The notes beneath the pieces are model-generated. The model was not told the origin of the DNA, ran no database searches, and saw only the letters and a program-made list of their open reading frames with translations. The translations under genes were made by a program, and so were the position numbers. This document shows, piece by piece, positions 1 to 64,000 of a stretch of DNA of 64,000 nucleotides; position 1 is the first letter of the stretch, and every line of letters starts with the position of its first letter. Origin of the DNA: an uncultured Alphaproteobacteria bacterium (GTDB taxonomy: Bacteria; Pseudomonadota; Alphaproteobacteria; Rs-D84); contig CATOOF010000001.1 in NCBI GenBank assembly GCA_951801825.1, positions 200,936 through 264,935 on the forward strand, read 5' to 3'.

Positions 1-1
1 T

Positions 2-549
2 TAAGTCATGATTTCTTGGGATTGATGCTTGTTGATTATTTAAAGCACTATAAAACTGCTTCTCTTGCTTGCTATCTTTTTGAATTATTAAAAATAAAAT
101 ATCTGTATTTGTCTTTTTAGCTATGATTATCAAGTCACCAGCTTTCGCTGTACGCATAACATTATTATCTTTATATGTTATTTGTCCTTTGCATCGTCCA
201 TGCCAAGAAGGCGGGCAGATATATCCCCATTTTATTTTTCCCGTATCTGTAACTATTTTATTCCCGACATAAATATAATTAACTTGATAATCAACAGTTT
301 TGGTCCCCAGCGTTTTGTCCAGCCCCTTTGTCCCCATTATTTGTTTATTTTTATTTTGCATTGAATCCGTAGCTGTCATCGTTTTCATTGCAATATTTTT
401 ATGTTTTACAAGATATGAAATGTCAAATCCGGAATCTGAAACACTTGTAATTTCACTGTGAACAGTAATATTTTGTATTTCATGGTTTTTGCATCCGGTA
501 AGAACAAAAATAAACACCAGATTAGCTATTAAAATTAAGACTTTTTTCA
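2..549 (-). CDS. Putative lipoprotein, C-terminally truncated by the window edge. Signal peptide MKKVLILIANLVFIFVLTGC with a lipobox.
   Basis: I translated the minus strand myself from the ATG at 549. The frame stays open to position 2 and runs off the window, which is why the six-frame track omits it. AT-rich region, co-oriented with the methyltransferase. Confidence 0.45.
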
Positions 550-566
550 TAACATGAATTATATGC

Positions 567-1439
567 CTATGCCGCTTTCTTAGTCAAGGCCTGGTTATCA
601 TTTGCAACTGTATCAGTATTACGCTGAATAAGAATACGTGTATATAACGGCCTACCATTTATATACAGCCCCTTTTTATTGTTAGTCAAATCCTTATCCC
701 GTCCTAAAATTTTAAATTGTTTGGGATTATATCTATCAATAAAAGTAATTGGCACCCCCATAACCCCATAATAATCATAAGGTATATTATTTTTACGATT
801 TATATTTATGGCATCAAAATTATCATATTTTGGATAATTAACTTCATTACCCTTATATCTTTTTGACAGAATAAGCGGCCTCTGTTTGTCATGCTCAAGA
901 TTTGTAAACCATGTAGACGGAATTTGTGCTTTGGCAACACCATTTATAATAACGTAATGTTTCCCACTTTGAATTAACTCCATCTGATTTTGAACATCAA
1001 ATATCATTGATATTGGACCGCCTAATGGACGGGTGCCATTCCACAATTTATTATCTTTAATATTCACAAAAACTTCATCATAAGCTATGGCATTAGTTGG
1101 ACCAATAATTAAAAACTTTTTATCATACTTTATCAATTGAGATACATATTCACGAAACAAGGAAAACGGCGGATTACTTACTACTATATCCGCATGTTTT
1201 AATAAATCTATTGATTGTTGGCTGCGAAAATCCAGTCCGCCCAAACCTCCTGTATACCAAATATCTTTTATGATACGCTGTTGCTTTAAATTTTGAAAAT
1301 ATTTAACAAAATTACTGTTGGCTGTATCAGTGTTACAATAAATTATTTTATTAAAAAAATGCTCTAAATAATTAGAGCATTCTTTTTCAATATCACAATA
1401 TTGAGTATAAAACTCATCATTCTTTTTGCGCTTTACCAT
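567..1439 (-). CDS. N6-adenine DNA methyltransferase (orphan; no restriction enzyme visible). NPPF catalytic motif and an N-terminal DEFYTQ motif.
   Basis: The 301-aa ORF contains SNPPF (adenine-MTase motif IV) and EFYT near the N-terminus. The probable start is MVKRKK at 1439. Sits in an AT-rich block. Confidence 0.65.
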   Translation of the reverse strand: MVKRKKNDEFYTQYCDIEKECSNYLEHFFNKIIYCNTDTANSNFVKYFQNLKQQRIIKDIWYTGGLGGLDFRSQQSIDLLKHADIVVSNPPFSLFREYVSQLIKYDKKFLIIGPTNAIAYDEVFVNIKDNKLWNGTRPLGGPISMIFDVQNQMELIQSGKHYVIINGVAKAQIPSTWFTNLEHDKQRPLILSKRYKGNEVNYPKYDNFDAININRKNNIPYDYYGVMGVPITFIDRYNPKQFKILGRDKDLTNNKKGLYINGRPLYTRILIQRNTDTVANDNQALTKKAA

Positions 1440-1460
1440 TGCTATCCCTATTTTAAATAA

Positions 1461-1490
1461 AAAAAGCCCCAAGGGGGCCTTGTCTTAACA
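1461..1490 (-). terminator. Rho-independent terminator downstream of ung
   Basis: On the minus strand the hairpin is ggcccc-cttg-ggggc followed by a T-run. Confidence 0.5.
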
Positions 1491-1544
1491 TATTATATTA
1501 TACCAAAAATTATTAAAAAATTCAAGACCTAATAAAGACTTAAC

Positions 1545-2207
1545 TTACCATTCAATTGGCGCGGCGCCATGGGATACCAAATATTCATTCGCACGCGAAA
1601 AATGATGATTTCCAAAGAATCCTCTATGCGCGGACAAGGGCGATGGATGCACGGATTTTAACACCAGGTTATTTTGCGGGTTTACAAATTCCGCCTTGCG
1701 CTGGGCATAACTGCCCCAGAGCATGTAAACAATATTTTCACGTTCGGCAACCTTGCGAATAACAGCGTCTGTAAACTGCTCCCATCCCTTGCCCACATGC
1801 GATGCGGCCCGATGCGCCTGAACGGTCAATGTTGCGTTTAACATTAAAACGCCCTGCTCTGCCCAGTGCGTTAAATCCCCCCTTGTAACGGACGGATGCC
1901 CTAAATCGTTTTCAATCTCTTTATAAATATTTACCAGCGACGGCGGCACGGGCGTCGGCGGCAGAACAGAAAAGCACAGCCCGTGCGCCTGGCCCGGTTC
2001 ATGATATGGGTCCTGGCCAATCATTACAACCTTTACCTTGTCCAGCGGACACAGATTAAACGCGTTAAATATATTTGCGGGCGCGGGAAAAATCTTTTTC
2101 CCAGACAGATATTCACCACGAACAAAATCGGTAAGACGAACGAAGTAATCCTTTTCAAACTCCGAACTAAGCGCCTCTTTCCATGTCTGTTCTATTTTTA
2201 CATTCAT
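1545..2207 (-). CDS. ung: Uracil-DNA glycosylase
   Basis: GQDPYH and HPSPLSA motifs. The start at MNVKIEQ (2207) forms an ATGA overlap with the upstream gene. Confidence 0.85.
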   Translation of the reverse strand: MNVKIEQTWKEALSSEFEKDYFVRLTDFVRGEYLSGKKIFPAPANIFNAFNLCPLDKVKVVMIGQDPYHEPGQAHGLCFSVLPPTPVPPSLVNIYKEIENDLGHPSVTRGDLTHWAEQGVLMLNATLTVQAHRAASHVGKGWEQFTDAVIRKVAERENIVYMLWGSYAQRKAEFVNPQNNLVLKSVHPSPLSAHRGFFGNHHFSRANEYLVSHGAAPIEW

Positions 2208-2857
2208 GATAAATCCTTTATCAGCCCCGTCTGACAGCTTTTCCACAACACCACATCGATATATCCGCGCGGACATTTGGTCGCCGCACACAGCGCGCCA
2301 AACATATCATCACACGCGCGCCGCACATCCGGGTCGAGCTTACCATTGTCTATCTTTTCACGCAATCCCCTGTCCCCGGCATAAATTACGCCCAAACGCT
2401 GAATCCAGATGTCGTATTTCACTACATCCTCGCCCAGGTTGCGCGCCAGATGATTTGCCGTAATTTTCCCAATATGCGGCAATTTTGACAGATATGAAAT
2501 ACGCGCATCCGTGTCGGGCAACAGATAATAATCCCGACAGAAATCATCACGCCCGTTCCATATTTTGCATATCGCGTTTATCTTGTTCTTGTTATTAAAT
2601 AACTGCAACAGCGAATCAAAATCGGCCCCATTCTCAGAAATGGCGGCCATTATTTTTGCATGTATTTTCTTGGCTGTTTTTTGGGAAAATCCCCCCGCCA
2701 AAATCACATAGGCACAGTGCGTTGCAAATTCATCCGGGCTGCAGATATGGCGCTGTGACAGGTTTGCCTTTATTTCATCAAAGCTCTGCGCATCGGAATC
2801 CATTCCCATATCACGCAGCTGTTTATCAAGTAAAAAGAACCAATCCGCCGTAAACAT
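2204..2857 (-). CDS. HhH-GPD DNA glycosylase, Ogg2-like (8-oxoguanine DNA glycosylase / N-glycosylase-DNA lyase)
   Basis: The helix-hairpin-helix motif LPHIGKITANHLARNLGEDVVKYDIWIQRLG resembles the Ogg2 family pattern GIG.K.AS.FLRN.G..D.AI.D.HI.R. At 217 aa it is close to archaeal-type Ogg size. Confidence 0.55.
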   Translation of the reverse strand: MFTADWFFLLDKQLRDMGMDSDAQSFDEIKANLSQRHICSPDEFATHCAYVILAGGFSQKTAKKIHAKIMAAISENGADFDSLLQLFNNKNKINAICKIWNGRDDFCRDYYLLPDTDARISYLSKLPHIGKITANHLARNLGEDVVKYDIWIQRLGVIYAGDRGLREKIDNGKLDPDVRRACDDMFGALCAATKCPRGYIDVVLWKSCQTGLIKDLS

Positions 2858-2859
2858 TT

Positions 2860-3189
2860 TTAACCGTTTTGCTTTGCTTGTGCCAATATATCTGCAATAT
2901 TCGGGCCAGATTGTTCTTTCCTTTCCATTGCCATTTTTTTCAGCAGCAGCGCCTTGCCCGCTTTCAGGGCATTAACGTTTTTCCCCAGAATTTTATCAAG
3001 TTCCGCAATGCGTTCTTTCTTTATCGCAATCTCTTGCGGGGAAAAACGTTCGGGGTGCGACACCTCGTAAACCAAGTGGCCGCGTTCAGAGTACAAATCC
3101 TCATTCTCAATATTTGTTTTAGCCGATTCCCCGTTCAAATATGTCACGCTTGCATCTGCGTTTACAACAAAGTCTTTCCCCTCTTCCAT
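2860..3189 (-). CDS. Hypothetical protein (109 aa)
   Basis: ORF packed between the glycosylase gene and gyrB. No recognisable motif. Confidence 0.35.
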   Translation of the reverse strand: MEEGKDFVVNADASVTYLNGESAKTNIENEDLYSERGHLVYEVSHPERFSPQEIAIKKERIAELDKILGKNVNALKAGKALLLKKMAMERKEQSGPNIADILAQAKQNG

Positions 3190-3201
3190 GACAATCTCCC
3201 C

Positions 3202-5601
<2,400 letters not shown>

Positions 5602-5678
5602 TTAAATTCCTTTCTTTTTTCTAGGCAAACAATAGCAATTTCTGCTATAATTAGCAAGAAAAAAGGGGATTATTTGCC

Positions 5679-6248
5679 ATGAAGTTCAAGCTGCTGTATT
5701 TTGGAGAAATCTTAATAAACCCAAAGAAACGGGCCCAGCACATATCCGATATCCGGATGCAGTTCCACCCACAGTTAAAAAAACTGGTCGAGCATCAGCC
5801 CTGGACCAACATGACAAAGTTCATGCAGCCCGGCGCCACAAAAAGCCCGATAACAACGCGCCATATCGGCGGCATCGACTGGAATCCGATTATCACACCG
5901 AACTTAAAGCTGATTGCGGAACTAGATATCCAAATGCTGCACCCGGAAATTGTTGGTCTGGCGCGCTCTGACATAGACAACCGCATAAAAACATTGCTAG
6001 ACGGCCTGCGTGCGCCGCAAAATGAACATGAAATCGGGGCAAACACGCCGCGCGACATCGGCCCGATTTATACGCTATTGGATGACGACCATCTGGTAAC
6101 AAAACTATCCATTAACACCAGCCATTTGCTGTCAACCAACATGTTCGACCCGAATACGATACGCACGCCAGACACGCTGTTTATGATGATTGACGTAAAC
6201 GTCCGCGTTGTCGAAGGAAACCTGGAAAACCTGCCGTTTATGGTATAA
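5679..6248 (+). CDS. Hypothetical protein (189 aa)
   Basis: ORF with a plausible start. No motif recognised. Confidence 0.35.
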   Translation: MKFKLLYFGEILINPKKRAQHISDIRMQFHPQLKKLVEHQPWTNMTKFMQPGATKSPITTRHIGGIDWNPIITPNLKLIAELDIQMLHPEIVGLARSDIDNRIKTLLDGLRAPQNEHEIGANTPRDIGPIYTLLDDDHLVTKLSINTSHLLSTNMFDPNTIRTPDTLFMMIDVNVRVVEGNLENLPFMV

Positions 6249-6400
6249 ATAACATCTGGCGCCCTGCGGGGCGCTTTTTCTTTCTGCTTCATTTATAACA
6301 AGGAAGTGCCCCGGTCTATTTAATTGAGAAGGCGCAGACCGGGGTATAAAAATTTCACAACGTAACCCGCCGCATGAAAAAAATACCGCCAAAACATATA

Positions 6401-6472
6401 GGGCGGTTGGAAGGTGGAAATCATGCAAAAATTCATGCCCGGTTATTCAATATATTCGCCGGCCTCCAACCC
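6401..6472. repeat. Hairpin-forming intergenic repeat, copy A (GGGCGGTTGGARG ... TTATTCAA-ATAT ... GGCCTCCAACC)
   Basis: The two ends are inverted (ggttggagg / cctccaacc). A second copy with the same ends and the internal TTATTCAA(T/A)ATAT(T)CGC block lies at 63715-63782. Confidence 0.55.
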
Positions 6473-6608
6473 CGTAGGGCGGAGCATGTAACGCCTGCGC
6501 AAGCGATTTTTGTCGCGAGATTTCCACACTCGCATAATAGGACCCCCTATTACGAGTATTATTATATCTTATTTTGATTAATATTCCAAGAATATATTCC
6601 TATGAGGC

Positions 6609-7682
6609 TTATGACAGTGCGGCCGTTATCTGGTCCTGCATCTGGAATGTTCCCAGAACAACCCATGCAATTATCAGCGATACCAGCATGATTCCTATGC
6701 TGTTAAGGGTGCTGGAAATCGCCTCCATCCGGCGTACGGAATCGTCCAGATAGTCATTTGCCACGCGCGACAGATTCTGGTCAAAACCGTTCATATCTGC
6801 ATATATTGCCAAATCGCCTATGATTTCATCATTCGGGAAATCCAGCCCCGTATTAGCCAGCGCCACCCCCAAATTATCACCATTTGCGATATGTCGCAAC
6901 GCGGCGCTTAAAACCCCGCGCAGATATCTGTTTCCATTATCGGCCAACATACGCATCGCATCGGGTACGGTCATTCCGGCGGCCACCATCGCCGACAGCG
7001 ACATCAACCACGACACGGAAACACGTATTTTATAAACACTCCACGGCGGCATGCGGTCCATAAACGCACGCGCACGCCCTGTCCAGTTTGGCAGACTGAC
7101 CCAAATAACCCCCGTCAAAATAACCGCCACCAGAACGACCATAAACCAATATTTATGCGCCGCCGCACTCAGCCATATCAGCGACGCGGCCGCACCGCGC
7201 CATACAACGTCCGTACCGGCCGCATCGGCCAGTGGCGGAACCAGATACAGCCCCACCATAATTATTATCCCAAACGTCAGCGCCAACAAAAACATCGGAT
7301 ATGCCATTGCGGATGCCATTGCACGGTTTATACGGCGCGTACCTTCAACCACGCGGCCTATATTTTCCAGCGCCACCGCCAGATTTGAAATATTTCCCGA
7401 CGTCAGCAACAGTGTTTCTTCCGGCGGAACCCAGCCGCGTGTGGCCTCTGAAAAACTCATACCGCGTTCCAGATTTTTTTGCCATTGACGCATTACAATT
7501 GCAAACGGTTCGCCCGGTTTTCGCCCACCGCGCGATTCAATCATCTCTATCCGCCCCAGCGCATTCATCAACGTAAACTCGTTACGCAACAGCGACGCTA
7601 ATTTACGACATGTCGCCATACGCTTTGACGTGTTCAGACGAAATACAATTTTTGCATACAGTTTTTCCAGCCGTTCCATCAA
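6609..7682 (-). CDS. Type IV pilus / T2SS platform protein, GspF/PilC/TadB superfamily (BfpE/TcpE/PilR-like)
   Basis: 357 aa. Two cytoplasmic GspF-like domains separated by three predicted TM helices. A 4-nt ATGA overlap joins it to the upstream ATPase gene. Confidence 0.75.
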   Translation of the reverse strand: MMERLEKLYAKIVFRLNTSKRMATCRKLASLLRNEFTLMNALGRIEMIESRGGRKPGEPFAIVMRQWQKNLERGMSFSEATRGWVPPEETLLLTSGNISNLAVALENIGRVVEGTRRINRAMASAMAYPMFLLALTFGIIIMVGLYLVPPLADAAGTDVVWRGAAASLIWLSAAAHKYWFMVVLVAVILTGVIWVSLPNWTGRARAFMDRMPPWSVYKIRVSVSWLMSLSAMVAAGMTVPDAMRMLADNGNRYLRGVLSAALRHIANGDNLGVALANTGLDFPNDEIIGDLAIYADMNGFDQNLSRVANDYLDDSVRRMEAISSTLNSIGIMLVSLIIAWVVLGTFQMQDQITAALS

Positions 7683-9307
7683 TATACCCCCGGCCGGTCC
7701 AGCAGCCCAACCCAGCGTTCCAGTTCATCAACACCGATTATACCCTGCAGCATTAATGACACGGCGGCCTCTTTCAGTGTACGCCCGTCCATATTTTCCA
7801 GCCAATATCGTACGGCACCGTCTGTATCGCCCGACAGTGCCAGGCGCAAAAATTCGCTGTTTGTGATTATGATTTCCCCGGCCTTGATACGCCCCAGCGT
7901 TCCGGTCCGGCCGCATTTTTCACATCCCGCCCCGCGGACAAACACCTGGCGCAGGCCCAATTCCCCGAACGCATCCATAACGCGTCGATATGCGGGATGT
8001 TCTGGATGATCGGCCAGCGGCTCGCGACAATCCGGACACAGTTTTTTAAACAACCGCATCGATATCAGACCGCGCATCATTGTTTCTTCTTTCAGCTTGA
8101 ACCCTTCGACCCCCATATCCAGCAATCGCGTCAGCGCCGCCATTGCAGAGTTCGCATGCAGCGTCGTCCAAACATTGTGACCCGACAACGCGCCCTTTAC
8201 CGTTAACTGTGCCGCCGCCAGTGTTCGTATTTCCCCAACCATCAGCGTATCAGGGTCACTGCGCAACGCCGCCGCCAATGCCTCTGTAAACTTTTCCTCG
8301 CGCTGTTCTTCGTTCATGGCGTTGACCACAGGCATCTGATGTGCGCCAAAAATCTTTTGTTCGGCCGGGTCTTCAACCGTAATCAGGTTGATTTCATATC
8401 GCCGCTCTTTCAGCATCAGCGACATATTCCGCACCAGCGTTGTTGACTTACCCGAACTGGTTGGACCGGCAACAACCACCAATCCCGTCGGGAACGAACG
8501 CAACTGCATCAACAGTTTTTGCTCATACTCGCCAAATTCCTGGCCGGATTTTATCCCCTCTGACGGATTGTCGTACAGCAGACGCATAACGACATACCGA
8601 CTGCCGAATGCAATGGGATTAAACTGCATACGTATCGCCAGCACGCCCGCCGGCAGATATAAATCCTTGGTCCCACGCAGGGGCGTGCGCCCGTCTTTCT
8701 GGGCGGACTGATATTCGTTCTGGGCATAGTTGGCATTGGATATGTCGGCCGATGCAAACGCCGCGCGAACAAATGATTCGCCCCATCCGGAATTATATTC
8801 CAGTACCGGCTGCATACTGCCGTCTATGCGGAAATAAATAGTGGTCTGGTCTGCAACCTCTATATGAATGTCGGAAACTTTTTGTGCGGCGGCACGTGCA
8901 ACGATATCGACAAAATCCTTTTGCATCTGGTTGTCGTAATCGGCGCGTCCGCGGCCGTCGCCGGCGCGGCCCTCATACGTCTTGTATATTGTCGACAACA
9001 GTCCTAAATCGGAATAAAAAGGCGTGTCAGCCTTTCGCCCGCGTCGTGCCAGCAAATCAATAAACGCCAAAACGCGCCCGTCGTATCTGTGCGTGCGCGA
9101 TATAATCAGCTCTCCGCCTGAAAAATAGGCAATTAAACTGCGCGTGTCCTTGGACAGCTCAAATTCGCCCCCGGCGGCCGTCAGCAAACGATTACCATTT
9201 GCAAAAAGATAGTCGACGATGTCTTTATTAGTCGCATTCTCCAGCCCCGCCGGCACAGACGGCGTGGTTGAAAAAGGATTTATTATGTTTTTATCTGTCG
9301 TCGCCAT
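7679..9307 (-). CDS. GspE/PilB-family secretion/pilus assembly ATPase (BfpD/TcpT/PilQ-like)
   Basis: Walker A GPTSSGKSTTL, Asp and His boxes (VGEIRTLAAAQ, TTLHANSA) and a C-terminal tetracysteine CPDC...CEKC motif typical of GspE/PilB. 542 aa. Confidence 0.85.
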   Translation of the reverse strand: MATTDKNIINPFSTTPSVPAGLENATNKDIVDYLFANGNRLLTAAGGEFELSKDTRSLIAYFSGGELIISRTHRYDGRVLAFIDLLARRGRKADTPFYSDLGLLSTIYKTYEGRAGDGRGRADYDNQMQKDFVDIVARAAAQKVSDIHIEVADQTTIYFRIDGSMQPVLEYNSGWGESFVRAAFASADISNANYAQNEYQSAQKDGRTPLRGTKDLYLPAGVLAIRMQFNPIAFGSRYVVMRLLYDNPSEGIKSGQEFGEYEQKLLMQLRSFPTGLVVVAGPTSSGKSTTLVRNMSLMLKERRYEINLITVEDPAEQKIFGAHQMPVVNAMNEEQREEKFTEALAAALRSDPDTLMVGEIRTLAAAQLTVKGALSGHNVWTTLHANSAMAALTRLLDMGVEGFKLKEETMMRGLISMRLFKKLCPDCREPLADHPEHPAYRRVMDAFGELGLRQVFVRGAGCEKCGRTGTLGRIKAGEIIITNSEFLRLALSGDTDGAVRYWLENMDGRTLKEAAVSLMLQGIIGVDELERWVGLLDRPGVY

Positions 9308-9327
9308 TTCTACCGCCCGGTTTATGC

Positions 9328-9987
9328 TCAGCGATTGCCGCCAATGTTTAATGTCTGGCTTTTGCCGTCTTTGACAAACACAACGCCATCATCCAATGAA
9401 ATAGATTTCACAGAAAACCCGTCCAGGTCCGCCCCGACACGAATACGTTTTGTCTGGCCGGTGTTAAGCGATTCCACCGTCGCCTGCAGCTGGGAACCGG
9501 CGCCTATTACGTTTATCAGACGAAAATTGTCCGCTATGGCGTCATCGCCATCATCCTCGGATGCGCGCGCCGCAGAAGATGTTGCGGCCCGTGGGGCGGC
9601 GGCCTCCTCCTCTAATGATTTCTTTTCGCGTGCCAATCTTGCGGCCTCTGCCTCCAGCTTGGCTTTTTCTGTTTCCAGCTCCTGTTGCTGGGCCTCGGCC
9701 CGGCCCGACAGGGTATCTATTTCCATATGCAGTTTTATCTTTTCCGCCGCCAACCGGTCCAGTTCCAAATCCAGCTGGGCGCGTTCTTTTTCCAACTGCA
9801 TCAAAACCTTTTCCTGTTCCAAATCCGTAATCTGCTGAAACAGGCTGCCCTCAACCTTGTAATCGGCAACCGCCTGGGCGCCGCGTAAATCCATTTCATC
9901 GTCGGCCGCGACATCCTCTGCACGCACGCCCCCGCATACCAATACGGCAAACATCGCCGCCACATACCAGATTTTCTTATTTTGCAT
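9328..9987 (-). CDS. Secreted periplasmic coiled-coil protein, probable pilus assembly component (BfpU/TcpS/PilP position)
   Basis: Signal peptide MQNKKIWYVAAMFAVLVCGGVRA. A long Glu/Leu/Ala-rich coiled coil. C-terminal beta-rich domain. Position in the operon matches the periplasmic component. Confidence 0.5.
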   Translation of the reverse strand: MQNKKIWYVAAMFAVLVCGGVRAEDVAADDEMDLRGAQAVADYKVEGSLFQQITDLEQEKVLMQLEKERAQLDLELDRLAAEKIKLHMEIDTLSGRAEAQQQELETEKAKLEAEAARLAREKKSLEEEAAAPRAATSSAARASEDDGDDAIADNFRLINVIGAGSQLQATVESLNTGQTKRIRVGADLDGFSVKSISLDDGVVFVKDGKSQTLNIGGNR

Positions 9988-11314
9988 ATATTATCACCTC
10001 ATAGTTCCAGATGCGTCGCGTTGCATCCCATGCACATCGCGTCATATACACGCCGCCAAAATCAGCGAATATCTCCATAAACTGCATCGGCGTCAGCTTG
10101 GATGACGCGGCAATTTCTACAATATCGACAGAAACAGTTTCAACGCCGTTTGTTATCGCATCCGCAACAACACCTATTTCGGCATCGTCGTCAATAGACT
10201 GAAACAGACTGTACACATCGCGTACAATTGTGGCGGCATCACGTTCGTCGCGCGACGCGACAGTGTCTAATTCCGGCAACCGCACGCGGACATTCAACGA
10301 ATTCTCGGCCTGTTCGCGCACAAACGCCCCGGGCATCAAATCACCTGCAATATCATAAAAATCGGTAAGTGTTCCAAACCCGCGTCGAAAATCCGCACTG
10401 GCGTATTGTTCGCCGCATTCTGTCGATGTCTGATTCCATCCGGCCACCGGCTGCATTAAAAACCCAATCGCACGATAGCATGTTTCCGCACGTGCCATTG
10501 GATCTGGCAGATAATCATACGGCATGCGCAATGGTTCTATGGGCGCGGCCTTTTCTATTTCAAATGCCGCATCCAGCTCTTTATTTTTTTCTTCTATTCT
10601 GCGCTTGTACTCGGCGGCCAGTTCCGGATTTATCGACGAAACCTGGGGCCGCGGAGTCATCATCTGAGCAATCGGCCCGCGAAACATATAAACCAGCCCC
10701 AACACAAACAGCGCGATTATCGCCGCCGAGGCCAGCCCCATTTTTATCCGGCTGATATGACGCAGTACCGCCGGCGCACGGCCGGTTATCACATCAGACA
10801 GTGCCCGCTCTACCGCGCGCGGCATAGACCATGCGCTGGGGGCGAACAACGCAGACCAGTCTGGTATCTGGGCCAGACGCAGATATTCGGCACGCGCCGC
10901 CGCCTCTGAATCGAATAAAACATCGTTTAATATTATTCCGTTTCGCACCGCGACCAGGTAATACATGCGACCTGTCTGAAACACCCCCAAAAATGACGAG
11001 TACTCGGTCATGGTGTCCATGATTTCAGCCGCGGCGCTGTGCATTCCGCGGCGATGGCCCATCTGGCGCGACCCCAACCCGACCATGGCCCGATAATCCA
11101 CATACAAACTTAACTTTCCATCAATGGAACGCGCCAAACTGCGCGCATAATTGCGTGCAATAAAACCACTGGCGATTGGCTGCCAAAACAACCCTGTGGC
11201 GTATTTTTTCCTATCAACAGTTATTACTTGATTTATCAAACTCTCTCCCGGATATCCTTGAATGCAATTATAACATAAAATTACGGCGCATGGCAAACAC
11301 AGAATAAAAAACAC
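9977..11314 (-). CDS. Bitopic inner-membrane protein with a cytoplasmic N-domain, probable assembly ATPase partner (BfpC/TcpR/PilO-like)
   Basis: 445 aa with a single central TM helix (MGLASAAIIALFVLGLVYMF). An 11-nt overlap joins it to the downstream gene. The synteny bitopic-periplasmic-ATPase-platform matches type IVb pilus operons. Confidence 0.5.
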   Translation of the reverse strand: MFFILCLPCAVILCYNCIQGYPGESLINQVITVDRKKYATGLFWQPIASGFIARNYARSLARSIDGKLSLYVDYRAMVGLGSRQMGHRRGMHSAAAEIMDTMTEYSSFLGVFQTGRMYYLVAVRNGIILNDVLFDSEAAARAEYLRLAQIPDWSALFAPSAWSMPRAVERALSDVITGRAPAVLRHISRIKMGLASAAIIALFVLGLVYMFRGPIAQMMTPRPQVSSINPELAAEYKRRIEEKNKELDAAFEIEKAAPIEPLRMPYDYLPDPMARAETCYRAIGFLMQPVAGWNQTSTECGEQYASADFRRGFGTLTDFYDIAGDLMPGAFVREQAENSLNVRVRLPELDTVASRDERDAATIVRDVYSLFQSIDDDAEIGVVADAITNGVETVSVDIVEIAASSKLTPMQFMEIFADFGGVYMTRCAWDATRRIWNYEVIIYAK

Positions 11315-11353
11315 CCGCCGTTTTTTCAGGCGGGCGATTTTTTTGTCGGCCGA

Positions 11354-11785
11354 TTACCGGCATTCGCCGTATGCGCCGGTTGCCCCGCATGTTGTGGTAA
11401 CAACATCCACCGGATATGCAATCGTTGCGGCGCCGCCGTTTTTGGCGGTGCGAACACTGCGCGGATGCGGACAGTCATAAACATTTGCCACCAGAACAAA
11501 CGACCGTTCCGGCCCGAAAATTACCCACTCGTTCGGGCGTGTGCGCGAACTGGTTATCCAATATGCATTACCGGGGCGCGCCTGGTCTGCGATACGGTTT
11601 TCCAGATAACGCCGTGCATCATCGGCATCATAAACAGACACCTCTGATTCTAATTTGTACAAGAACGTGCAACCTATCGGTTCCGCATCCAGCTGGGTTA
11701 AAAATTCACTGCCGTTTTCATTTTTTATCATACCCCCGCATGCACACAGCGCCGCCAATGCAAACACAGACAAAAACTTTTTCAT
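11354..11785 (-). CDS. Small lipoprotein (143 aa from MKKF), first gene of the pilus-like cluster
   Basis: Signal peptide plus lipobox (MKKFLSVFALAALCAC). Starts 13 nt downstream of the lpxC stop. Possible pilotin-like role, which is inference only. Confidence 0.45.
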   Translation of the reverse strand: MKKFLSVFALAALCACGGMIKNENGSEFLTQLDAEPIGCTFLYKLESEVSVYDADDARRYLENRIADQARPGNAYWITSSRTRPNEWVIFGPERSFVLVANVYDCPHPRSVRTAKNGGAATIAYPVDVVTTTCGATGAYGECR

Positions 11786-11798
11786 TTCATATTCCTTT

Positions 11799-12767
11799 TT
11801 AATTCGTCTCACATTCAACTATATCATAATTGCGGGGGTCGCTGAACAGTTTTTTCAAAACAACGTTGTTCATTGCATGACTGCCCTTGTACGATTCCAA
11901 CCGTCCCGCAATCATCCCCCCGGACGTCGCCATGTCACCGACCGCATCTATAATTTTGTGACGCACAAACTCGTCGGGCCATATCAGCGCATTCAGTGTT
12001 CCATCCCCTGCATCGTTTAGCGCAATTACATTCGTTTCATCCGCGCCGCGCCCCATTCCGCGGGCTTTTAAATATTCCCATTCCGAATATTTTCCAAACG
12101 TGCGGGCACGTGCAATGTTTCCGATAAAATCAGCCACGGATTGTTTTGAACCATCAAACTTGTATTCATATGTTTGTCTGCCGATTATCTTTTCGCGATA
12201 AACCAGCGTGGCAGAAATATCCAGCGCCCCGCCGTCATTTGGCACCAGCTTTACATATCCGTCACTGCGCCGGCCCGACATCAAATCATAAAACCACAGT
12301 TTTATGCGCAACCCCAATGGCAACATCCGCCGAACATCACGCGCCAATGCAACAACAGGCCGCCGCACAACAATTTTTTTCATTTTTCCCGGCGTCACGC
12401 CCGCCCCGCGAAAAGCATCAATAAACACGGCCGCACTGCCGTCCAGTATTGGTGTTTCCTGACCGTTGATTTCTATAATCGCACTATCTATGCCGGAAAT
12501 AAACAATGCCGCCATCAAATGCTCTATTGTCTGAACATGGGCGCCGCCGGGCATGCCAATTGTGGTATTGCGCATCTTTGTATCGCCAACGTTATCAAAA
12601 CGCGCCTCTATCAGTTCGCTGTTGGGTATATCAATGCGATGGAAAAATATACCTTTCCGGTCGAACGGACGAACCACAATTTTTACCGCGGCGCCCGAAT
12701 GTATCCCGCGCCCGGACAATACTACTTCTTTCTTTAACGTCGGCATGCCAGTTTCTCCTTTAGCCAA
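11799..12767 (-). CDS. lpxC: UDP-3-O-acyl-N-acetylglucosamine deacetylase
   Basis: LpxC signature regions GRGIHSG and GDMATSGG...SHAMNN. The real start is probably MPTLKK, a little inside the ORF. Confidence 0.85.
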   Translation of the reverse strand: MAKGETGMPTLKKEVVLSGRGIHSGAAVKIVVRPFDRKGIFFHRIDIPNSELIEARFDNVGDTKMRNTTIGMPGGAHVQTIEHLMAALFISGIDSAIIEINGQETPILDGSAAVFIDAFRGAGVTPGKMKKIVVRRPVVALARDVRRMLPLGLRIKLWFYDLMSGRRSDGYVKLVPNDGGALDISATLVYREKIIGRQTYEYKFDGSKQSVADFIGNIARARTFGKYSEWEYLKARGMGRGADETNVIALNDAGDGTLNALIWPDEFVRHKIIDAVGDMATSGGMIAGRLESYKGSHAMNNVVLKKLFSDPRNYDIVECETN

Positions 12768-13648
12768 TCATAAAACCCGCTATCAATAACTGTTTTCAGT
12801 TCGGCATATTTTATTTCATCTCGGACCGCATGCGGCAAACGAACCCAGTCCTTTTCCGTCGTAACCAGTCGCGCACCACGGCGTTGGGCCGCGTTACGCA
12901 AACGAGACACATCTTCATCCGTATATTGGTAATGATCGGCAAAACTTTTTTTATAAACAATATTTTTCAGCGCTGAAAAAAACTTTTTAGGATATCCTAT
13001 GCCTGCAAACGCGGCCAGCCGGGTCTTTTCCCCGTATGGCGAGACCGTTTCATTATGTGCATAAAAAACAGGAATCCCGTCCGGTAATTTCAATCGGCGT
13101 TTTTTCTTTGCACCCGTCTTGATAACAATTATTGCATCCGCCCGCCGCGCGGCCCGCATCGGTTCGCGCAGTGGACCGGCCGGCAAAACAAACCCGTTTC
13201 CCGCGCCCAATCCCTCATCAAACACCAATATAGAAATGTCTTTTTTTATACGCGGATTCTGGAATCCGTCATCCATTACAATCGGCCCGTCGTCATTTTG
13301 CGCGTTTAACAGACAAACATTGCTTTTTCTGTCGCCGGTATGAACCTGAATGCCATGCCGGCTAAGCATTAATGCCTCATCCCCGATGTTTCCGGTTTTT
13401 ATACCCTTTTTATATCCGCGCATTACTACCGGCGCCCCCAGGTATGATGCAATCGCACGCACAACCGGCGTCTTGCCAACACCGCCGGCAAAAATATTTC
13501 CAACACATACAATCTTGCGCTTTGACCTGTACGCGCCAATTTTACGTACGCCGTATACAAAACGCGACATCATGTAATATACAACCGAAAACGGCCATAA
13601 AACAAACGATATTGGCGTCTTTCTCAAAAACCACCACGGAGTTTTCAT
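12734..13648 (-). CDS. lpxK: Tetraacyldisaccharide 4'-kinase
   Basis: P-loop VGNIFAGGVGKTP characteristic of LpxK. 304 aa. Confidence 0.8.
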   Translation of the reverse strand: MKTPWWFLRKTPISFVLWPFSVVYYMMSRFVYGVRKIGAYRSKRKIVCVGNIFAGGVGKTPVVRAIASYLGAPVVMRGYKKGIKTGNIGDEALMLSRHGIQVHTGDRKSNVCLLNAQNDDGPIVMDDGFQNPRIKKDISILVFDEGLGAGNGFVLPAGPLREPMRAARRADAIIVIKTGAKKKRRLKLPDGIPVFYAHNETVSPYGEKTRLAAFAGIGYPKKFFSALKNIVYKKSFADHYQYTDEDVSRLRNAAQRRGARLVTTEKDWVRLPHAVRDEIKYAELKTVIDSGFYDWLKEKLACRR

Positions 13649-14451
13649 TTCCTGCTCTGCTTTTTATTTTTTTTAGCATTTTTGCGTGCGGCCTTTTCAG
13701 CCCGCATGGCATCCTTGAAACGCCGCGCTGTTAAATCCTGTTCGGCCGGCTCCAACCCGAATTCTGCATCCATTTCACGCATTTGCCCAACCATGTATTC
13801 TTCAAGACTTTTACGCGCCGCCTCAAAATCTTTATCCGATGCCTTTCTGTCTATAAAGACCGGATTACCAACGTTACACGTAATCTTGCCAAAAGGCAAC
13901 GCGACCAAATACCTGTCCCAACGCTTTTGCAGACGCGCCCGCGATGCAGAAAAGCATACGGGAATAATTGGCGCACCACTCATTTTTGCAAAATACAACG
14001 CACCGTCTTGAACGCGCAAGGACGGGCCGCCAGGTCCATCGGGGGATATGCAAACAGAATAGCCGCCCTGGCGCAATACACGCACGCCCTGGCGCAGAAC
14101 CGATATTCCGCCATCAGAGGTACTGCCGTAAATTGAACGTAATCCGAATAAATTCTGTAATTTTGCCATCATTCGCCCGTCTTTATGACGACTTGCCACG
14201 GCATAAGAACGCATACCGCGCATGCAGACAATCGGTGACAACATCATACTGCGCCCATGCCAAAACACAAAAATAGCAGGTTTTCTGCGGTATTTACGAA
14301 AAACCTCTATATTTTTTATACGCAGACGCGATGTAAAATAAACAAACCAAATAGATACCGCCATTAACAAAGCGATAATCCACTGAAATATCGGCAGACG
14401 TAAAACAGGTTCCCAAAAACCCTTCCATAATTTTCTAAAAGTTATTTCCAT
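13645..14451 (-). CDS. DUF374-type lysophospholipid acyltransferase-like protein, commonly linked to lpxK/waaA
   Basis: N-terminal TM and an acyltransferase-like core. A 4-nt overlap with lpxK. The call rests on gene context. Confidence 0.45.
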   Translation of the reverse strand: MEITFRKLWKGFWEPVLRLPIFQWIIALLMAVSIWFVYFTSRLRIKNIEVFRKYRRKPAIFVFWHGRSMMLSPIVCMRGMRSYAVASRHKDGRMMAKLQNLFGLRSIYGSTSDGGISVLRQGVRVLRQGGYSVCISPDGPGGPSLRVQDGALYFAKMSGAPIIPVCFSASRARLQKRWDRYLVALPFGKITCNVGNPVFIDRKASDKDFEAARKSLEEYMVGQMREMDAEFGLEPAEQDLTARRFKDAMRAEKAARKNAKKNKKQSRK

Positions 14452-14679
14452 ATTATATTACCTTGCTATATAAATCTGTAAGATATTAGCAGTAAAAAAA
14501 TGATAATTCAAGAAAGGATAGGTATTTAGTCATTATATCATGGCGGCAACAAAACAATAGATAACGACAAAAAAATCTCATTATAGTTGTATAAAAAGTT
14601 AAAAATTAGAAGAAATTCGGAAAAAGTTCATTTTTTAATTGACAGTAAAAGATATAAAGCTATAATGACAGAACGTTGA

Positions 14680-14756
<77 letters not shown>

Positions 14757-14898
14757 AGATTTTCCGCAGAATTCTGCGGATTTTTTATTACTCTCCCCAC
14801 CATCAAATTTTCCCGTTTGCTATGTATTTGCTATGGATGGCATTTGCGACCATTAACGATTTCCGTTGAATATTAAGGATAATAGTATAGGCTAAATC

Positions 14899-15645
14899 AT
14901 GTCTTCAAAGGAGATTTGTATGAATTATACAGAATGGGTTGATATTAAGCCACTGAAAAAATGCACGTTGCAACAGGCATGTGAATTTGCCGCCTTTAAT
15001 TGGGAACCGGTGGACGACTTTACCGACAAGACACTGAAAAGACCATCCGACCGAACAAGCGCAAATGAACGCAACGACACAATTTGGCAAAACAAAATGA
15101 AAACAGCCGAAGACAAGATAACATATTTCCTTAGAGCTAATAAACTGATTGCCTCCGGCAAGGTCAAAACCAAACGGATTGAAAAAATTGACCTGTCAAC
15201 TGACTGTGTTATTAACATTGAAAACAATGCAATAACAGACGACGCACACACATACACGGACATAGAACTTGATTTCTATGAACTGCAAAGCATACTAAAA
15301 CACCCACTGTCACGAATGCACTTTACATTGTCGCTGGAAAACGACTGTATTTTCTTAACCATTGATGATAACGCTGTAAAAATACTCGTCAAACGCCTGC
15401 AGGCCACAGCCAAAAACACCAGCATCATCAGAAATATTATGAACAACCCGAACAAACTGATTACACGCGACGAATTTGCAAACATTGACAAGTACGATAG
15501 AATTGACCAAATACTTGACAGCTGCTTACCAAGTGACATTTATCATCTGTTTTTTGATTGCACATCAAATTCGGCACTTTTTAACCCAAACGCATCCGAT
15601 ATAGATTTACAAAAACACGGCATAAAAACACTGACAGTCGTATAA
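14899..15645 (+). CDS. Hypothetical protein (island cargo, 248 aa)
   Basis: AT-rich ORF followed by a rho-independent terminator at about 15664-15713. Confidence 0.4.
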   Translation: MSSKEICMNYTEWVDIKPLKKCTLQQACEFAAFNWEPVDDFTDKTLKRPSDRTSANERNDTIWQNKMKTAEDKITYFLRANKLIASGKVKTKRIEKIDLSTDCVINIENNAITDDAHTYTDIELDFYELQSILKHPLSRMHFTLSLENDCIFLTIDDNAVKILVKRLQATAKNTSIIRNIMNNPNKLITRDEFANIDKYDRIDQILDSCLPSDIYHLFFDCTSNSALFNPNASDIDLQKHGIKTLTVV

Positions 15646-15799
15646 AAGCGTCATCATTTCCATAAAAAAACGCACCCAAATTCATAACAAAGGGTGCTTT
15701 TTTTATGCAAAGAAAAAGACACATACACCTTTCGTCTTTTCCTCAGTATTTTCAATCAGCATAAGGTATCATAACATTATAAAACCAAAAGGTTATACT

Positions 15800-16009
15800 A
15801 TGAATGAAATTAAACTCCAACTACTTGACCAAAAGATGGCGGCGACCTATCTGGGAACAACCGTCGCCAGTATGAACACATTGCGCGCCCAGAACAAGTT
15901 GAACATCCCGTTTGTTCGCTTTGGACGTCGCATTAAATACAAACGCGAAGACCTTGACGCATGGATTGCACAAAATCGCGTTGTACCAACAACAGACACC
16001 AACTTCTAA
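15800..16009 (+). CDS. AlpA/excisionase-family helix-turn-helix DNA-binding protein
   Basis: 69 aa. The pattern YLG...S....L......P.V.FG.R..Y...DLD.WI is typical of the AlpA/Xis phage regulatory family. Confidence 0.6.
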   Translation: MNEIKLQLLDQKMAATYLGTTVASMNTLRAQNKLNIPFVRFGRRIKYKREDLDAWIAQNRVVPTTDTNF

Positions 16010-16132
16010 CCTTTCGTTTATGACGCTGAACTGTGCTTTACATGGCTATTTACCAGCGCATAGACCAAACACAAAACCACAACTGCCATAAATACATGCG
16101 CAGTTAAAGTAACCATTAGGGAACAGATAATC

Positions 16133-16951
16133 ATGAAGGATAGAAAGGAGATAATTGAATGGATAAATAACCAAATCAACACAGAAACGTTATTCTTGTC
16201 GGTTCATTTTGATACGCCACCAACAACCAAAGAAGAAATTTGCGCCCGTTGCCGACCGATATTCAAACACCTGTTCAGAAGTCTTGTCGGTCGTCATTGG
16301 CTTAAAGCATACAACCGTTATTTCACTGTCATAGGCTTTCAGGAATACGGTAAATACGGAAACATGCACGCACATTTCTTGCTTGTATGCCGGACAAAGT
16401 TTAACGCCACAACGGTATTAAAACGCTTAATAACCCTGTCCGACATTATAAAAATGGATGTATGGCAATCCGAAACCGACAAAGCCACACAAAACAAACG
16501 ATATTCAAATGACATTGTTATAAAACAGACATATTCCAGCGATGTCATCAACTATACAACCAAAGAGATACGCATCTTTAATCAACGCATCAGCGACACC
16601 CTGATTCTTGATGTAGATTTGTTTAACAAGACAACCATAGGAGAAAACGACATGTCAAATTCTCATCCGAACACCAGCGGCCTGACCCCGTTCAACAAGA
16701 TGGACGCTGACGAACGCCGTAAAATACAGAGCGCGGGTGGCATCGCCCGTTCAGAGAAAGCCCGACAGTTAAAAAGTATGACTGAAATAATCAACGGCCT
16801 GCGCATAGCATCAGATACCGACCCAATAGAATCCGCCGTTTCCAATCTGTATTTCAGTTTGATTGACCCGACAGTATCCGTCAATGAACGACTGCGTATA
16901 CTTACCACCCTTTACAAGATAATCGGGACAGAAAAAACAAAACCGGAATGA
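16133..16951 (+). CDS. Rolling-circle replication initiator, HUH endonuclease superfamily (putative)
   Basis: Motif 2 is HUHUUU (NMHAHFLLV). Motif 3 is YxxK (VINYTTKEI). A motif-1-like TLFLSVHF lies upstream. Confidence 0.55.
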   Translation: MKDRKEIIEWINNQINTETLFLSVHFDTPPTTKEEICARCRPIFKHLFRSLVGRHWLKAYNRYFTVIGFQEYGKYGNMHAHFLLVCRTKFNATTVLKRLITLSDIIKMDVWQSETDKATQNKRYSNDIVIKQTYSSDVINYTTKEIRIFNQRISDTLILDVDLFNKTTIGENDMSNSHPNTSGLTPFNKMDADERRKIQSAGGIARSEKARQLKSMTEIINGLRIASDTDPIESAVSNLYFSLIDPTVSVNERLRILTTLYKIIGTEKTKPE

Positions 16952-17097
16952 CCTACTGCACAGGCGAACGACAGAGCATAACAACATCCGATTTACAGGG
17001 CAATGACAGGGCATATCAGCCCTGTTTTTATACTTTTACGCTCGCCAACAAAAACATCTTTTCACTGCACAATCACTGCTGACTGGCACACCACACC

Positions 17098-17469
17098 TTA
17101 TTTAATCACATCATCCTTTTTTGTTTTGTTGTCACATATAAAGCAATCACTGACTCGCATTTGGCACAAATCCCACTGCAAATTCATTTCGTCATATTTC
17201 TTCTTAACTGTCGCACTTGGATTTTGCATGGCTATCAAGAAAAGGTCACTTCTTTCCTTATAAAAATCTATGGCAGATTGATTTGACACAAAACCGTACT
17301 TACTACACTTAATATCTTTTTTATATTCTTTTAAACACTCGCAAAATTCTACGTTTTCCTTTTTTGTGCGAACAGGCATACAATTATCATACAAAAACAA
17401 TCCAACACACCCGACAACAGCAATCCCAAAAATTACCAACAATACTTTCAATACCTTTTTGACATTCAT
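17098..17469 (-). CDS. Small Cys-rich membrane-anchored or secreted protein (123 aa)
   Basis: N-terminal hydrophobic segment and 8 Cys residues. AT-rich island cargo. Confidence 0.4.
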   Translation of the reverse strand: MNVKKVLKVLLVIFGIAVVGCVGLFLYDNCMPVRTKKENVEFCECLKEYKKDIKCSKYGFVSNQSAIDFYKERSDLFLIAMQNPSATVKKKYDEMNLQWDLCQMRVSDCFICDNKTKKDDVIK

Positions 17470-17490
17470 TTTGTTCTCCCTTGTTTCAAA

Positions 17491-17937
17491 TTAAAAACAC
17501 TTATCAAATTGTGAATTCGTTATATACGCGTCATATTGTGATGAATGTTCTTCATCATAGTAGATAGGCGAAAACATACATTCTCGTTTTACACATTCCG
17601 ACGCTCTGTGCGCCCATCCCCAACAATCCGAATGGCCATCATATACACAGCGGTCATAAAGACGATTCCCGTAACCGGTCGCAAACCAACCAATCCCATC
17701 CAAATAATCAATATAGTCTTCGCACTTTATGCGCGCCTTTTCCCACTTCTCTTTCTTTTCCCTTTCAACCCGTGCGGCTTGGCGTTGTTGTTCCTTATAT
17801 TCCTCCTGAATAGACTTTACTCGCGTTATACACGCATAATTTAACACATGGCATTCATATTTTTCTTCGCCGACTGTGTACACTTGTGAACACCCGCCAA
17901 CAAGCATCATCGCAACCAAAATAACCATTTTTCGCAT
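17491..17937 (-). CDS. Cys-rich lipoprotein (148 aa from MRKM)
   Basis: Lipobox MRKMVILVAMMLVGGCS. 10 Cys in the mature part. Coiled-coil-like segment rich in E/K/R. Confidence 0.4.
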   Translation of the reverse strand: MRKMVILVAMMLVGGCSQVYTVGEEKYECHVLNYACITRVKSIQEEYKEQQRQAARVEREKKEKWEKARIKCEDYIDYLDGIGWFATGYGNRLYDRCVYDGHSDCWGWAHRASECVKRECMFSPIYYDEEHSSQYDAYITNSQFDKCF

Positions 17938-18241
17938 AATAACACACCACCTTTTGTTTACGCAAAAGATGGTGCGGGGAATTAAAGAAATCACTATACA
18001 GATGACCCCGATAGCTTTCGGATATAATCCTGTTTTATGGCTACCGGTTCCCCGCTTTCCCAGCGGGGATATGAAATTTATGGTGCCATATCCCGGCACA
18101 CCCTGTATAGCGCGGTTCTTTACGCCACGGCATCCTCTGCGGATACAGTACTCAAAATACCCAAAAACGAGAAAAAAGTCAAATTATTAAAAACATCACG
18201 CTCTGATTTCTCATCATTATAACACTTCAGTTAATTAACAA

Positions 18242-19267
18242 TTGAAACAAATAAAATATGATATAAAATCAAGAAAAAGGATACCAATTATGAAAACAAC
18301 CAATGAAGCCGAAAATATGGCCAAAGCTTTATCCGTCACCGACATGTCTCTAGAAGAAGCAATGGTTAAACTTGGTAAAAAAACAGAACCCCCAAAAACC
18401 ATACCAACAGATTTTATTCAAGACGGCTGTTCGGAAGTGTCATTGTTTAAAAATCACCCTATTCGTAAAATATTCCACAAAAACGAATGGTTTTATTCAA
18501 TAGTGGACATTATAAGAGTTATCGTTGGGACAGACAGACCTAGAAAATACTGGGGAGACCTAAAAGATAAACTATTGAACACAGAAGGTTTTTTTGACAT
18601 TTCCGACAAAATCAACAAACTCAAAATGGTTTCTTCTGATGGAAAAAAATACCCAACTGAAGCCGCTGATGCCGAAACCATCTTCCGTATAATACAATCA
18701 ATTCCAAGCCCAAATGCCGAACCATTTAAACGGTGGTTTGCAAGGGTTGCATATGAACGAATACAAGAAATTCAGAATCCTGAAGTCGGTGCCAGAAGGA
18801 TAATGATGCTTTATAAAGCAAAAGGGTATTCAGACGAATGGATTGCCAATCGTATAAAGACTATTGCCGCGCGTAAAGAATTGACCGACGAATGGCAAAG
18901 ACGAGGCATAACAAGTGCAGGCGAATTCGCAATCTTAACAAACATTATTAATAAAGAAACTTTTGATAAGAATGTACAAGACCATAAAACTCTCAAAGGT
19001 TTGAGTAAAACAGATGATTTACGCGACCACATGACACCTATTGAACTTGCTTTGACAATGCTTGCAGAAACAACAACTAAAGAATTCGCGAAAAGTATGA
19101 ATGCCCAAGGAATGAAATCAAATGCCGACGCCGCCAAAAAAGGAGGCGAAGTAGGAAAAGCGGCTCGTATCAGTATAGAACGAAAACTAGGTAAATCAGT
19201 AGTATCCGAAACAAATTATTTAACTCCAAGACAAAAGCAAATGCGGATTGAAAATAAAAAGTCATAA
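18242..19267 (+). CDS. DinD-like / Bro-N domain protein (DNA-damage-inducible protein D family), paralog 1
   Basis: Shares long conserved blocks with the ORF at 21910-22734, for example WFYSIVDIIRVIVGTDRPRKYW, IQSIPSPNAEPFKRWFA and ARKELTDEW. Followed by a terminator at 19270-19298. Confidence 0.55.
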   Translation: MKQIKYDIKSRKRIPIMKTTNEAENMAKALSVTDMSLEEAMVKLGKKTEPPKTIPTDFIQDGCSEVSLFKNHPIRKIFHKNEWFYSIVDIIRVIVGTDRPRKYWGDLKDKLLNTEGFFDISDKINKLKMVSSDGKKYPTEAADAETIFRIIQSIPSPNAEPFKRWFARVAYERIQEIQNPEVGARRIMMLYKAKGYSDEWIANRIKTIAARKELTDEWQRRGITSAGEFAILTNIINKETFDKNVQDHKTLKGLSKTDDLRDHMTPIELALTMLAETTTKEFAKSMNAQGMKSNADAAKKGGEVGKAARISIERKLGKSVVSETNYLTPRQKQMRIENKKS

Positions 19268-19461
19268 ATATAAAACCGGTCATACGACCGGTTTTTATCA
19301 TTTTTCTTTTCTGACGCCTTTAAAAGGTCTTCCATCAGATTTAACATCCATAAATTGCCCTGTCGCACCATTTCGTTTAACATAGCAACCATTTGTCGGA
19401 TTAAAACATTGAGACCGTTCTCTAACAGCCCCTATTCTACGGTTGTCTCCATATGGATTAT

Positions 19462-19716
19462 TTACAGCCATCCCAAACCTCCTACTGTATTACAACAAGT
19501 TCCCTTCATACATTCACATCGATTTCCTGCTCGTACCAAAGCAAGTATTTTTATGGTTGATGTAAAAGGGTCTGGACTTTTATGATTTGAATTACCATAC
19601 GAACTGGTATTCACATGACACTGATGACATAATACCATCGCATTATCCAAACCATTACCACCATCCACTCTTTTGTGATGAACTTCTAAACCATACGTTC
19701 TTGCACATCTTGACAT
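19462..19716 (-). CDS. HNH endonuclease (small, 84 aa), possibly disrupted
   Basis: HNH core EVHHKRVDGGNGLDNAMVLCHQCH. A 57-aa ORF at 19301-19471 overlaps its 3' end in another frame. Confidence 0.55.
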   Translation of the reverse strand: MSRCARTYGLEVHHKRVDGGNGLDNAMVLCHQCHVNTSSYGNSNHKSPDPFTSTIKILALVRAGNRCECMKGTCCNTVGGLGWL

Positions 19717-20094
19717 GTTAATTCCTTTTTGTTGTCAAGGCGGCAATCATACCCAAGACAAAGTAATTGCCATATCTTCGGGACTTTGTTATAATGGGCT
19801 TGTTCTGGGGGCCCAGTTATAGGTATCCCATATGTAAGGATTGTGATAACATAAATCGCAATCCTTGCGTAAATTACAACATATAGTCATAATTTACATC
19901 CTATAACCACAACATATTGATTATCATTTCGATTCGCAACAGGAATAAACAAAATAAAGTTTATTTTTGTCTTTACTTTTAAAAATCGCAGAAAACTGCA
20001 CATTAGCGCCATAAACGAATCATTAAAATAATTTACTTAAATTAATTTGGTACATCATAATTGATATTAACTTATTCATATTTATAAATTTGAA

Positions 20095-21282
20095 TCAAGA
20101 TGACACTTTCCCCAACTCTAGCATCCGGTCAGTGGCTTTTTCCATAGCCGCACGAACGGGGTCGGCCGACAATCTGGCATAGACAAGAGTTGCGCTGGTT
20201 GATTTATGCCCCAGTGATTTGCCGATTATGTTTGTATTGGTACCGGTTATGGCCTCATAACTACCCATAGTACGTCGCAGGTCGTGCAGACGCAAGTTCT
20301 CTATTCCTGCCCTTGCCAGCAAATCCTGCCACGGTCTTTTCGGGTCTTCCAAATGGCCGCTTTTGCTCTTATTACTCGGTAAAACCCAGTCTGATTTCGC
20401 GTGCGGTTTGATTTTTTCAAACAATTCCCTTAATTGACTGGTTATCGGTACCTGCATAGGTTCACTGTTTTTGGTATCCGGCAGGTACATAAAACCGTTA
20501 TTCAAATCAATCTGCGACCAGCGCAAGGCCAGAATATTGCTACGACGCTGACCGGAAAAGAGTGAAATTATAACATAATTCTTAAAGACTTCGTTATTCT
20601 CCGCCCACAGCGCATTAAAAAATCGGCGAAATTCGTCGGATTGCAAGAACCTGTCACGGCTTTTTTCCGGGAATTTACGAATACCAGCGGCCGGGTTATT
20701 ATGACCCTTTACGTACCCATACTTCGCCGCAATTACGTACATATGCTTAATCAGGGACAATACACGGTTCGCCGTATACGGACTGTGCGTCTGTTTGGTC
20801 TGATTATGCAGTTTTTCCAGTTCGGATGTTTTGATACTAAGCAAGTACCGGTTATGAAAGTCCCCCAAACGATGTGTAAAGATACTGTCATCATTGGCGA
20901 CCGAACGGGGCTTTTTATGTACAAGCGAATATTCCGGCTTATAAACCGTTTCATAAAATTGTTTCAGCGTTATATCACGTAAGTTTTCACGACGTTTTTC
21001 CCCCGGATGCGTACCATTTTGTGATGCGTTTTCCGACTTTGTATGCGCCGCCGCACGTGCCGCCACCACCTTAAACTGTGGCCAGCGCCCTATTTTCGTT
21101 CGTACAGGCTTTTTCTCAAAGAACATATAATGATAAAAGGTCTTTGTCCCACCATACGTCACAATCAGCATCAAGCCGTCCTTTGACCCGGAATCGTAAT
21201 ATATGGCCTGCCCGTCCTCTTTGGCCGGAATCGGCAACGCCGCAATGCCCTTTTCTGTAAAATTGATGTGTTGTGCTTTCAT
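20095..21282 (-). CDS. int: Tyrosine-type site-specific integrase
   Basis: 395 aa. C-terminal catalytic region with the HDLRRT...GH...LVYARL pattern (R-H-R-Y). Lies inside the tRNA-bounded island. Confidence 0.85.
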   Translation of the reverse strand: MKAQHINFTEKGIAALPIPAKEDGQAIYYDSGSKDGLMLIVTYGGTKTFYHYMFFEKKPVRTKIGRWPQFKVVAARAAAHTKSENASQNGTHPGEKRRENLRDITLKQFYETVYKPEYSLVHKKPRSVANDDSIFTHRLGDFHNRYLLSIKTSELEKLHNQTKQTHSPYTANRVLSLIKHMYVIAAKYGYVKGHNNPAAGIRKFPEKSRDRFLQSDEFRRFFNALWAENNEVFKNYVIISLFSGQRRSNILALRWSQIDLNNGFMYLPDTKNSEPMQVPITSQLRELFEKIKPHAKSDWVLPSNKSKSGHLEDPKRPWQDLLARAGIENLRLHDLRRTMGSYEAITGTNTNIIGKSLGHKSTSATLVYARLSADPVRAAMEKATDRMLELGKVSS

Positions 21283-21283
21283 C

Positions 21284-21910
21284 TCAATCCCGTTCCCATT
21301 TGGCTACGTCATCCCAAATTCCAACTAAATCCATAAATTCCTTAAATAAAACACTCAGTTTATACGGATATATATCAGGGTTAAATGTTTCAAAAAATCC
21401 GGTTCCCAACAATGACAACAAAACAGCTGAACCTTTTGTTTTACTAACAGCTTTCTTTACAGCAAAAACATCTGCCGGCGCCAACTTTATAATTCCAAAA
21501 AGTTCACGATGTTGCTTTGATATAGCAATACTCGTCATTGGGTCTTTGTACGCTTTAACAATTTCCGCCAAAAATTGAATTTGCTCATAAGACAATTCAG
21601 AAAGTATTGTATTAAAATGATGAAATCGGGACGAAGACAACTGCTCTTTATTATTCATCCCAAGTATCAGCCTTGCCAAAAGACGAATATTATTCTTTCC
21701 GACCCCTTCATTAATATCATTTAATAATCTATAGACAATGGATAAAATATCATCTTGATTAACACGCGAAAAATCCCCATCACGCACTTCTTGCAAGATA
21801 ATCTCTTGCAGTTCTTTTTGTCTTCTTTGTAAAAAATGTTTGGCCATCTCTGTTGGCACGCCAATCAAAGAAGCCGCATCAGATATACAAGCAACCAATA
21901 AACCAGACAT
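21284..21910 (-). CDS. Hypothetical protein (208 aa) immediately upstream of int in the same operon
   Basis: Its stop abuts the int start. Overlaps the upstream DinD-like gene by 1 nt. Confidence 0.4.
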   Translation of the reverse strand: MSGLLVACISDAASLIGVPTEMAKHFLQRRQKELQEIILQEVRDGDFSRVNQDDILSIVYRLLNDINEGVGKNNIRLLARLILGMNNKEQLSSSRFHHFNTILSELSYEQIQFLAEIVKAYKDPMTSIAISKQHRELFGIIKLAPADVFAVKKAVSKTKGSAVLLSLLGTGFFETFNPDIYPYKLSVLFKEFMDLVGIWDDVAKWERD

Positions 21911-22734
21911 TACTCTTTATCAACCTTTGTTAGCAACTTTGCATTTTGACCCGTCACAACGGACTTCCCTGTTTCCTGTTCCAATGTCAACCGCGCCTGA
22001 CGTGCCACATTACCGCCACGCGATGCGACCTTCATAGTTTCCTTAAAACCCTGTGGATTTTCCTTTCTGGCGATTTCAGTTGTGGATAATTCCGCCAACA
22101 TATTCAAAACCAATTCAGCATTGCTCATATTGTCGCGTAAAGACTCCTTATACAGTCCCTTCATGCGCTTATAATCACGGGTTTTCATCCCAGACCATGC
22201 GCGCGTTATTTCATCCGTCAATAACGCATATTCCAATCCCTGCTTTACACCGGCCTTGTCCCATTCGTTTGTTAATTCCTTGCGGACTTCAATAGACTTT
22301 AAGCGTTGCGCCACCCATTCCGGCGAATGCCCCATACGTTGATAATAACGCAGGGCGCGTTGTATGGCGATTTCAGGGTCGGAGATTTCATCTATGCGCT
22401 GGCTACCAACACTGGCCAACCATAATTTAAAAGGTTCGGCCTTCTTAGACGGTATTGATTGAATAAGACGCAAAATCTGTTCAGTATCAGCAACATCAGT
22501 ACTATAAAATTTACCATCTGAAGATTTTAATTTCAGTTGTCCGATTTTTTCGGACAACTGACTACCTTCTTGATTTAACTGTTTTTTCAAATCACTCCAA
22601 TATTTACGAGGTCTGTCCGTACCGGTCAATGCCGCAATAACATCAACGACAGAAAAATACCACTTCTCAGCCTCTTCATCCCAAGTGGTTCTGATATTTT
22701 GGTTTTCAAACAGTTTTAAACTTGTATCCGCCAT
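21910..22734 (-). CDS. DinD-like / Bro-N domain protein, paralog 2
   Basis: 274 aa. N-terminal WYFSVVDVIAALTGTDRPRKYW. About 55-60% identical to paralog 1 over the core. Same size as E. coli DinD. Confidence 0.55.
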   Translation of the reverse strand: MADTSLKLFENQNIRTTWDEEAEKWYFSVVDVIAALTGTDRPRKYWSDLKKQLNQEGSQLSEKIGQLKLKSSDGKFYSTDVADTEQILRLIQSIPSKKAEPFKLWLASVGSQRIDEISDPEIAIQRALRYYQRMGHSPEWVAQRLKSIEVRKELTNEWDKAGVKQGLEYALLTDEITRAWSGMKTRDYKRMKGLYKESLRDNMSNAELVLNMLAELSTTEIARKENPQGFKETMKVASRGGNVARQARLTLEQETGKSVVTGQNAKLLTKVDKE

Positions 22735-22998
22735 GGCACGACCCCTTTCTTTATCAAATCCGCAAAAATCCGGGAATATTCCATTTTGGAAAACCCCAGT
22801 TGTAAAGAAATTCTTTACAACTTACCCCGACCCATAACCCGGACACTTTTTGCTATATATTTGCTATACGCGGCGTCTTTTGCTATGGATTTTCGTTTTT
22901 TGCTATTAACTTTTGTTAATTTTATGATATTCTACAATCCGCAGAAAATCAAGGAAAATTTAGAATTATTTATCGTAATTTATCACCTGACCCATTAA

Positions 22999-23035
22999 CT
23001 GAAGGTCTGTGGTTCAAATCCACACTCCGCAACCA
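22999..23035 (+). repeat. attR: a 37-bp copy of the tRNA-fMet 3' end
   Basis: Exact match to 14720-14756. Followed by a cccggcccgtccggg hairpin plus T-run, probably the original tRNA terminator. Confidence 0.8.
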
Positions 23036-23120
23036 GTTTCCCCCGGCCCGTCCGGGATTTTTTTATTTTTTATAAAGAATATTTGTTTATAATATGAATA
23101 TATTATAAACAGGTGGTTTT

Positions 23121-23474
23121 ATGAAAAAAATTCTTATTGTTTTGTCTTTTATTTGCGTGGGGGCATGCGAAAAACAACACCAATGTAATATTATAGGCAA
23201 ATGGACCGCGCCGGTGCCAACAATGCCTGAAATTTACCAGGGCATAGAATTTATGTCAAACGGCCGCGCATCATCTATAAATATGGCAACATTACAATAT
23301 AACGAATATAAAATATCCCCCGACTGTTTAACCATTACACTGGCCGGGCACAGTATAGGTAATGGCCAAACAATAAATTTTACTGAAAATTATAATATTG
23401 AATATTTAAGTCCTGAAAAAATAAAATTAACGCGTGACGACGGCTATGCCATTACATACACGCGTCAAAAATAA
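23121..23474 (+). CDS. Small lipoprotein (117 aa)
   Basis: Signal peptide with lipobox (LSFICVGAC). AT-rich. Directly abuts the ABC-F gene. Confidence 0.45.
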   Translation: MKKILIVLSFICVGACEKQHQCNIIGKWTAPVPTMPEIYQGIEFMSNGRASSINMATLQYNEYKISPDCLTITLAGHSIGNGQTINFTENYNIEYLSPEKIKLTRDDGYAITYTRQK

Positions 23475-23475
23475 T

Positions 23476-25089
23476 ATGAACGTAAAAAACTTATCTTTGT
23501 CGTTTGGCACCCAGGTTATATATGATGCGGCGGAATTCAACCTGGGGCCGCGGGACCATGCCGGCATTATTGGGGTAAACGGTGCCGGAAAATCAACACT
23601 GCTTAATATACTTTCCGGGCGCATCATGCCGGATACCGGCAAAATAGACACTGGGGGCGCCCGTATGGGTTATCTGCCCCAGATAATAGAAATAGATACC
23701 CCCGACATAACAGTATGGGAATTTTTATTATCCGGACGGCCGATTGCCAAATTAAACTCAGACCTGCAAGATTTATACATAAAACTGGCCGATGCCCCAG
23801 AAGATGAACAACTGGCAGATAAAATATCATATGTTCAGCATGAACTGGATTATTATGATGCATACGGTGCCGAAGATGCATTACTGGCGCTGATAGAAAA
23901 CATGGGCATCGGTTCTGAAATCTTAGACATGCGTCTGTGCGACCTGTCGGGGGGCCAAAAATCCAAGGTTGCGTTTACACGTCTGCTCTATTCCATGCCG
24001 GAAATAATGTTACTGGACGAGCCTACAAACCATCTTGACGCCGCAACGCGTGATTTTGTAACCAAATATCTGCAACGCTATCGCGGATGTATAATGGTAA
24101 TAAGCCACGACACAGGCTTTTTAAATGCGATCGCGAACAAAATAATCCACATAGACAAAACAACGCACAAGATATCGGTATTTGACGGCAACTATGATGC
24201 ATTCAAGCGCAAGGATGCGGCAATGCGCCATGCACGAAACGTACAAATAGCCGCACAAGACAGACTTATAAACAATCTGTCGGATTTTGTTTCCCGTGCA
24301 AACGCGGCCAGCCCCACAAATCATGCAATGAAAAAAGCGGGCCATACACGCGCGGCACTGTTACAGAAAATATTAGACAACAGGATACAGCGCGAACAAG
24401 CATATAAAAAAGTAAAAATGGATTTGTCGCCGCACCGCGTCGGCAGTCGCCACCCAATCAACATTGATGATTTGTGGTTCCGTTACCCGGGGGCGCGCCT
24501 GCTTTACAGAAAACTGTCGTTTATTATTGAGGGCGGCGAACGTTTTCTTATTGTCGGCGAAAACGGGGCCGGCAAATCTACGCTGTTAAAATTAATAATG
24601 GGTTCGTTAAGACCGGAACGCGGTCGGATTGACATAAATCCTAAAACAGATATCGCATATTACGCCCAGGAACTGGAACAATTAAATCCGCAAGATACCG
24701 TGTTACAGGCGGTATCGTCTGACGATTATACAGATGTTCAGCTACGCGCGGTATTGGGTAATTTTCTATTCACGGGAACAGATGTGTTTAAAAAGATATC
24801 TGTTTTGTCCCCCGGGGAACGGGCGCGCGTAGCACTGTGCCGGATAATACTAAAGCGTGCAAACATGCTGATACTGGACGAGCCTACAAATCACCTGGAC
24901 CCCGATACCCAGGCGGTAATCGGTGATAATTTTCGTGATTTTTCCGGCACAATAATAGTGGTCAGTCATAATCCATCTTTTGTGGAACAAATTGGAATAT
25001 CACGTATGCTGATACTGCCATCGGGCAGAATCGAAGACTATGACCATGAAAAATTGGAATATTACTACTCAATAAATTCCAACAAATAA
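23476..25089 (+). CDS. ABC-F family ATPase (two ABC domains, no TM domains)
   Basis: Two Walker A sites (GVNGAGKST, GENGAGKST) and two LSGGQ-like signatures (LSGGQKSKV, LSPGERARV). The likely start is MNVKNLSL at 23476. Confidence 0.8.
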   Translation: MNVKNLSLSFGTQVIYDAAEFNLGPRDHAGIIGVNGAGKSTLLNILSGRIMPDTGKIDTGGARMGYLPQIIEIDTPDITVWEFLLSGRPIAKLNSDLQDLYIKLADAPEDEQLADKISYVQHELDYYDAYGAEDALLALIENMGIGSEILDMRLCDLSGGQKSKVAFTRLLYSMPEIMLLDEPTNHLDAATRDFVTKYLQRYRGCIMVISHDTGFLNAIANKIIHIDKTTHKISVFDGNYDAFKRKDAAMRHARNVQIAAQDRLINNLSDFVSRANAASPTNHAMKKAGHTRAALLQKILDNRIQREQAYKKVKMDLSPHRVGSRHPINIDDLWFRYPGARLLYRKLSFIIEGGERFLIVGENGAGKSTLLKLIMGSLRPERGRIDINPKTDIAYYAQELEQLNPQDTVLQAVSSDDYTDVQLRAVLGNFLFTGTDVFKKISVLSPGERARVALCRIILKRANMLILDEPTNHLDPDTQAVIGDNFRDFSGTIIVVSHNPSFVEQIGISRMLILPSGRIEDYDHEKLEYYYSINSNK

Positions 25090-25145
25090 AAAAAGTATCC
25101 GATGATAACCACCGGATACTTAGAAACCTCGTCAGAAAAGCTGAC

Positions 25146-25280
25146 TTATTTTTTCTTAAAGCCCTGCTTTGCCTTGAACTTAGGATTATCAGGGTCAATC
25201 AAGATGACTTGCTTGCCACGGCGAATTTGTTTGATGTTACCGCGCTTTTTCCAAGCCTTTAAAGAGCTTAAAAATTTCAT
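25146..25280 (-). CDS. rpmJ: 50S ribosomal protein bL36 (alphaproteobacterial type)
   Basis: 44-aa minus-strand ORF that is below the ORF track's length cut-off and that I translated myself: MKFLSSLKAWKKRGNIKQIRRGKQVILIDPDNPKFKAKQGFKKK. Matches the bL36 pattern. A hairpin terminator follows at 25087-25115. Confidence 0.7.
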   Translation of the reverse strand: MKFLSSLKAWKKRGNIKQIRRGKQVILIDPDNPKFKAKQGFKKK

Positions 25281-25367
25281 ATCTAATCCTTTTTGTGATG
25301 CGATTATAAACGCTTTTTGTAAAAAATCAAATGATTATTAATATTTTTTGTTGTTTTTGTTGGGCCT

Positions 25368-25552
25368 GTTGAAATTGTTGAAAAAAGTTGTTTTGTTTTT
25401 ATCAACAGGTTTTCAACAATAAAATGCCGGTTTTTCGGGTTATTTGTGTGAAGTTGTTAAAAACGGCCGGTGTTAAATTAACAGTTGAAAAAATCATGGT
25501 TATCAACGTTTTTAACATAAAAAGCCCAAATCTTTTTATACTTGTTGAAAAA
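25368..25552. repeat. Cluster of at least 7 GTTGAAA / TTGTTGAAAAA direct and inverted repeats between rpmJ and virB3
   Basis: Read directly from the sequence: gttgaaattgttgaaaaaagttg, ttttcaacaat, gttgttaaaaac, cagttgaaaaaatc, tatcaacg and cttgttgaaaaatg. Confidence 0.5.
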
Positions 25553-25570
25553 TGTCGAAATTGTTATAAT
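25542..25570 (+). promoter_or_regulatory. Putative sigma70 promoter for virB3: -35 TTGTTG, 17-bp spacer, extended -10 TGTTATAAT
   Basis: A spacing-correct hexamer pair. A GGAGA ribosome-binding site lies 8 nt before the ATG at 25595. Confidence 0.4.
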
Positions 25571-25594
25571 TCCTTTGAAAGGAGAATGTAGGCA

Positions 25595-25891
25595 ATGAAA
25601 CAACAGGTTTTAAAGGCCTTGGCAAACCCGGCGCGCATATTTTATGTGCCGTATTCACTGGCTGTGATGAATTTCGTAATCCAGTTTTTGATATTCGTGA
25701 CGGTATTTACTGTCGTGATTGTTTTTACGCGCGGGAAAGTCGCAATAAATCCGATGTATTTTCTGTTGTCGCTGATCGGCGTTCACATGATTTTGGCCGT
25801 ATTTTCAAAACGGGAACCCCAGTTGGCACAAATAATTTCTGCCAAAATAAAATTATTAAAAGAAAAAATCCCGCGGAGGCTGGTTTCCTAA
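25595..25891 (+). CDS. virB3: Type IV secretion system protein VirB3
   Basis: 98 aa. N-terminal ALANPARIFYVPYSLAV (VirB3/TrbD signature) followed by two TM helices. Directly abuts virB4. Confidence 0.7.
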   Translation: MKQQVLKALANPARIFYVPYSLAVMNFVIQFLIFVTVFTVVIVFTRGKVAINPMYFLLSLIGVHMILAVFSKREPQLAQIISAKIKLLKEKIPRRLVS

Positions 25892-28309
25892 ATGAATAAT
25901 TTTTTCAACTATTTTGCCGGCGGTCAATTTCCCATGACGGTATTAATACTGGCGATGGCGGTAATTTTTGTGTTCATCGTTTTGATGATGTACATACCGG
26001 CGCTGTCCCGCCGTATTTTTCCCCAGTTCGGATACACGCATTATGCGCGTTATCTGCCGTTTAAAACAGTGTTCAGCGATAATTCGCTGGAACTTCGTGA
26101 CGGTGCGCTTACACGTGTTTGGCGTGTTGCGGGTATACAGACCGGCATCCAGGATGATGCGACGCGTGAAAAGTTTTTGGATTTGCGGTCATCGCTGTTC
26201 AACCAGATTCGCGAAGCGGGTGTCGTATTACGCTTTTTTACCGTACGTGATGCAAATCCAGAGCGTACGAATTACGAATTCTCGCAGCCTGTACTGCAAA
26301 AAATATATGACAAATGGCGCGGCCAGGGACTGCGTATTTATGAAAATAATTATTATATAATGCTGACGGTGCGGGGCAACGGTGCACGTGATAGACTGAA
26401 CCAGTACGGTAATTTGCTGGAATCTATTTTGGCCCCGTATAAGCCGACCGTGATGCGCAATGAAAGCCGTGAAAACATGGCGAAGTTTTTTGGGCGCATT
26501 CTGTCGCCAATAACAAAGCCCGAGCCGCTGACCTGTGATGGTGAAATTGCATCGGTTGCAACGGTTGATGATGTGGAATTTTTACCGGGCGGCCTGGTTC
26601 GCTATACCAGCGGTGATGCCCAGATGTTTGGTGCATTGTTATCGTTTAAGGCGTCTCCAGACTATCTGGACGAAGAATTTTATGACACCATTTCCACCAT
26701 ACAAACGGAAATGATATGCATGAATGCGGTTACCACGATGGGGGCGGCCGATGTTGACATTGCCCTGCGCCAGCGTCGCAACACCGCATCGGACGAAGAA
26801 GGCTCGGCCCATCAGCAGATTGCCCAGGCTGTCGGTGCGATGGATGAAAACATATCCGGCAATCAGAGTTTGGTTAATTACTATCCGTTGTTTATATTGT
26901 TTGGTGCAACCGAACAGGATGTTATGTCCAAAGTGGACGAGTTTAAGAAAATATCGGCTCAGTTTGGAATATCACCGGTTGTCGAAGATTTTGCATCAAA
27001 GGTTTCCTGGTTTGCACAAATTCCCGGGTTTGACGTTTTCCCGCGCAGTTTCAAGATGCTGTCAAAAACGGCGGCGGTAAGTATTCCGATGTCGTCGACA
27101 CCGCGTGGTGTTGCAAATTCCGACTGGGGTCCGGGCCCGCTGGTGGTGTTTCCCACGGCCCAGGGAACGCCCTATATGTTCCAGTTTCATGTGTCGGACA
27201 AGCCGGCGGCGGTTGCGCATACATTGACAATTGGTCCGACCGGCGGTGGTAAGACGACACTGTTCAGTTTTCTTATCGCCCAATCGTTGCGTTATCCCAA
27301 ATTAAAGGCGTTCTTTTTCGACCGCAACAAGGGTGCCGAGATATTTACACTGGCCGTTGGCGGGAAATATATAACCATGCAGGGCAAGGAAAAGAACACC
27401 GACCCGATGGAGCATACATTTCAAACGCATTTAAATCCGTTAAAAATGTCGGATACTGCGGCTAATCGTGCATTTTTGCGCAGATGGTTTGCAATTATTT
27501 CAAACCAGAACGACGCGTTTGCCGCCGACGAGATTGCCCGTGCTGTATCGGTTAATTTCGATTATCTGGCGCCGCGTGACCGTTTGCTTAAAAACCTGTG
27601 GGAAAGCTGTTTTTCATCATCGGGCAACATGCGCCCCGCGCTAAAGAAATGGATAGACCCCCTGCAGTACGGTCATATGTTTAACGAGGAATCTGACACG
27701 TTGGACCTGGCGTCGCGTCTGACGACGTTTGATTTCACAGAAATATTACAGGACGAGGTATTGGCCCCCGCGGTCATATCATATATCTTGCACAGAATAA
27801 ATACCACGACGGTTGCAGGTGGTAATCCGTCGTTAATCATGATTGACGAAACGGCGCCGATGCTTGAAAACAAAATGTTCCGCGAAAACTTTATCGCCGG
27901 CCTGCAGGAGGGACGTAAAAACCGCCAGGCATACATGGCGGCCTTCCAGCGTGCAAATGTTTTGGACAAGCTGGGGATTGGCGACGTCGTACGCGGCCAG
28001 GCCCAGACTGTTTTGTTCTTTCGCAATCCGGCGGCGGATGCAAACGATTACGCGCATTGGAATTTAAACCCGCTGGAAATGGCCTTTATCCAGGGCAAGG
28101 CGTATCCTAATTTAAAGCGTGCGGTATTGCTGTCGCGTCCGGTTACCGGCGAATCTGTTATTTTGAATACGGAACTGGGGGGGCTGGGCAATCTGTTGCG
28201 GCTGTTTGAATCGGGACGCTCTTCTGTATTACTGGCCGAAGAATTGTACAAGATGTACGGTACTAACTTTGTATCCGAATATCTAAAACGGCAAGGCGGC
28301 GATGTTTAG
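25892..28309 (+). CDS. virB4: Type IV secretion system ATPase VirB4
   Basis: 805 aa. Walker A TIGPTGGGKTT, Walker B IMIDE, and the N-terminal membrane-associated region typical of VirB4/TrbE. Confidence 0.85.
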   Translation: MNNFFNYFAGGQFPMTVLILAMAVIFVFIVLMMYIPALSRRIFPQFGYTHYARYLPFKTVFSDNSLELRDGALTRVWRVAGIQTGIQDDATREKFLDLRSSLFNQIREAGVVLRFFTVRDANPERTNYEFSQPVLQKIYDKWRGQGLRIYENNYYIMLTVRGNGARDRLNQYGNLLESILAPYKPTVMRNESRENMAKFFGRILSPITKPEPLTCDGEIASVATVDDVEFLPGGLVRYTSGDAQMFGALLSFKASPDYLDEEFYDTISTIQTEMICMNAVTTMGAADVDIALRQRRNTASDEEGSAHQQIAQAVGAMDENISGNQSLVNYYPLFILFGATEQDVMSKVDEFKKISAQFGISPVVEDFASKVSWFAQIPGFDVFPRSFKMLSKTAAVSIPMSSTPRGVANSDWGPGPLVVFPTAQGTPYMFQFHVSDKPAAVAHTLTIGPTGGGKTTLFSFLIAQSLRYPKLKAFFFDRNKGAEIFTLAVGGKYITMQGKEKNTDPMEHTFQTHLNPLKMSDTAANRAFLRRWFAIISNQNDAFAADEIARAVSVNFDYLAPRDRLLKNLWESCFSSSGNMRPALKKWIDPLQYGHMFNEESDTLDLASRLTTFDFTEILQDEVLAPAVISYILHRINTTTVAGGNPSLIMIDETAPMLENKMFRENFIAGLQEGRKNRQAYMAAFQRANVLDKLGIGDVVRGQAQTVLFFRNPAADANDYAHWNLNPLEMAFIQGKAYPNLKRAVLLSRPVTGESVILNTELGGLGNLLRLFESGRSSVLLAEELYKMYGTNFVSEYLKRQGGDV

Positions 28310-28919
28310 GTTTTTCGGAATCTGTTTACTGTTGTCCGTTTTTCCGGGTTTGGTTATTGCCGACCAGGACTGTATGTCGTACAAGGTTCGGCCACGGATA
28401 ACCGTTGCGACGCCCGCATGGACCAAACAGGTTGTTCAGCCGTTGCGTGAAATGGATTTGCTCCATGGCGACGTTATTGCAACATTGGTTGACAATTATG
28501 ACATAACAGGCGACGTAACAGGAATAGAGGACGGTTTTTGCGTGTCTTTGAAATCTGTTGCGGCAACTGTTGGTTATAACGATTTTCTGGTCCAGATAGA
28601 TATCCGTCATCGCCCCGACACATGTGCATACAATGCGGTTCTCTCGCACGAGGACCAGCATATTCGCGCATATCTGTCAATAATAGACGATTTTCAAACA
28701 GAACTGCACAACGCCATATATGCGGCGGCTGATTCAGTAATGCCTGTATTCGTCTCGGATGAAGAAGGCATAGACGGTGCGCTGGATTTGCTGAACCAAA
28801 AACTGCAGGAACATCCGGACGTTGTCTTGGTAAAACAGAAAATAAAGGCGGCCGAAGAAATACGAAACAAGAACGTGGATGCCGACGATGACGGCAGCCG
28901 CCTGAAACAATGCATGTAA
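28302..28919 (+). CDS. Secreted protein (205 aa) translationally coupled to virB4, occupying the VirB5/TrbJ position
   Basis: Signal peptide MFRFFGICLLLSVFPGLVIA. 5 Cys. Helical C-terminal half. The start overlaps the virB4 stop by 8 nt. Confidence 0.45.
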   Translation: MFRFFGICLLLSVFPGLVIADQDCMSYKVRPRITVATPAWTKQVVQPLREMDLLHGDVIATLVDNYDITGDVTGIEDGFCVSLKSVAATVGYNDFLVQIDIRHRPDTCAYNAVLSHEDQHIRAYLSIIDDFQTELHNAIYAAADSVMPVFVSDEEGIDGALDLLNQKLQEHPDVVLVKQKIKAAEEIRNKNVDADDDGSRLKQCM

Positions 28920-28971
28920 TGCCGGTTTTTTTATGGACTGGTGTTAAGAAAATATTCCTGTATCAGACGGG

Positions 28972-29640
28972 ATGGGGCAAATGAAAGACATATTAAAAAA
29001 GATTTTATTGTGGTTTTTCTCTGTTATAATTTGCGGCTGTTTGGTCGGTATTTTGGGTAACCGTGTATATTACGAGTATTTTGAAAAAACAAATTTGGCA
29101 TACGCCAAGGAAACATTCAGACTGGCCTACAAGGACAGTCAGCTGCGCAAAAATCTGAAAATAACAATCAACGGCAAAAACGTAAACGAATTATATATAA
29201 CGACTATATCGTTGGTAAACAACGGTAATGCAACGTTGTCGCGTCCTGATTTCAAGGCCGAAAGCGATCCGCTGCGTATAGAGGGCCGCCACATCGAAAG
29301 TGTTTTTGTTGATAAAATAAACACGACTGCGAATTCCCGCATTCGCCTGGTTAAGCGTCGCGGTGGCATGCGCATAAACTTCAAATGGATAAATCCGGGC
29401 GACAAAATAGTGTTAAAGGTTGTACACCAGCGGCCATCGGATAATATACGCATTCGCGGGTCTTTTCACGGAATATCACATATATCACGCCTGGATGATG
29501 ATTATAACAAGCTGGCCTATACGCGGCGTCATGTCGTGTGCACGGGTATTGTTTCGGTCATAGGAACAATTATGCTGATTGCGGCGGTAATTGGGGTATT
29601 GATGTTAATGCACCGCGTGCGAATTATTAAAACAAAGTAA
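28972..29640 (+). CDS. Membrane protein with N- and C-terminal TM helices flanking a soluble domain (222 aa)
   Basis: TM1 LLWFFSVIICGCLVGILG and TM2 VCTGIVSVIGTIMLIAAVIGVLMLM. Last gene of the virB3-virB4 operon. Confidence 0.4.
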   Translation: MGQMKDILKKILLWFFSVIICGCLVGILGNRVYYEYFEKTNLAYAKETFRLAYKDSQLRKNLKITINGKNVNELYITTISLVNNGNATLSRPDFKAESDPLRIEGRHIESVFVDKINTTANSRIRLVKRRGGMRINFKWINPGDKIVLKVVHQRPSDNIRIRGSFHGISHISRLDDDYNKLAYTRRHVVCTGIVSVIGTIMLIAAVIGVLMLMHRVRIIKTK

Positions 29641-30307
29641 AATTGTTAATAAATGCCTCGCGCAGGGCGCTGTTTACACCCGCGGTGTCCATTCCGCTCT
29701 CGCGCAGGTACTGCATTTGGTTTGGCGCCGGACGGTACAGTGATGCACTATGACCGGCTGTTTCCGGTACGGCGGATATATATTGTGACGGTTTGAATTC
29801 TATACGTGCGCCGTCATCTGCCATCGCGGAAAAAGAAATATCCGATATGCATTCGATGCAGTTTTTCTCTATAATTGCGGCCCCCGATAATTTGGATACG
29901 GATTTGGCCCCCGCCAACAAATTTGTCTGTATTAAAATACCGGTGTTTTCCGCACCGTGTTGCGCGTTGCAAACATATGTAATGTTATCGTTGTTTTCCA
30001 ATAATACATGACCACGGACAACGGAATTTTTCCCGGTGTTTTTGATAAAAATGTTTAAAAAAGCCGGTATTTTGTTTTTTACACGCACATCTAAAAACAC
30101 ATCCTGGTCTTCGGCGGAAATATTCAAATCCAGCCGGCATTCGCCGGCTATTTCGCCAACATATATTACATGTACCGGCAGATTGTGTTTTTTATCAATT
30201 ATATCGTCGTTTAATGTGGATAAATCGGGACAAAATTTGCCATCACGGTAAACAATGGTTTCCGCGGCAAAGGTTTTTATATTGAATTCATTCCACATGT
30301 ATGACAT
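29627..30307 (-). CDS. Short SufD/SufB-family Fe-S assembly protein homolog (C-terminal beta-helix core only)
   Basis: The C-terminal pattern NLLAGAKSVSKLSGAAIIEKNCIECISDISFSAMADDGARIEFKPSQ...HSASLYRP...QMQYLRESGMDTAGVNSALREAF matches the conserved SufB/SufD tail. No sufB or sufC adjacent. Confidence 0.45.
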   Translation of the reverse strand: MSYMWNEFNIKTFAAETIVYRDGKFCPDLSTLNDDIIDKKHNLPVHVIYVGEIAGECRLDLNISAEDQDVFLDVRVKNKIPAFLNIFIKNTGKNSVVRGHVLLENNDNITYVCNAQHGAENTGILIQTNLLAGAKSVSKLSGAAIIEKNCIECISDISFSAMADDGARIEFKPSQYISAVPETAGHSASLYRPAPNQMQYLRESGMDTAGVNSALREAFINNFTLF

Positions 30308-30334
30308 ATTAAGCGCATTATAAAGGATTTATTT

Positions 30335-31414
30335 ATGGGATTCAATTGTGGAATTGTTGGTTTGCCTAATGTCGGGAAATCGACGTTGTTTAATGCATTG
30401 ACGCAGAGTGCGGCCGCCGATGCGCAGAATTATCCATTTTGCACGATAGAGCCGAACACCGGCCGCGTTGTTGTGCCGGATGCAACACTGCATAATCTGG
30501 CGGGTGTATCTGGTGCGGCGCGCATCATACCGACGCAGTTAGAAATAGTGGATATTGCCGGCCTGGTAAAAGGTGCATCTGCGGGCGAGGGTCTGGGAAA
30601 CAAATTTTTGGGAAACATATTGTCTACCGATGCGATAATTCATGTTGTTCGCTGTTTTGAGAATGACGATATTGTCCATGTTGCGGGTCGCATCGATCCG
30701 TTGGCCGACATTGACACAATAGAAACGGAATTAATGCTGGCCGATATGGAAAGTTTGGACAAGCAGATAAAAAATCTTGAAAAAAAGGCGCGCGGCCTGG
30801 ACAAGGATGCGGCCAAATTATTGTCTGATGCAAACGCTGTCCGTGCGGCATTGTCGGATGGAACGCCGGCGCGGCTGTCGGGTGTCGATGCGTCGCCGTT
30901 TAATCTGTTGACGGCAAAACCGGTTATATACGTGTGCAATGTTGACGAAGCGTCGGCCGCGACCGGAAATGAATTTTCCAACAAGGTGCGTGAAAAGTTT
31001 TCCGCAACAAATCCGGTATTGGTAATCTCGTCCAAGATAGAGATGGAGATTTCGCAGATAGTCGACCCGTCGGAACGCAAGATGTTTTTGGATGACCTGG
31101 GGCTGTCCGAATCGGGCCTGGACCAGGTTATAAAGACCGGTTATGCAACACTGGGGCTGCAGACGTTTTATACCATCGGCCCAAAAGAGGCGCATGCCTG
31201 GACAATTACGCGCGGCATGACCGCCCCCCAGGCGGCCGGTAAAATTCATACCGATTTTGAAAAGGGATTCATTCGGGCTGAAATTATATCACCGGCGGAT
31301 TACATTGCCCTCGGCGGCGAGGTTGCGGTCAAAGAAGCGGGCAAGATGCGTCTGGTCGGTCGCGACTATGTAATGGCGGACGGCGATATATGTCATTTCC
31401 TGTTTAATAATTAA
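30335..31414 (+). CDS. ychF: Ribosome-binding ATPase YchF (Obg-family GTPase)
   Basis: MGFNCGIVGLPNVGKSTLFNALT, a TGS domain and a C-terminal AGKIHTDFEKGFIRAE. Near-collinear with E. coli YchF. Confidence 0.9.
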   Translation: MGFNCGIVGLPNVGKSTLFNALTQSAAADAQNYPFCTIEPNTGRVVVPDATLHNLAGVSGAARIIPTQLEIVDIAGLVKGASAGEGLGNKFLGNILSTDAIIHVVRCFENDDIVHVAGRIDPLADIDTIETELMLADMESLDKQIKNLEKKARGLDKDAAKLLSDANAVRAALSDGTPARLSGVDASPFNLLTAKPVIYVCNVDEASAATGNEFSNKVREKFSATNPVLVISSKIEMEISQIVDPSERKMFLDDLGLSESGLDQVIKTGYATLGLQTFYTIGPKEAHAWTITRGMTAPQAAGKIHTDFEKGFIRAEIISPADYIALGGEVAVKEAGKMRLVGRDYVMADGDICHFLFNN

Positions 31415-31429
31415 ATAGGAAAAAGTATA

Positions 31430-31458
31430 AAAAAAGGCCGGCATTTACCGGCCTTTTT
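31430..31458. terminator. Bidirectional rho-independent terminator between ychF and dnaG
   Basis: Hairpin aaaggccggc-attta-ccggccttttt. Confidence 0.55.
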
Positions 31459-31461
31459 GCA

Positions 31462-33075
31462 TTATATTACAACCAGCATTTCCTGTTTCGAACGAACCTT
31501 TTCCATGTCTTTATCGATTGCCTCAATCTTGTCACGAACATCCGCACCGTTTAACATTTGAACCATATATTCTTTTTTATCCGCAATCAGTTTTTCCATG
31601 TATTTTTGCAGTTTCAGCGAAACAATATATCTCTCGGCGGTAACGGCGTCCATCTGCATCTGGGGGACCGTCGCATCAAAGTCAATATTGAGCGTTCCCA
31701 GAAAATCACCATGACGTTCAACCAGTTCCGGAAAACTATTGACTATGTTAATCAGCGTTGCACGGGTTATATCGTTGACCTCTGGTATTTCGACGTTGAT
31801 TTCTTTTTTCTTGCGGGTCCACCGGCTCCACTGGTTAAACTTACGCGATGCATATTCCTTGTCGTATGCACGCCGCAGGTTTTCATCCTTTATTTTTGCA
31901 ATCTCGGCTGATAAAAATTTTTCGGCACGTGATTGTCCGCCGGGCGTGGACGTCACATAATTTTTATTTGCTATTTCCCACAGAAAATCTGTTAAATCGG
32001 TGGCGCCGTCGATTATTTTGCGCATGGCGTCAGGGCCGCCGGACTTTAAAACCTCGTCCGGATCTTTTCCGCCCGATACGAATGCAAACCGCACGTCGGA
32101 TGTGTCGCGCAGAAACGGCATAACGATTGACGCCGCGCGTGCGGCCGCCTTTTGCCCGGCCCCGTCGCCGTCAAAGCAAAATGTTATGTTTCTGTTTGAT
32201 TTGCAAAGCAGTGCGATATGATCCTCGGTCAGGGCGGTTCCCAATGGGGCCACTGTTTCGCCAAATCCGTGGCATTGCATTTGTATTGCATCAATCTGGC
32301 CTTCGACAACAATGCTGCGTCCGGCGCGGTATATTGCATCGCGTGCGAAATTCAGTCCGAAAACAGTTGCGCGCTTGTGAAACATTTCGGTATCGGTGGT
32401 GTTTATATATTTTGGTTCCGAACCGTCCATACTGCGTCCGGAAAAAGCAACAATCTGGCCGCGTACATTGAAAATGGGAAACATCAGTTTATCGCGAAAG
32501 AAATCATACAACCCGAAATTTCCGCGCCGGCACAAACCTGTTGCAATCAGGTTTTCCTGTTTTGCATTTGCAAAATTATTTGCAATCAGATTGTTTTTAG
32601 GTGCGTAACCTATCCGGTATTTTTTTATCATATCATCTGTAAAACCGCGCCCCCGGATATATTCCAGTGCGGCCGCGCCTGCGGGTTCAAACAGATTTTT
32701 CTGGAAAAGTGCCGTCGCCTTTTCCGTTATATCCAGATAAGATTCTTCGCGGGCGACAACTTTTGGGTCGCGCGGTTTGTAGTCGGGCATCTTCAATCCC
32801 GCCTGCGCGGCCAGTTCCGTAATTGCGTCACGGAATTCCATGTTGTTTGTTTTCATCGTAAACGAGATGATGTCGCCGTGTTCCCCGCATCCGAAACAGT
32901 GATAAAATCCTTTTTCCTCGTTTACGGAAAAGCTGGGTGTTTTTTCATTATGAAACGGACAGCATCCCCAATAGTTTTGTCCCTTTCGGGAAAGCGGGAC
33001 GCGTCGCCCCACAACATCCACGATGGAGAGTCGCATGCGCAGTTCATCGGTAAAGTTGCGGTCAAATGATGCCAT
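31462..33075 (-). CDS. dnaG: DNA primase
   Basis: Zinc-binding CPFHNEKTPSF...CFGCG and a TOPRIM domain (EGQIDA). Confidence 0.85.
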   Translation of the reverse strand: MASFDRNFTDELRMRLSIVDVVGRRVPLSRKGQNYWGCCPFHNEKTPSFSVNEEKGFYHCFGCGEHGDIISFTMKTNNMEFRDAITELAAQAGLKMPDYKPRDPKVVAREESYLDITEKATALFQKNLFEPAGAAALEYIRGRGFTDDMIKKYRIGYAPKNNLIANNFANAKQENLIATGLCRRGNFGLYDFFRDKLMFPIFNVRGQIVAFSGRSMDGSEPKYINTTDTEMFHKRATVFGLNFARDAIYRAGRSIVVEGQIDAIQMQCHGFGETVAPLGTALTEDHIALLCKSNRNITFCFDGDGAGQKAAARAASIVMPFLRDTSDVRFAFVSGGKDPDEVLKSGGPDAMRKIIDGATDLTDFLWEIANKNYVTSTPGGQSRAEKFLSAEIAKIKDENLRRAYDKEYASRKFNQWSRWTRKKKEINVEIPEVNDITRATLINIVNSFPELVERHGDFLGTLNIDFDATVPQMQMDAVTAERYIVSLKLQKYMEKLIADKKEYMVQMLNGADVRDKIEAIDKDMEKVRSKQEMLVVI

Positions 33076-35330
33076 TACTTCTTTTTCTTGGTCGCCGCCC
33101 GCCGTGCAGACGGCTTTTTATTGTTAATCAGTTCGGCGGCTGTTTCCAAGTCTGGCTGTGACTTTACGGAAACGTTTACCTTGTTTGAAGAAATGTATGC
33201 GCCGTATCGGCCGGTTGGATAAAAATAAATCATGTGGCCGGTGGCGGGGTTTTCGCCTATTTCAACAGGTTCCGGTTTTTTTGTATCCGCGCTCAGCAGT
33301 TCCTGGGCGATTTCCAATGTAATAGTTTCGGATGTGTGTTGTTTTGCCGATGCATTCTTTTTTCCGTCTGTTACATACGGGCCGAAACGTCCTATTTTAA
33401 ATGATATGCCGCCGCCTAAATCGACCGATGTTCCGGCCTGTTTTTCTGTGCCGTCTGTCGGTGCATCGGCCCCCGTCAGGCGTTGTGTATAATTGCATTC
33501 GGGATAGTTCGCACATCCGACAAACGCCCCATACTTGGATAATTTTATCCCAAGCCGCCCGCCGCATTTTGGACATGTCCCGTCTGATTCGCCAAACAGA
33601 TGTGTATGCATGACATCATTAATAGCGTCGATTATTTCTGTTGTTTTTATTCCGCCGGCCGCGTCAATCATTGCGCTTGTCGGGGTCCAGAACGCGCTTA
33701 GCGATTTTGTCTTGTCGGCGCGTCCGTTTGAAACATCATCCAGCGTATCTTCTGTTTTTGCGGTAAAGTTGACATCCACCAGGTCTGTAAAATATTTCGC
33801 CAGATATGCCGCGATAACCCAGCCGCCGGGCGTGGGATGAAAGCGCCGCTGTTTGTCCTGTTCGACATAGTTTCTATCGACAATAGTCGACATGATTGCG
33901 GCGTATGTAGACGGGCGCCCTATTCCCAGCTCTTCAAGTTTTTTTACCAATGATGCCTCTGTATATCGTGCAGGCGGCTGGGTAAAATGTTGTTCCGGCG
34001 ACAGCGTTGTTATATCAATCTTGTCACCGACATTCATCACGGGCAGTTTGGATTCCGCGGCCCCGTCGTTGTCATCGCGGCCTTCTATATATACTTTCAT
34101 AAATCCGTCGAATGTGCGGGTTGTGCCCACTGCATGGAAAACGGCCGATTTGTTTTCTGTTTCAATATCGGCGGAAACACTGTCAAATTCGGCATTCGTC
34201 ATCTGGCATGCGATTGTGCGCTTCCATATCAGGTCATAAAGTTTTGCCTCGTCCCCGGCCAGTTCCGGCATCGCGCCGTCAAAATGCGTCGGACGGATAG
34301 CCTCGTGCGCCTCTTGGGCGTTTTTAGATTTTGTAACATATATGTTGGGTGATTTTGGAACAAATCGTTCACCGTATGTTCCGGCGATATACGTGCGTAT
34401 ATCGGCCACCGAATCCGCCGACAGGTTTGTTGCATCCGTACGCATGTATGTAATCAACCCCTGTTCGTATAGTTTTTGTGCGGCACCCATTGTTCGTTTT
34501 GATGAAAAATAGAGTTTGCGTGCCGCCTCTTGCTGCAGGGTTGATGTTGTAAACGGCGCGGCCGCGCGGCGTGATGTCTTTTTCTTTTCAATATTTATAA
34601 CAGATGCCTTGATAACAGGCTGGCCTATTGTTTTGATAATTTCATCCATCCGGGCCTGATTGGGGATAGACATTTTTTCTTGTTTTTCGCCGTTAAATTC
34701 GGACAGCATGGCAGAAAATGCATCCGTGGCATGCATGCATTGCGCCCCCAGGCTCCAGTACTCTGTTGGGCGAAAAGCCTCTATTTCGCGTTCGCGGTCC
34801 ACCACCAGTTTTACGGCCACAGACTGTACGCGGCCGGCGGATTTGCCCAAATTGCGGCGCCACAACAAGGGCGATATTCCAAAACCTATCAGGTAATCCA
34901 GGGCGCGTCGAACCAGGTATGCATCAACCAGATTCTGGTCGATTTCGCGCGGGTTTTGTATGGCCGCCTGAACGGCTTTTTTTGTAATTTCATGAAATGC
35001 AACGCGGTAAACTTTTTTCCCCGCCAGCAGTTTTTTGCCCTTTAATATATCAAGTATATGCCAGGCTATTGCCTCGCCCTCGCGGTCAGGGTCCGATGCC
35101 AGATAAATTGCATCGGCTTTCTTTACCTCGTCCGTAATCAGTTTTATCTGCTTTTCCTTTCCCGGCATAATCTGCCAGCGCATTGCAAAATTATTTTCTG
35201 TGTCCACACTGCCGTTTTCGGGAACCAAATCGCGCACGTGTCCCACCGATGCGATAACGCGCCACCCCGCGCCCAGGTATTTTCCGATAGTTTTTGCCTT
35301 TGACGGTGATTCGACGATAAGTAGGTTCAT
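33075..35330 (-). CDS. topA: DNA topoisomerase I
   Basis: Start MNLLIVESPSKAKTIGKYLG (TOPRIM). Active-site region and C-terminal zinc-ribbon repeats (CPKCGG...). Confidence 0.9.
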   Translation of the reverse strand: MNLLIVESPSKAKTIGKYLGAGWRVIASVGHVRDLVPENGSVDTENNFAMRWQIMPGKEKQIKLITDEVKKADAIYLASDPDREGEAIAWHILDILKGKKLLAGKKVYRVAFHEITKKAVQAAIQNPREIDQNLVDAYLVRRALDYLIGFGISPLLWRRNLGKSAGRVQSVAVKLVVDREREIEAFRPTEYWSLGAQCMHATDAFSAMLSEFNGEKQEKMSIPNQARMDEIIKTIGQPVIKASVINIEKKKTSRRAAAPFTTSTLQQEAARKLYFSSKRTMGAAQKLYEQGLITYMRTDATNLSADSVADIRTYIAGTYGERFVPKSPNIYVTKSKNAQEAHEAIRPTHFDGAMPELAGDEAKLYDLIWKRTIACQMTNAEFDSVSADIETENKSAVFHAVGTTRTFDGFMKVYIEGRDDNDGAAESKLPVMNVGDKIDITTLSPEQHFTQPPARYTEASLVKKLEELGIGRPSTYAAIMSTIVDRNYVEQDKQRRFHPTPGGWVIAAYLAKYFTDLVDVNFTAKTEDTLDDVSNGRADKTKSLSAFWTPTSAMIDAAGGIKTTEIIDAINDVMHTHLFGESDGTCPKCGGRLGIKLSKYGAFVGCANYPECNYTQRLTGADAPTDGTEKQAGTSVDLGGGISFKIGRFGPYVTDGKKNASAKQHTSETITLEIAQELLSADTKKPEPVEIGENPATGHMIYFYPTGRYGAYISSNKVNVSVKSQPDLETAAELINNKKPSARRAATKKKK

Positions 35331-35334
35331 GTTT

Positions 35335-36480
35335 TCAACTTCCCTTTGCAGATAATTGCTGGTCTTTATGAATGTGTGCATTCTGGGCCAGACCAAACCC
35401 GAACATCAGTGCGATAAGACTGCTGCCGCCGAATGACATCAAGGGCAGCGGCACGCCGACGGTCGGCATCAGTCCCAAAACCATAGAGATATTTATAAAA
35501 TAATAAATGAAAAAGTTCAACATAAAACCAAAGCAAATCAGTTGTCCGAATCTGTTCCTGCATGTTTTTGCACACCAAAACAAAACCATTATTATCATGC
35601 TGTAAAGTGCTATTAATCCAAATGCACCGATAAAGCCGAATTCCTCGCCAAGCATTGTGAATATAAAGTCTGTCTGTTTTTCCGGCAGGAAAGATTGCTG
35701 GGACTGGCTGCCCTTCATGTATCCCTTGCCGACAAGGCCGCCCGAACCAAATGCTATTTTTGCCTGATTAATCTGGTATCCGGCACCGCGTGCATCGTGG
35801 TCGGGGTTTACAAATGTTATTATGCGCTGGCGTTGGTATTCATGCAGGCCGCCAAACCATACCATTGGTGCTGCGCATACCGACAAAACGGCGCCAATCA
35901 TAAACCATTTCTTGTTTGCCCCCACGATATAGAAAACGCCAGTCGTAATCATCGCCAGTGACAGCGCCGTCCCCAAATCAGGCTGTGCTACAATCAGGCC
36001 AAACGGCACCAGCAGCATTGCCGCCGGAATCAGATAATTTTTAAACTGGGACAGTTCTACTGAATTCATCCATGCAAAATACCGCGCCAGCGCCAGTACC
36101 AATGCAATCTTGATAAGTTCTGATGGCTGAATATGTACAAACCCCAGGTTCAGCCATCGTTGCGCCCCCATTCCCGTATGACCGACAAATGTAACCAGTA
36201 TAATCATAATCAGCGCAATTGCATAAATTACATATGCTGATTTTATCCATGTTTTTATGTTTGAAAACGCGGCGACGAAAAATATGCCGAATCCAACCAT
36301 AATCTTGGCCGCCTGGGATAATGCAAATGGCCGCCATGCGCCGCCGCCGGCGGAATACAGCACAACGATTGATATGGCCAGCACAAGGCACATTGGCACG
36401 AACAGGGCCCATGAAAAACGCTCCAGCTTTTCAGAGAACGTCATCATGGATGCATTTGAAACGCGTGTCTGGCGTGCCAT
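35335..36480 (-). CDS. mrdB: Peptidoglycan glycosyltransferase RodA (SEDS family)
   Basis: Polytopic FtsW/RodA/SpoVE-family protein directly downstream of PBP2 and mreCD. Confidence 0.8.
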   Translation of the reverse strand: MARQTRVSNASMMTFSEKLERFSWALFVPMCLVLAISIVVLYSAGGGAWRPFALSQAAKIMVGFGIFFVAAFSNIKTWIKSAYVIYAIALIMIILVTFVGHTGMGAQRWLNLGFVHIQPSELIKIALVLALARYFAWMNSVELSQFKNYLIPAAMLLVPFGLIVAQPDLGTALSLAMITTGVFYIVGANKKWFMIGAVLSVCAAPMVWFGGLHEYQRQRIITFVNPDHDARGAGYQINQAKIAFGSGGLVGKGYMKGSQSQQSFLPEKQTDFIFTMLGEEFGFIGAFGLIALYSMIIMVLFWCAKTCRNRFGQLICFGFMLNFFIYYFINISMVLGLMPTVGVPLPLMSFGGSSLIALMFGFGLAQNAHIHKDQQLSAKGS

Positions 36481-36481
36481 T

Positions 36482-38257
36482 TTATTTTTCCCCTTTTAGC
36501 AGTGTGCGCATAACAGCCGCCGCCGTGCGTGCGGCCGGGCCGCTGCTGCCGCTGTGTTCGGTCACAATGCATACGGCGTATTTCGGGTTGTCCGTTGGTG
36601 CGTATCCCACAAACAAACCGTGGTTGCGCATATTCCAGCTTAGCTGTTCGTTGGTCAGAACGCCCGATGCGCGCTCTGCTTTTGAAATGCTGCGCACCTG
36701 GGATGTGCCGGTTTTGCCGCCCATCTTTTTTCCGCCAACGTTTATCGCCGAACCGGATGCAGTACCGCCGGGTTTGGTCACCTCATCCAATCCGCGAAAA
36801 ACATATCCGATGTTTTTTTTCTGCAGACCCAAATCCGGGAACATTGGTTTTGCATCAACCTTGATAAGTCTGGGCGACACCTCTTTGTTTGATGCCGCGC
36901 GTGCCATCATCACCGCCAGTTGCATACAGTTTGTCAGGATAAATCCCTGGCCGATACCGGATATGACCGTGTCGCCATGAACCCAGCGTGCGCCGACATT
37001 TTTCTCTTTCCATTTTCTGTCTGGAATAACGCCGGTCATCTGGCGTGCAAAAATGTCGGACATATATTCCTGGCTAAGCCCCAGTCGCAGTGCCATTGCC
37101 TTAATCGCATCAATTCCTATTTTCAGCGCCAGCTGGTAAAAATAAATGTCGCACGAATGTTTCAGTGCCCCGGCCAGGTCCATGTGTCCGTGACCCTTTG
37201 CCTCCCAACAGTGATATCGCCGGTCGCCGTAATCCCAGTGCCCGGGACAAAACACCTTGTCGCGGGGGGTAATCGCCCCGGCCTCTAATGCGGCCAGCGC
37301 AACAATAATTTTAAATGTGGAACCGGGCGGGTACAGGCCTTCAATGGGCTTGTTCATAAAAGGCTTTGCAAAATCAGCCCGCAGTCCCGCGATATATTCG
37401 TCCGCGTCATCGGCACTGAAAATATTGGGATCAAAACTGGGGGTTGATACCATAGCCAGAATGTCGCCCGTTTCAATGTCCAGTGCAACCCCGCATCCCG
37501 CGCGGCGTGATTCCAGTGCATCATACATTACACGCTGGGCGGCATCGTTTATGGTTGTTGGCACGTTTGCGCCAATTATTGGCGGTTCGTATTGTGACTT
37601 GTCCTCGCCGGTGACGCGGCCGACCGCGTTTGTAATCATTACCGTCTGGCCCGGTGTTCCGGCCAGGCTTTCGTTAAATCGTTTTTCCAGTCCGGTTACG
37701 CCCGCCGTAAAAAACGGTGCCCCGGCCACCGGCTTGTCCGGAGAGCCCACATATCCGAAAATCTGCGCCCCGGCCGGGCCCATTTCATAAACACGTGCAA
37801 ATCCGTTTTCCACATGCAACCCCGCCAGGTTTTTTGCCTGCAACCCCGCCAGCCGGGCCCAGTTAGTATTTTCGCTGACTAAAACGGGCTGAAATTTTGG
37901 TTGCTTTTTTATTTTTGCACGAATGCGCTTGATTGTTTTTTCACGCAGCCCCAAATCCGCCGCAACAATTGATATCAGCGTATCCAGGTCGTCTGTTTCT
38001 TCGGGAACTATATAGATTCGATAAACGCGTGCATCGCGCGAAATAGGCGCACCATTTGCGGCCAGAATTTTACCCCTTTCCGGCATGTTTATCTGAATTC
38101 TGAAAGAATTGTTTTCACTTTTGCGTTTGTATGTGCGGTATCCGAAAACCTGCATCTGCAGCATGCGCAGCACCAGTGCCGACGTCAATACCGCCCCGGC
38201 CGTAAAGAACAGCGCCGATCTTCTGTCAAAAAGCCGCGAAACTTCGGTATCAATCAT
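36482..38257 (-). CDS. mrdA: Penicillin-binding protein 2 (elongasome transpeptidase)
   Basis: Transpeptidase motifs STFK, SxN and KTGT. N-terminal TM anchor. Located between mreD and rodA. Confidence 0.85.
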   Translation of the reverse strand: MIDTEVSRLFDRRSALFFTAGAVLTSALVLRMLQMQVFGYRTYKRKSENNSFRIQINMPERGKILAANGAPISRDARVYRIYIVPEETDDLDTLISIVAADLGLREKTIKRIRAKIKKQPKFQPVLVSENTNWARLAGLQAKNLAGLHVENGFARVYEMGPAGAQIFGYVGSPDKPVAGAPFFTAGVTGLEKRFNESLAGTPGQTVMITNAVGRVTGEDKSQYEPPIIGANVPTTINDAAQRVMYDALESRRAGCGVALDIETGDILAMVSTPSFDPNIFSADDADEYIAGLRADFAKPFMNKPIEGLYPPGSTFKIIVALAALEAGAITPRDKVFCPGHWDYGDRRYHCWEAKGHGHMDLAGALKHSCDIYFYQLALKIGIDAIKAMALRLGLSQEYMSDIFARQMTGVIPDRKWKEKNVGARWVHGDTVISGIGQGFILTNCMQLAVMMARAASNKEVSPRLIKVDAKPMFPDLGLQKKNIGYVFRGLDEVTKPGGTASGSAINVGGKKMGGKTGTSQVRSISKAERASGVLTNEQLSWNMRNHGLFVGYAPTDNPKYAVCIVTEHSGSSGPAARTAAAVMRTLLKGEK

Positions 38258-38708
38258 TTCGGACCTTTTTGATTAGCATAATAATTGGGAAATACATTGC
38301 ACATTCCCATATGATTGTCCATGCCATCCGAGATATGTTGGCAAAGTTTGTCATATGAGGTATGGATATAACCAGTACGGAAACTGCAAAGAATATTGCA
38401 AATGCCCCGCCGCCGTCGTTTTCCGCCCGGCCGATATCCATAAAGGACTGGAATCCATTTGCCGCATAGCATGCACAGTAAACCGATGTCCAGTACAGCA
38501 GTGTGTCCCCGCAATAGTCTATCAGAAAGCACATAATCACACCAAATGGCGCAAACCATGCGACAGGCTTTATAAACGTGCAAAAAAATATGGCTGTCAT
38601 CGCCAGCAGCCCGGCCGGATTCAGCCATGGCATCGCCGCCCGCCATAAAAACAGCGTCACCAGAAACGGGGTCGCCGTTCGGAAAAAATCAATTATTTTT
38701 TTGTGCAT
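38250..38708 (-). CDS. mreD: Rod shape-determining protein MreD
   Basis: Small polytopic membrane protein between mreC and mrdA. Confidence 0.6.
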   Translation of the reverse strand: MHKKIIDFFRTATPFLVTLFLWRAAMPWLNPAGLLAMTAIFFCTFIKPVAWFAPFGVIMCFLIDYCGDTLLYWTSVYCACYAANGFQSFMDIGRAENDGGGAFAIFFAVSVLVISIPHMTNFANISRMAWTIIWECAMYFPIIMLIKKVRND

Positions 38709-39564
38709 TTCCGTACCGCCCTGCGACATCAAATTTAAGTATCATTACGCGGGACAAATCCCCGGGCGACTTGATGCGTACGTCGGTGTCGTTTTCCATC
38801 ACGCCGACCATGATGCCGCTGGGCAGTATTCCGCTGATACCGCTGGTTACCAGTTTTATTCCAGCCGTTGGCTGAAATTCAGGATCGCTAAAAAATCCCA
38901 TTACGGGCCGCATGGCACCGGTTCCGCGCATAAATCCATAAACCTCTGACCCGACGACGCGTACGGCTATATTGGTTTCTGCATCATTTAATGCGCGCAC
39001 CCGTGCAAAATCCGGGGCCGCATCAATAACAATTCCGGCCATCATTCCGTCAAATGTAACCGCAACCTGGCCCGGTTCAATACCGTCGCGGGCCCCCTTG
39101 GATATAAAATAAGTATTGTGATGCATTGCCGCGTTGTCATGTACAACATCTGCGGCGACGGTACCGGGTCGTGCCCGTACAATGTCCAGTTCCCGGGCCA
39201 GTTTCTGGTTTTCCGATATGGCAATGTCGCATTCGTTCCCGCGTGCCTTATGCGCGGCCAGTTCCGCCCGCAGTTCTGCATTTTCGCGGCGCAGTCCGGA
39301 TAGTTCGCGCATATTCTGAATCAGGTTTCCGCCCGCCCTAAACGGCCATGTTAAAACATCGCCCACGGCCCCTGCGACCGGAACCACGACATGTGCCGCG
39401 GCATTCATTATTCTGTAATCTGGTTTTGCAACCATTATATATATGAAAAACACGGGCAACACGGCCGCCGCCGCCGCCGCTTTTGCAATCGAAAATACCC
39501 TGGATGTCAGCTTTTTGTGATTCATGTCGGGTGATACTTTAGCTCTTAAAAAGGCAACATTCAA
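38689..39564 (-). CDS. mreC: Rod shape-determining protein MreC
   Basis: N-terminal TM, a coiled coil (RENAELRAELAAHKARGNE) and a beta-rich C-domain. The start may be MNHKKL at 39525. Confidence 0.75.
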   Translation of the reverse strand: MNVAFLRAKVSPDMNHKKLTSRVFSIAKAAAAAAVLPVFFIYIMVAKPDYRIMNAAAHVVVPVAGAVGDVLTWPFRAGGNLIQNMRELSGLRRENAELRAELAAHKARGNECDIAISENQKLARELDIVRARPGTVAADVVHDNAAMHHNTYFISKGARDGIEPGQVAVTFDGMMAGIVIDAAPDFARVRALNDAETNIAVRVVGSEVYGFMRGTGAMRPVMGFFSDPEFQPTAGIKLVTSGISGILPSGIMVGVMENDTDVRIKSPGDLSRVMILKFDVAGRYGNAQKNN

Positions 39565-39659
39565 TAAAAACTTGATTTTTCATTTTATTATGTCAAAATA
39601 ACCCGGCAAATCCAAAGTGGCAAGGCATTGCCACCAGGAAAAAGTAAAAGGATAATAAA

Positions 39660-39863
39660 ATGCCAAAGTTGAAAACAAAGTCGTACTTGAAAAAGCGCGC
39701 ATCAATGACTGCGACCGGTAAAATCCGTGTTGCCAGAAATGCCCACAAGAAACTGTTGCGTAAGAAATCCGCGCGTGCAAACAACGCCGGTTCCAAACCG
39801 CAATATCTGAATGACAACATGGTCGGTCAGGCGAAAATCTTGGCCCCGTATGGTTTGAAATAA
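39660..39863 (+). CDS. rpmI: 50S ribosomal protein L35
   Basis: MPKLKTKSYLKKR...TATGKI signature. Confidence 0.85.
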   Translation: MPKLKTKSYLKKRASMTATGKIRVARNAHKKLLRKKSARANNAGSKPQYLNDNMVGQAKILAPYGLK

Positions 39864-39879
39864 TAGGGGGTAACAAAAA

Positions 39880-40248
39880 ATGGCAAGAGTAAAACGCGGA
39901 ACCACCGTAAAACAGAAACACAGCAAAATATTGGCACGTGCCAAGGGTTACCTGGGCCGTCATCATTCGACTTATCGTGCCGCGCGTGAAAAGACCGAGA
40001 AAGCGGGTCAGTACGCATACCGTGACCGTCGCGTTAAAAAGCGCGAATTCCGTGGTTTGTGGATTGTTCGTATCAATGCCGCATGCCGCATGAACGGCAT
40101 CAGCTATAGCCAGTTTATGTCGGGCTTGAAAAAGGCCGGTGTTGCGCTGGACCGTAAGGTTCTGGCCCAGATGGCGTATGACATGGATGCGAATTTCGCA
40201 AAATTGGTTGAAACAGCAAAACGATTTAACAGCGCCAAATCCAAATAA
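39880..40248 (+). CDS. rplT: 50S ribosomal protein L20
   Basis: [24 protein letters not shown] signature. Confidence 0.9.
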
Positions 40249-40283
40249 CGCTTGGCGGTGATTGATTGTTTTGTAATAATAAA

Positions 40284-40310
40284 AGCCGTCAAAGCGACGG
40301 CTTTTGTTTG
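40284..40310 (+). terminator. Terminator or attenuator hairpin between rplT and pheS
   Basis: Hairpin aaaagccgtc-aaag-cgacggcttttg plus T-run. Confidence 0.5.
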
Positions 40311-40325
40311 TTTTAAGGATAAGTT

Positions 40326-41273
40326 ATGCAGGAAAAAATAAAAAATATAGATTCATTGGATGAATTGCAGGCGTTGTATTCGTCGGTTTTTGGCAAAAAC
40401 GGCACTATGACGGCGCGTCTGCGTGATATGAAAAATATGGATAATGACGCGCGTGCGGCACTGAATGCGGAAAATATTGAATTACGAGAGCTGTTTAAAA
40501 AACGCCAGACAGAGCTGGAAAATGCGGCGCTGATGGCGCGTCTCGCCGGCGAGGGACTGGATGCAACATTGGATGCGGCGCCGGAAAATCGCGGTACAAT
40601 TCATCCGCTTAGCCGCGCCCTGGCAGAGGTTGCAAATATTCTTGAATCTTTTGGATATACAATGCACACCGGTCCTGAAATAGAGGATGACTGGCATAAC
40701 TTTACCGCCCTTAACACACCGGCGCATCATCCCGCGCGCGATATGCAGGATACGTTCTTTCTGCCAAACGGAAACGTTTTGCGCACCCAGACGTCGGCGA
40801 TACAAATTCGCGCAATGGAAAGTGACGGTGTGCCTATTAAAATGTTTGGCGTTGGCGCAACATACCGCAAGGAAATGGATGCAACCCACGGTCCAATGTT
40901 TGGCCAGATAGAGGGATTATACATTGACCGCGATGTCACAATGTCTGATTTGATTGGGGATATCCGTGCATTCTTGGCCCGCTTTTTTGAGGTTGATGAT
41001 GTGGAACTGCGCATTCGTCCGTCTTACTTTCCATTTACAGACCCCAGCATAGAAATAGATATGAAATTTCGTGGTGACCGCTGGTTGGAAATAATGGGCG
41101 CGGGTATGGTGCATCCGAACGTTTTGCGCAATTGCGGTGTTGATCCGGACCAGTATCAGGGATTTGCATTCGGATTCGGATGGGACCGGTTGGCGATGTT
41201 GAAATACGGCCTGCCTGATTTGCGTGAATTATATGGCAACGATGTGCGCTGGTTGCGTCGCTATGGTTTTTAA
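40326..41273 (+). CDS. pheS: Phenylalanine--tRNA ligase alpha subunit
   Basis: Class II motifs (FPFTDPSIEID, GFAFGFGWDRLAML). Confidence 0.9.
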   Translation: MQEKIKNIDSLDELQALYSSVFGKNGTMTARLRDMKNMDNDARAALNAENIELRELFKKRQTELENAALMARLAGEGLDATLDAAPENRGTIHPLSRALAEVANILESFGYTMHTGPEIEDDWHNFTALNTPAHHPARDMQDTFFLPNGNVLRTQTSAIQIRAMESDGVPIKMFGVGATYRKEMDATHGPMFGQIEGLYIDRDVTMSDLIGDIRAFLARFFEVDDVELRIRPSYFPFTDPSIEIDMKFRGDRWLEIMGAGMVHPNVLRNCGVDPDQYQGFAFGFGWDRLAMLKYGLPDLRELYGNDVRWLRRYGF

Positions 41274-41289
41274 TGCGGGGGAATAAAAG

Positions 41290-43596
41290 ATGAAATGGAC
41301 ATATGACTGGTTAAAAGATTATTTGAAAACAGACGCATCTGCGGAAACGATTGCGGATACGCTGACCCGCATTGGATTGGAAATAGATGACGTGTCGGTG
41401 CCAATCATGCCGATTGCTGCAAAAATTATAGAATGCCGGGCGCATGAAAACAGCGACCATCTGCACGTGCTGATGGTTGATGACGGAACCGGAACCCTGC
41501 GCCAGGTTGTCTGTGGCGCACCCAACGCGCGCGCGGGTCTGATATCTGCGTTGGCGGTGCCGGGGTGTGTTGTCGACGGACATGAAATACAGCGCGGCAA
41601 ACTGCGTGGCGTGGCATCTGACGGGATGATGTGCAGTGAAAAAGAATTGGGGATATCGGACAATCACGATGGCATTATCGAGTTGCCCGCAGATACAAAA
41701 ATAGGTGCGCCTGTGGTTGAGGGCTCTATCGTGTTTGAGGCCGGCATAACCCCGAACCGCCCTGATTATCTGGCGGTGCGCGGTATTGCACATGATTTGG
41801 CCGCGGCCGGTGTCGGCGGGTATGTCGGAACGAACGGCGTCCCCCTGGCCGAAGAAGGCGTCGGCCGCCGCGTAAAAATAGAAACGGATAAATGTATGGT
41901 TTATCGTTATGCCGAAATTCATGACATCCAGGTAAAACCATCAAATGAAGAAATAGCTCGCCGCCTGCGCGCAATAGGAATCAGTCCAAAAAACGCACCG
42001 ATTGATGCGACAAACTATGTCTGTTATGACATGGGCCAGCCAATGCATTGTTTCGATGCGGATGAAATAAAGGGTGATATAACCGTTCGTATGGCGGTGC
42101 CCGGCGAAGAGTTCACAGACCTGTTCGGTACGACGCATACGCTGTGTGACAAAGATATTGTTATAACGGATGAGGCGGGTGTTCTGGCACTGGCGGGCGT
42201 TGTTGGCGGCGCGCGAGCAATGACGACTGATAAGACAAAAAACATATTGCTTGAGAGTGCTTATTTCGACCCTGTGTCGGTTCGCAAAACAGCCAAGCGT
42301 ATCGGCGTGTCCACCGACGCGTCATACCGCTATGAACGCGGTATTGATCCGACAATATCCGATGTTGCATTGGCGGCGGCGGCACGTATAATAATTGCGG
42401 CATGCGGCGGCACGGTGTGTGTTGTTTCCTCTGCAGGCCAGATTCCGGCCGACCGCATTGTTATTGATTATTCGCCCGACATGTTTGCAAAGAAAATGGG
42501 ATTTAACGTGCCCGCCGAAACCCAGATGGACATTCTGATTGCATTGGGTTATACTGTTGGTGAACATGGCAATAAATGGCGTGTTTTCCCGCCTCGTCGC
42601 CGTGTTGATGTTGAAATCCCAGAAACTGTTATTGCAGATATTGCACGCATATACGGCTATGACAAAATCGCGGGTACGGCGATGCATCGTCCGTCCAACC
42701 CGGTCCGCCCCCACAAAGACCATGCGCTGGATATAAAAATGGCGCTGGCGTCACGCGGGCTTAACGAATGTCGCAGTTATGCGTTCGGCAATTCCCGTAT
42801 AGAGGCTATGCTGTCCGATCATGAACCTGTTATGGTTGCCAACCCTATTGTTGCAGATTTTGACACTGCGCGCGGTGGGCTGCTGGGCGGATTACTTGGG
42901 GCGGTGTCCAATAATGAAAAGCGCGGATATTGTGATTTGGCGTTGTTTGAACTGGGGACCGTGTTTGACGGCGACGCCCCCGGCCAGCAGCGCACGGCGC
43001 TGTGCATCGTGCGTACGGGTGCGGCGGTTCCGCGTCACTGGGCCGGTCGTGCGCGCGATGTGGATATCTATGATGTAAAGGCGGATATAGTATCACAGCT
43101 ATCGGCCCAGCGTTACACTGTTGCGACGGATAATCCGCCGCGCTGGGCGCATCCGTATCGTTATGGCCGTATTATGCAGGGCAAGAAAGTAATCGCGGAA
43201 TTTGGTGAATTGTCGCCTGTTGTTGCCCGCCAAATGCGTATCAAAACGCGTGCATGCGTGGCACTGGTGGCCAATATTGAAAATATTCCAGCGCGTCGTG
43301 TGGCAAAATACACGCCTGTACCGGAATTTCCGCCGATAACCCGTGATTTTGCATTTATCGCAGATTCAGCGTTTCCGGCGGCGGGTATTGTAAATACCGC
43401 CATGGCGGCCGATCGTCGAATAACAGATGCGATTGTATTTGATGCATTTGACATGGGCGGCGGTAAAAAGTCAATCGCGTTTACAATCACTATACAGCCT
43501 GATAAAAACATGACGGATGCGGATTTGATGGAAATCCAGAATGCCGTCATAGATGCTGTGGAAAAAAAGTGCGGTGCTGAAATTCGCGACAAATAA
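41290..43596 (+). CDS. pheT: Phenylalanine--tRNA ligase beta subunit
   Basis: 768 aa. N-terminal tRNA-binding domain and B3/B4 and B5 regions. Immediately follows pheS. Confidence 0.9.
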   Translation: MKWTYDWLKDYLKTDASAETIADTLTRIGLEIDDVSVPIMPIAAKIIECRAHENSDHLHVLMVDDGTGTLRQVVCGAPNARAGLISALAVPGCVVDGHEIQRGKLRGVASDGMMCSEKELGISDNHDGIIELPADTKIGAPVVEGSIVFEAGITPNRPDYLAVRGIAHDLAAAGVGGYVGTNGVPLAEEGVGRRVKIETDKCMVYRYAEIHDIQVKPSNEEIARRLRAIGISPKNAPIDATNYVCYDMGQPMHCFDADEIKGDITVRMAVPGEEFTDLFGTTHTLCDKDIVITDEAGVLALAGVVGGARAMTTDKTKNILLESAYFDPVSVRKTAKRIGVSTDASYRYERGIDPTISDVALAAAARIIIAACGGTVCVVSSAGQIPADRIVIDYSPDMFAKKMGFNVPAETQMDILIALGYTVGEHGNKWRVFPPRRRVDVEIPETVIADIARIYGYDKIAGTAMHRPSNPVRPHKDHALDIKMALASRGLNECRSYAFGNSRIEAMLSDHEPVMVANPIVADFDTARGGLLGGLLGAVSNNEKRGYCDLALFELGTVFDGDAPGQQRTALCIVRTGAAVPRHWAGRARDVDIYDVKADIVSQLSAQRYTVATDNPPRWAHPYRYGRIMQGKKVIAEFGELSPVVARQMRIKTRACVALVANIENIPARRVAKYTPVPEFPPITRDFAFIADSAFPAAGIVNTAMAADRRITDAIVFDAFDMGGGKKSIAFTITIQPDKNMTDADLMEIQNAVIDAVEKKCGAEIRDK

Positions 43597-43625
43597 AACG
43601 GGGGAAACATCCCCCGTTTTTTTAT
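43596..43625. terminator. Bidirectional terminator between pheT and nth
   Basis: Hairpin aaacggggg-aaacat-cccccgttttttt. Confidence 0.55.
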
Positions 43626-43661
43626 TTCACAAAACATCATGCTGGTCTTGGATATCCCTGT

Positions 43662-44321
43662 TTAAATCACTGTTTTATCCGGCGCGTTACAGATGCCGCA
43701 TACGGGGCAGTTGGCGCATGCGGGACGCAACGCCTTGCACACGTATCGCCCATGCAATACCATTACATGATTTACAATGGAATGGTACCGGGCGGGAATT
43801 ATTGATAACAGTGCCGTCTCAACCTTTTCAGGCGTGTTTGCATTCGCCCCGACCCATCCGTAACGATGTGCATTGCGGAAAACATGGGTGTCAACGCCTA
43901 TGTTTGGTGCGCCCCATAAAACGTTCATTATAACGTTTGCAGTTTTTTGTCCAACCCCGGGCAGCTTCATCAGCGCATCCCTGTTGTGATATTTGTCCGG
44001 GAATTTATAGCCCGCATCTGTTGCGCCATCCTCGTCCATCAGACGGGCGGCCAGCCCCATTATGCTTTTTGCCTTGTTGTTGAAAAAAGATAGCACCTTT
44101 ATATGCGATTTCAGGCCGTCCTCGCCCAATGCAATCATTGCGGCGGGCGTTGGTGCGGCGGCAAATAATGCGGGTGTTACCTCGTTCACTTTTTTGTCGG
44201 TTGCCTGGGCAGATAGTATCACGGCCACCGCGAACGTGAATTCGTTTGTGGAATACAGTTCCGACCGGATGTTCATATCGACGGATTTGGGGACAAGTTC
44301 AAAATATTCAGCCGGTGTCAT
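43662..44321 (-). CDS. nth: Endonuclease III
   Basis: HhH-GPD with a C-terminal 4Fe-4S cluster motif CKALRPACANCPVCGIC. Confidence 0.85.
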   Translation of the reverse strand: MTPAEYFELVPKSVDMNIRSELYSTNEFTFAVAVILSAQATDKKVNEVTPALFAAAPTPAAMIALGEDGLKSHIKVLSFFNNKAKSIMGLAARLMDEDGATDAGYKFPDKYHNRDALMKLPGVGQKTANVIMNVLWGAPNIGVDTHVFRNAHRYGWVGANANTPEKVETALLSIIPARYHSIVNHVMVLHGRYVCKALRPACANCPVCGICNAPDKTVI

Positions 44322-44542
44322 TATTTCTGCAACTCGTTAAGTTTGCGTAAGATTTGTTCCTGGGTTTGTAGAATTTTTGCATTGTGTGCCAATATGGCCT
44401 TTATTGCATCCGTATCATATCTGTCCCCCATAACAGGTTTGCCTGTGCGGGGGCACTGCATCATACGATGGTTACACTGACCCAGGTTATAAAATTCACA
44501 GTCGGTAATTGCGTATAAACAACAACCATTTAAACTTGGCAT
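44321..44542 (-). CDS. Small Cys-rich protein (73 aa) translationally coupled to nth
   Basis: N-terminal CC..C..C..C cluster. Its stop overlaps the nth start. Confidence 0.4.
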   Translation of the reverse strand: MPSLNGCCLYAITDCEFYNLGQCNHRMMQCPRTGKPVMGDRYDTDAIKAILAHNAKILQTQEQILRKLNELQK

Positions 44543-44557
44543 TTTATATCCTTATAT

Positions 44558-47500
44558 TTATTTTACTTTTTCAACCGAAACGGCCAGGCTGTAACCCTCT
44601 ATTTCTGTTTCGTATTCGCCGTCAGCACCCGCGTTCATTTCAACAATCAAGGCGTCGCGCATGATACGTTTGCGGTGTGCCTCTATTGCCATGGCGATTG
44701 CCGGTTCTGCCGCGTATGTCAGTCTGATGCGGTCCGACACGTCCAGGCCCGCCGCCTTGCGCGTGTCTTGGATAAAGCGCAACGCATCATTGGCCAGACC
44801 CTCCGCCACCAGTTCAGAGTTTACCTCTGTATCCAGAACCACAACAGCCGTATTGTCCGGCAGTGCGGCGCCCGAAACGCCCGTTTTTACCGTCAGGCGT
44901 GTTTCAAACTCGTCCGGGTTTAGGGTGTGGCCGGCCGCCGTCAGCGTATCGCCTGAAACCTCGTAATCGCCACGCTTTACCGCCGGGATTATGTCACGCA
45001 GTGCGCCACCCAAACGGGCGCCGATTTTTGGTGTAATCAAATATACGAACTTATCCGCAACCGCGTCTACGCTGTCTGTGAAATCTACTGATTTTACATT
45101 CAGCTCTTCCTTTATAATATCCGCGTATTGTGGCATGTTTGCGCCTGCAACGGTCAGTTTATTAAGAGGCAGACGATTTCGCAGGCGATAGTTTTCACGC
45201 AACTGTTTTCCTACTGATACGATTAATTGCACCCGGCGCATGTCTTGAACAATATCGTTGTCATATTTTTCCACGGTTGGGAAATCCGTCAAATGAACCG
45301 ATTGTTCCCCCGTCAGGTTGCGATAGACATGGTCAGTGATAAACGGTGCAAACGGTGCCATTACACGGCACAGCTGCGTCAGTACAGTATAGAGCGTATC
45401 AAACGCGGCCTGTTCTTCGTCCCAAAAACGTGTGCGCGACCGGCGTATGTACCAATTATTCAAGATGTCTAAGAATCGCACGAATGCTGAAATAGCGACA
45501 TCGGGCTTGTAATCAGCCAGTGCCGTGTCGGTGATTGAAATCAGCTCGCTTAGTTCTGCGATAATATATTTATCCAGCGCATTGTCTGATGTGCGCACTG
45601 TGGCCGTGATGTTCCCCGCATTCGCATACAGCGTAAAGAAATGATACGCATTCCACAGCGGCGTAAGGATTGTTTTTGCCGTCTCTGCAAACACTTTTCC
45701 GTCCTTGTCGACCAGAACGGGCTCTGCCTTCATAAAGTTCGACCCCAGTATAAACAATCTGATTGCATCGGCGCCGAATTGTTCCAGCTGTTCTTCTGGG
45801 TTAACAAAGTTCTGTAGTGATTTTGAAAACTTTTTCTTGTTTTCATCCATTACCATCCCGTTTGCGGATACCGTTCGGAATGCAGGGCTGTCAAACATTG
45901 CCGTTGCCAAAACCATCAGTGCATAGAACCACCCGCGGGTTTGGTCCTGGCCTTCGATAATATAATCGGCGGGGAATGTTGCGTCAAACACGTCCTTGTT
46001 TTCAAAAGGATAATGCAGCGATGCCCACGGCATGGAACCGGATTCCACCCAGCAGTCCAGTACATCTGGTATACGCGTCCATCCGTCGCGGGTCAGCGCA
46101 TCCAGTGTGGGGCGGTGCAAATCATCTATTTTTACGCCAAAGAATTCTTCAATTTCCGCAATAGAACCGAATATTTTATATTCGCCGTCGCGTTGCCAAA
46201 TCGGCAGCGGTGTCCCCCAAAATCTGTTGCGTGAAATTGCCCATGGCCGCGCATTCTCGATCCAGGCACGAAAACGTTCGCCGGCCGATGTCCAATGAAC
46301 ACGCGAATTATTCGCCAGCAGTTTTTCCTTTATTTTCGGAACATCAATATACCATGAATCGGTGGCGCGCTGTATCAGTTTTTCTTTCGAGCGGTCGCCA
46401 TATGGATAACTGTGTTTGTATTGTTCCTTTTTCACGACATGGCCGCGTGATTTTAACAAATCCATTATTTTTGCATTTGCCACAAAAATATTTTCGCCGG
46501 CGAAATCGCGAACTGTTTCATCAAAGTTTCCATAATTGTCCACATTCAAAATGACCGGGAATTTCGGGTCGATTGCCTTGGCCGCCCAAAAGTCTTCGGC
46601 ACCGTATGCTGGCGCGATATGAACAATTCCCGTACCGTCGGAATCGGATACGTATTCGGCGGATATTACCTGATACAATAAATCAGACGTCCCCGCATAA
46701 TAATCAAACAGCGGCGTGTACTTTTTTCCAACCAAATCGGCGCCCATAACCTCGCCTATCTTTTCCGCATTTGCCAGCTGTTTTTCATAGGCTTTTAGTC
46801 TGGACTCTGCGATAACATAAACGGCGCCGTCGCTATCTTGCATGCGTACGTATTTCATATCCGGATTTACCGCCAGGGCCGAATTCGCCGGCAGCGTCCA
46901 CGGCGTTGTCGTCCATGCCATTACCCTGTCGCCTGTTTCCAGTTCAAACCATACGGTTAGCGCATCGTCAACCACATCGCGATAATCCTGGGACGCCTCT
47001 GAATTGGAAACAATCGTACCGTTTACCCAGTCGAACCAGTTTACGGAATAATCCTTGTACAACAGGCCCTTGTCATGCAACGATTTCAACGTCCACAGCA
47101 TGGATTCCATATAGTTTTTATCCATGGTTTTGTAACCGTATCCCGTACCCACATCGACCCAGCGGCCAATGCGTTCGATAAACTTTTCCCATTCTTGGGT
47201 GTATGTCATAACGTCCGTGCGGCACATATCACAGAACGCGGCCAGGCCGTCCGTCGCGACGATATCTTTTGCCTGGCGTTTTTGCTTTTTCTCTACGCTA
47301 TTTTCCGCCGGCAGACCGTGGCAATCCCACCCCAGTTCGCGTCGGACAAACCGACCTTTCATGGTCTGGTATCTGCATACCATATCTTTTACGGCTGATA
47401 CCCCCAAATGTCCCCAGTGCGGCAAACCGTTGCCAAAAGGCGGCCCATCAAAAAACGAGAAAGGATGCCCTTGTTTTGTCTTTTCCAGCGTTTTATGAAA

Positions 47501-47584
47501 CGTATCATCTGCACGCCAAAAGCTAAGTATTTCCTGCTCTATTGCTGGAAAATCTGCACGTGGATCGGTTTTTGGGTATGCCAT
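44558..47584 (-). CDS. ileS: Isoleucine--tRNA ligase, type 2 (eukaryote-like)
   Basis: HIGH-region variant PPFGNGLPHWGHL and KFSKS (KMSKS). About 1008 aa from MAYPKTDP. Confidence 0.85.
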   Translation of the reverse strand: MAYPKTDPRADFPAIEQEILSFWRADDTFHKTLEKTKQGHPFSFFDGPPFGNGLPHWGHLGVSAVKDMVCRYQTMKGRFVRRELGWDCHGLPAENSVEKKQKRQAKDIVATDGLAAFCDMCRTDVMTYTQEWEKFIERIGRWVDVGTGYGYKTMDKNYMESMLWTLKSLHDKGLLYKDYSVNWFDWVNGTIVSNSEASQDYRDVVDDALTVWFELETGDRVMAWTTTPWTLPANSALAVNPDMKYVRMQDSDGAVYVIAESRLKAYEKQLANAEKIGEVMGADLVGKKYTPLFDYYAGTSDLLYQVISAEYVSDSDGTGIVHIAPAYGAEDFWAAKAIDPKFPVILNVDNYGNFDETVRDFAGENIFVANAKIMDLLKSRGHVVKKEQYKHSYPYGDRSKEKLIQRATDSWYIDVPKIKEKLLANNSRVHWTSAGERFRAWIENARPWAISRNRFWGTPLPIWQRDGEYKIFGSIAEIEEFFGVKIDDLHRPTLDALTRDGWTRIPDVLDCWVESGSMPWASLHYPFENKDVFDATFPADYIIEGQDQTRGWFYALMVLATAMFDSPAFRTVSANGMVMDENKKKFSKSLQNFVNPEEQLEQFGADAIRLFILGSNFMKAEPVLVDKDGKVFAETAKTILTPLWNAYHFFTLYANAGNITATVRTSDNALDKYIIAELSELISITDTALADYKPDVAISAFVRFLDILNNWYIRRSRTRFWDEEQAAFDTLYTVLTQLCRVMAPFAPFITDHVYRNLTGEQSVHLTDFPTVEKYDNDIVQDMRRVQLIVSVGKQLRENYRLRNRLPLNKLTVAGANMPQYADIIKEELNVKSVDFTDSVDAVADKFVYLITPKIGARLGGALRDIIPAVKRGDYEVSGDTLTAAGHTLNPDEFETRLTVKTGVSGAALPDNTAVVVLDTEVNSELVAEGLANDALRFIQDTRKAAGLDVSDRIRLTYAAEPAIAMAIEAHRKRIMRDALIVEMNAGADGEYETEIEGYSLAVSVEKVK

Positions 47585-47708
47585 TTGGTTTTTGCCTTTT
47601 GTTTGTTTAAATAAAAACGGGCGCCAGTGTGCGCCCGGACAACGTGCCAAAGCGCGGTGCCGAAATTATTTAATAATGATTATAGCTTTATACATCATTT
47701 TTTTATTC

Positions 47709-47784
47709 TGGTGCCGGTGATAGGACTTGAACCTACGACCCCCTCATTACGAATGAGATGCTCTACCAGCTGAGCTACACCGGC
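47709..47784 (-). tRNA. tRNA-Thr (CGU)
   Basis: Cloverleaf read on the minus strand: GCCGGTGTAGCTCAGCTGGTAGAGCATCTCATTCGTAATGAGGGGGTCGTAGGTTCAAGTCCTATCACCGGCACCA. Anticodon CGT. Confidence 0.8.
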
Positions 47785-47939
47785 AACGCATGGCATGTTA
47801 ATATATATTTTCCCGTATTTCCACAATAAAATAATATCAAATGCCAAAACAAGATGGGATCCTTTTACACCCGCTATGGGATTTGTATCATCTGGCATGC
47901 GCCTTTTGATTTTTACTATTATTTGCCTTGTAACAGGGG

Positions 47940-48542
47940 GTGATTATGTATGACTTGGTGTTCGATTATGGTATGATTACTATAAAACTAGCGATTGCAA
48001 TCGCCACGGCATTTGTCTTTCTAAAGATATTTAATATGAACGCCCAGCTGAAACAGATGACGCCGCTGGATATCGTTTTAAACTTTCTGCTTAGTGCCAT
48101 ATTGTCAAACTTTATTCTGGACCGGGACATCAGTTTGACAGACTTTTTCGTTGTGGTTTTGATATTTGGCGCCCTGCTCTATGCTGTTAACTGGTTTTCA
48201 TTCCGAACGGATGTGGGGCGGCGCATATTTATCGGTTCACCAAAAATTATTATCAAAGATGGCAAGTTCAACCTGGAACTGATGCGCCGGCTAAAGCTGA
48301 ATGTGCGCGATATGGCGGCCGTAATGCGCCGGCAAAAAATCCGTTCGCTAAAAGATATTGAAATGGCCCAGATTGAAACTAACGGCGACCTTACCATTGT
48401 TAAAAAAGGCTCGCCCGAATATTCCGTTATTCTTATCGACAACGGTGTGATTGACGCGGCCGCATTACAGAAAATAAACAAGGATGAAAAATGGTTACGC
48501 CGGCGTCTAAAGGCAATGGGAGTAAACGACCCCGAAGTATAG
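47940..48542 (+). CDS. DUF421 (YetF-like) membrane protein
   Basis: Three N-terminal TM helices plus a C-terminal soluble domain. Confidence 0.5.
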   Translation: MIMYDLVFDYGMITIKLAIAIATAFVFLKIFNMNAQLKQMTPLDIVLNFLLSAILSNFILDRDISLTDFFVVVLIFGALLYAVNWFSFRTDVGRRIFIGSPKIIIKDGKFNLELMRRLKLNVRDMAAVMRRQKIRSLKDIEMAQIETNGDLTIVKKGSPEYSVILIDNGVIDAAALQKINKDEKWLRRRLKAMGVNDPEV

Positions 48543-48582
48543 CCCAGTGGTATGACAATCGTATTCAGATAATAAAAAAGGA

Positions 48583-50226
48583 CTAGCCGCGTATTTTCCG
48601 TAAAATAACCATTATTCCGGCCGGCGTCATTCCGGGAATGCGTGACAATGCCGCAATATTTTCAGGACGCGTCGCGCTAAGCTTTTCGATTAATTCGTTT
48701 GTCAGTCCGGCCATCCCCGCATACTTGAAACCGGCGGGAATTTTTAATCCCATATCGCGGCGGACGCCTTCTATCTCGCGCTGGGCACGTGCAATATATC
48801 CGGCATAAAACCGGTCGTTTTCATCCGCGGCCGCATCTCGCAATGCACGCTTTTTCGCCAGTTCTGTAGATGATATCATGCCCAGTTTTTCCCCCGTTTC
48901 GCCCAGGCGTCTAACCGCATTGTCCGCCCGCAGATGCAGTCTGTATTCCGCCCGCGATGAAAACATGCGGTACGGTTCATCCACGCCCAGCGTTGTTATG
49001 TCGTCAATTAACACGCCAATCATTGAATTGGTTCTGTCCAGTTCCAGCGGCGCAATATTCAGCGCATGCGCGGCGGCGTTTGCCCCGGCGACGATTCCCT
49101 GGGCGGCGGCCTCTTCATATCCTGATGTTCCGTTTACCTGGCCTGCAAAAAACAGGCCCGGAATGTCTTTTGATTCCAGTGTCGCGCGCAGTTTTCGTGC
49201 ATCAATCGCATCATATTCGATTGCGTATCCATATCGTGCGATGCGCACGTTTTCCAGCCCTGGTATTGTGCGAATCCATTTGTCCTGAATGTCACATCCA
49301 AAACTGGTTGAAATACCGTTGGGGTAAATCAAATCACTGTCCAGGCCTTCTGGTTCCAAAAACACATGATGCGATGCATGCGTGGTAAATCGCATGACCT
49401 TGTCTTCCAGGCTGGGACAATACCGGGGGCCGGTTCCTTCTATGTCGCCGTTGTACATTGGCGCCTGTGCGATGTTTTCACGGATTATCTGGTGTGTTTT
49501 TTCAGTTGTGTGGGTAATAAAACACTGCGTGTCAAAATCGTTGGTGTCACACGGCGCCGAAAACCATTCATGGGGGGTGTCGGCCGGCTGGGGTTCGCAT
49601 ACGGAAAAGTCTATGCTGTCGCGATATAGGCGTGCCGGTGTTCCGGTCTTCAGACGCATCAAATCAAACCCCGCCGCCCGCAGCGTATCGGATATATGCA
49701 TGTCCGGGGCCTGGTATTCGCCATTATCCATCAGCCGCCCCGATGGAATTTTTTCCGCACCTCTGGTAACCAGGCCGCGCAGAAAAGTTCCCGCCGTTAT
49801 AATAATCGATTTCGCCTTGTATTTGTTGTTTACGATTTTTTCGTAAACATCCAGGTCTGTTACCGTTTCAAATGTAATCGTTAAGTTTGGTGTGTCGCGT
49901 AATATTTCCATAACCGCGTTGTGATACAAATCACGGTCAATCTGGGCGCGCAGTGCACGTGTCGCCGCACCGTGTGACGCATTTAGCATGCGAAAATGTA
50001 TCCCCGCGGCGTCGGCCGCGCGGCCCATTACGCCGCCCAGTGCGTCTATTTCCGCAACCATTTGGGATTTGCCGGGGCCCCCTATGCTGGGGTTGCACGA
50101 CATTGCGCCGATATCGCTTTCGCGCATGGTAAGCAGCAGCGTCTTTGCACCGCGTCGCGATGCGGCCGCTGCTGCCTCGGTACCGGCGTGTCCGCCGCCA
50201 ATAACGATTACATCAAATTCGATCAT
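48583..50226 (-). CDS. mnmG: tRNA uridine 5-carboxymethylaminomethyl modification enzyme MnmG (GidA), short form
   Basis: FAD-binding VIVIGGGHAGTEAA, MSCNPSIGGPGKSQMVAEIDALGG and a C-terminal PGMTPAGI. 547 aa. Confidence 0.8.
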   Translation of the reverse strand: MIEFDVIVIGGGHAGTEAAAAASRRGAKTLLLTMRESDIGAMSCNPSIGGPGKSQMVAEIDALGGVMGRAADAAGIHFRMLNASHGAATRALRAQIDRDLYHNAVMEILRDTPNLTITFETVTDLDVYEKIVNNKYKAKSIIITAGTFLRGLVTRGAEKIPSGRLMDNGEYQAPDMHISDTLRAAGFDLMRLKTGTPARLYRDSIDFSVCEPQPADTPHEWFSAPCDTNDFDTQCFITHTTEKTHQIIRENIAQAPMYNGDIEGTGPRYCPSLEDKVMRFTTHASHHVFLEPEGLDSDLIYPNGISTSFGCDIQDKWIRTIPGLENVRIARYGYAIEYDAIDARKLRATLESKDIPGLFFAGQVNGTSGYEEAAAQGIVAGANAAAHALNIAPLELDRTNSMIGVLIDDITTLGVDEPYRMFSSRAEYRLHLRADNAVRRLGETGEKLGMISSTELAKKRALRDAAADENDRFYAGYIARAQREIEGVRRDMGLKIPAGFKYAGMAGLTNELIEKLSATRPENIAALSRIPGMTPAGIMVILRKIRG

Positions 50227-50229
50227 TTA

Positions 50230-50958
50230 TTAAAAACGTCCCATTCCGCCGTTGACATTTATTGTCTGGCCGTTGATATAGGAGGCCTCCTCACTTGCCA
50301 GGAAGACGCATGCCGCGGCGATGTCGTCTGGTTCGCCAAATCGTCCGGCGGGAATTTGCGCCAGATACGCCTTTTTCAGGTCATCTGACAATACGTCTGT
50401 CATTGGTGTTTTTATAAATCCGGGCGCGACACAGTTTGCGGTAATCCCGCGTGATGCAACCTCTGCGGCGATTGATTTGGTCATGGCAATCATACCGCCC
50501 TTTGATGCGGCATAGTTTGCCTGGCCCGGTCCGCCGATAACACCAATAATAGACGCCATGTTGATAATGCGGCCATAGCGGTTTTTCATCATCGGCATAA
50601 CACATGCCCGACAGATTTTAAAGGTAGAGCGCAGATTTGTATTGATAACATCGTCAAACTGTTCGTCCGTCATACGCATCAACAGCGTGTCTTTCGTAAT
50701 GCCGGCGTTATTTACGACAATGTCGATTTTACCGGCCGCCTCTATGGTGTTCATAACCAGTTCGACCGCCCCGCCGTCGGCTGATAAATCGGCCGGAATT
50801 TTAATGTATTCATCGCCGAACTCCGCATCCAGTTTCGCCGTATTGCGTCCCGATACAACAACTGTTGCGCCGGCCTCTTTCATTTTGCGTGCGATTGCGC
50901 CGCCGATTCCGCCGGTTGCGCCTGTAATCAATGCAACGCGTCCATTTAAATCAAACAT
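50230..50958 (-). CDS. fabG: 3-oxoacyl-ACP reductase
   Basis: SDR fold GATGGIGGAIA with the catalytic YAASKGG. Confidence 0.85.
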   Translation of the reverse strand: MFDLNGRVALITGATGGIGGAIARKMKEAGATVVVSGRNTAKLDAEFGDEYIKIPADLSADGGAVELVMNTIEAAGKIDIVVNNAGITKDTLLMRMTDEQFDDVINTNLRSTFKICRACVMPMMKNRYGRIINMASIIGVIGGPGQANYAASKGGMIAMTKSIAAEVASRGITANCVAPGFIKTPMTDVLSDDLKKAYLAQIPAGRFGEPDDIAAACVFLASEEASYINGQTINVNGGMGRF

Positions 50959-50960
50959 AA

Positions 50961-51836
50961 CTATATCTCCATTTTCTTTGCGTTAATATCCGGACAAATA
51001 CGTCCCGCCAGGCCTGTCAAAACATTTCCTGGTCCCACTTCTATCATGTCAGTAATCCCCAACTCGTGCATTTTCAGCACGCTTTCCCGCCAGCGTACGC
51101 CATGCGTCATCTGATATACCAGTGCCTCTTTTATTTCGGCCGGGTCTGTCATCGGCGCGGCTGTTTTGTTTGCGATCAGGATTGCCTTTGGCGTCTTTAT
51201 CTCTACTTTTTCCAGCGCATCGCGCATTGCCTGGGCGGCGCTTTCCTGCATGCGGCAATGTACCGGCACCGACAGCGCCAGTGGCATCGCGCGTCGTGCG
51301 CCGGCCTCGCGGGCGGCGGCCATTACGGATTCAACCGCGCCCTTTTCGCCTGAGATCACCACCTGGCCCGGACAGTTGTCGTTTGCCACGTCCGCATCCG
51401 TTCCCGCGCATATCTGGCGCAGAACATCAATATCCAACCCGATAACAACCGCCGTCAGACCCGTTCCCGCGGGTGCGGCGGCCTGCATGGCGTCCCCGCG
51501 TGCACGCAACAGGCGTGCCGCATCGCCGACACTGATCGCATCTGCCGCGCACAGCGCCGTATATTCCCCCAGCGAGTGCCCCGCAACATATTCCGGCAGT
51601 GCCGCATTCGCCGCCCGCAGCATTGCAATAGATGTCGCCATAATCGCGGGTTGTACATTGCGCGTCATGGTTAAGTCCTCCATCGGGCCGTTAAATATCA
51701 GCTCTGACAGCTTTTCCCCCAGTGCCGCATCAACCTCGTCAAACACTGCGCGTGCCGCGGCATTTGTTTCATATAATTCGCGCCCCATGCCGACGCTTTG
51801 CGACCCCTGGCCGGGGAATACAAATATAGATGACAT
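50961..51836 (-). CDS. fabD: ACP S-malonyltransferase
   Basis: FVFPGQGSQSVGM and the active-site GHSLGEY. Confidence 0.85.
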   Translation of the reverse strand: MSSIFVFPGQGSQSVGMGRELYETNAAARAVFDEVDAALGEKLSELIFNGPMEDLTMTRNVQPAIMATSIAMLRAANAALPEYVAGHSLGEYTALCAADAISVGDAARLLRARGDAMQAAAPAGTGLTAVVIGLDIDVLRQICAGTDADVANDNCPGQVVISGEKGAVESVMAAAREAGARRAMPLALSVPVHCRMQESAAQAMRDALEKVEIKTPKAILIANKTAAPMTDPAEIKEALVYQMTHGVRWRESVLKMHELGITDMIEVGPGNVLTGLAGRICPDINAKKMEI

Positions 51837-51872
51837 GTGTTCTCCTCTAAGATAAATTAAATCACGGGTAAA

Positions 51873-52406
51873 TTATACTTTGCGAATGGAGAATTCGCAA
51901 CCGCAATAATTCTGGCGGTAAAAATCAGATGCGCGCCCTATTTGCTGACGCAGGCCCTCGTCCCACTTTATGGGGACATAGCAAACACCATTCTTGCATG
52001 TGGCCGTGCCCGCGTTGTCGACCTGGGTCTGGTCCTTGTGCCGCGACACCCCCAGCACCGATGCCACCGCGTCATATCCGTTTTCGCGTGCCCACGCCGC
52101 GGCGCGTGCAAAACGAAATTCAAAACACGCACTGCAACGCGCACCGCGTTCGGGCGCCGTCTCCATCCCGCGGACGGCGGCACGCCATGCATCGTGGTCG
52201 TATTCCAGCGTGGCATGCCCCACCCCCAGCATGTCGCAATAGCGGATTTGTTCCGCCATGCGTTTTTGGTATTCTTCAAATGGGTATATATTTGGATTGA
52301 AAAATAGCACGATAAAATCATCGACATCTGGGATTTGCCCGTCTGCCAACTGTTTTATCGCACCCGCACCGCATGGCGCACAGCAAGATAATAGAACCAA
52401 TCGCAT
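51873..52406 (-). CDS. queH: Epoxyqueuosine reductase QueH (DUF208)
   Basis: N-terminal LLSCCAPC and further conserved Cys residues. About 177 aa. Confidence 0.65.
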   Translation of the reverse strand: MRLVLLSCCAPCGAGAIKQLADGQIPDVDDFIVLFFNPNIYPFEEYQKRMAEQIRYCDMLGVGHATLEYDHDAWRAAVRGMETAPERGARCSACFEFRFARAAAWARENGYDAVASVLGVSRHKDQTQVDNAGTATCKNGVCYVPIKWDEGLRQQIGRASDFYRQNYCGCEFSIRKV

Positions 52407-52413
52407 GTTCGTT

Positions 52414-54405
52414 TTATTTATACTCCACGCCGATTTGCGTATCAGGGGGCAATTCTATGATTTTTTCTGTCGCCCCGCCCCGCCCCAGTTCGGCATCGCT
52501 GCACATCATGCCAAAGCTTTCTGTGCCGGCGACCGTGCGCTGTGAAATAGGCTTCTTTTGACCCGGCAACTTGCAGCCAACCGGCGCCAGAACAGATACC
52601 AGGCCCGCGCGAGCATTGGGCGCCGCGCATACAATTTGCAGCGCGTTGTTTACCCCGTCATCAACGGTTAAAATCTGCAGGCCGTCACGCGTCGGATGGG
52701 CCGCGGCGGCCACAATTTTTGCAACAACCGGGCGTGGTGCGTCGTCTTTTTTTGGCGCAAAGCGCTGGGTTAATTCCGCCACGCGCGCGTCATCAATACG
52801 CTCAAACAGGTTTTCTGGAACTGTGAACCCTTCGCCATCGGCGATGCGACGCTCAAACGCGCCCGGCCAGGTCAGGTCATGCGCCGTCGCAAATACATCG
52901 CGGATTTTTTCCGCCGCGTCCGGGATAAAGGGTGCAGATACACGCGAATACAGGTCTATTAACTGGAAACAGTTGTTCAACACCGCCCCGGCCGCGTCCA
53001 CGTCGCCGTTTTTAACCAGTGTCCATGGCGCCTTTATCGTCATGTATTCGTTTCCGATGGCGTACAACCCGCGCAGCGCGACAATTGCCGCGCGAAACTC
53101 GCATGCCGCCAGCGCCTTGGTTAATTCGTCGATTTTTTCATCGACCGCCGCGGCCAGTTGTGCATCCCACGCGCCGGCGGCCGGTATGGTCAGACCAAAG
53201 TTCTTTTCGGTCAGTTTTGTTGCACGCGATACAAAGTTCCCCAGCATGCCGTTCAAATCCTTGTTCACGATATCGGCAAAGCGTTCGATTGTAAAATCTG
53301 TGTCGTCTGTTTCGGGGGCTGACGCCATCAAGGCATATCGCCACGCGTCGCTTGGCGCGACATCAATCGCCGCATCCAGGAATATGCCGCGCTGTTCTGA
53401 TTTCGAGAATTTACCCCCCTCGAAATTTAAAAAGTTCATGGATTTGAGCATGTCGACCGTTTTCCATCCGTCATCAACGGCCAATTGCTGTTCCGGGAAA
53501 AATACAGCGTGGAATTTTACGTTATCCTTGCCCATAAACTGTGCATAGTGCGTATCCGGATTTTTCCACCATGACGCCCAGTCGGGGGTTGCCGCCTGGG
53601 AAATAGATACATATCCCCACGGCGCGTCAAACCATACATAGAAAACCTTGTCTTCAAAGCCGGGCTTGTTTACCGAAATGCCCCACGGTAAATCGCGTGT
53701 AATCGACGTGTCGAACAGTTCGTCATTGGCCCATCCCATTGCAATCGCGCCGGCGGTCTTTGACCATTTTGGCGCGGCGGTCTTTAACCATTCGTGCCAT
53801 TCGTCTTGGACGCGGGATGCCAAAAAGAACAGGTTTTTTGTCGGGCGCATTTCAATTTTGTCCGACCCTGAAATGGTAGAACGCGGATTGATTAATTCTG
53901 TTGCTTCATACGTTGCGCTGCATTTATCGCACTGGTCGCCGCGGGCCTTTTCATAACCGCATTTGGGGCACGTTCCAACCAACTGGCGGTCGGCCAGGAA
54001 CATGTTGTCATCGACCGAGAACGGCTGAATTGTTTCGCGTTCTTCGATTAAGCCCCGCGCGTCAAGGCGTGTAAATAAATCATGTATCAACTTTTCTTGT
54101 AAATCGGTGTGCGTGCGGCCATACAAATCAAACGACAGGTTAAAATCACGCACCGCGCGCAGATGTTTTTCATAATACTTGTTGTTGTATTCGATGACGG
54201 GTACGCCCTCTTTTGCGGCGCCGACAACGGCCGCTGTGCCGTGCTCGTCCGCGCCGCAGATATACAGTACGTCATTCCCGCGCGCCCGGCAGAATCGCGC
54301 ATACACGTCACTGGGCAGCCAGCATCCTACAAGATGCCCCAAATGCAGTTCGCCGTTTACATACGGCAATGCGGATGTAATCAAAACTTTTTTATTGTCT
54401 GCCAT
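52414..54405 (-). CDS. metG: Methionine--tRNA ligase
   Basis: HIGH (YVNGELHLGHL) and KMSKS (KFSKS) motifs, the zinc knuckle CPKCG...CDKC and a C-terminal tRNA-binding domain. Confidence 0.9.
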   Translation of the reverse strand: MADNKKVLITSALPYVNGELHLGHLVGCWLPSDVYARFCRARGNDVLYICGADEHGTAAVVGAAKEGVPVIEYNNKYYEKHLRAVRDFNLSFDLYGRTHTDLQEKLIHDLFTRLDARGLIEERETIQPFSVDDNMFLADRQLVGTCPKCGYEKARGDQCDKCSATYEATELINPRSTISGSDKIEMRPTKNLFFLASRVQDEWHEWLKTAAPKWSKTAGAIAMGWANDELFDTSITRDLPWGISVNKPGFEDKVFYVWFDAPWGYVSISQAATPDWASWWKNPDTHYAQFMGKDNVKFHAVFFPEQQLAVDDGWKTVDMLKSMNFLNFEGGKFSKSEQRGIFLDAAIDVAPSDAWRYALMASAPETDDTDFTIERFADIVNKDLNGMLGNFVSRATKLTEKNFGLTIPAAGAWDAQLAAAVDEKIDELTKALAACEFRAAIVALRGLYAIGNEYMTIKAPWTLVKNGDVDAAGAVLNNCFQLIDLYSRVSAPFIPDAAEKIRDVFATAHDLTWPGAFERRIADGEGFTVPENLFERIDDARVAELTQRFAPKKDDAPRPVVAKIVAAAAHPTRDGLQILTVDDGVNNALQIVCAAPNARAGLVSVLAPVGCKLPGQKKPISQRTVAGTESFGMMCSDAELGRGGATEKIIELPPDTQIGVEYK

Positions 54406-54462
54406 TTTCTACCCCCGGTTTTATATAAAAACAGACGCCGCCGGGCGTCACGTTTTTTTATC

Positions 54463-54539
54463 TGGTGGGTGGTATTGGACTCGAACCAACGACCTTTACG
54501 ATGTCAACGTAACGCTCTAACCAACTGAGCTAACCACCC
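54463..54539 (-). tRNA. tRNA-Val (GAC)
   Basis: Minus-strand cloverleaf: GGGTGGTTAGCTCAGTTGGTTAGAGCGTTACGTTGACATCGTAAAGGTCGTTGGTTCGAGTCCAATACCACCCACCA. Confidence 0.8.
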
Positions 54540-54549
54540 AAAACTTACA

Positions 54550-54622
54550 GGTGCCCTTGTCCATGAAACCAACAACCTTACGATATCAACGTAACGCGGC
54601 TTCCCAACCGAGCTAACCACCC
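54550..54622 (-). pseudogene. Decayed tandem copy of tRNA-Val (tRNA pseudogene)
   Basis: The 5' half (acceptor, D-arm and anticodon arm) is recognisably similar to the adjacent tRNA-Val. The anticodon has mutated to GAT. The T-arm and 3' acceptor no longer pair. Confidence 0.45.
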
Positions 54623-54715
54623 GCACGCCCGATTATAGCAAAGAAAAATAGGATTGCAATATTAAATTGCCTCCGCCGCGGTCTAAGAAAAAAAGCCGGT
54701 GTTTACCGGCCTTTT

Positions 54716-56074
54716 TTATTTCTTTTCAGCGTTGGTTTTCAGCCAGCCTTCCAGCCAGTGGTTATCAAACGCCAGTGTTTTTACATCCTTGTTCTTAAGC
54801 AGTTTTTGCTGTAGCGGGATTGTTGTCTTAACACCTTCGATAACGAATTCATCCAACGCACGCTGGGCGCGCATAATGCATGCGGGCCGCGATTGCGCAT
54901 GAACAATCAGTTTTGCAATCATTGAATCATACGTCGGTGGAATGGTATATCCGGTGTAAACCGCGCTGTCCACGCGCACACCCAGCCCACCCGACGGCGC
55001 ATACAGGGATATCTTGCCCGGGTTTGGTGTAAAGTTTTCCGGATCTTCGGCATTGATACGGAATTCAATTGCGTGTCCATGCGGAACAACATTAGACTGG
55101 GTATATCCCAGCTTTTCGCCCGCCGCCACACGAATTTGTTCGCGAACCAGGTCGACGCCGTATACCATTTCTGTTACCGGATGTTCCACCTGCAGACGGG
55201 TGTTCATTTCCAGAAAATAGAACTTGCCGTTTTCAAACATGAATTCAAACGTGCCGGCATTTGTATAGCCCATTTTTTTTGCCGCCGTTTTACAGATTTC
55301 AATCATGTCGTCGCGCTGTTTCTGGGTCAGTGCCGCCGCCGGGCATTCTTCCATTACCTTTTGATTTTTTCGCTGTAACGAACAGTCGCGTTCGCCAAAA
55401 ATCACAACGTTGCCGTGTTTGTCCCCCAGAACCTGAAATTCAATATGTCGCGGGTGCAGCAACAGCTTTTCCATATACAGCGTGTCGTCGCCAAATCCGG
55501 ATTTTGCCTCTTGCTTTGTAATCTGAAACGCCTCTGCCATTTCGGCTGCGCTGTGTACGGGGCGCATGCCGCGTCCGCCGCCGCCGGCCGATGCCTTCAG
55601 CATTACCGGATATCCTATCTTTTCCGCCGCGTCCAGTGCCGCCTCAAGTGTTTCGACCGCGCCGTCACTGCCCGGCACCACCGGCAGGCCGCATTCAATC
55701 GCGGTCCGTTTTGCGTTAACCTTGTCGCCCATGCGTTCTATCATGTCGGCGTCGGGGCCGATCCATATCAGACCGTGGTTTGCCACCTTGCGTGCGAAAT
55801 CGGCGCGTTCGGACAGAAATCCATAACCCGGGTGAATCGCATCCGCATTGGTCAGCAGTGCCGCCGTTAAAATCGCGGACTCGTTCAGATATGAATCACG
55901 CGACGGGCCCGGTCCGATACATACGGATTCGTCAGCCAGCTGTACATGCATGGCGTTTTTATCAACCGTGGAATACACGGCAACCGTGCGTATGCCCATA
56001 TCGCGGCATGCGCGAATTATTCGCAGGGCAATTTCCCCGCGGTTTGCAATTAAAACTTTTTTTATCTGTGACAT
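54716..56074 (-). CDS. accC: Acetyl-CoA carboxylase biotin carboxylase subunit
   Basis: ATP-grasp MSQIKKVLIANRGEIALRIIRAC. 452 aa. Confidence 0.9.
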   Translation of the reverse strand: MSQIKKVLIANRGEIALRIIRACRDMGIRTVAVYSTVDKNAMHVQLADESVCIGPGPSRDSYLNESAILTAALLTNADAIHPGYGFLSERADFARKVANHGLIWIGPDADMIERMGDKVNAKRTAIECGLPVVPGSDGAVETLEAALDAAEKIGYPVMLKASAGGGGRGMRPVHSAAEMAEAFQITKQEAKSGFGDDTLYMEKLLLHPRHIEFQVLGDKHGNVVIFGERDCSLQRKNQKVMEECPAAALTQKQRDDMIEICKTAAKKMGYTNAGTFEFMFENGKFYFLEMNTRLQVEHPVTEMVYGVDLVREQIRVAAGEKLGYTQSNVVPHGHAIEFRINAEDPENFTPNPGKISLYAPSGGLGVRVDSAVYTGYTIPPTYDSMIAKLIVHAQSRPACIMRAQRALDEFVIEGVKTTIPLQQKLLKNKDVKTLAFDNHWLEGWLKTNAEKK

Positions 56075-56078
56075 GGCT

Positions 56079-56528
56079 TTATTCGATTACAATCAGGGGT
56101 TGGTCGAATTCAACAGCCTGGCCGTCGGAAACCAGAATTTCTTTTACGATGCCGTCCTTGTCAGACTTGATCGGGTTGAATGTTTTCATTGCCTCAACCA
56201 ATGCAACAGTATCGCCGGCCTTTATTGATGCGCCCACGGTTGTAAACGGTTTTGCGCCGGGCTCCGGTGCCAGGTATGCAACACCCACCATCGGGGATTT
56301 CAAGGCATATCCTGACACAGTGTTCTTGGCCGGTTCGCTGTTTGTCTGTTTTGCATCCGCCGCAACAGGAAGGCTGGGCATTGCGACCGCCGTTGCCGGC
56401 TGCTGCTTTGACAGATGAATATGCTTGCGGTATACGCCGAACAAGAACTGGCGTTCCAGGTCCAGCTCCGTAATTCCCATGTCGTCCATAATCTTGGACA
56501 TGTTTTCTACGTTTGCACGAAAAGACAT
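56079..56528 (-). CDS. accB: Biotin carboxyl carrier protein of acetyl-CoA carboxylase
   Basis: Biotinyl-lysine motif EAMKT (EAMKM variant) in a C-terminal lipoyl-like domain. Confidence 0.8.
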   Translation of the reverse strand: MSFRANVENMSKIMDDMGITELDLERQFLFGVYRKHIHLSKQQPATAVAMPSLPVAADAKQTNSEPAKNTVSGYALKSPMVGVAYLAPEPGAKPFTTVGASIKAGDTVALVEAMKTFNPIKSDKDGIVKEILVSDGQAVEFDQPLIVIE

Positions 56529-56587
56529 TTTTAATCCTTATGTTTGTTTTATTTCTCGGGGGAATTTTACCACAATCGACAAACTTG

Positions 56588-56803
56588 TCAAGGCACGGGG
56601 TCATAACCGCATCCCCCGCCGGGCCGACAGCGTAAAATTCGCCGCATCCCCATTATGCATCCGCGGACCAGGCCGTGTTTCTGTATTGCCTGTGCGGCAT
56701 ATTCACTGCACGTGGGGGTAAATCGGCATGCGGCGCGTCCGCCGATAAAAGGGGATATGCCCGCCTGGTACATGCGGATAATCCATATTGCCGCCTTAGA
56801 CAT
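56588..56803 (-). CDS. yidD: Membrane protein insertion efficiency factor YidD
   Basis: YQ..ISP...CRFTPTCSEY...GCGYDPVP signature. An 8-nt overlap with rnpA. Confidence 0.8.
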   Translation of the reverse strand: MSKAAIWIIRMYQAGISPFIGGRAACRFTPTCSEYAAQAIQKHGLVRGCIMGMRRILRCRPGGGCGYDPVP

Positions 56804-57140
56804 TGTTGATGTTTTGCCGCCCCAGGTAATGCAGGGCTTTCTTCATTGCGACGCGCCCGTCTGTACGGGTTGCCTTTAAAATATCGCGTCTTGATATGAA
56901 TATATAGTCACGGTCCGGGCGCATCAGTTTTTCATTGAATGCAATCCAGTCGCGCAGCAGTCTCTTTGCCCGGTTGCGGTCAACGGCGTGCTTAAACATG
57001 CGTTTTGTAACGACCAGGCCATACTGAGGGTCGTCGGGCAGACGCGCCGCACGCATGCGGATTAGAAACAACGAACTGCGTGCCGTCAAATCGGTTTCTG
57101 CCATTAAAAAGTGTTTGTGTTGCTTTATTGTGTTTCTCAT
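56796..57140 (-). CDS. rnpA: Ribonuclease P protein component
   Basis: Basic RNR-motif region KRMFKHAVDRNRAKRLLRD. No rpmH is visible upstream. Confidence 0.75.
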   Translation of the reverse strand: MRNTIKQHKHFLMAETDLTARSSLFLIRMRAARLPDDPQYGLVVTKRMFKHAVDRNRAKRLLRDWIAFNEKLMRPDRDYIFISRRDILKATRTDGRVAMKKALHYLGRQNINNV

Positions 57141-57178
57141 GGCGCCAATAATAGCACAATATAACAATAGTCAAATAA

Positions 57179-58315
<1,137 letters not shown>

Positions 58316-58352
58316 AAACAAGGCCGGGTTTCCTCCGGCCTTGTTTTTTTTG
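58316..58352 (+). terminator. Rho-independent terminator after mreB
   Basis: Hairpin aacaaggccgg-gtttcct-ccggccttgtttttttt. Confidence 0.55.
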
Positions 58353-58376
58353 AAAAATATTTGTAATATCGGCCCG

Positions 58377-59438
58377 ATGATAGAACGGCTGACCTTAACA
58401 GATTTTAGAAATCATGCGCTGGGGCGAATAGAAACCGGCTCGCGGCGCAATGTTATTATTACCGGCCCCAATGGCGCCGGCAAGACCGCCATACTAGAGG
58501 CGGTGTCAATACTTTCCGGCGACCGCGGAATGCGTGGTGCGCCGATGTCTGATATTGTACGTTTTGGCGCCGGCGGTTTTTCGGCGCATGCCCTGCTATC
58601 GGATGATACAGAGATTGCCGTTACGTATGCCGCCGGCGATACAAACCGGCGTGCCCGCATTGACGGTAATGCGGCGCGTCTGCCCGATTTGTCGGCCCGC
58701 CTGCGTGTGGTATGGATAACACCGCGCGAAGACAGGCTGTTTGTAGACGGCGCCGCCGAACGTCGTGCTTTCTTCGATAGACTGGCCGGGGCGTTCGACG
58801 GGCGCCATGCCGGGCGCGTTGCACGGATGTCAAAACTGATGTCAGAGCGCGCGGGCGTACTAAAGGCCGGGGGGGATGCTAAATGGCTTGATGCGCTGGA
58901 TGCCCAGATTGCGGCCGCGGCTGTTGCAATCGCGGCCGCGCGTATACAGTATGCGGGTGAAATTAATTATTTTCTTTCCTCTGCCGCGGTATCTGTGGCG
59001 GGGCTGGTGGAAAATATGGTTATGGCCGACGGTCCCGCGGCAGAGGAAAAATATTTGGCCTATCTGCAGGAAAACCGTACGCTTTGCGGCGACAAAATGA
59101 TTGTTGACGGCCCGCATAAATCGGATTTTGGCGTGTTTAACAAAACATTGAGCCTGCCCGTGCACTTAACCAGTACGGGCCAGCAAAAATCTGTGCTGTT
59201 GGATTTGATTTTGGCGCATGCGAAACTGATGCAGGCCAAGGTTTGTGTTCGCCCAATAATTCTTCTGGACGAGGCGGCAGCCCATCTGGACGCCGCGGCG
59301 CGCCGGCGGTTGTTTGATGCGCTTTCCGCGGCCGATGCCCAGGTTTGGGCAACCGGGCTGGACAGGGGTGTGTTTTCAGATGTCTCTGATGCCGCATTTG
59401 TTGCTTGCGCGGATGGTGCGATAAATAATATACTTTAA
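58377..59438 (+). CDS. recF: DNA replication and repair protein RecF
   Basis: Walker A ITGPNGAGKTAILEA, signature STGQQK and Walker B ILLLDE. The start MIERLTL lies after the mreB terminator. Confidence 0.85.
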   Translation: MIERLTLTDFRNHALGRIETGSRRNVIITGPNGAGKTAILEAVSILSGDRGMRGAPMSDIVRFGAGGFSAHALLSDDTEIAVTYAAGDTNRRARIDGNAARLPDLSARLRVVWITPREDRLFVDGAAERRAFFDRLAGAFDGRHAGRVARMSKLMSERAGVLKAGGDAKWLDALDAQIAAAAVAIAAARIQYAGEINYFLSSAAVSVAGLVENMVMADGPAAEEKYLAYLQENRTLCGDKMIVDGPHKSDFGVFNKTLSLPVHLTSTGQQKSVLLDLILAHAKLMQAKVCVRPIILLDEAAAHLDAAARRRLFDALSAADAQVWATGLDRGVFSDVSDAAFVACADGAINNIL

Positions 59439-59454
59439 TCCATAGGAAAAGGAT

Positions 59455-59919
59455 ATGAGCAAGATAGATTATCAAACCCTGTTGGACAATGCGCTGAAAA
59501 CCGTGGTAAAAGATGCGCTGATTCATGCACAATTTAATGGTCTGGGGGATGGTACGCATTTTTTTATAACGTTCAAGACACGCGACGCGGGCGTGGTTTT
59601 GCCGGATTTTTTGCGTATACGTTATCCTGATATCATGACGATTGTGTTGCAGTATTCATATAACAACCTTCATGTTTCAGACAAGGAATTCGGGGTCCAG
59701 TTGACTTTTGACGGTCGTCCGTTTTTTATACGCGTTCCGTTTTCTGCATTGGTTGAATTCAAAGACCCGTCTGTTGATTTTATGCTCTCGTTTCATCCAA
59801 AGGCGCAGCCTGCGGCGGATAATGATATGGAATTGCCGCTGGATGAAAAACCGGGCACTGTTGCGGACCCGGGGCGTGTGGTATCGCTGGATGATTTTCG
59901 TAAGAACAGGAACAAGTAA
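59455..59919 (+). CDS. sspB: ClpXP adaptor SspB (alphaproteobacterial type)
   Basis: RYPDIMTIVLQYSYNNLHVSDKEFGVQLTFDGRPFFIRVPFSALVEFKDPSVDFMLSF matches the alpha-SspB core. Acidic C-terminal tail. Confidence 0.7.
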   Translation: MSKIDYQTLLDNALKTVVKDALIHAQFNGLGDGTHFFITFKTRDAGVVLPDFLRIRYPDIMTIVLQYSYNNLHVSDKEFGVQLTFDGRPFFIRVPFSALVEFKDPSVDFMLSFHPKAQPAADNDMELPLDEKPGTVADPGRVVSLDDFRKNRNK

Positions 59920-60653
59920 TGGGAATAAAGCAAACGGCCGCAAATATAGTATGCGGCTTTATACCCGATAAGAAACTGCGTCATCGTGTACGTACGCGGC
60001 TTAATTATGATATCGGCGAGTATATCGATTTCGCCCGTCGTGACGCCGGGCGTCCGAACGCACGCGTTCGGACGTATTCCGGCCATGGTGGAATGAAGAA
60101 AATAATTGTCGTACTTGATGATGAGGTTGCGTACAAGTTCCCGTTGGTTGCGGCGAAAAAAGACACGCCGCGGCGCGAAAAGATGTTTGCGGATGCGTTT
60201 CGCGAAATATCCCCGATTACTATTCCTAAGATGGAGATATTGTCTTTCAATGGCATGGATGTTTTGAAATATGATTTCCTGCCTGGGAAAACATTGGCCG
60301 ACATGGACACGGCGACAATTTTAAAGCACGAGGATAAAATAGCGCGCCAGCTGGCATCGTTTATGTTTGAAATCGGGCGCAGTGATCCGAAGTCTATTCG
60401 GCATTTAAAGCCTGATGGCGCAACGACTGGGATGTTTTTCGGCTGGTACCATAATGACATCGGCGGTAATTTTGTGATAAATCCCGAAACCGGCGACATA
60501 GTTGCGTTTATAGATTGGGAAAGTGCGGCGTTTTGCAATATGCATCCTGATTTGATGCGTGCACTGCGTTTTTTGAACAAGCGCGGCGCGGGCAGTCTGA
60601 TAATGAAGACGGTGTTCGAGTATATTGCCCGCTATCAGGCGGAAAACAACTAA
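59919..60653 (+). CDS. Phosphotransferase-family (APH/ChoK-like) kinase
   Basis: Catalytic loop HNDIGGNFV (HxDxxxxN) and IDWE (DFG-equivalent). The start is uncertain and could be MKKIIVV at 60093. Confidence 0.55.
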   Translation: MGIKQTAANIVCGFIPDKKLRHRVRTRLNYDIGEYIDFARRDAGRPNARVRTYSGHGGMKKIIVVLDDEVAYKFPLVAAKKDTPRREKMFADAFREISPITIPKMEILSFNGMDVLKYDFLPGKTLADMDTATILKHEDKIARQLASFMFEIGRSDPKSIRHLKPDGATTGMFFGWYHNDIGGNFVINPETGDIVAFIDWESAAFCNMHPDLMRALRFLNKRGAGSLIMKTVFEYIARYQAENN

Positions 60654-60814
60654 GCGGGACATGTTCCCGCTTATTTTATTTGCAAACACGCAAATATAAT
60701 CTATAATCAAGGGGTGCGGGGATGAAAATTATTCTTTTGTGTATTTGTAAAAGAATGCAGAAACGAATGATTTTTCTCCGCATATAAATAAACTAAAAAA
60801 ATGGAGAAAAACCT

Positions 60815-62995
60815 ATGTTTTTTGGAAAATCTAAGAAAGAAACCGAAAACGCGGCAACGCGCTTAAACAATCCGGTTTTTGTTGAAATCCCGTATGGTGA
60901 TGAAACACTGCGCCTGGAAACAGGCCGACTGGCAAAGCAGGCAAATGGTTCTGTTTTGGCAACAATGGGCGGCACAATGGTATTGGCGACCATCTGTGCG
61001 GAAAAGTCCGCGGTAGAGGGTCAGGATTTCTTCCCCTTAACCGTTGATTATCAGGAAAAGTACGCGTCCGCGGGCCGCATTCCGGGCTCTCGCGATCGCC
61101 GCGAGGGTAAGGCGTCGACCGCTGAAACATTAACAGCGCGCTTGATTGACCGTCCGATACGTCCGCTGTTCCCGGAAACCTTTAAGAACAAGGTTCAAAT
61201 CATCGCCCAGGTTTTCTCGTATGACAAAAAGAACCAGCCTGACATTTTGGCAATGATTGCATCCAGTGCGGCGCTGGCCCTGTCGGGTGTTCCGTTCCAG
61301 GGACCAATTGGTGCGGCGCGTGTTGGCTATGCCGATGGTGCGTATGTTTTAAATCCTTCGCGTAAGTTCACAGAGGATTCAGAAATGGACCTGGTTGTTG
61401 CGGCGACCAAAGACGGTGTTTTAATGGTTGAATCCGAAATTGGCGAACTGGATGAGGCAACGACCCTGGGCGCGGTAAAGTTCGGTTTTGACGCGCAGCA
61501 GGCTGTAATCGCGGCGATTAACGAGCTGGCTGAAAAAGCGGGCAAGGAACGCTGGGCGACACCTGAAAAGTCTGCGGAATATATTGAAATGGAATCCGCG
61601 TTTGAAAAGTTCGCCGGCGACATCGAGGCCGCCCTGGCGATTAAGGAAAAGTTGGTTCGTCTGGACACACTGTCTGAGATTCACACCACCGCCAAGGCAA
61701 TGATTCCGGAACTGTTCCCGGATACAACGACGGCGTCATCCACACTGGAATCATGGGCGGACGAGATAGTAGAAAACATCACCGCACGCATCATGCGTGG
61801 CAACATCCTGGCGGGCAAGCCCCGTATCGACGGCCGCGACACCAAGACGGTGCGTCCGATTGAAATCGAGCTGGGTGTTTTACCGCGTGCGCACGGTTCC
61901 GCGCTGTTTACGCGTGGCGAAACACAGGCGTTGGTGTCTTTAACATTGGGCGGTGGCAAGGATGCACTGCCGATTGAAACACTCGACGGCGCCGAAGAAA
62001 AAGATTTCTTCTTAAACTATAACTTCCCGGGTTATTCCGTTGGTGAATGCAAGGGGCTGAAATCCCCGTCGCGTCGCGAACTGGGGCATGGTAACCTGGC
62101 ATGGCGTGCATTGCACCCGATGGTGCCCACACGCGCCCAGTTTGACTATGTAATCCGCGTTGTATCCGATATTTTGGAATCGAACGGTTCATCGTCGATG
62201 GCGACAACATGCGGCGCAACATTGGCAATGATGGATGGTGGCGTTCCGCTGACACGTCCGGTTGCGGGTATTGCGATGGGCCTGATAAAAGAAGGCGATG
62301 ATTACGCAGTTTTAACTGATATCTTGGGTGACGAAGACCACCTGGGCGACATGGACTTTAAGGTAACCGGAACAGACCGCGGTATTACCGCCCTGCAGAT
62401 GGATATCAAGATTACGTCCATTACATTTGAAATCATGGAAAAAGCCCTGGCCCAGGCCAAAGACGGCCGTATGCATATTCTGGGTAAAATCAATGCGGCG
62501 ATATCCGCCCCGCGCGACAAGGTTTCTGAATACGCGCCCCAGATGTATGTAATGAAAATCAACCCGGACAAAGTCCGCGAGGTTATCGGCAAAGGCGGCA
62601 GCGTGATTCAGGCCCTGACGCGGGAAACGAACACGAACATCGACCTGGAAGACGATGGCACTGTTAAAATCATGGCTGTTTCCAAAGAAGATGCCGACGA
62701 AGCCATCCGCCGCATCAAGGACATTACCGCAGAACCCGAAGTCGGCCAGATTTACGCCGGCACGGTATCGGGGGTAAAGGATTTCGGTCTGTTTGTGAAA
62801 ATCATGAACGGTTTTGAATCCATGGTTCATATTTCTGAAATCACGGGCAAACGCCTGGAGAAAATCGCAGATGCCGGCTACAAGGAAGGCGACAAGGTAT
62901 ATGTAAAATATCTGGGCGCCGACAAGCGTGGCAAGACACGTATGTCCATGGTTGGTATCGACCAGAAGACAGGTGCCGAGTCAAAGGCGGAATAA
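60815..62995 (+). CDS. pnp: Polyribonucleotide nucleotidyltransferase (PNPase)
   Basis: Two RNase PH domains plus KH and S1 domains. 726 aa. No rpsO immediately upstream. Confidence 0.9.
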   Translation: MFFGKSKKETENAATRLNNPVFVEIPYGDETLRLETGRLAKQANGSVLATMGGTMVLATICAEKSAVEGQDFFPLTVDYQEKYASAGRIPGSRDRREGKASTAETLTARLIDRPIRPLFPETFKNKVQIIAQVFSYDKKNQPDILAMIASSAALALSGVPFQGPIGAARVGYADGAYVLNPSRKFTEDSEMDLVVAATKDGVLMVESEIGELDEATTLGAVKFGFDAQQAVIAAINELAEKAGKERWATPEKSAEYIEMESAFEKFAGDIEAALAIKEKLVRLDTLSEIHTTAKAMIPELFPDTTTASSTLESWADEIVENITARIMRGNILAGKPRIDGRDTKTVRPIEIELGVLPRAHGSALFTRGETQALVSLTLGGGKDALPIETLDGAEEKDFFLNYNFPGYSVGECKGLKSPSRRELGHGNLAWRALHPMVPTRAQFDYVIRVVSDILESNGSSSMATTCGATLAMMDGGVPLTRPVAGIAMGLIKEGDDYAVLTDILGDEDHLGDMDFKVTGTDRGITALQMDIKITSITFEIMEKALAQAKDGRMHILGKINAAISAPRDKVSEYAPQMYVMKINPDKVREVIGKGGSVIQALTRETNTNIDLEDDGTVKIMAVSKEDADEAIRRIKDITAEPEVGQIYAGTVSGVKDFGLFVKIMNGFESMVHISEITGKRLEKIADAGYKEGDKVYVKYLGADKRGKTRMSMVGIDQKTGAESKAE

Positions 62996-63047
62996 TATGC
63001 ATGTGGCGCCGTAACCGGCGCCACACATTACGCAGGGGGAAGAGAAA

Positions 63048-63347
63048 ATGGATATGGAATCATTTATGGAACAGGCGCGCGTACTTCAGGACCGTGTTTC
63101 CGCCGCCCAGGATTTGCTGGATAAAACAACTGTTCGCGGTATTGCGGACGCCGGGGCGTGCATTGTTACCATGACGGGTAAATATGACCTGGTTGATATC
63201 AAGGTCAGCGATGCACTGGCCGGCCGCGATGCGGCGGCGATATCGGAAACGGTTTTGGCCGCATTTCGTGATGCCAAGGCAAAGGCCGATGCCACAATCG
63301 ACAAGATTATGGGCGATGCCACGGCGGGTATGCCGATGCCGGAATAA
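63048..63347 (+). CDS. ybaB: Nucleoid-associated protein YbaB/EbfC
   Basis: 99 aa with the N-terminal MEQARVLQDRV...LLDKT pattern and an acidic Met/Pro-rich C-terminus typical of YbaB. A terminator follows at 63369-63395. Confidence 0.7.
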   Translation: MDMESFMEQARVLQDRVSAAQDLLDKTTVRGIADAGACIVTMTGKYDLVDIKVSDALAGRDAAAISETVLAAFRDAKAKADATIDKIMGDATAGMPMPE

Positions 63348-63391
63348 TGATACAAATCATAAAAAAACACCGGGAAACCCCGGTGTTTTTT

Positions 63392-63670
63392 TTATGCGGA
63401 CTTTTTGTACTCTTGCAGTCGGCGATATATTTTACGCCGACGCTTGTAAATATTTTCCAGCACCCGCATCCGCATCGATTTATAGGCCAGCAAAAACATT
63501 CGCTCTATAATATCCGCGGGAATTTGCTCGGTTCCACGCTCCAGCTGGCAGATTTCTTGCTGGGTTATATGTAACAGTATTGATGCCTCTTCCTGGCTCA
63601 TGTTGCATGTGGTGCGTGCGCGGCGCAGTATAACGCCGATGCGGCCCGTGGGTCCGTCTATGCTTTTCAT
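63392..63670 (-). CDS. XRE-family helix-turn-helix transcriptional regulator
   Basis: HTH segment GVILRRARTTCNMSQEEASILLHITQQEICQLERG. Confidence 0.55.
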   Translation of the reverse strand: MKSIDGPTGRIGVILRRARTTCNMSQEEASILLHITQQEICQLERGTEQIPADIIERMFLLAYKSMRMRVLENIYKRRRKIYRRLQEYKKSA

Positions 63671-63714
63671 TTTATCCTCCATATTTTTGACAAACAAAAA
63701 TCCGCCGTGATGAA

Positions 63715-63782
63715 GGGCGGTTGGAGGTTAAGAACTACACAAATATAGTCCTGCTTATTCAAATATATCGCAGGCCTCCAAC
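63715..63782. repeat. Hairpin-forming intergenic repeat, copy B
   Basis: GGGCGGTTGGAGG ... TTATTCAAATATATCGCAGGCCTCCAACC. Matches copy A at 6401-6472. Confidence 0.55.
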
Positions 63783-63963
63783 CGAGTTGGAGCATATTTA
63801 ATTTGTGGAGGTTCTTACACCTCACACCGGGTATCACCCGATGCATCCAAAATTATAACACAAATGTTTGGGTTTGCAAATAAAAACACCCCACTCAGGG
63901 GCGCCTTTCAATCCATGCCAGATATAAAATAAAAAACGCCACAAGGGCGCCTTTTATTTTATA

Positions 63964-64000
63964 TGGAGGCCTGGGTCGGAATCGAACCGGCATACAAGGA
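63964..64000 (-). tRNA. Partial tRNA (3' half only; the gene continues beyond the window edge)
   Basis: The minus strand reads ...GCCGGTTCGATTCCGACCCAGGCCTCCA: a T-arm, a 7-nt acceptor 3' strand, a discriminator and CCA. A hairpin plus T-run lies downstream at about 63937-63962. Confidence 0.45.

Follow-up and report, generated by a model that had tools for sequence, protein, structure and literature searches.

The thin pilus of R64 and other IncI plasmids is encoded by the pilL-V cluster, which includes a PilO2 protein of family PF06864, a PilP protein of family TIGR03021 and the gene order pilO-P-Q-R with overlapping starts. In an IncI R64-type plasmid pilN, encoding the secretin, precedes pilO-P-Q-R and pilS, encoding the prepilin, follows; in R64 itself pilN, pilS, pilU (the peptidase) and pilV with its shufflon belong to one operon on a conjugative plasmid. 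PilP normally forms the bridge to the secretin. The BFP, TCP and CFA-III systems share the layout of a bitopic, a periplasmic, an ATPase and a polytopic component (BfpC-U-D-E in BFP), and each is a single operon of 10-14 genes, located on a plasmid or a pathogenicity island; their pilins have leaders of ~13-30 aa and mature lengths of 180-200 aa. PAPI-1 and the Burkholderia Tfp7 have been grouped with the R64-like thin pili (PMC3984277). The Tfp7/R64-like T4bP cluster of Bosea sp. RAC05 plasmid pBSY19_1 is ordered TcpQ-secretin-PilO2-hypothetical protein-ATPase-platform-PilT-like-PilV.

The locus compared here lies in a window of 64,000 nucleotides, by which we mean the whole stretch of DNA analysed, from a metagenome-assembled genome (MAG) of Candidatus Enterousia, order Rs-D84, whose members are gut bacteria without upper glycolysis and respiration. 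Five co-directional ORFs on the minus strand occupy positions 6609-11785, in the order lipoprotein, bitopic protein, periplasmic protein, ATPase and platform, as the initial annotation had described them. The features are the following:

6609..7679, minus strand: platform gene (PilR2/GspF family), 356 aa, polytopic; PF00482 in two stretches, E 4.9e-24
7679..9307, minus strand: pilus assembly ATPase gene (PilQ2/BfpD-like), 542 aa; PF00437, 211.8 bits
9328..9987, minus strand: pilP2-like gene, 219 aa; TIGR03021 pilP_fam, E 4.9e-8
9977..11239, minus strand: pilO2-like gene, 420 aa from TTG 11239; PF06864 PAP_PilO, E 1.8e-12
11267..11296, minus strand: sigma-70-like promoter match, TTGCCA-18-TATAAT with TG upstream, preceding the pilO start at 11239
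11354..11785, minus strand: lineage-specific lipoprotein gene, 143 aa from MKKF; lipobox LCA/C

The four genes from pilO to the platform gene (6609-11239) probably encode the inner-membrane assembly core of a type IVb pilus that Candidatus Enterousia carries on its chromosome and inherits vertically. They are tightly coupled, with an overlap of 11 nt between pilO and pilP, a gap of 20 nt between pilP and the ATPase gene and 1 nt shared between the ATPase stop codon and the platform ATG; both order and overlaps match R64 pilO-P-Q-R. The GC content of the block region (0.49-0.54) is close to that of the neighbouring lpx and gyrB genes (0.48-0.50), so that its earlier description as host-like is correct.

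Concerning the bitopic component, the maximal pilO ORF (9977-11314) extends to GTG 11314 and encodes 445 aa, while the alignment of orthologues and the gene callers point to TTG 11239 as the start. The putative promoter at 11267..11296 falls in the 5' extension of the longest ORF, which is not conserved, and fits 11 of the 12 consensus positions, a match to the consensus and nothing more. The protein scores 47.3 bits against PF06864 (cutoff 26.7), as is found for the bitopic component of PilO2-type IVb pili, and is predicted to consist of a cytoplasmic actin-like N-domain, one transmembrane segment (approximately residues 166-188) and a periplasmic C-domain. A profile of the PilO family matches BfpC (3vhj, E 0.004) and PilO2Bp (4byz/4bz0, E 0.0045). 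The gene that follows encodes a secreted protein with a signal peptide, a coiled coil (approximately residues 50-135) and a C-terminal beta domain, and its placement and overlap with pilO are the same as in the IncI plasmid. The window protein reaches 34.0 bits against TIGR03021, just below the curated cutoff of 34.65, while all 16 of the PilP orthologues tested match this model (best E 1.8e-10), and we therefore regard it as the PilP that is expected after pilO. A PDB profile search with PilP returned only coiled-coil noise.

In the ATPase all motifs are intact: the Walker A (GPTSSGKST), the Asp box, the Walker B, the His box and the tetracysteine pairs CPDC and CEKC. Its closest solved relative is BfpD (8dze, 276.6 bits, E 3.5e-81, residues 35-526), followed by GspE (162 bits), PilF (approximately 150 bits) and PilB (126-132 bits), PilF and PilB together spanning 126-152; by bit score the protein appears to side with the type IVb ATPases rather than with GspE, PilB or TadA. 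The platform protein that follows it (PF00482, 85.1 bits) has three transmembrane segments. Profile searches of the kind proposed in the initial annotation thus placed the four proteins in PF06864, TIGR03021, PF00437 and PF00482 and not in unrelated families, and the idea of a type IVb core with R64-like O-P-Q-R synteny agrees with the matches of PilO to BfpC and PilO2Bp, with the proximity of the ATPase to BfpD and with the presence of the same order in both the IncI plasmid and the Bosea cluster.

The Bosea plasmid gives the best plasmid match to the Enterousia ATPase, and the two loci share the order PilO2, periplasmic protein, ATPase, platform. The Enterousia and Bosea ATPases are 37% identical along 96% of the length, the platform proteins 34%, and the PilO proteins 30% in their N-domain. 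The Bosea cluster is however complete, contiguous and plasmid-borne, with a TcpQ-like protein, a secretin, a PilT-like ATPase and a PilV adhesin, whereas in Enterousia four genes stand together on the chromosome. Similarity to the IncI proteins is lower, with 26-30% identity for PilQ and PilR (26.5% for PilR) and no BLAST-level similarity for PilO and PilP. Enterousia also differs from R64, where the partner genes share the operon, and from BFP, TCP and CFA-III, its genes being dispersed. The usual situation of type IVb systems, with all genes in one operon that is typically found on a plasmid, an ICE or an island, was therefore not found: four contiguous genes belong to the core chromosome and the pilin is encoded apart.

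Could these genes rather form the core of a type II secretion system, with GspE and GspF accompanied by GspL/M-like partners and no pilus? The top NCBIfam models are indeed GspE for the ATPase (221 bits) and GspF for the platform, and one member of the pilin family described below is named "type II secretion system protein" by NCBI. Both scores are nevertheless far from the cutoffs (TIGR02533, 221.5 vs 630; TIGR02120, 66.7 vs 424), BfpD is ahead of GspE by 115 bits, PF06864 and TIGR03021 are partners specific to type IVb systems, and no gene for GspC, GspD or GspG-M was seen in the window, all of which makes a type II core very unlikely. The TadA-family model TIGR03819 gives 40 bits where 373 are required, the platform consists of one two-domain protein of the GspF type and the Enterousia pilin is not Flp-like; nor did we find the combination of a PilB equivalog and a PilM-N-O-P-Q alignment complex that characterizes type IVa pili. 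The equivalog models, far under their cutoffs, are in line with the earlier exclusion of T2SS, type IVa and Tad systems. Since clusters of the R64 pilO-P-Q-R type typically occur on IncI plasmids and ICEs, it could also be supposed that the block belongs to a mobile element that came to lie beside lpxC only recently, as a conjugative thin pilus like that of R64 or as a pil cluster carried by an ICE; moreover, virB3-virB4 are 14 kb distant and there is an integrated element at tRNA-Met. That element (14757-23035) is however separate from the block and variable among strains, no integrase, relaxase or repeats belong to the block itself, its GC is that of the host, and in ~75 of the 80 species it occupies the same chromosomal place between the lpx genes and gyrB, with a divergence that tracks the housekeeping genes; we give such a recent acquisition hardly any credit.

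The order lpxK-lpxC-lipoprotein-pilOPQR-gyrB is in fact present in ~75 of 80 loci from related Enterousia species. The initial annotation had considered the genes to be inserted downstream of lpxC, and had proposed that conservation beside lpxC be checked in related genomes; since the order is the same in ~75 of the 80 species, the block is not an insertion. Across related species the median identity reaches 84% in the ATPase, against 87% in GyrB and 69% in LpxC. The dN/dS values of the block genes (0.03-0.13) are equal to or below that of LpxC, and those of the ATPase (0.03-0.05) are the same as for GyrB, indicating purifying selection. From these comparisons the block appears to be an ancestral, syntenic and vertically inherited chromosomal locus, evolving as slowly as gyrB. 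The same data bear on the possibility that the genes are a non-functional relic of a lost pilus: in its favour are the lack of adjacent partner genes and the ongoing reduction of the genome, but the ORFs are intact (PilO in 80 of 80 loci, the ATPase in 77 of 79), all the ATPase motifs are preserved and selection is as strong as reported above, so that conservation effectively refutes this reading.

Partner genes were searched for in ~84 kb of the source contig, that is the window and 10 kb past each of its ends, corresponding to ~10% of the genome. Pfam scans, which covered the main unassigned ORFs of the window rather than every one, detected no pilin, A24 peptidase, secretin or second T2SSE ATPase in the window, and a scan of all six frames gave no prepilin motif there, in agreement with what had been noticed at the outset. 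The Pfam annotation of the 10 kb past each window end did not contain these four families either, so that a complete pilus locus, which would have spoken against the original interpretation, was not seen within these 10 kb. Altogether, the ~84 kb yielded no secretin, prepilin peptidase, minor pilin or retraction ATPase, and no secretin turned up in the inspected flanks of the 80 species loci. A pilin in the R64 position, 3' of the platform gene, was considered and rejected, as only 360 bp are available there without a plausible ORF; in relatives the same spot is occupied by unrelated variable inserts, and Rfam gave no significant match in the intergenic stretch that follows the platform gene.

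The Enterousia lineage does nonetheless have a type IVb prepilin family, at a separate conserved locus seen in related genomes and not in the source MAG. The gene lies between uvrC and a pseudouridine synthase gene (L088-L091), and in L023 it is carried on the same contig as pilOPQR. The family counts 802 clusters, similar to the 889 of the PilO family. The CofA/TcpA-like prepilin of 154 aa has a leader of 6 aa (MxQESG), a predicted cleavage before Arg+1, a Glu at +5 and a mature length of 148 aa, differing from the long leader and the mature length of ~180-200 aa of the classical type IVb pilins. Both its profile and its structural model match TcpA and CofA, with the full fold of a type IVb major pilin, and it is nearer to these two than to PilS of R64. 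Beside this locus in the related genomes we likewise saw neither a secretin or prepilin peptidase nor a minor pilin or retraction ATPase. The suggestion of a minimal machine without pilin is thus not supported, and the other option put forward in the initial annotation, that partner genes are encoded elsewhere, proved right for the pilin in related genomes. Because a matching pilin gene is found elsewhere on the chromosome in those genomes, we favour a scattered but ordinary pilus system over a new machine devoid of pilin.

The pilin itself being unlinked, the secretin may be unlinked too. It is nevertheless possible to hypothesize that this is a reduced, type IVb-derived machine truly without secretin in a diderm cell. 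Its product would be a short pseudopilus confined to the periplasm, or it would cross the outer membrane by some other conduit, and its role would have shifted to secretion, to DNA uptake or to contact with a partner cell across the envelope. The secretin gene is directly upstream of pilO in the relatives examined (Bosea, IncI), a position occupied in Enterousia by lpxC and an unrelated lipoprotein gene; the absence of a secretin from the ~84 kb and the inspected flanks, the heavily reduced genome, the presence of DprA in the lineage and the unusually small pilin with its short leader point in the same direction. On the other hand only ~10% of the genome was covered, the pilin keeps the full fold of a type IVb major pilin, and PilP, the bridge to the secretin, is retained and conserved; we consider a secretin-less machine unlikely. 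The bolder proposal, that in Rs-D84 pilOPQR and a miniature Arg+1 pilin constitute a novel envelope-spanning or periplasmic device without any secretin, an organelle central to an obligate life as cell-to-cell parasite or epibiont, is also improbable in our opinion; if true, the device would be comparable to the pili of Patescibacteria.

For the scattered type IVb pilus that we prefer, a mode of action can be proposed from the knowledge of the BFP, TCP and R64 systems. On the cytoplasmic side, the hexameric ATPase would dock both on the platform and on the actin-like N-domain of PilO2, the bitopic component, and ATP hydrolysis would make the platform lift processed pilin out of the inner membrane into the growing filament, while PilP would connect the inner-membrane complex towards the exit in the outer membrane. 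The likely substrate is the prepilin of the uvrC-pseudouridine synthase locus; the prepilin peptidase, the outer-membrane channel and probably the minor pilins would be encoded elsewhere or replaced. A filament crossing the outer membrane would most likely serve attachment to partner cells or host surfaces, as suggested by an organism of ~850 genes without most biosynthesis, and possibly DNA uptake. According to the literature, Enterousia genomes are below 1 Mb and the bacteria are probably partner-dependent (PMC12306168). A published survey of Rs-D84 genomes mentions type IV pili only for another lineage, which counts against our reading, as do the partner genes not found in the ~84 kb and the short leader, Arg+1 and small size of the pilin. 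Our literature search found nothing specific on pili in Rs-D84 or Enterousia. Candidatus Enterousia being a widespread uncultured gut lineage, the pilus core and its dedicated CofA/TcpA-like pilin are candidates for the attachment to partner or host. It would also follow that a type IVb system, as a rule a compact operon on a mobile element, can turn into scattered core genes, and that in scans of such genomes an absent neighbour does not mean an absent function.

The lipoprotein gene, which begins 13 nt after lpxC, is a doubtful part of the pilus system. Its family has two conserved Cys besides the lipobox and comprises 562 clusters, none of which has a Pfam domain or has received a functional name in any source, the labels of a few being limited to hypothetical or generic lipoprotein; among 1.84 billion proteins it accounts for only 44 representative clusters. 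The family profile shows no similarity to the Bosea secretin, the TcpQ-like protein or IncI PilM, Pfam scans of distant family members gave no match, and the AF2 model is unusable (pLDDT 49). Three loci (L023, L051 and L084) possess pilOPQR without an adjoining lipoprotein gene, and in three others (L064, L078 and L086) extra genes lie between the lipoprotein gene and pilO; considered as possible secretins, these were rejected, as they encode a beta-barrel outer-membrane protein.

The five co-directional, tightly coupled genes described in the initial annotation are indeed present at 6609-11785, where five ORFs lie on the minus strand, all in the same direction:

11354-11785, minus strand: lipoprotein, 143 aa, with lipobox LCA/C, 13 nt beyond lpxC
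9977-11314, minus strand: bitopic protein (pilO), maximal ORF of 445 aa
9328-9987, minus strand: pilP, secreted coiled-coil protein, 219 aa
7679-9307, minus strand: ATPase, 542 aa
6609-7679, minus strand: platform protein, 356 aa

Gene callers and orthologue alignment place the pilO start at TTG 11239, giving 420 aa. There is an 11-nt overlap of pilO with pilP and a 1-nt overlap of the ATPase gene with the platform gene, while 20 nt separate pilP from the ATPase gene. The ATPase retains intact Walker A, Asp box, Walker B and His box motifs together with CPDC and CEKC; one TM segment is present in the bitopic protein and three in the platform.

The bitopic protein scores 47.3 bits against PF06864 (PAP_PilO), above the curated threshold of 26.7, and its family profile matches two solved N-domain structures, 3vhj of BfpC and 4byz of Burkholderia PilO2, each with E ~0.004; these two actin-like structures are the basis on which PF06864 is defined (PMC3984277). 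The 219-aa protein falls just under the cutoff of TIGR03021, the R64-type PilP family (34.0 against 34.65 bits), and all 16 of its tested orthologues match this model (best E 1.8e-10). The ATPase is a T2SSE protein (Pfam) and the platform belongs to the GspF/PilC family. Among solved relatives of the ATPase, the type IVb BfpD is by far the best (276.6 bits over residues 35-526), against 162 for GspE, ~150 for PilF and 126-132 for PilB. Equivalog models of GspE, PilB and TadA all score far under their cutoffs, in agreement with the earlier claim that the layout is not that of T2SS, type IVa pili or Tad, and a T2SS reading is poorly supported.

In the plasmid collection, the ATPase has its nearest relative on pBSY19_1 of Bosea sp. 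RAC05, where a full type IVb cluster shows the order TcpQ-like, secretin, PilO2, hypothetical protein, ATPase, platform, PilT-like ATPase, hypothetical protein, PilV; identities with the window proteins are 37% for the ATPase, 34% for the platform and 30% for the PilO N-domain. An IncI plasmid carries pilM-pilN(secretin)-pilO-pilP-pilQ-pilR-pilS(prepilin), its genes overlapping as in our block. The family matches and the gene order shared with the Bosea and IncI plasmids thus confirm the initial assignment as a type IVb O-P-Q-R core.

PilO relatives were sought in one genome per GTDB species, yielding 282 stretches, and the best 80 were examined; all 80 come from gut MAGs, mostly labelled Candidatus Enterousia, Alphaproteobacteria or Rickettsiales. 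In about 75 of them the order is DUF374-lpxK-lpxC-lipoprotein-pilO-pilP-ATPase-platform-(variable spacer)-orf189-gyrB, and PilO is intact in every one. Median identities relative to the window proteins are 87% for GyrB, 84% for the ATPase, 77% for the lipoprotein, 72.5% for the platform, 69% for LpxC, 60.5% for PilO and 60% for PilP. Against four closer species, dN/dS of the ATPase is 0.03-0.05, equal to that of GyrB, and none of the other proteins exceeds 0.13. The pilOPQR block is thus an ancestral core locus under strong constraint. Its GC matches that of its neighbours, in line with the host-like GC previously noted. The proposal that it had been inserted downstream of lpxC does not survive: the locus is neither an insertion nor a relic, and mobile-element and relic readings have poor support.

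The 189-aa orf189 (5679-6248, plus strand) is 75-100% identical between species, close to the conservation of GyrB, and has no match in Pfam or NCBIfam; it keeps its divergent pairing with gyrB even at loci where the two genes are inverted together (L011, L019, L077). The platform-orf189 spacer, only 360 bp in the window, is an insertion hot spot in related loci (L008 15153-15662, L034 14821-17097, L044 14939-17155, L060 8571-10811, L076 14710-17244). Inserts differ by species: some encode a small protein whose N-terminus resembles a signal peptide, others two apparent DNA methyltransferases with a third gene after them, possibly forming a restriction-modification set, and others again secreted proteins of 738-844 aa that are rich in cysteine. 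Directly 3' of the platform gene, the intergenic region 6380-6600 (minus strand) has a promoter-like site (6589-6561), a hairpin and then a U-run where the predicted fold ends on its 3' side (~6380-6410), a folding z-score of -2.1 and 85-92% identity limited to the three closest species. Rfam gives no match, and the stretch may represent a small RNA or simply a conserved 3' UTR.

The lipoprotein family is lineage-restricted, without a Pfam domain, and counts only 44 representative clusters among 1.84 billion proteins; its distant members, also lipoproteins, are ~105 aa long and share two conserved Cys. No source gives a functional name, a few records saying hypothetical or generic lipoprotein, and the profile shows no similarity to secretin, TcpQ-like protein or PilM. 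The AF2 model was unusable as structural evidence. A sigma-70-like consensus promoter match lies between this gene and pilO, and in the rearranged genomes (L023, L051, L084) no lipoprotein gene adjoins pilOPQR. We treat the lipoprotein as a conserved neighbour, perhaps associated with lpxC, and not as an established pilus component. In three ruminant-gut species (L064 8901-9896, L078 8706-9701, L086 713-1675) the lipoprotein gene and pilO are separated by a gene for a 320-331-aa protein with a signal-peptide-like N-terminus and C-terminal Phe. This product is not a secretin but probably an outer-membrane beta-barrel.

As reported initially, the 64 kb show neither a pilin nor an A24 peptidase, a secretin or a second T2SSE ATPase in Pfam scans of the main unassigned ORFs, and a six-frame search for G-x4-E plus a hydrophobic stretch found nothing. 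Nor are these families listed in the precomputed Pfam annotation for 10 kb past either end. The main rival explanation, a machine truly without a secretin, fits these negative searches but seems unlikely to us.

The fallback suggestion that partner genes are encoded elsewhere holds for the pilin, found at a separate locus in related genomes. The pilOPQR context differs in three species (L023, L051, L084), and in L023 a 154-aa ORF with the textbook class III signal sequence MIQESG/RSMIEMLGVLAIMGVITVGAIG lies on the same contig, 6 kb downstream of pilOPQR (20005-20481). In other genomes the gene is solitary, between uvrC and a pseudouridine synthase gene (10001-10465 in both L088 and L090). The family comprises 802 clusters, comparable with PilO (889) and the lipoprotein (562), and is highly conserved, with Gly-1, Glu+5 and two Cys invariant; among the matches listed, a few members appear at NCBI under the title 'prepilin-type N-terminal cleavage/methylation domain-containing protein'. 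The family profile aligns with full-length TcpA (8uhf) at E 2e-7, spanning helix and globular domain, and Foldseek with the AF2 model (pLDDT 83.9) agrees, ranking TcpA first. The Enterousia lineage thus encodes a type IVb major pilin, unlinked from the motor genes in the related genomes.

This pilin departs from classical type IVb pilins by its 6-aa leader, 148-aa mature length and Arg at +1. The predicted +1 residue, after the cleavage Gly, is an invariant Arg, while in characterised type IV pilins it is usually Phe or Met, which poses the question of whether the pilin is N-methylated and by which peptidase. In L090, near the pilin locus, the interval from dnaJ to a CDP-alcohol phosphatidyltransferase gene holds a tandem array of three small genes at 7194-7852 (76, 67 and 67 aa); each product has one hydrophobic segment and none has the G-x4-E motif.

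We consider it probable that pilOPQR forms the inner-membrane core that assembles a type IVb pilus, chromosomal but with dispersed genes, by polymerising the uvrC-linked CofA/TcpA-like pilin. The Enterousia system is a new type IVb pilus member, unusual for its dispersed core-genome organisation and miniature pilin. PMC12306168 describes Enterousia (order Rs-D84) as a group with sub-1-Mb genomes that lacks respiration, has an incomplete glycolysis and is probably an obligate symbiont or parasite; type IV pili were reported in that study solely for another lineage. The filament would most likely serve attachment to host surfaces or partner cells; uptake of DNA is another possible role, given that the lineage has DprA.

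Elsewhere in the window, virB3 (98 aa) and virB4 (805 aa, PF03135) stand isolated at 25595-28309 (plus strand), followed by two ORFs (205 and 222 aa) without significant family match; type IV secretion genes too are therefore scattered, like the pilus genes. A functional tie to the pilus, as in IncI plasmids, would be pure speculation. An 8.3-kb element is integrated at tRNA-Met (14714-23035), flanked by 43-nt direct repeats that copy the 3' end of the tRNA (14714-14756 and 22993-23035, 95% identical). It has a GC of 0.37-0.43; its genes include a tyrosine integrase at 20095-21282, a Rep-like ORF and two coding for Bro-N proteins. The element is absent from L002 and L004, strains with an identical ATPase, where the lipocalin and ABC-F genes and virB3-virB4 come immediately after DUF374.

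Follow-up and report, generated by a model that had tools for sequence, protein, structure and literature searches.

A predicted Rep-class HUH endonuclease of an unannotated family, fused to a small partner protein, in a tRNA-Met-integrated island of an uncultured alphaproteobacterium

The open reading frame (ORF) examined here lies within an island in a 64,000-nucleotide stretch of DNA from an uncultured alphaproteobacterium (referred to below as the window). The island begins at a tRNA-Met gene, the 3' 43 nt of which (attL) recur at attR with 41 of the 43 positions identical. This copy of the tRNA 3' end places the limits of the island at approximately 14757-23035, a length of 8.28 kb, the spacing between attL and attR being 8,279 nt. 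GC content is 0.37-0.43 across the island versus approximately 0.48-0.53 in the left flank, and the tRNA is the sole Rfam match. The following features were recognized.

14680-14756, plus strand: tRNA-Met gene (CAT), integration target (ARAGORN; Rfam tRNA, 62 bits)
14714-14756, plus strand: attL, 3' 43 nt of the tRNA-Met gene (direct repeat)
14816-14834, no strand assigned: repeat TTTGCTATGTATTTGCTAT, adjoining attL (repeat search)
14899-15645, plus strand: first gene of the module, a 248-aa ORF without family matches (Pfam, phrog, NCBIfam, PADLOC)
15800-16009, plus strand: 69-aa HTH_17 protein, excisionase/AlpA-like (PF12728, E 2.9e-8; phrog_66, E 8.5e-8; TIGR01764, E 1.1e-5)
16016-16108, no strand assigned: conserved non-coding block, candidate double-strand origin or nick region (alignments with loci L001, L010 and L013)
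16133-16951, plus strand: fused rep-partner ORF, ATG start, 272 aa (ORF listing)
17005-17026, plus strand: terminator-like hairpin followed by a T-run, 3' of the fused ORF
18242-19267, plus strand: Bro-N/DinD-like cargo gene, PADLOC defence candidate PDC-S13 (PDLC04920, phrog_15286, Bro-N)
19298-19471, minus strand: 57-aa PDC-S38 candidate, cargo (PDLC05010, E 2.1e-31)
19462-19716, minus strand: 84-aa HNH-like ORF, cargo (weak HNH matches)
20095-21282, minus strand: tyrosine integrase with arm-binding domain (PF00589, E 1.7e-21; PF13356, E 7.7e-8; phrog_1, E 1.8e-55)
21910-22734, minus strand: second Bro-N/DinD-like PDC-S13 copy
22993-23035, plus strand: attR, copy of the 43-nt tRNA-Met 3' end

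The island is a tyrosine-recombinase integrative element inserted at the tRNA-Met gene. The integrase gene, the Xis/AlpA-like HTH gene and the 43-nt att repeats derived from the 3' half of the tRNA gene bear out the original prediction on this point, which had postulated an integrated element equipped with int and xis. The phrog_66 match assigns the HTH protein to an excisionase/regulator family. Further copies of TTTGCTATGTATTTGCTAT lie beside attR, at 22849-22867 and 22879-22897 (95% and 79% identity); this position and the Arm-DNA-bind_3 domain of the integrase make the repeats candidate arm-type binding sites for the integrase or for Xis. The two PDC-S13 copies match PDLC04920 with E-values of 9e-107 and 2.5e-128. 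Searches of the 8.3-kb island against Pfam, phrog, NCBIfam and PADLOC revealed no transfer genes.

The sequence motifs that had drawn attention to the 16133-16951 ORF are all present: TLFLSV at residues 19-24 (motif I), HAHFLL at residues 79-84 (motif II, the HUH motif) and NYTTKE at residues 140-145 (motif III). In a six-frame scan of the whole window (stop-to-stop ORFs of at least 100 aa; 38,203 aa), the pattern H-u-H-u-u-u followed 30-120 residues on by Y-x-x-K was found in one of 192 ORFs, the one in question. This rarity, combined with conservation of the motifs in an alignment of 29 sequences (see below), rules out a chance occurrence. All three motifs fall within residues 1-165. In every relative found (approximately 20 homologues), the counterpart of residues 174-272 is encoded by a gene of its own further downstream, and the window ORF is therefore an in-frame fusion. 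Thus, the 272-aa ORF of the original prediction is real and bears the motifs; what had been taken for one protein comprises two fused genes, the HUH domain being confined to residues 1-165. The ORF is divided as follows.

16133-16630, plus strand: predicted Rep-class HUH endonuclease domain, residues 1-165/166 (motifs, Pfam, model, profile alignment)
16631-16651, plus strand: linker, residues 167-173 (KTTIGEN-D), translated former intergenic spacer (DNA alignment with L001)
16652-16951, plus strand: fused partner protein, residues 174-272 (homologues, phrog_2412, AF2)

DNA alignment with the related locus L001, where a TAA stop codon of rep, an AAGGAGG ribosome binding site and an ATG codon separate the two genes, showed how the fusion differs from the arrangement as separate genes; the free-standing partner of L001 has 140 aa. 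The stop codon between rep and the partner gene has been lost in the window strain, so that the pair is made as one polypeptide. The linker retains an AGGAG sequence 7 nt upstream of the ATG at 16652; this internal ribosome binding site and start codon may allow the partner to be translated by itself as well. The fusion junction is identical in an independent assembly (L011), and the ORF as a whole is intact and identical in independent assemblies.

Word-indexed protein searches returned only three to five relatives of the Rep domain, and an exhaustive HMMER search was needed to recover the rest. The family is small: 48 matches at E ≤ 1e-3 among 1.84 billion representatives, or some 27 representatives at 50% identity. 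Every source name found for these relatives is "hypothetical protein". One candidate relative, P0025, was rejected as spurious, being a repetitive protein of 1,366 aa matched in 17 separate stretches. In the 29-sequence alignment, which reaches down to 23% identity, W56, E71, H79 and H81 are invariant, and conservation reaches at least 90% at G73, Y141, K144 and E145. Motif I is conserved with the consensus LF(L/I)(S/T)(V/I), and the second helix contains an invariant GRHW motif. Y141 lies 60 residues after the HUH motif, on its C-terminal side. A tyrosine C-terminal to the HUH motif, with the motifs in the order I-II-III, is characteristic of the Rep class and not of the relaxase (Mob) order.

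The only curated family matched by the Rep domain and its relatives is Pfam PF23343 (REP_ORF2-G2P), the HUH domain of Spiroplasma-virus ORF2 and inovirus G2P-type replication proteins. Eighteen of the 29 family members match it at E ≤ 0.01 (best E 4.6e-7), over a region that covers E71 and the HUH motif, and a precomputed match is on record for the relative P0020. The window protein scores 20.0 bits as the full ORF and 21.3 bits as the domain alone, below the gathering cut-off of 27.8; it is therefore a divergent relative of PF23343 rather than a scored member. Unlike their PF23343 kin, members of the window family form a divergent, unnamed branch and reside in integrase-bearing islands. No filamentous-phage structural genes are annotated in any island examined. 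In Pfam, the window protein has no match at E ≤ 1 to the families that the original prediction had named (Rep_1, Rep_2, Rep_trans and Phage_GPA) or to Phage_CRI, and Phage_GPA is matched weakly by a single one of the 29 relatives (E 0.0057). The ORF likewise went without a match in NCBIfam and PADLOC.

A tblastn search of the PLSDB plasmids gave a single chance-level match (E 8), and the sole match among phages was a microvirus Rep (E 0.1). Aligned by hhalign as a profile, the family matched the microvirus replication initiator with a probability of 74.7% (E 2.6e-5), against 1.6% and 0.06% for unrelated controls. The alignment pairs LFLSVHF with FFLTLTY and QEYG..NMHAHFLL with GEYG..PHYHFII, thus bringing motifs I (uuTuT) and II (GxYG...HxHuuu) into register with those of Microviridae initiators of the phiX174 A/gokushovirus VP4 type. 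It stops short of motif III, and the microvirus protein is larger (273 aa). Initiators of the phiX type use two tyrosines, whereas the window family conserves a single Y-x-x-K-E.

The Rep domain was modelled by AF2 with a pLDDT of 93.3 and a pTM of 0.88. In the model, motif I lies on a strand (residues 19-25), E71 ends a second strand (64-72), the HUH motif occupies a third (78-86) and Y141 is carried by a helix (137-143). The top Foldseek matches in the PDB are the SIRV1 ORF119 Rep (2x3g; probability 0.99) and the wheat dwarf virus Rep (0.97), with Vientovirus, TYLCV and circovirus Reps and RepB of plasmid pMV158 (3dky) also near the top (geminivirus/circovirus Rep entries 6q1m, 7vg8 and 6wdz); E-values and TM-scores are modest, the best E being 2.6e-3 and TM-scores 0.35-0.54. 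In BFVD, four matches fall at E < 1e-3 and, among the best 50, the named ones are all replication or parvovirus nonstructural proteins, bar one uncharacterized SIRV3 protein. The window protein shares with the solved Reps, in the same order, the motif-I strand, a helix, a beta-hairpin on which an acidic residue precedes the HUH motif, and a tyrosine helix (Y-x-x-K). It differs from them by an additional N-terminal helix, by the second helix with its GRHW motif, by a sequence identity of 13-17% and by having neither a helicase nor an oligomerisation domain. Both the nature of the best matches in the PDB and among viral structures, which are Rep nuclease domains, and the order of strands and helices accord with the HUH fold expected by the original prediction.

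Taken together, the family-wide presence of motifs I-III in Rep order, the PF23343 matches, the microvirus profile alignment and the Rep-like model support the predicted identity of the window protein as a Rep-class HUH endonuclease, a small DNA-nicking replication protein of an unannotated family, and uphold the HUH Rep assignment originally made. E71 is a candidate metal-binding residue. The domain is presumably catalytic. A fold of this kind might instead have been retained without catalysis, in an origin-binding or regulatory protein resembling the papillomavirus E1 and SV40 T-antigen domains, or in a decaying remnant. E1 origin-binding domains do occupy ranks 5-7 of the Foldseek list, and the rep gene has undergone fusion in the window strain. 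Against this, the candidate catalytic residues H79, H81, Y141, K144 and E71 show little or no variation among the 29 relatives, which would not be expected without selection on catalysis, and the ORF is preserved intact and identical in separate assemblies. We consider loss of catalysis quite improbable.

The spacer upstream of rep provides a candidate site of action for the nuclease. Within the conserved block at 16016-16108, inverted-repeat arms at 16016-16028 and 16054-16065 flank a 25-nt loop (16029-16053) that includes the conserved sequence TGTGCTTTnnnTGGCTATTT; a third half-site, ATGCGCAG, is found at 16096-16103 inside the block GCGCAGTTA. The consensus fold of four sequences (window, L001, L010 and L013) contains two compensatory pairs. 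Conservation of the spacer extends even to a relative of 49% identity, although homology between the two upstream HTH genes could not be detected, and the distant locus L019 has a 21-nt inverted repeat upstream of rep. The single-strand fold of the block is not exceptional (z-score -1.07). A simple scan of the spacer found no sigma-70-like promoter, and no known nick consensus was recognized in the block. A search of the related loci retrieved with a strict pattern for the conserved loop gave no match, probably owing to register differences. From its position and conservation, we infer that the inverted repeat is a candidate origin.

Such a repeat would suit an oriT no less than a replication origin. 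The HUH protein could accordingly be viewed as a mobilisation relaxase that nicks an oriT in the excised island and delivers the strand through a type IV secretion system (T4SS) acting in trans, with the island as an integrative mobilizable element and the partner as a relaxosome accessory protein. A host VirB4-like gene is found 3 kb from the island (25892-28309), and relaxases akin to rolling-circle initiators have been reported from integrative elements (for example PMC5714925, PMC6499999). The protein itself has its tyrosine on the C-terminal side of the HUH motif, carries only one His pair and lacks an HxDxxxxHxH-type signature; these are features of the Rep class and make this proposal unlikely. 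In Mob-class HUH relaxases the catalytic tyrosine is N-terminal to a three-His motif. Furthermore, the window protein matches no relaxase/Mob family in Pfam or NCBIfam, the structures that it matches best are Reps of viruses and plasmids, and the islands examined carry no coupling protein or T4SS gene, the possible exception being a very distant relative located beside an FtsK-like ATPase gene.

Related islands were then compared. The order int, small HTH gene and rep recurs in every related locus whose contig spans the region. The islands carry different cargo and occupy other tRNA sites too, and relatives with different cargo are found at the same site; in every island examined the cargo is defence-like. 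Islands of the window type come from human-gut (Hadza) metagenomes. A search with narrower Rep/partner alignments retrieved one genome locus and two metagenome loci. An ORF of 230-320 aa is present in relatives at the position equivalent to that of the 248-aa ORF, often directly 3' of int, and in relatives there is an ORF that either overlaps int or begins right at its end. Pairwise BLASTP comparisons of the 248-aa ORF and of the HTH gene with their positional counterparts in distant islands were not significant (E 0.005 or weaker). In one distant relative, the rep gene adjoins a DnaB_C gene.

The constancy of this setting bears on the idea that the protein is a single-strand transposase of the Y1 (IS200/IS605) or IS91/Helitron kind. 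Y1 transposases are of comparable size, and ISDra2 TnpA is among the lower-ranked Foldseek matches (probability 0.10). PDB sequence searches, whether with the single protein or with the family profile, gave nothing significant; the best match, at E 0.84, involved the HUH and Tyr motifs of Helraiser. However, Pfam revealed no Y1_Tnp or IS91 family match, neither the gene nor its upstream motif has a second copy in the window, and the gene always lies within an att-bounded, integrase-bearing island of fixed gene order. A transposase is thus the least credible of the functions considered, and we give it very little weight.

We favour, as the probable explanation, that residues 1-165 constitute a stand-alone Rep-class HUH nicking-joining enzyme which most likely initiates replication of the 8.3-kb tRNA-Met island; rolling-circle replication following excision would be the best reading of the island as a whole. 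According to this scheme, the integrase and the Xis/AlpA-like HTH protein would excise the island as a double-stranded circle. The HUH domain would bind the conserved inverted-repeat region immediately 5' of rep, and Y141 would cleave one strand with the help of a metal ion held by H79, H81 and probably E71. The enzyme would remain attached to the 5' end, while the free 3'-OH would prime rolling-circle synthesis by a host polymerase and a host UvrD/Rep-type helicase, the latter being invoked because the Rep protein has no helicase domain of its own. Relatives on plasmids (PLSDB) or in viral contigs (IMG/VR), either of which would link the family to autonomous replication, were looked for and not found. 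Integrated elements that replicate as rolling circles after excision are known: the pSAM2-type elements of actinomycetes (RepSA) and ICEBs1 (NicK). Their logic is alike: an element integrated at a tRNA gene brings together a tyrosine integrase, an excisionase and an initiator that nicks DNA. They differ in having initiators of other families and in being conjugative, with transfer genes that the 8.3-kb island lacks.

The partner protein raises the question of what such replication might be for. It has an N-terminal motif, PNTSGLxPFN...IQSAGGxA(R/S)xEK, followed by three helices, and the AF2 model has a pLDDT of 84. Fifteen of 20 members of its family match phrog_2412. In hhalign comparisons the family profile matched ORFs of Streptococcus phages Javan377 (97.0%, E 1.1e-10; 87 aligned columns) and Javan141 (96.2%, E 2.5e-9), with controls at about 0.1%. 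Both phage ORFs are full-length phrog_2412 proteins, and both are located immediately 5' of the gene for the terminase large subunit (TerL), which they overlap, with the portal gene next. The phrog_2412/DUF5681-like phage proteins share with the partner family an N-terminal NxxNLxPFN...E...I..GGxAS..(K/R)RR sequence; the window partner is shorter (99 aa versus about 150) and is fused to Rep. The top Foldseek matches of the partner model are the small terminases of NV1, PaP3 and E217, at non-significant E-values (E > 1). Since phrog_2412 is annotated as being of "unknown function", a terminase role is deduced from gene position in two phages only. We regard the partner as a basic, helical and probably DNA-binding protein, akin to phage ORFs that occupy the small-terminase position, and possibly terminase-like.

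The island might be a minimal phage satellite, in which Rep, once a helper phage induces the island, would make concatemers by rolling-circle replication and the terminase-like partner would direct the packaging motor of the helper to island DNA. This extends the rolling-circle explanation by saying what replication is for; we entertain it as a tentative proposal, less probable than the initiator function itself. In layout (int, an overlapping ORF, an AlpA-like HTH gene, one replication gene and short ORFs), small size and defence cargo, the islands are reminiscent of PICMIs (PMC10803314) and VEIMEs (PMC9618062). PICMIs, which are packaged as concatemers (PMC10803314), use a primase and have no terS; the ORF overlapping or abutting the int end in relatives of the island resembles iolg of PICMI (PMC10803314). 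A jumbo phage transduces Pseudomonas tmRNA islands that carry intY, alpA and a gene for an inovirus Gp2-like protein (PMC12595487); these islands likewise have an HUH core gene, the Gp2-like one, but are much larger, their shared core alone amounting to about 18 kb (PMC12595487). The match of the partner profile to ORFs adjoining TerL, the small terminases heading its structural matches and the defence-like cargo of all islands examined all point the same way.

Other observations weigh against packaging by a helper. Besides the insignificance of the structural matches and the positional basis of the terminase assignment, the partner has no homologues in the more distant islands, where the small ORFs downstream of rep are not homologous to it. 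Neither Rep nor partner relatives were found in IMG/VR viral contigs, and the analysis identified neither a helper phage nor a pac site or capsid-related gene.

On this tentative proposal, the islands would represent a previously unrecognized family of minimal satellites in uncultured gut Alphaproteobacteria, in which an HUH initiator generates concatemers that, in the closer subfamily, the partner hands over to a helper. The island would then ferry defence genes such as restriction-modification systems, reverse transcriptases and PADLOC defence candidates. The primase/helicase replication genes on which PICIs, P4-like elements and PICMIs rely would be replaced by a stand-alone HUH rolling-circle initiator. 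The constant pairing of Rep and partner in the closer subfamily, together with their fusion in the window strain, is a Rosetta-stone-type hint that replication is coupled to packaging or DNA recognition.

The Rep protein appears to define an unannotated branch of HUH replication initiators, and its family marks small integrase-bearing islands with anti-phage cargo in uncultured Alphaproteobacteria. Recognizing the family provides a handle for locating such islands and their boundaries. If the islands are not phage satellites, they would be ordinary integrative elements with a rolling-circle initiator; if they are, satellite biology would extend to a new host group and to a new mode of replication.

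The ORF at positions 16133–16951 (+) starts with ATG and encodes 272 aa, with TLFLSV at residues 19–24, HAHFLL at 79–84 and NYTTKE at 140–145. Because such motifs are short, their chance co-occurrence was counted across the window. Of the 192 stop-to-stop ORFs that reach 100 aa in the six frames (38,203 aa), 16133–16951 alone has the pattern H-u-H-u-u-u with Y-x-x-K 30–120 residues further on. The HUH and YxxK motifs from which the original prediction had derived a rolling-circle Rep are present, and no other ORF counted has them in this combination.

Alignment of 29 family members, with identities down to 23%, showed W56, E71, H79 and H81 to be invariant and G73, Y141, K144 and E145 to be conserved in at least 90% of the sequences; the first strand maintained an F-(L/I)-(S/T)-(V/I) pattern. 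Throughout the family the motifs follow the order I, II, III with the tyrosine C-terminal to the HUH motif, an arrangement that is typical of Rep proteins and unlike that of relaxases. Together with the lack of any Mob match, this order makes it improbable that the protein is a relaxase. In Pfam scans, none of the initially proposed families Rep_1, Rep_2 and Rep_trans matched; the window protein's sole match was PF23343 (REP_ORF2-G2P), at 20–21.3 bits against a cut-off of 27.8 bits. When the 29 members were scanned singly, 18 matched PF23343 (best E 4.6e-7) and one weakly matched Phage_GPA, a further proposed family, which the window protein did not match. A tblastn search of phage genomes with the HUH protein returned one weak match, lying under an annotated microvirus replication initiator. 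Profile comparison of this initiator with the HUH family gave a probability of 74.7% (E 2.6e-5; two unrelated control proteins, 1.6% and 0.06%), pairing LFLSVHF with FFLTLTY and QEYGKYGNMHAHFLL with GEYGAIRNRPHYHFII.

An AlphaFold2 model built from the family alignment (pLDDT 93.3, pTM 0.88) placed motif I on strand 19–25, followed by helices 33–52 and 56–63, a strand (64–72) ending at E71, a strand (78–86) carrying the HUH residues, helix 92–101, strands 109–111 and 127–132, and helix 137–143 with Y141. The best PDB matches in Foldseek were the SIRV1 ORF119 Rep (probability 0.99, E 2.6e-3), followed by the Reps of wheat dwarf virus (0.97), Vientovirus, TYLCV and circovirus and by RepB of pMV158. 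The viral structure library BFVD yielded four matches at E < 1e-3; the named matches among its best 50 comprised replication proteins, a parvovirus nonstructural protein and one uncharacterized SIRV3 protein. TM-scores were modest (0.35–0.66). By this comparison the domain shares its predicted fold with viral and plasmid Rep nuclease domains. Alignment and model together identify the N-terminal domain as a predicted Rep-class HUH endonuclease, a divergent, unannotated relative of REP_ORF2-G2P and microvirus-type initiators that falls below the Pfam cut-off.

The HUH assignment holds for the N-terminal part of the 272-aa protein; the ORF as a whole is a fusion of two genes. A word-indexed search retrieved only one identical protein and two 165-aa proteins spanning the N-terminal 60%. 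With an exhaustive HMMER run against 1.84 billion representatives the count rose to 48 proteins (E <= 1e-3), each spanning either residues 1–165 or residues 174–270 and none both. In the nearest relatives (L001–L006, L010, L013–L015) a gene for 162–166 aa is separated by 15–20 nt from one for 114–149 aa, whose product is homologous to the C-terminal part of the window ORF. In one of these loci, L001, DNA alignment places the rep stop codon (TAA) ahead of a ribosome-binding site (AAGGAGG) and the ATG of the second gene; the window reads through in frame (…LFNKTTIGENDM…) and still has AGGAG 7 nt 5′ of the ATG at 16652 (junction regions: window 16631–16951, L001 10499–10935, L013 9490–9956). The stop codon is lost in the window strain only. 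The fusion is real and no assembly artefact, since window 16256–18652 recurs in L011, a JGI contig assembled independently, with two substitutions, both away from the junction, and no indels, and an ENA assembly encodes the same 272-aa protein.

The ORF lies in an 8.28-kb island delimited by 43-nt tRNA-Met repeats and lower in GC than its left flank.

Features of the island
14680–14756: tRNA-Met, the left boundary
14816–14834, 22849–22867, 22879–22897: 19-nt repeat TTTGCTAT(G/A)TATTTGCTAT, one copy inward of attL, two inward of attR
14899–15645 (+): 248-aa ORF, function not assigned
15800–16009 (+): HTH_17 Xis/AlpA-like protein
16133–16951 (+): fused rep-partner ORF
17098–18099 (−): two small ORFs with weak signal-peptide/lipoprotein-like matches
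18242–19267 (+): PDC-S13 (Bro-N/DinD-like) gene, first copy; PADLOC defence candidate, E 9e-107
19298–19471 (−): PDC-S38 candidate, 57 aa, E 2e-31
19462–19716 (−): HNH-like ORF
20095–21282 (−): tyrosine integrase with arm-binding domain
21284–21910 (−): 208-aa ORF, function not assigned
21910–22734 (−): PDC-S13 gene, second copy; PADLOC defence candidate, E 2.5e-128
22993–23035: 43-nt repeat of the tRNA-Met 3′ end, 41/43 identical

The repeats, the integrase and the Xis/AlpA-like gene substantiate the integrated element that had been postulated, and the 19-nt repeats are plausible candidates for arm-type binding sites of the Arm-DNA-bind_3 integrase. Invariant catalytic residues and a fixed, single-copy island context make it unlikely that the HUH protein is a non-catalytic domain or a transposase. 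The two PDC-S13 copies have diverged from each other; their opposite orientation accounts for a 39-nt inverted segment (18527–18565/22585–22623, 74% complementary).

Outside the island, low GC was seen at 1–2000 (0.32–0.39) and 25001–26000 (0.36). A T2SSE/T2SSF/PilO-like pilus or secretion cluster (7679–11314 (−) and upstream) lies directly 5′ of lpxC-lpxK-DUF374 and tRNA-Met, a synteny kept in related MAGs. The gene for a VirB4/TrbE-like ATPase (25892–28309 (+)), with two small unannotated ORFs after it, has housekeeping neighbours (ABC-F, YchF, DnaG, TopA) and resembles an isolated type IV secretion gene more than a component of a conjugative element.

At this tRNA-Met site, related MAGs (labelled as uncultured Alphaproteobacteria, from Hadza gut metagenomes) have islands that share the left-hand module and differ in cargo, for instance an HpaII restriction-modification system. 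More distant relatives occupy other sites, the L007 island adjoining tRNA-Ser. Their order is int, a 230–320-aa ORF, a 67–72-aa HTH gene (two small ORFs at this position in L007 and L019), rep, a small ORF and variable cargo: reverse transcriptases, a CTD12/MC8/DUF2326 system, type III restriction-modification with RhuM/Fic, AAA_15/AAA_21 ATPases, T5orf172 and AbiJ-like genes. The unannotated 230–320-aa ORF abuts or overlaps the int 3′ end, by 4 nt in L013 (regions: L013 6816–8575, L007 5563–7352, L017 5729–7620, L019 5113–7268). No similarity was detected among these ORFs, whose placement recalls iolg, the "integrase overlapping gene" needed for PICMI excision. Neither conjugation nor capsid genes were found in the window island or the related islands examined. 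In L014 (3656–6229) an island of the P0005 type directly adjoins another integrase gene, whose 394-aa product has Arm-DNA-bind_3 and which has a 235-aa neighbour of its own; this suggests tandem islands at one site. A very distant 466-aa relative, P0046, joins the HUH domain to a long C-terminal extension; on its 5.1-kb contig (L024, 608–2008 and 2124–4381) it neighbours a DnaB_C gene and an ATPase of the FtsK/SpoIIIE type, a setting that differs from the other family members' and may be plasmid- or AICE-like.

The spacer between xis and rep, 123 nt in the window, has 70/156 invariant positions versus 46/171 in the preceding spacer (three sequences). It is still alignable with L013 despite a Rep identity of 49%; the HTH gene of L013 has no detectable homology to that of the window. 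It contains an inverted repeat (arms 16016–16028/16054–16065, two compensatory pairs) with a conserved 25-nt loop, TGTGCTTTnnnTGGCTATTT, and a third half-site inside the conserved block GCGCAGTTA. A simple scan found no sigma-70-like promoter, and at the equivalent position the distant L019 carries a 21-nt inverted repeat of unrelated sequence. These features fit a candidate bind-and-nick origin, on evidence that is thin, since conservation is based on four sequences, the fold z-score is −1.07 and an oriT or operator would suit the spacer equally well. It seems reasonably probable that the HUH domain acts here on the excised circle: Int/Xis would excise the island, the domain would nick the circle at the upstream origin via Y141, with H79, H81 and probably E71 as metal ligands, and host enzymes would carry out rolling-circle replication.

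The purpose of such replication could lie with the partner (residues 174–272). Its family begins MANxxPNTSGLxPFN…E…IQSAGGxASAxKRR; the partner itself is modeled as three helices (pLDDT 84) and occurs with the closer Rep subfamily only; in distant islands the gene 3′ of rep has no detectable relation to it. Fifteen of 20 members matched phrog_2412 ("unknown function"). Weak tblastn matches in Streptococcus phages led to ORFs of Javan377 (L022 3986–4453) and Javan141 (L023 4010–4459) that overlap and directly precede the terminase large subunit gene, itself followed by the portal gene. Both are full-length phrog_2412 with weak DUF5681 similarity; profile comparison with the partner gave 97.0% (E 1.1e-10, 87 columns) and 96.2% (E 2.5e-9), respectively, and about 0.1% for three control ORFs. 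Given this position, phrog_2412 is probably a small terminase family unnamed in PHROGs. The top PDB matches of the partner model were the small terminases of NV1, PaP3 and E217, all at E > 1, so "small-terminase-like" is used here for a lead that falls short of a finding. The terminase position of the homologues would suit a phage satellite, a tentative idea compatible with rolling-circle replication. The island also resembles PICMIs, with their int, iolg, alpA and replication gene layout and packaged concatemers (PMC10803314), VEIMEs (PMC9618062), and Pseudomonas tmRNA islands, which have alpA and an inovirus Gp2-like core gene and are transduced by a jumbo phage (PMC12595487).

Integrative elements with rolling-circle initiators form an already known kind of system. 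What may be new are the pairing of Rep with the partner, their fusion in the window strain and the PICMI-like layout.

What the first reader, a model, noticed from the sequence alone, without database searches (positions are those of the whole stretch)
25595..29640. Isolated virB3-virB4 operon with two coupled novel envelope proteins and no virB6
VirB3 and VirB4 are clear. Immediately downstream are a 205-aa signal-peptide protein, overlapping the virB4 stop by 8 nt and sitting at the position VirB5/TrbJ occupies in canonical operons, and a 222-aa protein with terminal TM helices. No VirB6, B7 or later genes follow; a SufD-like gene on the other strand comes next. Scattered rvh-type T4SS loci are known in Rickettsiales, but there virB6 copies follow virB4. 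These two proteins could be lineage-specific T4SS components or substrates.
Basis: partly seen in the sequence, partly recalled or inferred. Interest (0 to 1): 0.6.

Follow-up and report, generated by a model that had tools for sequence, protein, structure and literature searches.

The report
Conserved VirB3-VirB4-metalloprotein module in Enterousia
A tiny-genome gut bacterium (Candidatus Enterousia) keeps, as strictly as its housekeeping genes, the motor genes virB3-virB4 of a type IV secretion system fused in an operon with an unnamed secreted HExxH protein, with the coupling ATPase virD4 encoded elsewhere and no other machine parts found in the roughly one fifth of the genome that could be examined.

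Summary
virB3 (25595-25891), virB4 (25892-28309), a 205-aa signal-peptide protein (ORF3, 28302-28919, 8-nt overlap with virB4) and a 222-aa two-TM protein (ORF4, 28972-29640) lie in a housekeeping region of a Ca. Enterousia genome (order Rs-D84, about 0.7-1 Mb).

- **ORF3 is a fixed partner.** virB3-virB4-ORF3 is contiguous in all 80 species examined. VirB4 is 68-95% identical, as conserved as TopA, and its ATPase motifs are invariant.
- **ORF3 is not VirB5-like.** It belongs to an unnamed family of secreted proteins with invariant HExxH, an invariant Asp and four near-invariant cysteines. It has no Pfam, NCBIfam or PDB match. It is probably a periplasmic zinc hydrolase.
- **ORF4 is not a core part.** It occurs only in the five closest species, is a generic beta-sandwich, and is unrelated to VirB6 or VirB8.
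- **A solitary virD4 exists elsewhere.** It is conserved in the lineage and has the same closest plasmid relatives as VirB4, so one ancestral conjugative-type T4SS was domesticated and dispersed.
- **No other parts were found.** VirB2, B5, B6, B8-B10 and a relaxase are absent from 2.7 Mb of related sequence, but that samples only about 20% of the gene content.

Verdict: a new variant of a known kind, of moderate to high interest.

The parts
25541..25570 (+). Conserved promoter/operator-like element CTTGTTGAAAAATGTCGAAATTGTTATAAT, about 25 nt upstream of the virB3 ATG and ending in a perfect TATAAT
   Evidence: At least 90% conserved per position in 75 species. Unique in the window and absent from 80 virD4 loci. 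Function is inferred.
25595..25891 (+). virB3: small inner-membrane protein that anchors VirB4
   Evidence: Pfam VirB3 28.3 bits, above the 23.9 cut-off. HMM of the four closest plasmid operons recovers it in 83 loci at E about 1e-9. 45-92% identical across species. omega 0.05-0.16.
25892..28309 (+). virB4: T4SS ATPase with an N-terminal TM helix; Walker A GPTGGGKT (residues 448-455) and Walker B IMIDET (649-654)
   Evidence: TIGR00929 E 3.6e-107 and Pfam CagE_TrbE_VirB. TrwK E 1.9e-32. 333 of 805 positions invariant in 78 species, with motifs 0.96-1.00 conserved. omega 0.03-0.05. Closest plasmid relatives are 32% identical and sit in complete MPF-T operons.
28302..28919 (+). ORF3: Sec-exported 205-aa protein of an unnamed family with HExxH (H116, E117, H120), D193 and four cysteines; translationally coupled to virB4; probable periplasmic zinc hydrolase
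   Evidence: 8-nt overlap with virB4. Present directly after virB4 in all 80 species. 755 homologues and 433 clusters at 50% identity. Invariant residues. AF2 pLDDT 88.9. No Pfam, NCBIfam or PDB match. omega 0.05-0.08.
28972..29640 (+). ORF4: 222-aa (or 219-aa from 28981) bitopic membrane protein with a beta-sandwich between two TM helices; a recent addition in one sub-clade, not part of the conserved module
   Evidence: Only 24 homologues in 5.8 billion proteins. Present only in L007-L011. omega 0.03-0.09. Model pLDDT 74. Only generic beta-sandwich matches. hhalign against VirB8 and VirB6 below 1%.
25146..25280 (-). rpmJ (ribosomal protein L36, 44 aa): divergent upstream neighbour that moves with virB3 as one syntenic block
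   Evidence: Translation and conservation in every species inspected.

Best explanation
The locus is the conserved inner-membrane energy module of a chromosomally fixed, dispersed type IV secretion system in Candidatus Enterousia.

Shown:
- virB3-virB4-ORF3 is one tightly packed three-gene unit with its own conserved upstream element.
- It is inherited vertically with housekeeping genes and is under purifying selection as strong as on YchF and TopA.
- The VirB4 ATPase motifs are intact.
- A solitary virD4 coupling-protein gene is conserved elsewhere in the same genomes. It has the same closest plasmid relatives as VirB4, so both descend from one alphaproteobacterial MPF-T conjugative system.

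Inferred:
- VirB3 anchors VirB4 hexamers in the inner membrane. VirB4 ATP hydrolysis drives assembly or translocation. VirD4 feeds substrates.
- ORF3 is exported by Sec, stapled by two disulfides and binds a metal through H116, H120 and D193, with E117 as the catalytic base.
- ORF3 acts in the periplasm as the machine's dedicated hydrolase, most likely remodelling cell wall (a VirB1-type role) or processing a machine subunit.
- ORF3 was recruited from a wider family of standalone secreted HExxH proteins.
- ORF4 is a later, sub-clade-specific membrane protein at an inversion breakpoint and is not a core part.
For: - Block conservation and identities in 80 species.
- Junctions of 0-10 nt and -8 to +10 nt.
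- Invariant Walker motifs; 333 of 805 positions invariant.
- omega 0.03-0.16.
- Conserved upstream element.
- virD4 with T4SS-DNA_transf 173 bits in L008 and L009, and in 90 metagenome loci at 60-88% identity.
- The same top plasmid relatives for VirB4 and VirD4, each a complete operon.
- ORF3 family invariants G56, C108, H116, E117, H120 and D193, with C24, C80 and C204 at 90% or more.
- Confident model with a beta-sheet, then an HExxH helix, then a helical subdomain.
- One family member is fused to Sel1 plus PG_binding_1.
- Weak DUF922 and eCIS_core hits fall on the HExxH helix.
- ORF3 is tandemly duplicated after virB4 in L093.
- Precedents: peptidase and lysozyme genes just downstream of virB4 are essential in a Patescibacterium, and T4CP genes are usually far from virB4 (PMC12102498). 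VirB1 analogues carry varied hydrolase domains, including LytM (PMC12857230).
Against: - No channel or outer-membrane components (VirB2, B5, B6, B7-B10) and no VirB11 were found, so it is not shown that a complete machine exists.
- Only about 20% of the gene families of a genome were sampled.
- The ORF3 model has no structural neighbour among solved zincins. Pfam links are below threshold. Model coordinates could not be inspected, so metal-site geometry is untested.
- Distant family members are not next to T4SS genes, so the family does not need a T4SS to function.
- One distant member has HExxQ.
Confidence: 0.55

Rival explanations
1. Minimal co-opted machine. Enterousia has truly lost the outer-membrane core, pilus and VirB6/B8 parts. 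VirB3-VirB4, VirD4 and ORF3 work as a stripped-down inner-membrane and periplasmic device, perhaps together with the type IVb pilus, to exchange DNA, nucleotides or proteins with a partner cell. This would be convergent with the chromosomal T4SS of Patescibacteria.
For: - No VirB2, B5, B6, B8, B9, B10 or relaxase in 2.68 Mb with HMMs that do recover the short VirB3.
- virB4 is never followed by virB6 and virD4 is never preceded by virB8-11, unlike Rickettsiales (PMC1366493).
- Genomes of 0.7-1 Mb without respiration or standard transporters, with a suggested partner-dependent lifestyle (PMC12306168).
- A type IVb-pilus-like cluster in the window.
- The Patescibacteria parallel.
Against: - About 80% of the gene content was not examined.
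- A diderm (lpxC, lpxK, BamB-like and TolC-like genes) needs some route across the outer membrane.
- No known T4SS works without a VirB6-like channel protein.
Confidence: 0.2
2. Operon hitch-hiker. ORF3 is an ordinary periplasmic housekeeping enzyme with no functional tie to VirB4, co-transcribed only for convenience. ORF4 is likewise unrelated.
For: - Distant ORF3-family members are standalone genes in other bacteria, near LPS or unrelated genes.
- ORF4 is clade-restricted.
- Compact genomes pack unrelated genes into operons.
Against: - ORF3 stays directly after virB4, with junctions of about 10 nt or less, in all 80 species despite frequent rearrangement of everything around the block.
- The duplicated paralogue also stays there.
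Confidence: 0.15
3. ORF3 is a divergent VirB5/TrbJ-type pilus-tip or stalk subunit, and ORF4 is a VirB8- or VirB6-type channel subunit.
For: - ORF3 occupies the VirB5 position and has a signal peptide and long helices.
- ORF4 is a membrane protein.
Against: - ORF3 has a four-stranded sheet and an invariant HExxH. hhalign against VirB5-position proteins of the closest operons gives 0.1%.
- No VirB5 or TraC structure appears among the Foldseek hits.
- ORF4 is a beta-sandwich with two TM helices, gives below 1% against VirB8 and VirB6, and is absent from 75 of 80 species.
Confidence: 0.05
4. Decaying remnant of an integrated conjugative element with no present function.
For: Most T4SS genes are missing at the locus. 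A strain-variable integrated element lies 3 kb upstream.
Against: - Full-length genes in every species and invariant catalytic motifs.
- omega of 0.16 or less.
- Conservation equal to TopA.
- The block is outside the variable element and is present in strains that lack it.
Confidence: 0.03

Closest known systems
Rickettsiales vir homologue (rvh) type IV secretion system
   Same: A chromosomal, vertically inherited P-type T4SS in reduced alphaproteobacterial genomes. Its genes are split between loci, and virB3-virB4 head one locus. It lacks virB1, virB5 and virB7 (PMC1366493).
   Different: In rvh, virB6 and three or four extra virB6 copies follow virB4, and virD4 ends a virB8-9-10-11 cluster. 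Here ORF3 follows virB4 and virD4 is solitary. The closest sequence relatives of Enterousia VirB4 and VirD4 in the collections searched are plasmid systems of free-living Alphaproteobacteria. Rickettsial sequences could not be compared directly.
Chromosomal T4SS of Patescibacteria/CPR (e.g. Ca. Southlakia epibionticum)
   Same: Tiny genomes with a partner-dependent lifestyle and a relaxase-less chromosomal T4SS. The T4CP is usually far from virB4. Peptidase and lysozyme genes immediately downstream of virB4 are essential. Type IV pili are also present (PMC12102498).
   Different: That system derives from monoderm MPF-FATA conjugation machinery and keeps VirB6- and VirB8-like parts near virB4. 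Enterousia is a diderm and its VirB4 and VirD4 derive from an MPF-T lineage. No experimental data exist.
MPF-T conjugative operons of Erythrobacter aureus, Microvirga sp. VF16, Sphingosinicella sp. BN140058 and Azospirillum argentinense plasmids
   Same: These hold the nearest homologues of both VirB4 (about 32%) and VirD4 (about 30-32%). The order virB3-virB4 is the same.
   Different: They are plasmid-borne with a MobA/MobL relaxase and a full VirB2-B11/D4 set. None has an ORF3 homologue after virB4. The VirB5-position proteins are unrelated to ORF3.
VirB1-type T4SS peptidoglycan hydrolases, and DUF922 (recalled from memory as COG5661, predicted secreted Zn protease)
   Same: ORF3 is a periplasmic accessory enzyme candidate encoded within a T4SS operon. 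It has an HExxH motif, and one relative is fused to a peptidoglycan-binding domain. Weak DUF922 matches fall on the HExxH helix.
   Different: VirB1 proteins are lytic transglycosylases (SLT), not HExxH proteins (PMC12857230). DUF922 scores are below Pfam's cut-off (17 bits or less against 27), and RefSeq labels homologues only as 'hypothetical'. No activity is known.

Membership tests
VirB4/CagE/TrbE T4SS ATPase | Family HMM match above the curated threshold | tested here: met
   Pfam CagE_TrbE_VirB 33.2 bits against a cut-off of 21, and precomputed VirB4_TrbE_N. TIGR00929 gives E 3.6e-107 but 359 bits, below NCBI's cut-off of 643, so this is a divergent member.
VirB4/CagE/TrbE T4SS ATPase | Walker A and Walker B NTPase motifs in the C-terminal domain | tested here: met
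   GPTGGGKT (448-455) and IMIDET (649-654), 0.99-1.00 conserved in 78 species.
VirB3 | Small (about 100 aa) membrane protein encoded immediately upstream of virB4, with a family HMM match | tested here: met
   98 aa, Pfam VirB3 28.3 bits against 23.9. The stop codon abuts the virB4 start. Recovered by a custom HMM of four reference operons.
Rickettsiales rvh-type split T4SS | virB6 (plus extra virB6 paralogues) contiguous with virB3-virB4 | tested here: not met
   No VirB6-like ORF follows virB4 in any of 80 species.
Rickettsiales rvh-type split T4SS | Second locus virB8-virB9-virB10-virB11-virD4 | tested here: not met
   virD4 is preceded by a divergent rsmE in 72 of 80 loci. No VirB8-11 lie within 10 kb.
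Complete diderm (MPF-T) T4SS | Presence of VirB6, VirB8, VirB9, VirB10 (and usually VirB2, VirB11) somewhere in the genome | tested here: inconclusive
   None was found in 2.68 Mb of lineage sequence. That sequence covers only about 150-210 recurrent gene families out of about 850-900 per genome (gene counts from PMC12306168).
VirB5/TraC/TrbJ | All-alpha elongated helical bundle with a globular appendage, and sequence or profile similarity | tested here: not met
   The ORF3 model contains four beta-strands, including a 40-residue hairpin. hhalign probability is 0.1%. No VirB5 structure appears among the Foldseek hits. No Pfam hit.
Zincin-type metallopeptidase (ORF3) | HExxH motif on a helix that follows a beta-sheet | tested here: met
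   H116, E117 and H120 are invariant in 49 Enterousia sequences and in the 32-member family-wide set. They lie on helix 108-145, after strands 32-98.
Zincin-type metallopeptidase (ORF3) | Third metal ligand and overall zincin fold | tested here: inconclusive
Pfam DUF922 | Score above the gathering threshold (27 bits) | tested here: not met
   The best score is 17.4 bits in a distant member. ORF3 itself has no hit.
VirB8 / VirB6 (ORF4) | VirB8: one N-terminal TM helix plus an NTF2-like domain. VirB6: polytopic, with five or more TM helices. | tested here: not met
   ORF4 has two TM helices flanking a beta-sandwich. Foldseek returns only generic beta-sandwiches. hhalign gives below 1%.
VirD4 type IV coupling protein (second locus, outside the window) | T4SS-DNA_transf / TraG-D_C / TrwB domains with an N-terminal TM region | tested here: met
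   L008 16314-18563: 173, 69 and 61 bits, all above their cut-offs. Hydrophobic N-terminal segments are visible in the sequence.

The most novel reading that the evidence does not exclude
Enterousia, and probably the whole Rs-D84 order, may have reduced a conjugative MPF-T system to an essential minimal device: VirB3, VirB4, VirD4 and a recruited periplasmic HExxH enzyme, with no canonical channel or outer-membrane core. The device would serve a partner-dependent lifestyle. That would be a diderm, alphaproteobacterial counterpart of the Patescibacteria T4SS, and the ORF3 family would be a new class of T4SS-associated metallohydrolase.
Probability: 0.2. Interest if true: 0.8.

Novelty: new variant of a known kind. 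Interest (0 to 1): 0.6.

Why it matters
Enterousia and the rest of Rs-D84 are common gut bacteria of humans, livestock and termites. Their genomes are below 1 Mb, they have no respiration and no standard transporters, and no one knows how they obtain what they need (PMC12306168).

A T4SS ATPase module kept as strictly as TopA and YchF in such genomes is likely central to their biology. No paper in the library that mentions Enterousia or Rs-D84 refers to type IV secretion.

The finding does three things:
- It gives a concrete, testable candidate for the cell-cell interaction machinery of this lineage.
- It provides a second, independent case beside Patescibacteria of a domesticated, relaxase-less T4SS in reduced genomes.
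- It defines an unnamed family of secreted HExxH proteins (433 clusters at 50% identity), which also occurs in cultivable Methylorubrum, Rhizobium and Variovorax, where its biochemistry could be studied.

Tried and rejected
- **PDB sequence searches.** Profiles of ORF3 and of the wider family gave only noise.
- **Reference proteins.** ORF3 against VirB5-position proteins and ORF4 against VirB8/VirB6 of the closest operons showed no relationship.
- **Shared operator.** The conserved virB3 upstream element was sought upstream of virD4 and elsewhere. It is unique, so no regulon can be traced.
- **Partners of virD4.** The 393-aa lipoprotein and LpoB downstream are ordinary envelope genes. The ORFs after virD4 in L008 and L009 are antisense artefacts of pnp.
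- **Gap between virD4 and topA in L131.** Housekeeping genes only.
- **Terminator between ORF3 and ORF4.** A T7 run is present but there is no significant hairpin (z 0.32), so co-transcription is unresolved.
- **SufD-like gene as part of the module.** Rejected. It stays with ychF when the rpmJ-virB3-virB4-ORF3 block is inverted.
- **DUF922 membership.** Below threshold.
- **Profile search for distant ORF3 relatives.** It returned only 5 proteins because of the candidate cap.
- **Rfam.** Only three tRNAs in the window.
- **Rest of the genome.** Walking further along the source contig was not possible with the permitted look-ups.

Full report
**1. What is in the sequence**

| Gene | Coordinates | Length |
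|---|---|---|
| virB3 | 25595-25891 | 98 aa |
| virB4 | 25892-28309 | 805 aa |
| ORF3 | 28302-28919 | 205 aa |
| ORF4 | 28972-29640 | 222 aa (219 aa from 28981 in most gene calls) |

VirB3 passes Pfam's threshold, at 28.3 bits against 23.9. VirB4 matches CagE_TrbE_VirB above threshold. It also matches TIGR00929 at E 3.6e-107, although that score (359 bits) is below NCBI's curated 643. Its nearest solved relative is TrwK of R388, at E 1.9e-32.

The virB3 stop abuts the virB4 ATG, with a GGAGG 12 nt upstream. virB4 and ORF3 overlap by 8 nt. ORF4 begins 52-61 nt after ORF3. A T-run lies in that gap, but it does not form a significant hairpin. A weak SufD-like gene, below Pfam's cut-off, converges on ORF4.

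**2. Source and surroundings**

Exact look-ups place the window on contig CAPYVX010000001.1 (591 kb) of GCA_948743385.1. Relatives are MAGs named Candidatus Enterousia, uncultured Alphaproteobacteria or uncultured Rickettsiales, from human, chicken, horse, ruminant and mouse guts. They include a closed 958,618-bp chromosome.

The literature describes Enterousia (order Rs-D84) as having genomes of 0.7-1.0 Mb, without a TCA cycle, respiration or standard transporters, and possibly a partner-dependent lifestyle (PMC12306168). No paper in the library that mentions Enterousia or Rs-D84 refers to type IV secretion.

Around the locus there are only housekeeping genes: a lipocalin-like gene, an ABC-F gene, rpmJ, ychF, dnaG, topA, rodA, a PBP2 gene, mreCD, pheST and others. 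There is also a type IVb-pilus-like cluster and a strain-variable integrated element.

**3. Conservation of the block**

A scan of one genome per species with the ORF3 profile returned 129 loci, of which 80 were kept. tblastn of the window's genes against these loci shows virB3-virB4-ORF3 contiguous in every locus where the contig allows.

| Protein | Identity to the window |
|---|---|
| VirB4 | 68-95% |
| TopA | 67-89% |
| DnaG | 59-87% |
| YchF | 81-96% |
| ORF3 | 57-81% |
| VirB3 | 45-92% |

- The virB3-virB4 junction is 0-10 nt. The virB4-ORF3 junction is mostly -8 to +10 nt.
- In VirB4, 333 of 805 positions are invariant in 78 species, and the Walker A and B motifs are essentially invariant.
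- Rough dN/dS against close relatives is 0.03-0.05 for VirB4, 0.05-0.08 for ORF3, 0.03-0.09 for ORF4 and 0.05-0.16 for VirB3. dS is saturated, so these are approximate.
- A 30-nt element ending in TATAAT just upstream of virB3 is at least 90% conserved in 75 species. It is unique in the window.
- rpmJ is always the divergent upstream neighbour.
- In most species the order is topA, dnaG, ychF(-), SufD-like(+), rpmJ(-), virB3, virB4, ORF3. The window's clade carries an inversion of the rpmJ-to-ORF3 block. The SufD-like gene stays with ychF, so it is not part of the module.

**4. ORF4**

ORF4 has only 24 homologues in 5.8 billion proteins. It is found in only the five closest species. In the other 75 species, the gene after ORF3 is an unrelated housekeeping gene, for example a sugar-nucleotide gene, the lipocalin-like gene or the ABC-F gene.

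Its model (pLDDT 74) is a beta-sandwich between two TM helices. The model matches only generic sandwiches. It shows no relationship to VirB8 or VirB6 of the closest complete operons.

ORF4 is a real gene under purifying selection. It is a recent addition in one sub-clade, sitting at the inversion breakpoint, and not a conserved T4SS part.

**5. ORF3**

ORF3 has 755 homologues, none of them named. The Enterousia sequences share:
- an A-x-A type signal peptide;
- four invariant cysteines (C24, C80, C108, C204);
- an invariant H116-E117-D-x-H120-I-R motif.

An exhaustive profile search finds 433 clusters at 50% identity. The distant members are secreted proteins of about 230 aa from Alphaproteobacteria and other Proteobacteria. 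They keep the cysteines, HExxH and an Asp corresponding to D193.

The distant members are standalone genes, not next to T4SS genes. They also occur in cultured Methylorubrum extorquens AM1, Microvirga, Rhizobium and Variovorax, always annotated as hypothetical. One member is fused to Sel1 and a peptidoglycan-binding domain.

In at least one relative, a divergent paralogue and a canonical ORF3 both follow virB4.

The AlphaFold model is confident (pLDDT 88.9, pTM 0.78). It shows a four-stranded sheet with a long hairpin, then a long helix carrying HExxH, then a helical subdomain that ends near D193.

Searches for relatives of ORF3 gave:
- no neighbour in PDB or BFVD by Foldseek;
- no Pfam or NCBIfam family for ORF3;
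- no sequence relative in PDB;
- sub-threshold DUF922 and eCIS_core hits on the HExxH helix in a few distant members, which is a lead only;
- no similarity to the VirB5-position proteins of the closest operons.

I therefore read ORF3 as a Sec-exported, disulfide-stapled, metal-binding protein, most likely a zinc hydrolase. It was recruited into the virB operon of this lineage. The hydrolase function is inferred, not shown.

**6. The rest of the secretion system**

The best plasmid matches to VirB4 are about 32% identical with E about 1e-120. They are complete MPF-T conjugative operons with a MobA/MobL relaxase, on plasmids of Erythrobacter aureus, Microvirga sp. VF16 and Sphingosinicella. An Azospirillum plasmid comes next.

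Using their proteins as queries, I found a VirD4 coupling protein in two close relatives, about 6 kb from ORF3 and among housekeeping genes. A metagenome scan found it in 90 loci at 60-88% identity, including contigs with the same sample prefixes as others that carry termite-gut-type relatives.

virD4 is always solitary. A divergent rsmE lies upstream in 72 of 80 loci. Downstream is either pnp or ordinary lipoproteins, including LpoB.

VirD4 has the same top plasmid relatives as VirB4. This argues that both descend from one ancestral system that was domesticated and then dispersed.

HMMs built from the four reference operons recover the short, divergent VirB3 in 83 loci, which serves as a positive control. 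They find no VirB2, VirB5-position protein, VirB6, VirB8, VirB9, VirB10 or relaxase in 31,060 six-frame segments of 2.68 Mb. The VirB11 hits are only the pilus T2SSE ATPase.

The caveat is important. These loci sample only about 150-210 recurrent gene families, roughly one fifth of a genome. Genome-wide absence is therefore not shown.

**7. Comparison with known systems**

- **Rickettsiales rvh.** It shares the chromosomal, split, vertically inherited character. There, however, virB6 copies follow virB4 and virD4 ends a virB8-11 cluster (PMC1366493). Enterousia differs at both loci.
- **Patescibacteria.** This is the closest conceptual parallel: a relaxase-less chromosomal T4SS in tiny, partner-dependent genomes. 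The T4CP is usually far from virB4, and peptidase and lysozyme genes just downstream of virB4 are essential in Ca. Southlakia (PMC12102498). That system derives from monoderm machinery, whereas this one derives from a diderm MPF-T lineage.
- **VirB1 analogues.** They are known to carry varied hydrolase domains, including LytM (PMC12857230). A metallohydrolase as a T4SS accessory therefore has precedent, though not of this family.

**8. Verdict**

The real feature is a three-gene module, virB3-virB4-ORF3, with a conserved upstream element. It is kept as strictly as core housekeeping genes across a whole lineage of reduced-genome gut Alphaproteobacteria. A solitary virD4 of the same ancestry is encoded elsewhere.

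ORF3 founds an unnamed HExxH family. ORF4 is a recent passenger.

Whether a full channel exists elsewhere in the genome is the decisive open question. It can be settled by scanning the closed genomes.

Noticed in passing
window 14680-22734: A strain-variable integrated element lies next to tRNA-Met (14680-14756). It carries an integrase (20095-21282, minus strand), a Bro-N protein (21910-22734, minus strand), an HTH_17 gene and several unannotated ORFs. It is absent from contigs L003 and L006, which carry the identical VirB4 and where DUF374-lpxK-lpxC directly precede the lipocalin gene.
   Followed up: partly
window 6609-11818: An R64-type (type IVb) pilus-like cluster: PAP_PilO (9977-11314, minus strand), a 219-aa ORF, a T2SSE ATPase (7679-9307, minus strand) and T2SSF (6609-7682, minus strand). 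Pfam recognises no secretin or pilin nearby. The published survey of Rs-D84 genomes credits type IV pili only to UBA9783, not to Enterousia.
   Followed up: partly
window 25541-25570: A 30-nt element upstream of virB3 is at least 90% conserved in 75 species, far more than the neighbouring intergenic DNA. It is unique in the window and absent upstream of virD4. It could be a promoter plus operator for an unknown regulator.
   Followed up: yes
window 29627-30307 (minus strand): A truncated SufD-like protein (226 aa; SUFBD_core 24.9 bits, below the cut-off) is always paired divergently with ychF. It evolves faster than its neighbours (omega 0.16-0.24; 46-69% identity). No sufB, sufC or sufS was seen nearby.
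   Followed up: partly
L008 16314-18563; L009 15655-17853; L097-L176: A solitary virD4 coupling-protein gene is conserved across the lineage. Its N-terminal region is unusually long and hydrophobic, about 130-190 residues that align poorly with plasmid VirD4s.
   Followed up: partly
L090 14940-17050 (minus strand): On the contig of a distant ORF3-family member, from another small-genome bacterium, a 146-aa ORF with a weak CagX/VirB9 hit is followed by four unannotated small ORFs next to gyrA. This may be another scattered T4SS.
   Followed up: no
L093 113-1381: ORF3 is tandemly duplicated after virB4 in one relative: a divergent paralogue (P0189, 214 aa) followed by a canonical ORF3 (206 aa).
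   Followed up: partly
L087 17836-19795 (just beyond the window's start): An EcoRI-type methylase gene is followed by a PLDc_2 nuclease-like gene. This may be a restriction-modification or defence pair.
   Followed up: no
L049 (OZ246409.1): A 716,531-bp 'chromosome' is labelled uncultured Muribaculaceae in its record title. It carries the Enterousia-type virB3-virB4-ORF3 block with the usual alphaproteobacterial synteny, so the label is probably a taxonomic mis-assignment.
   Followed up: no
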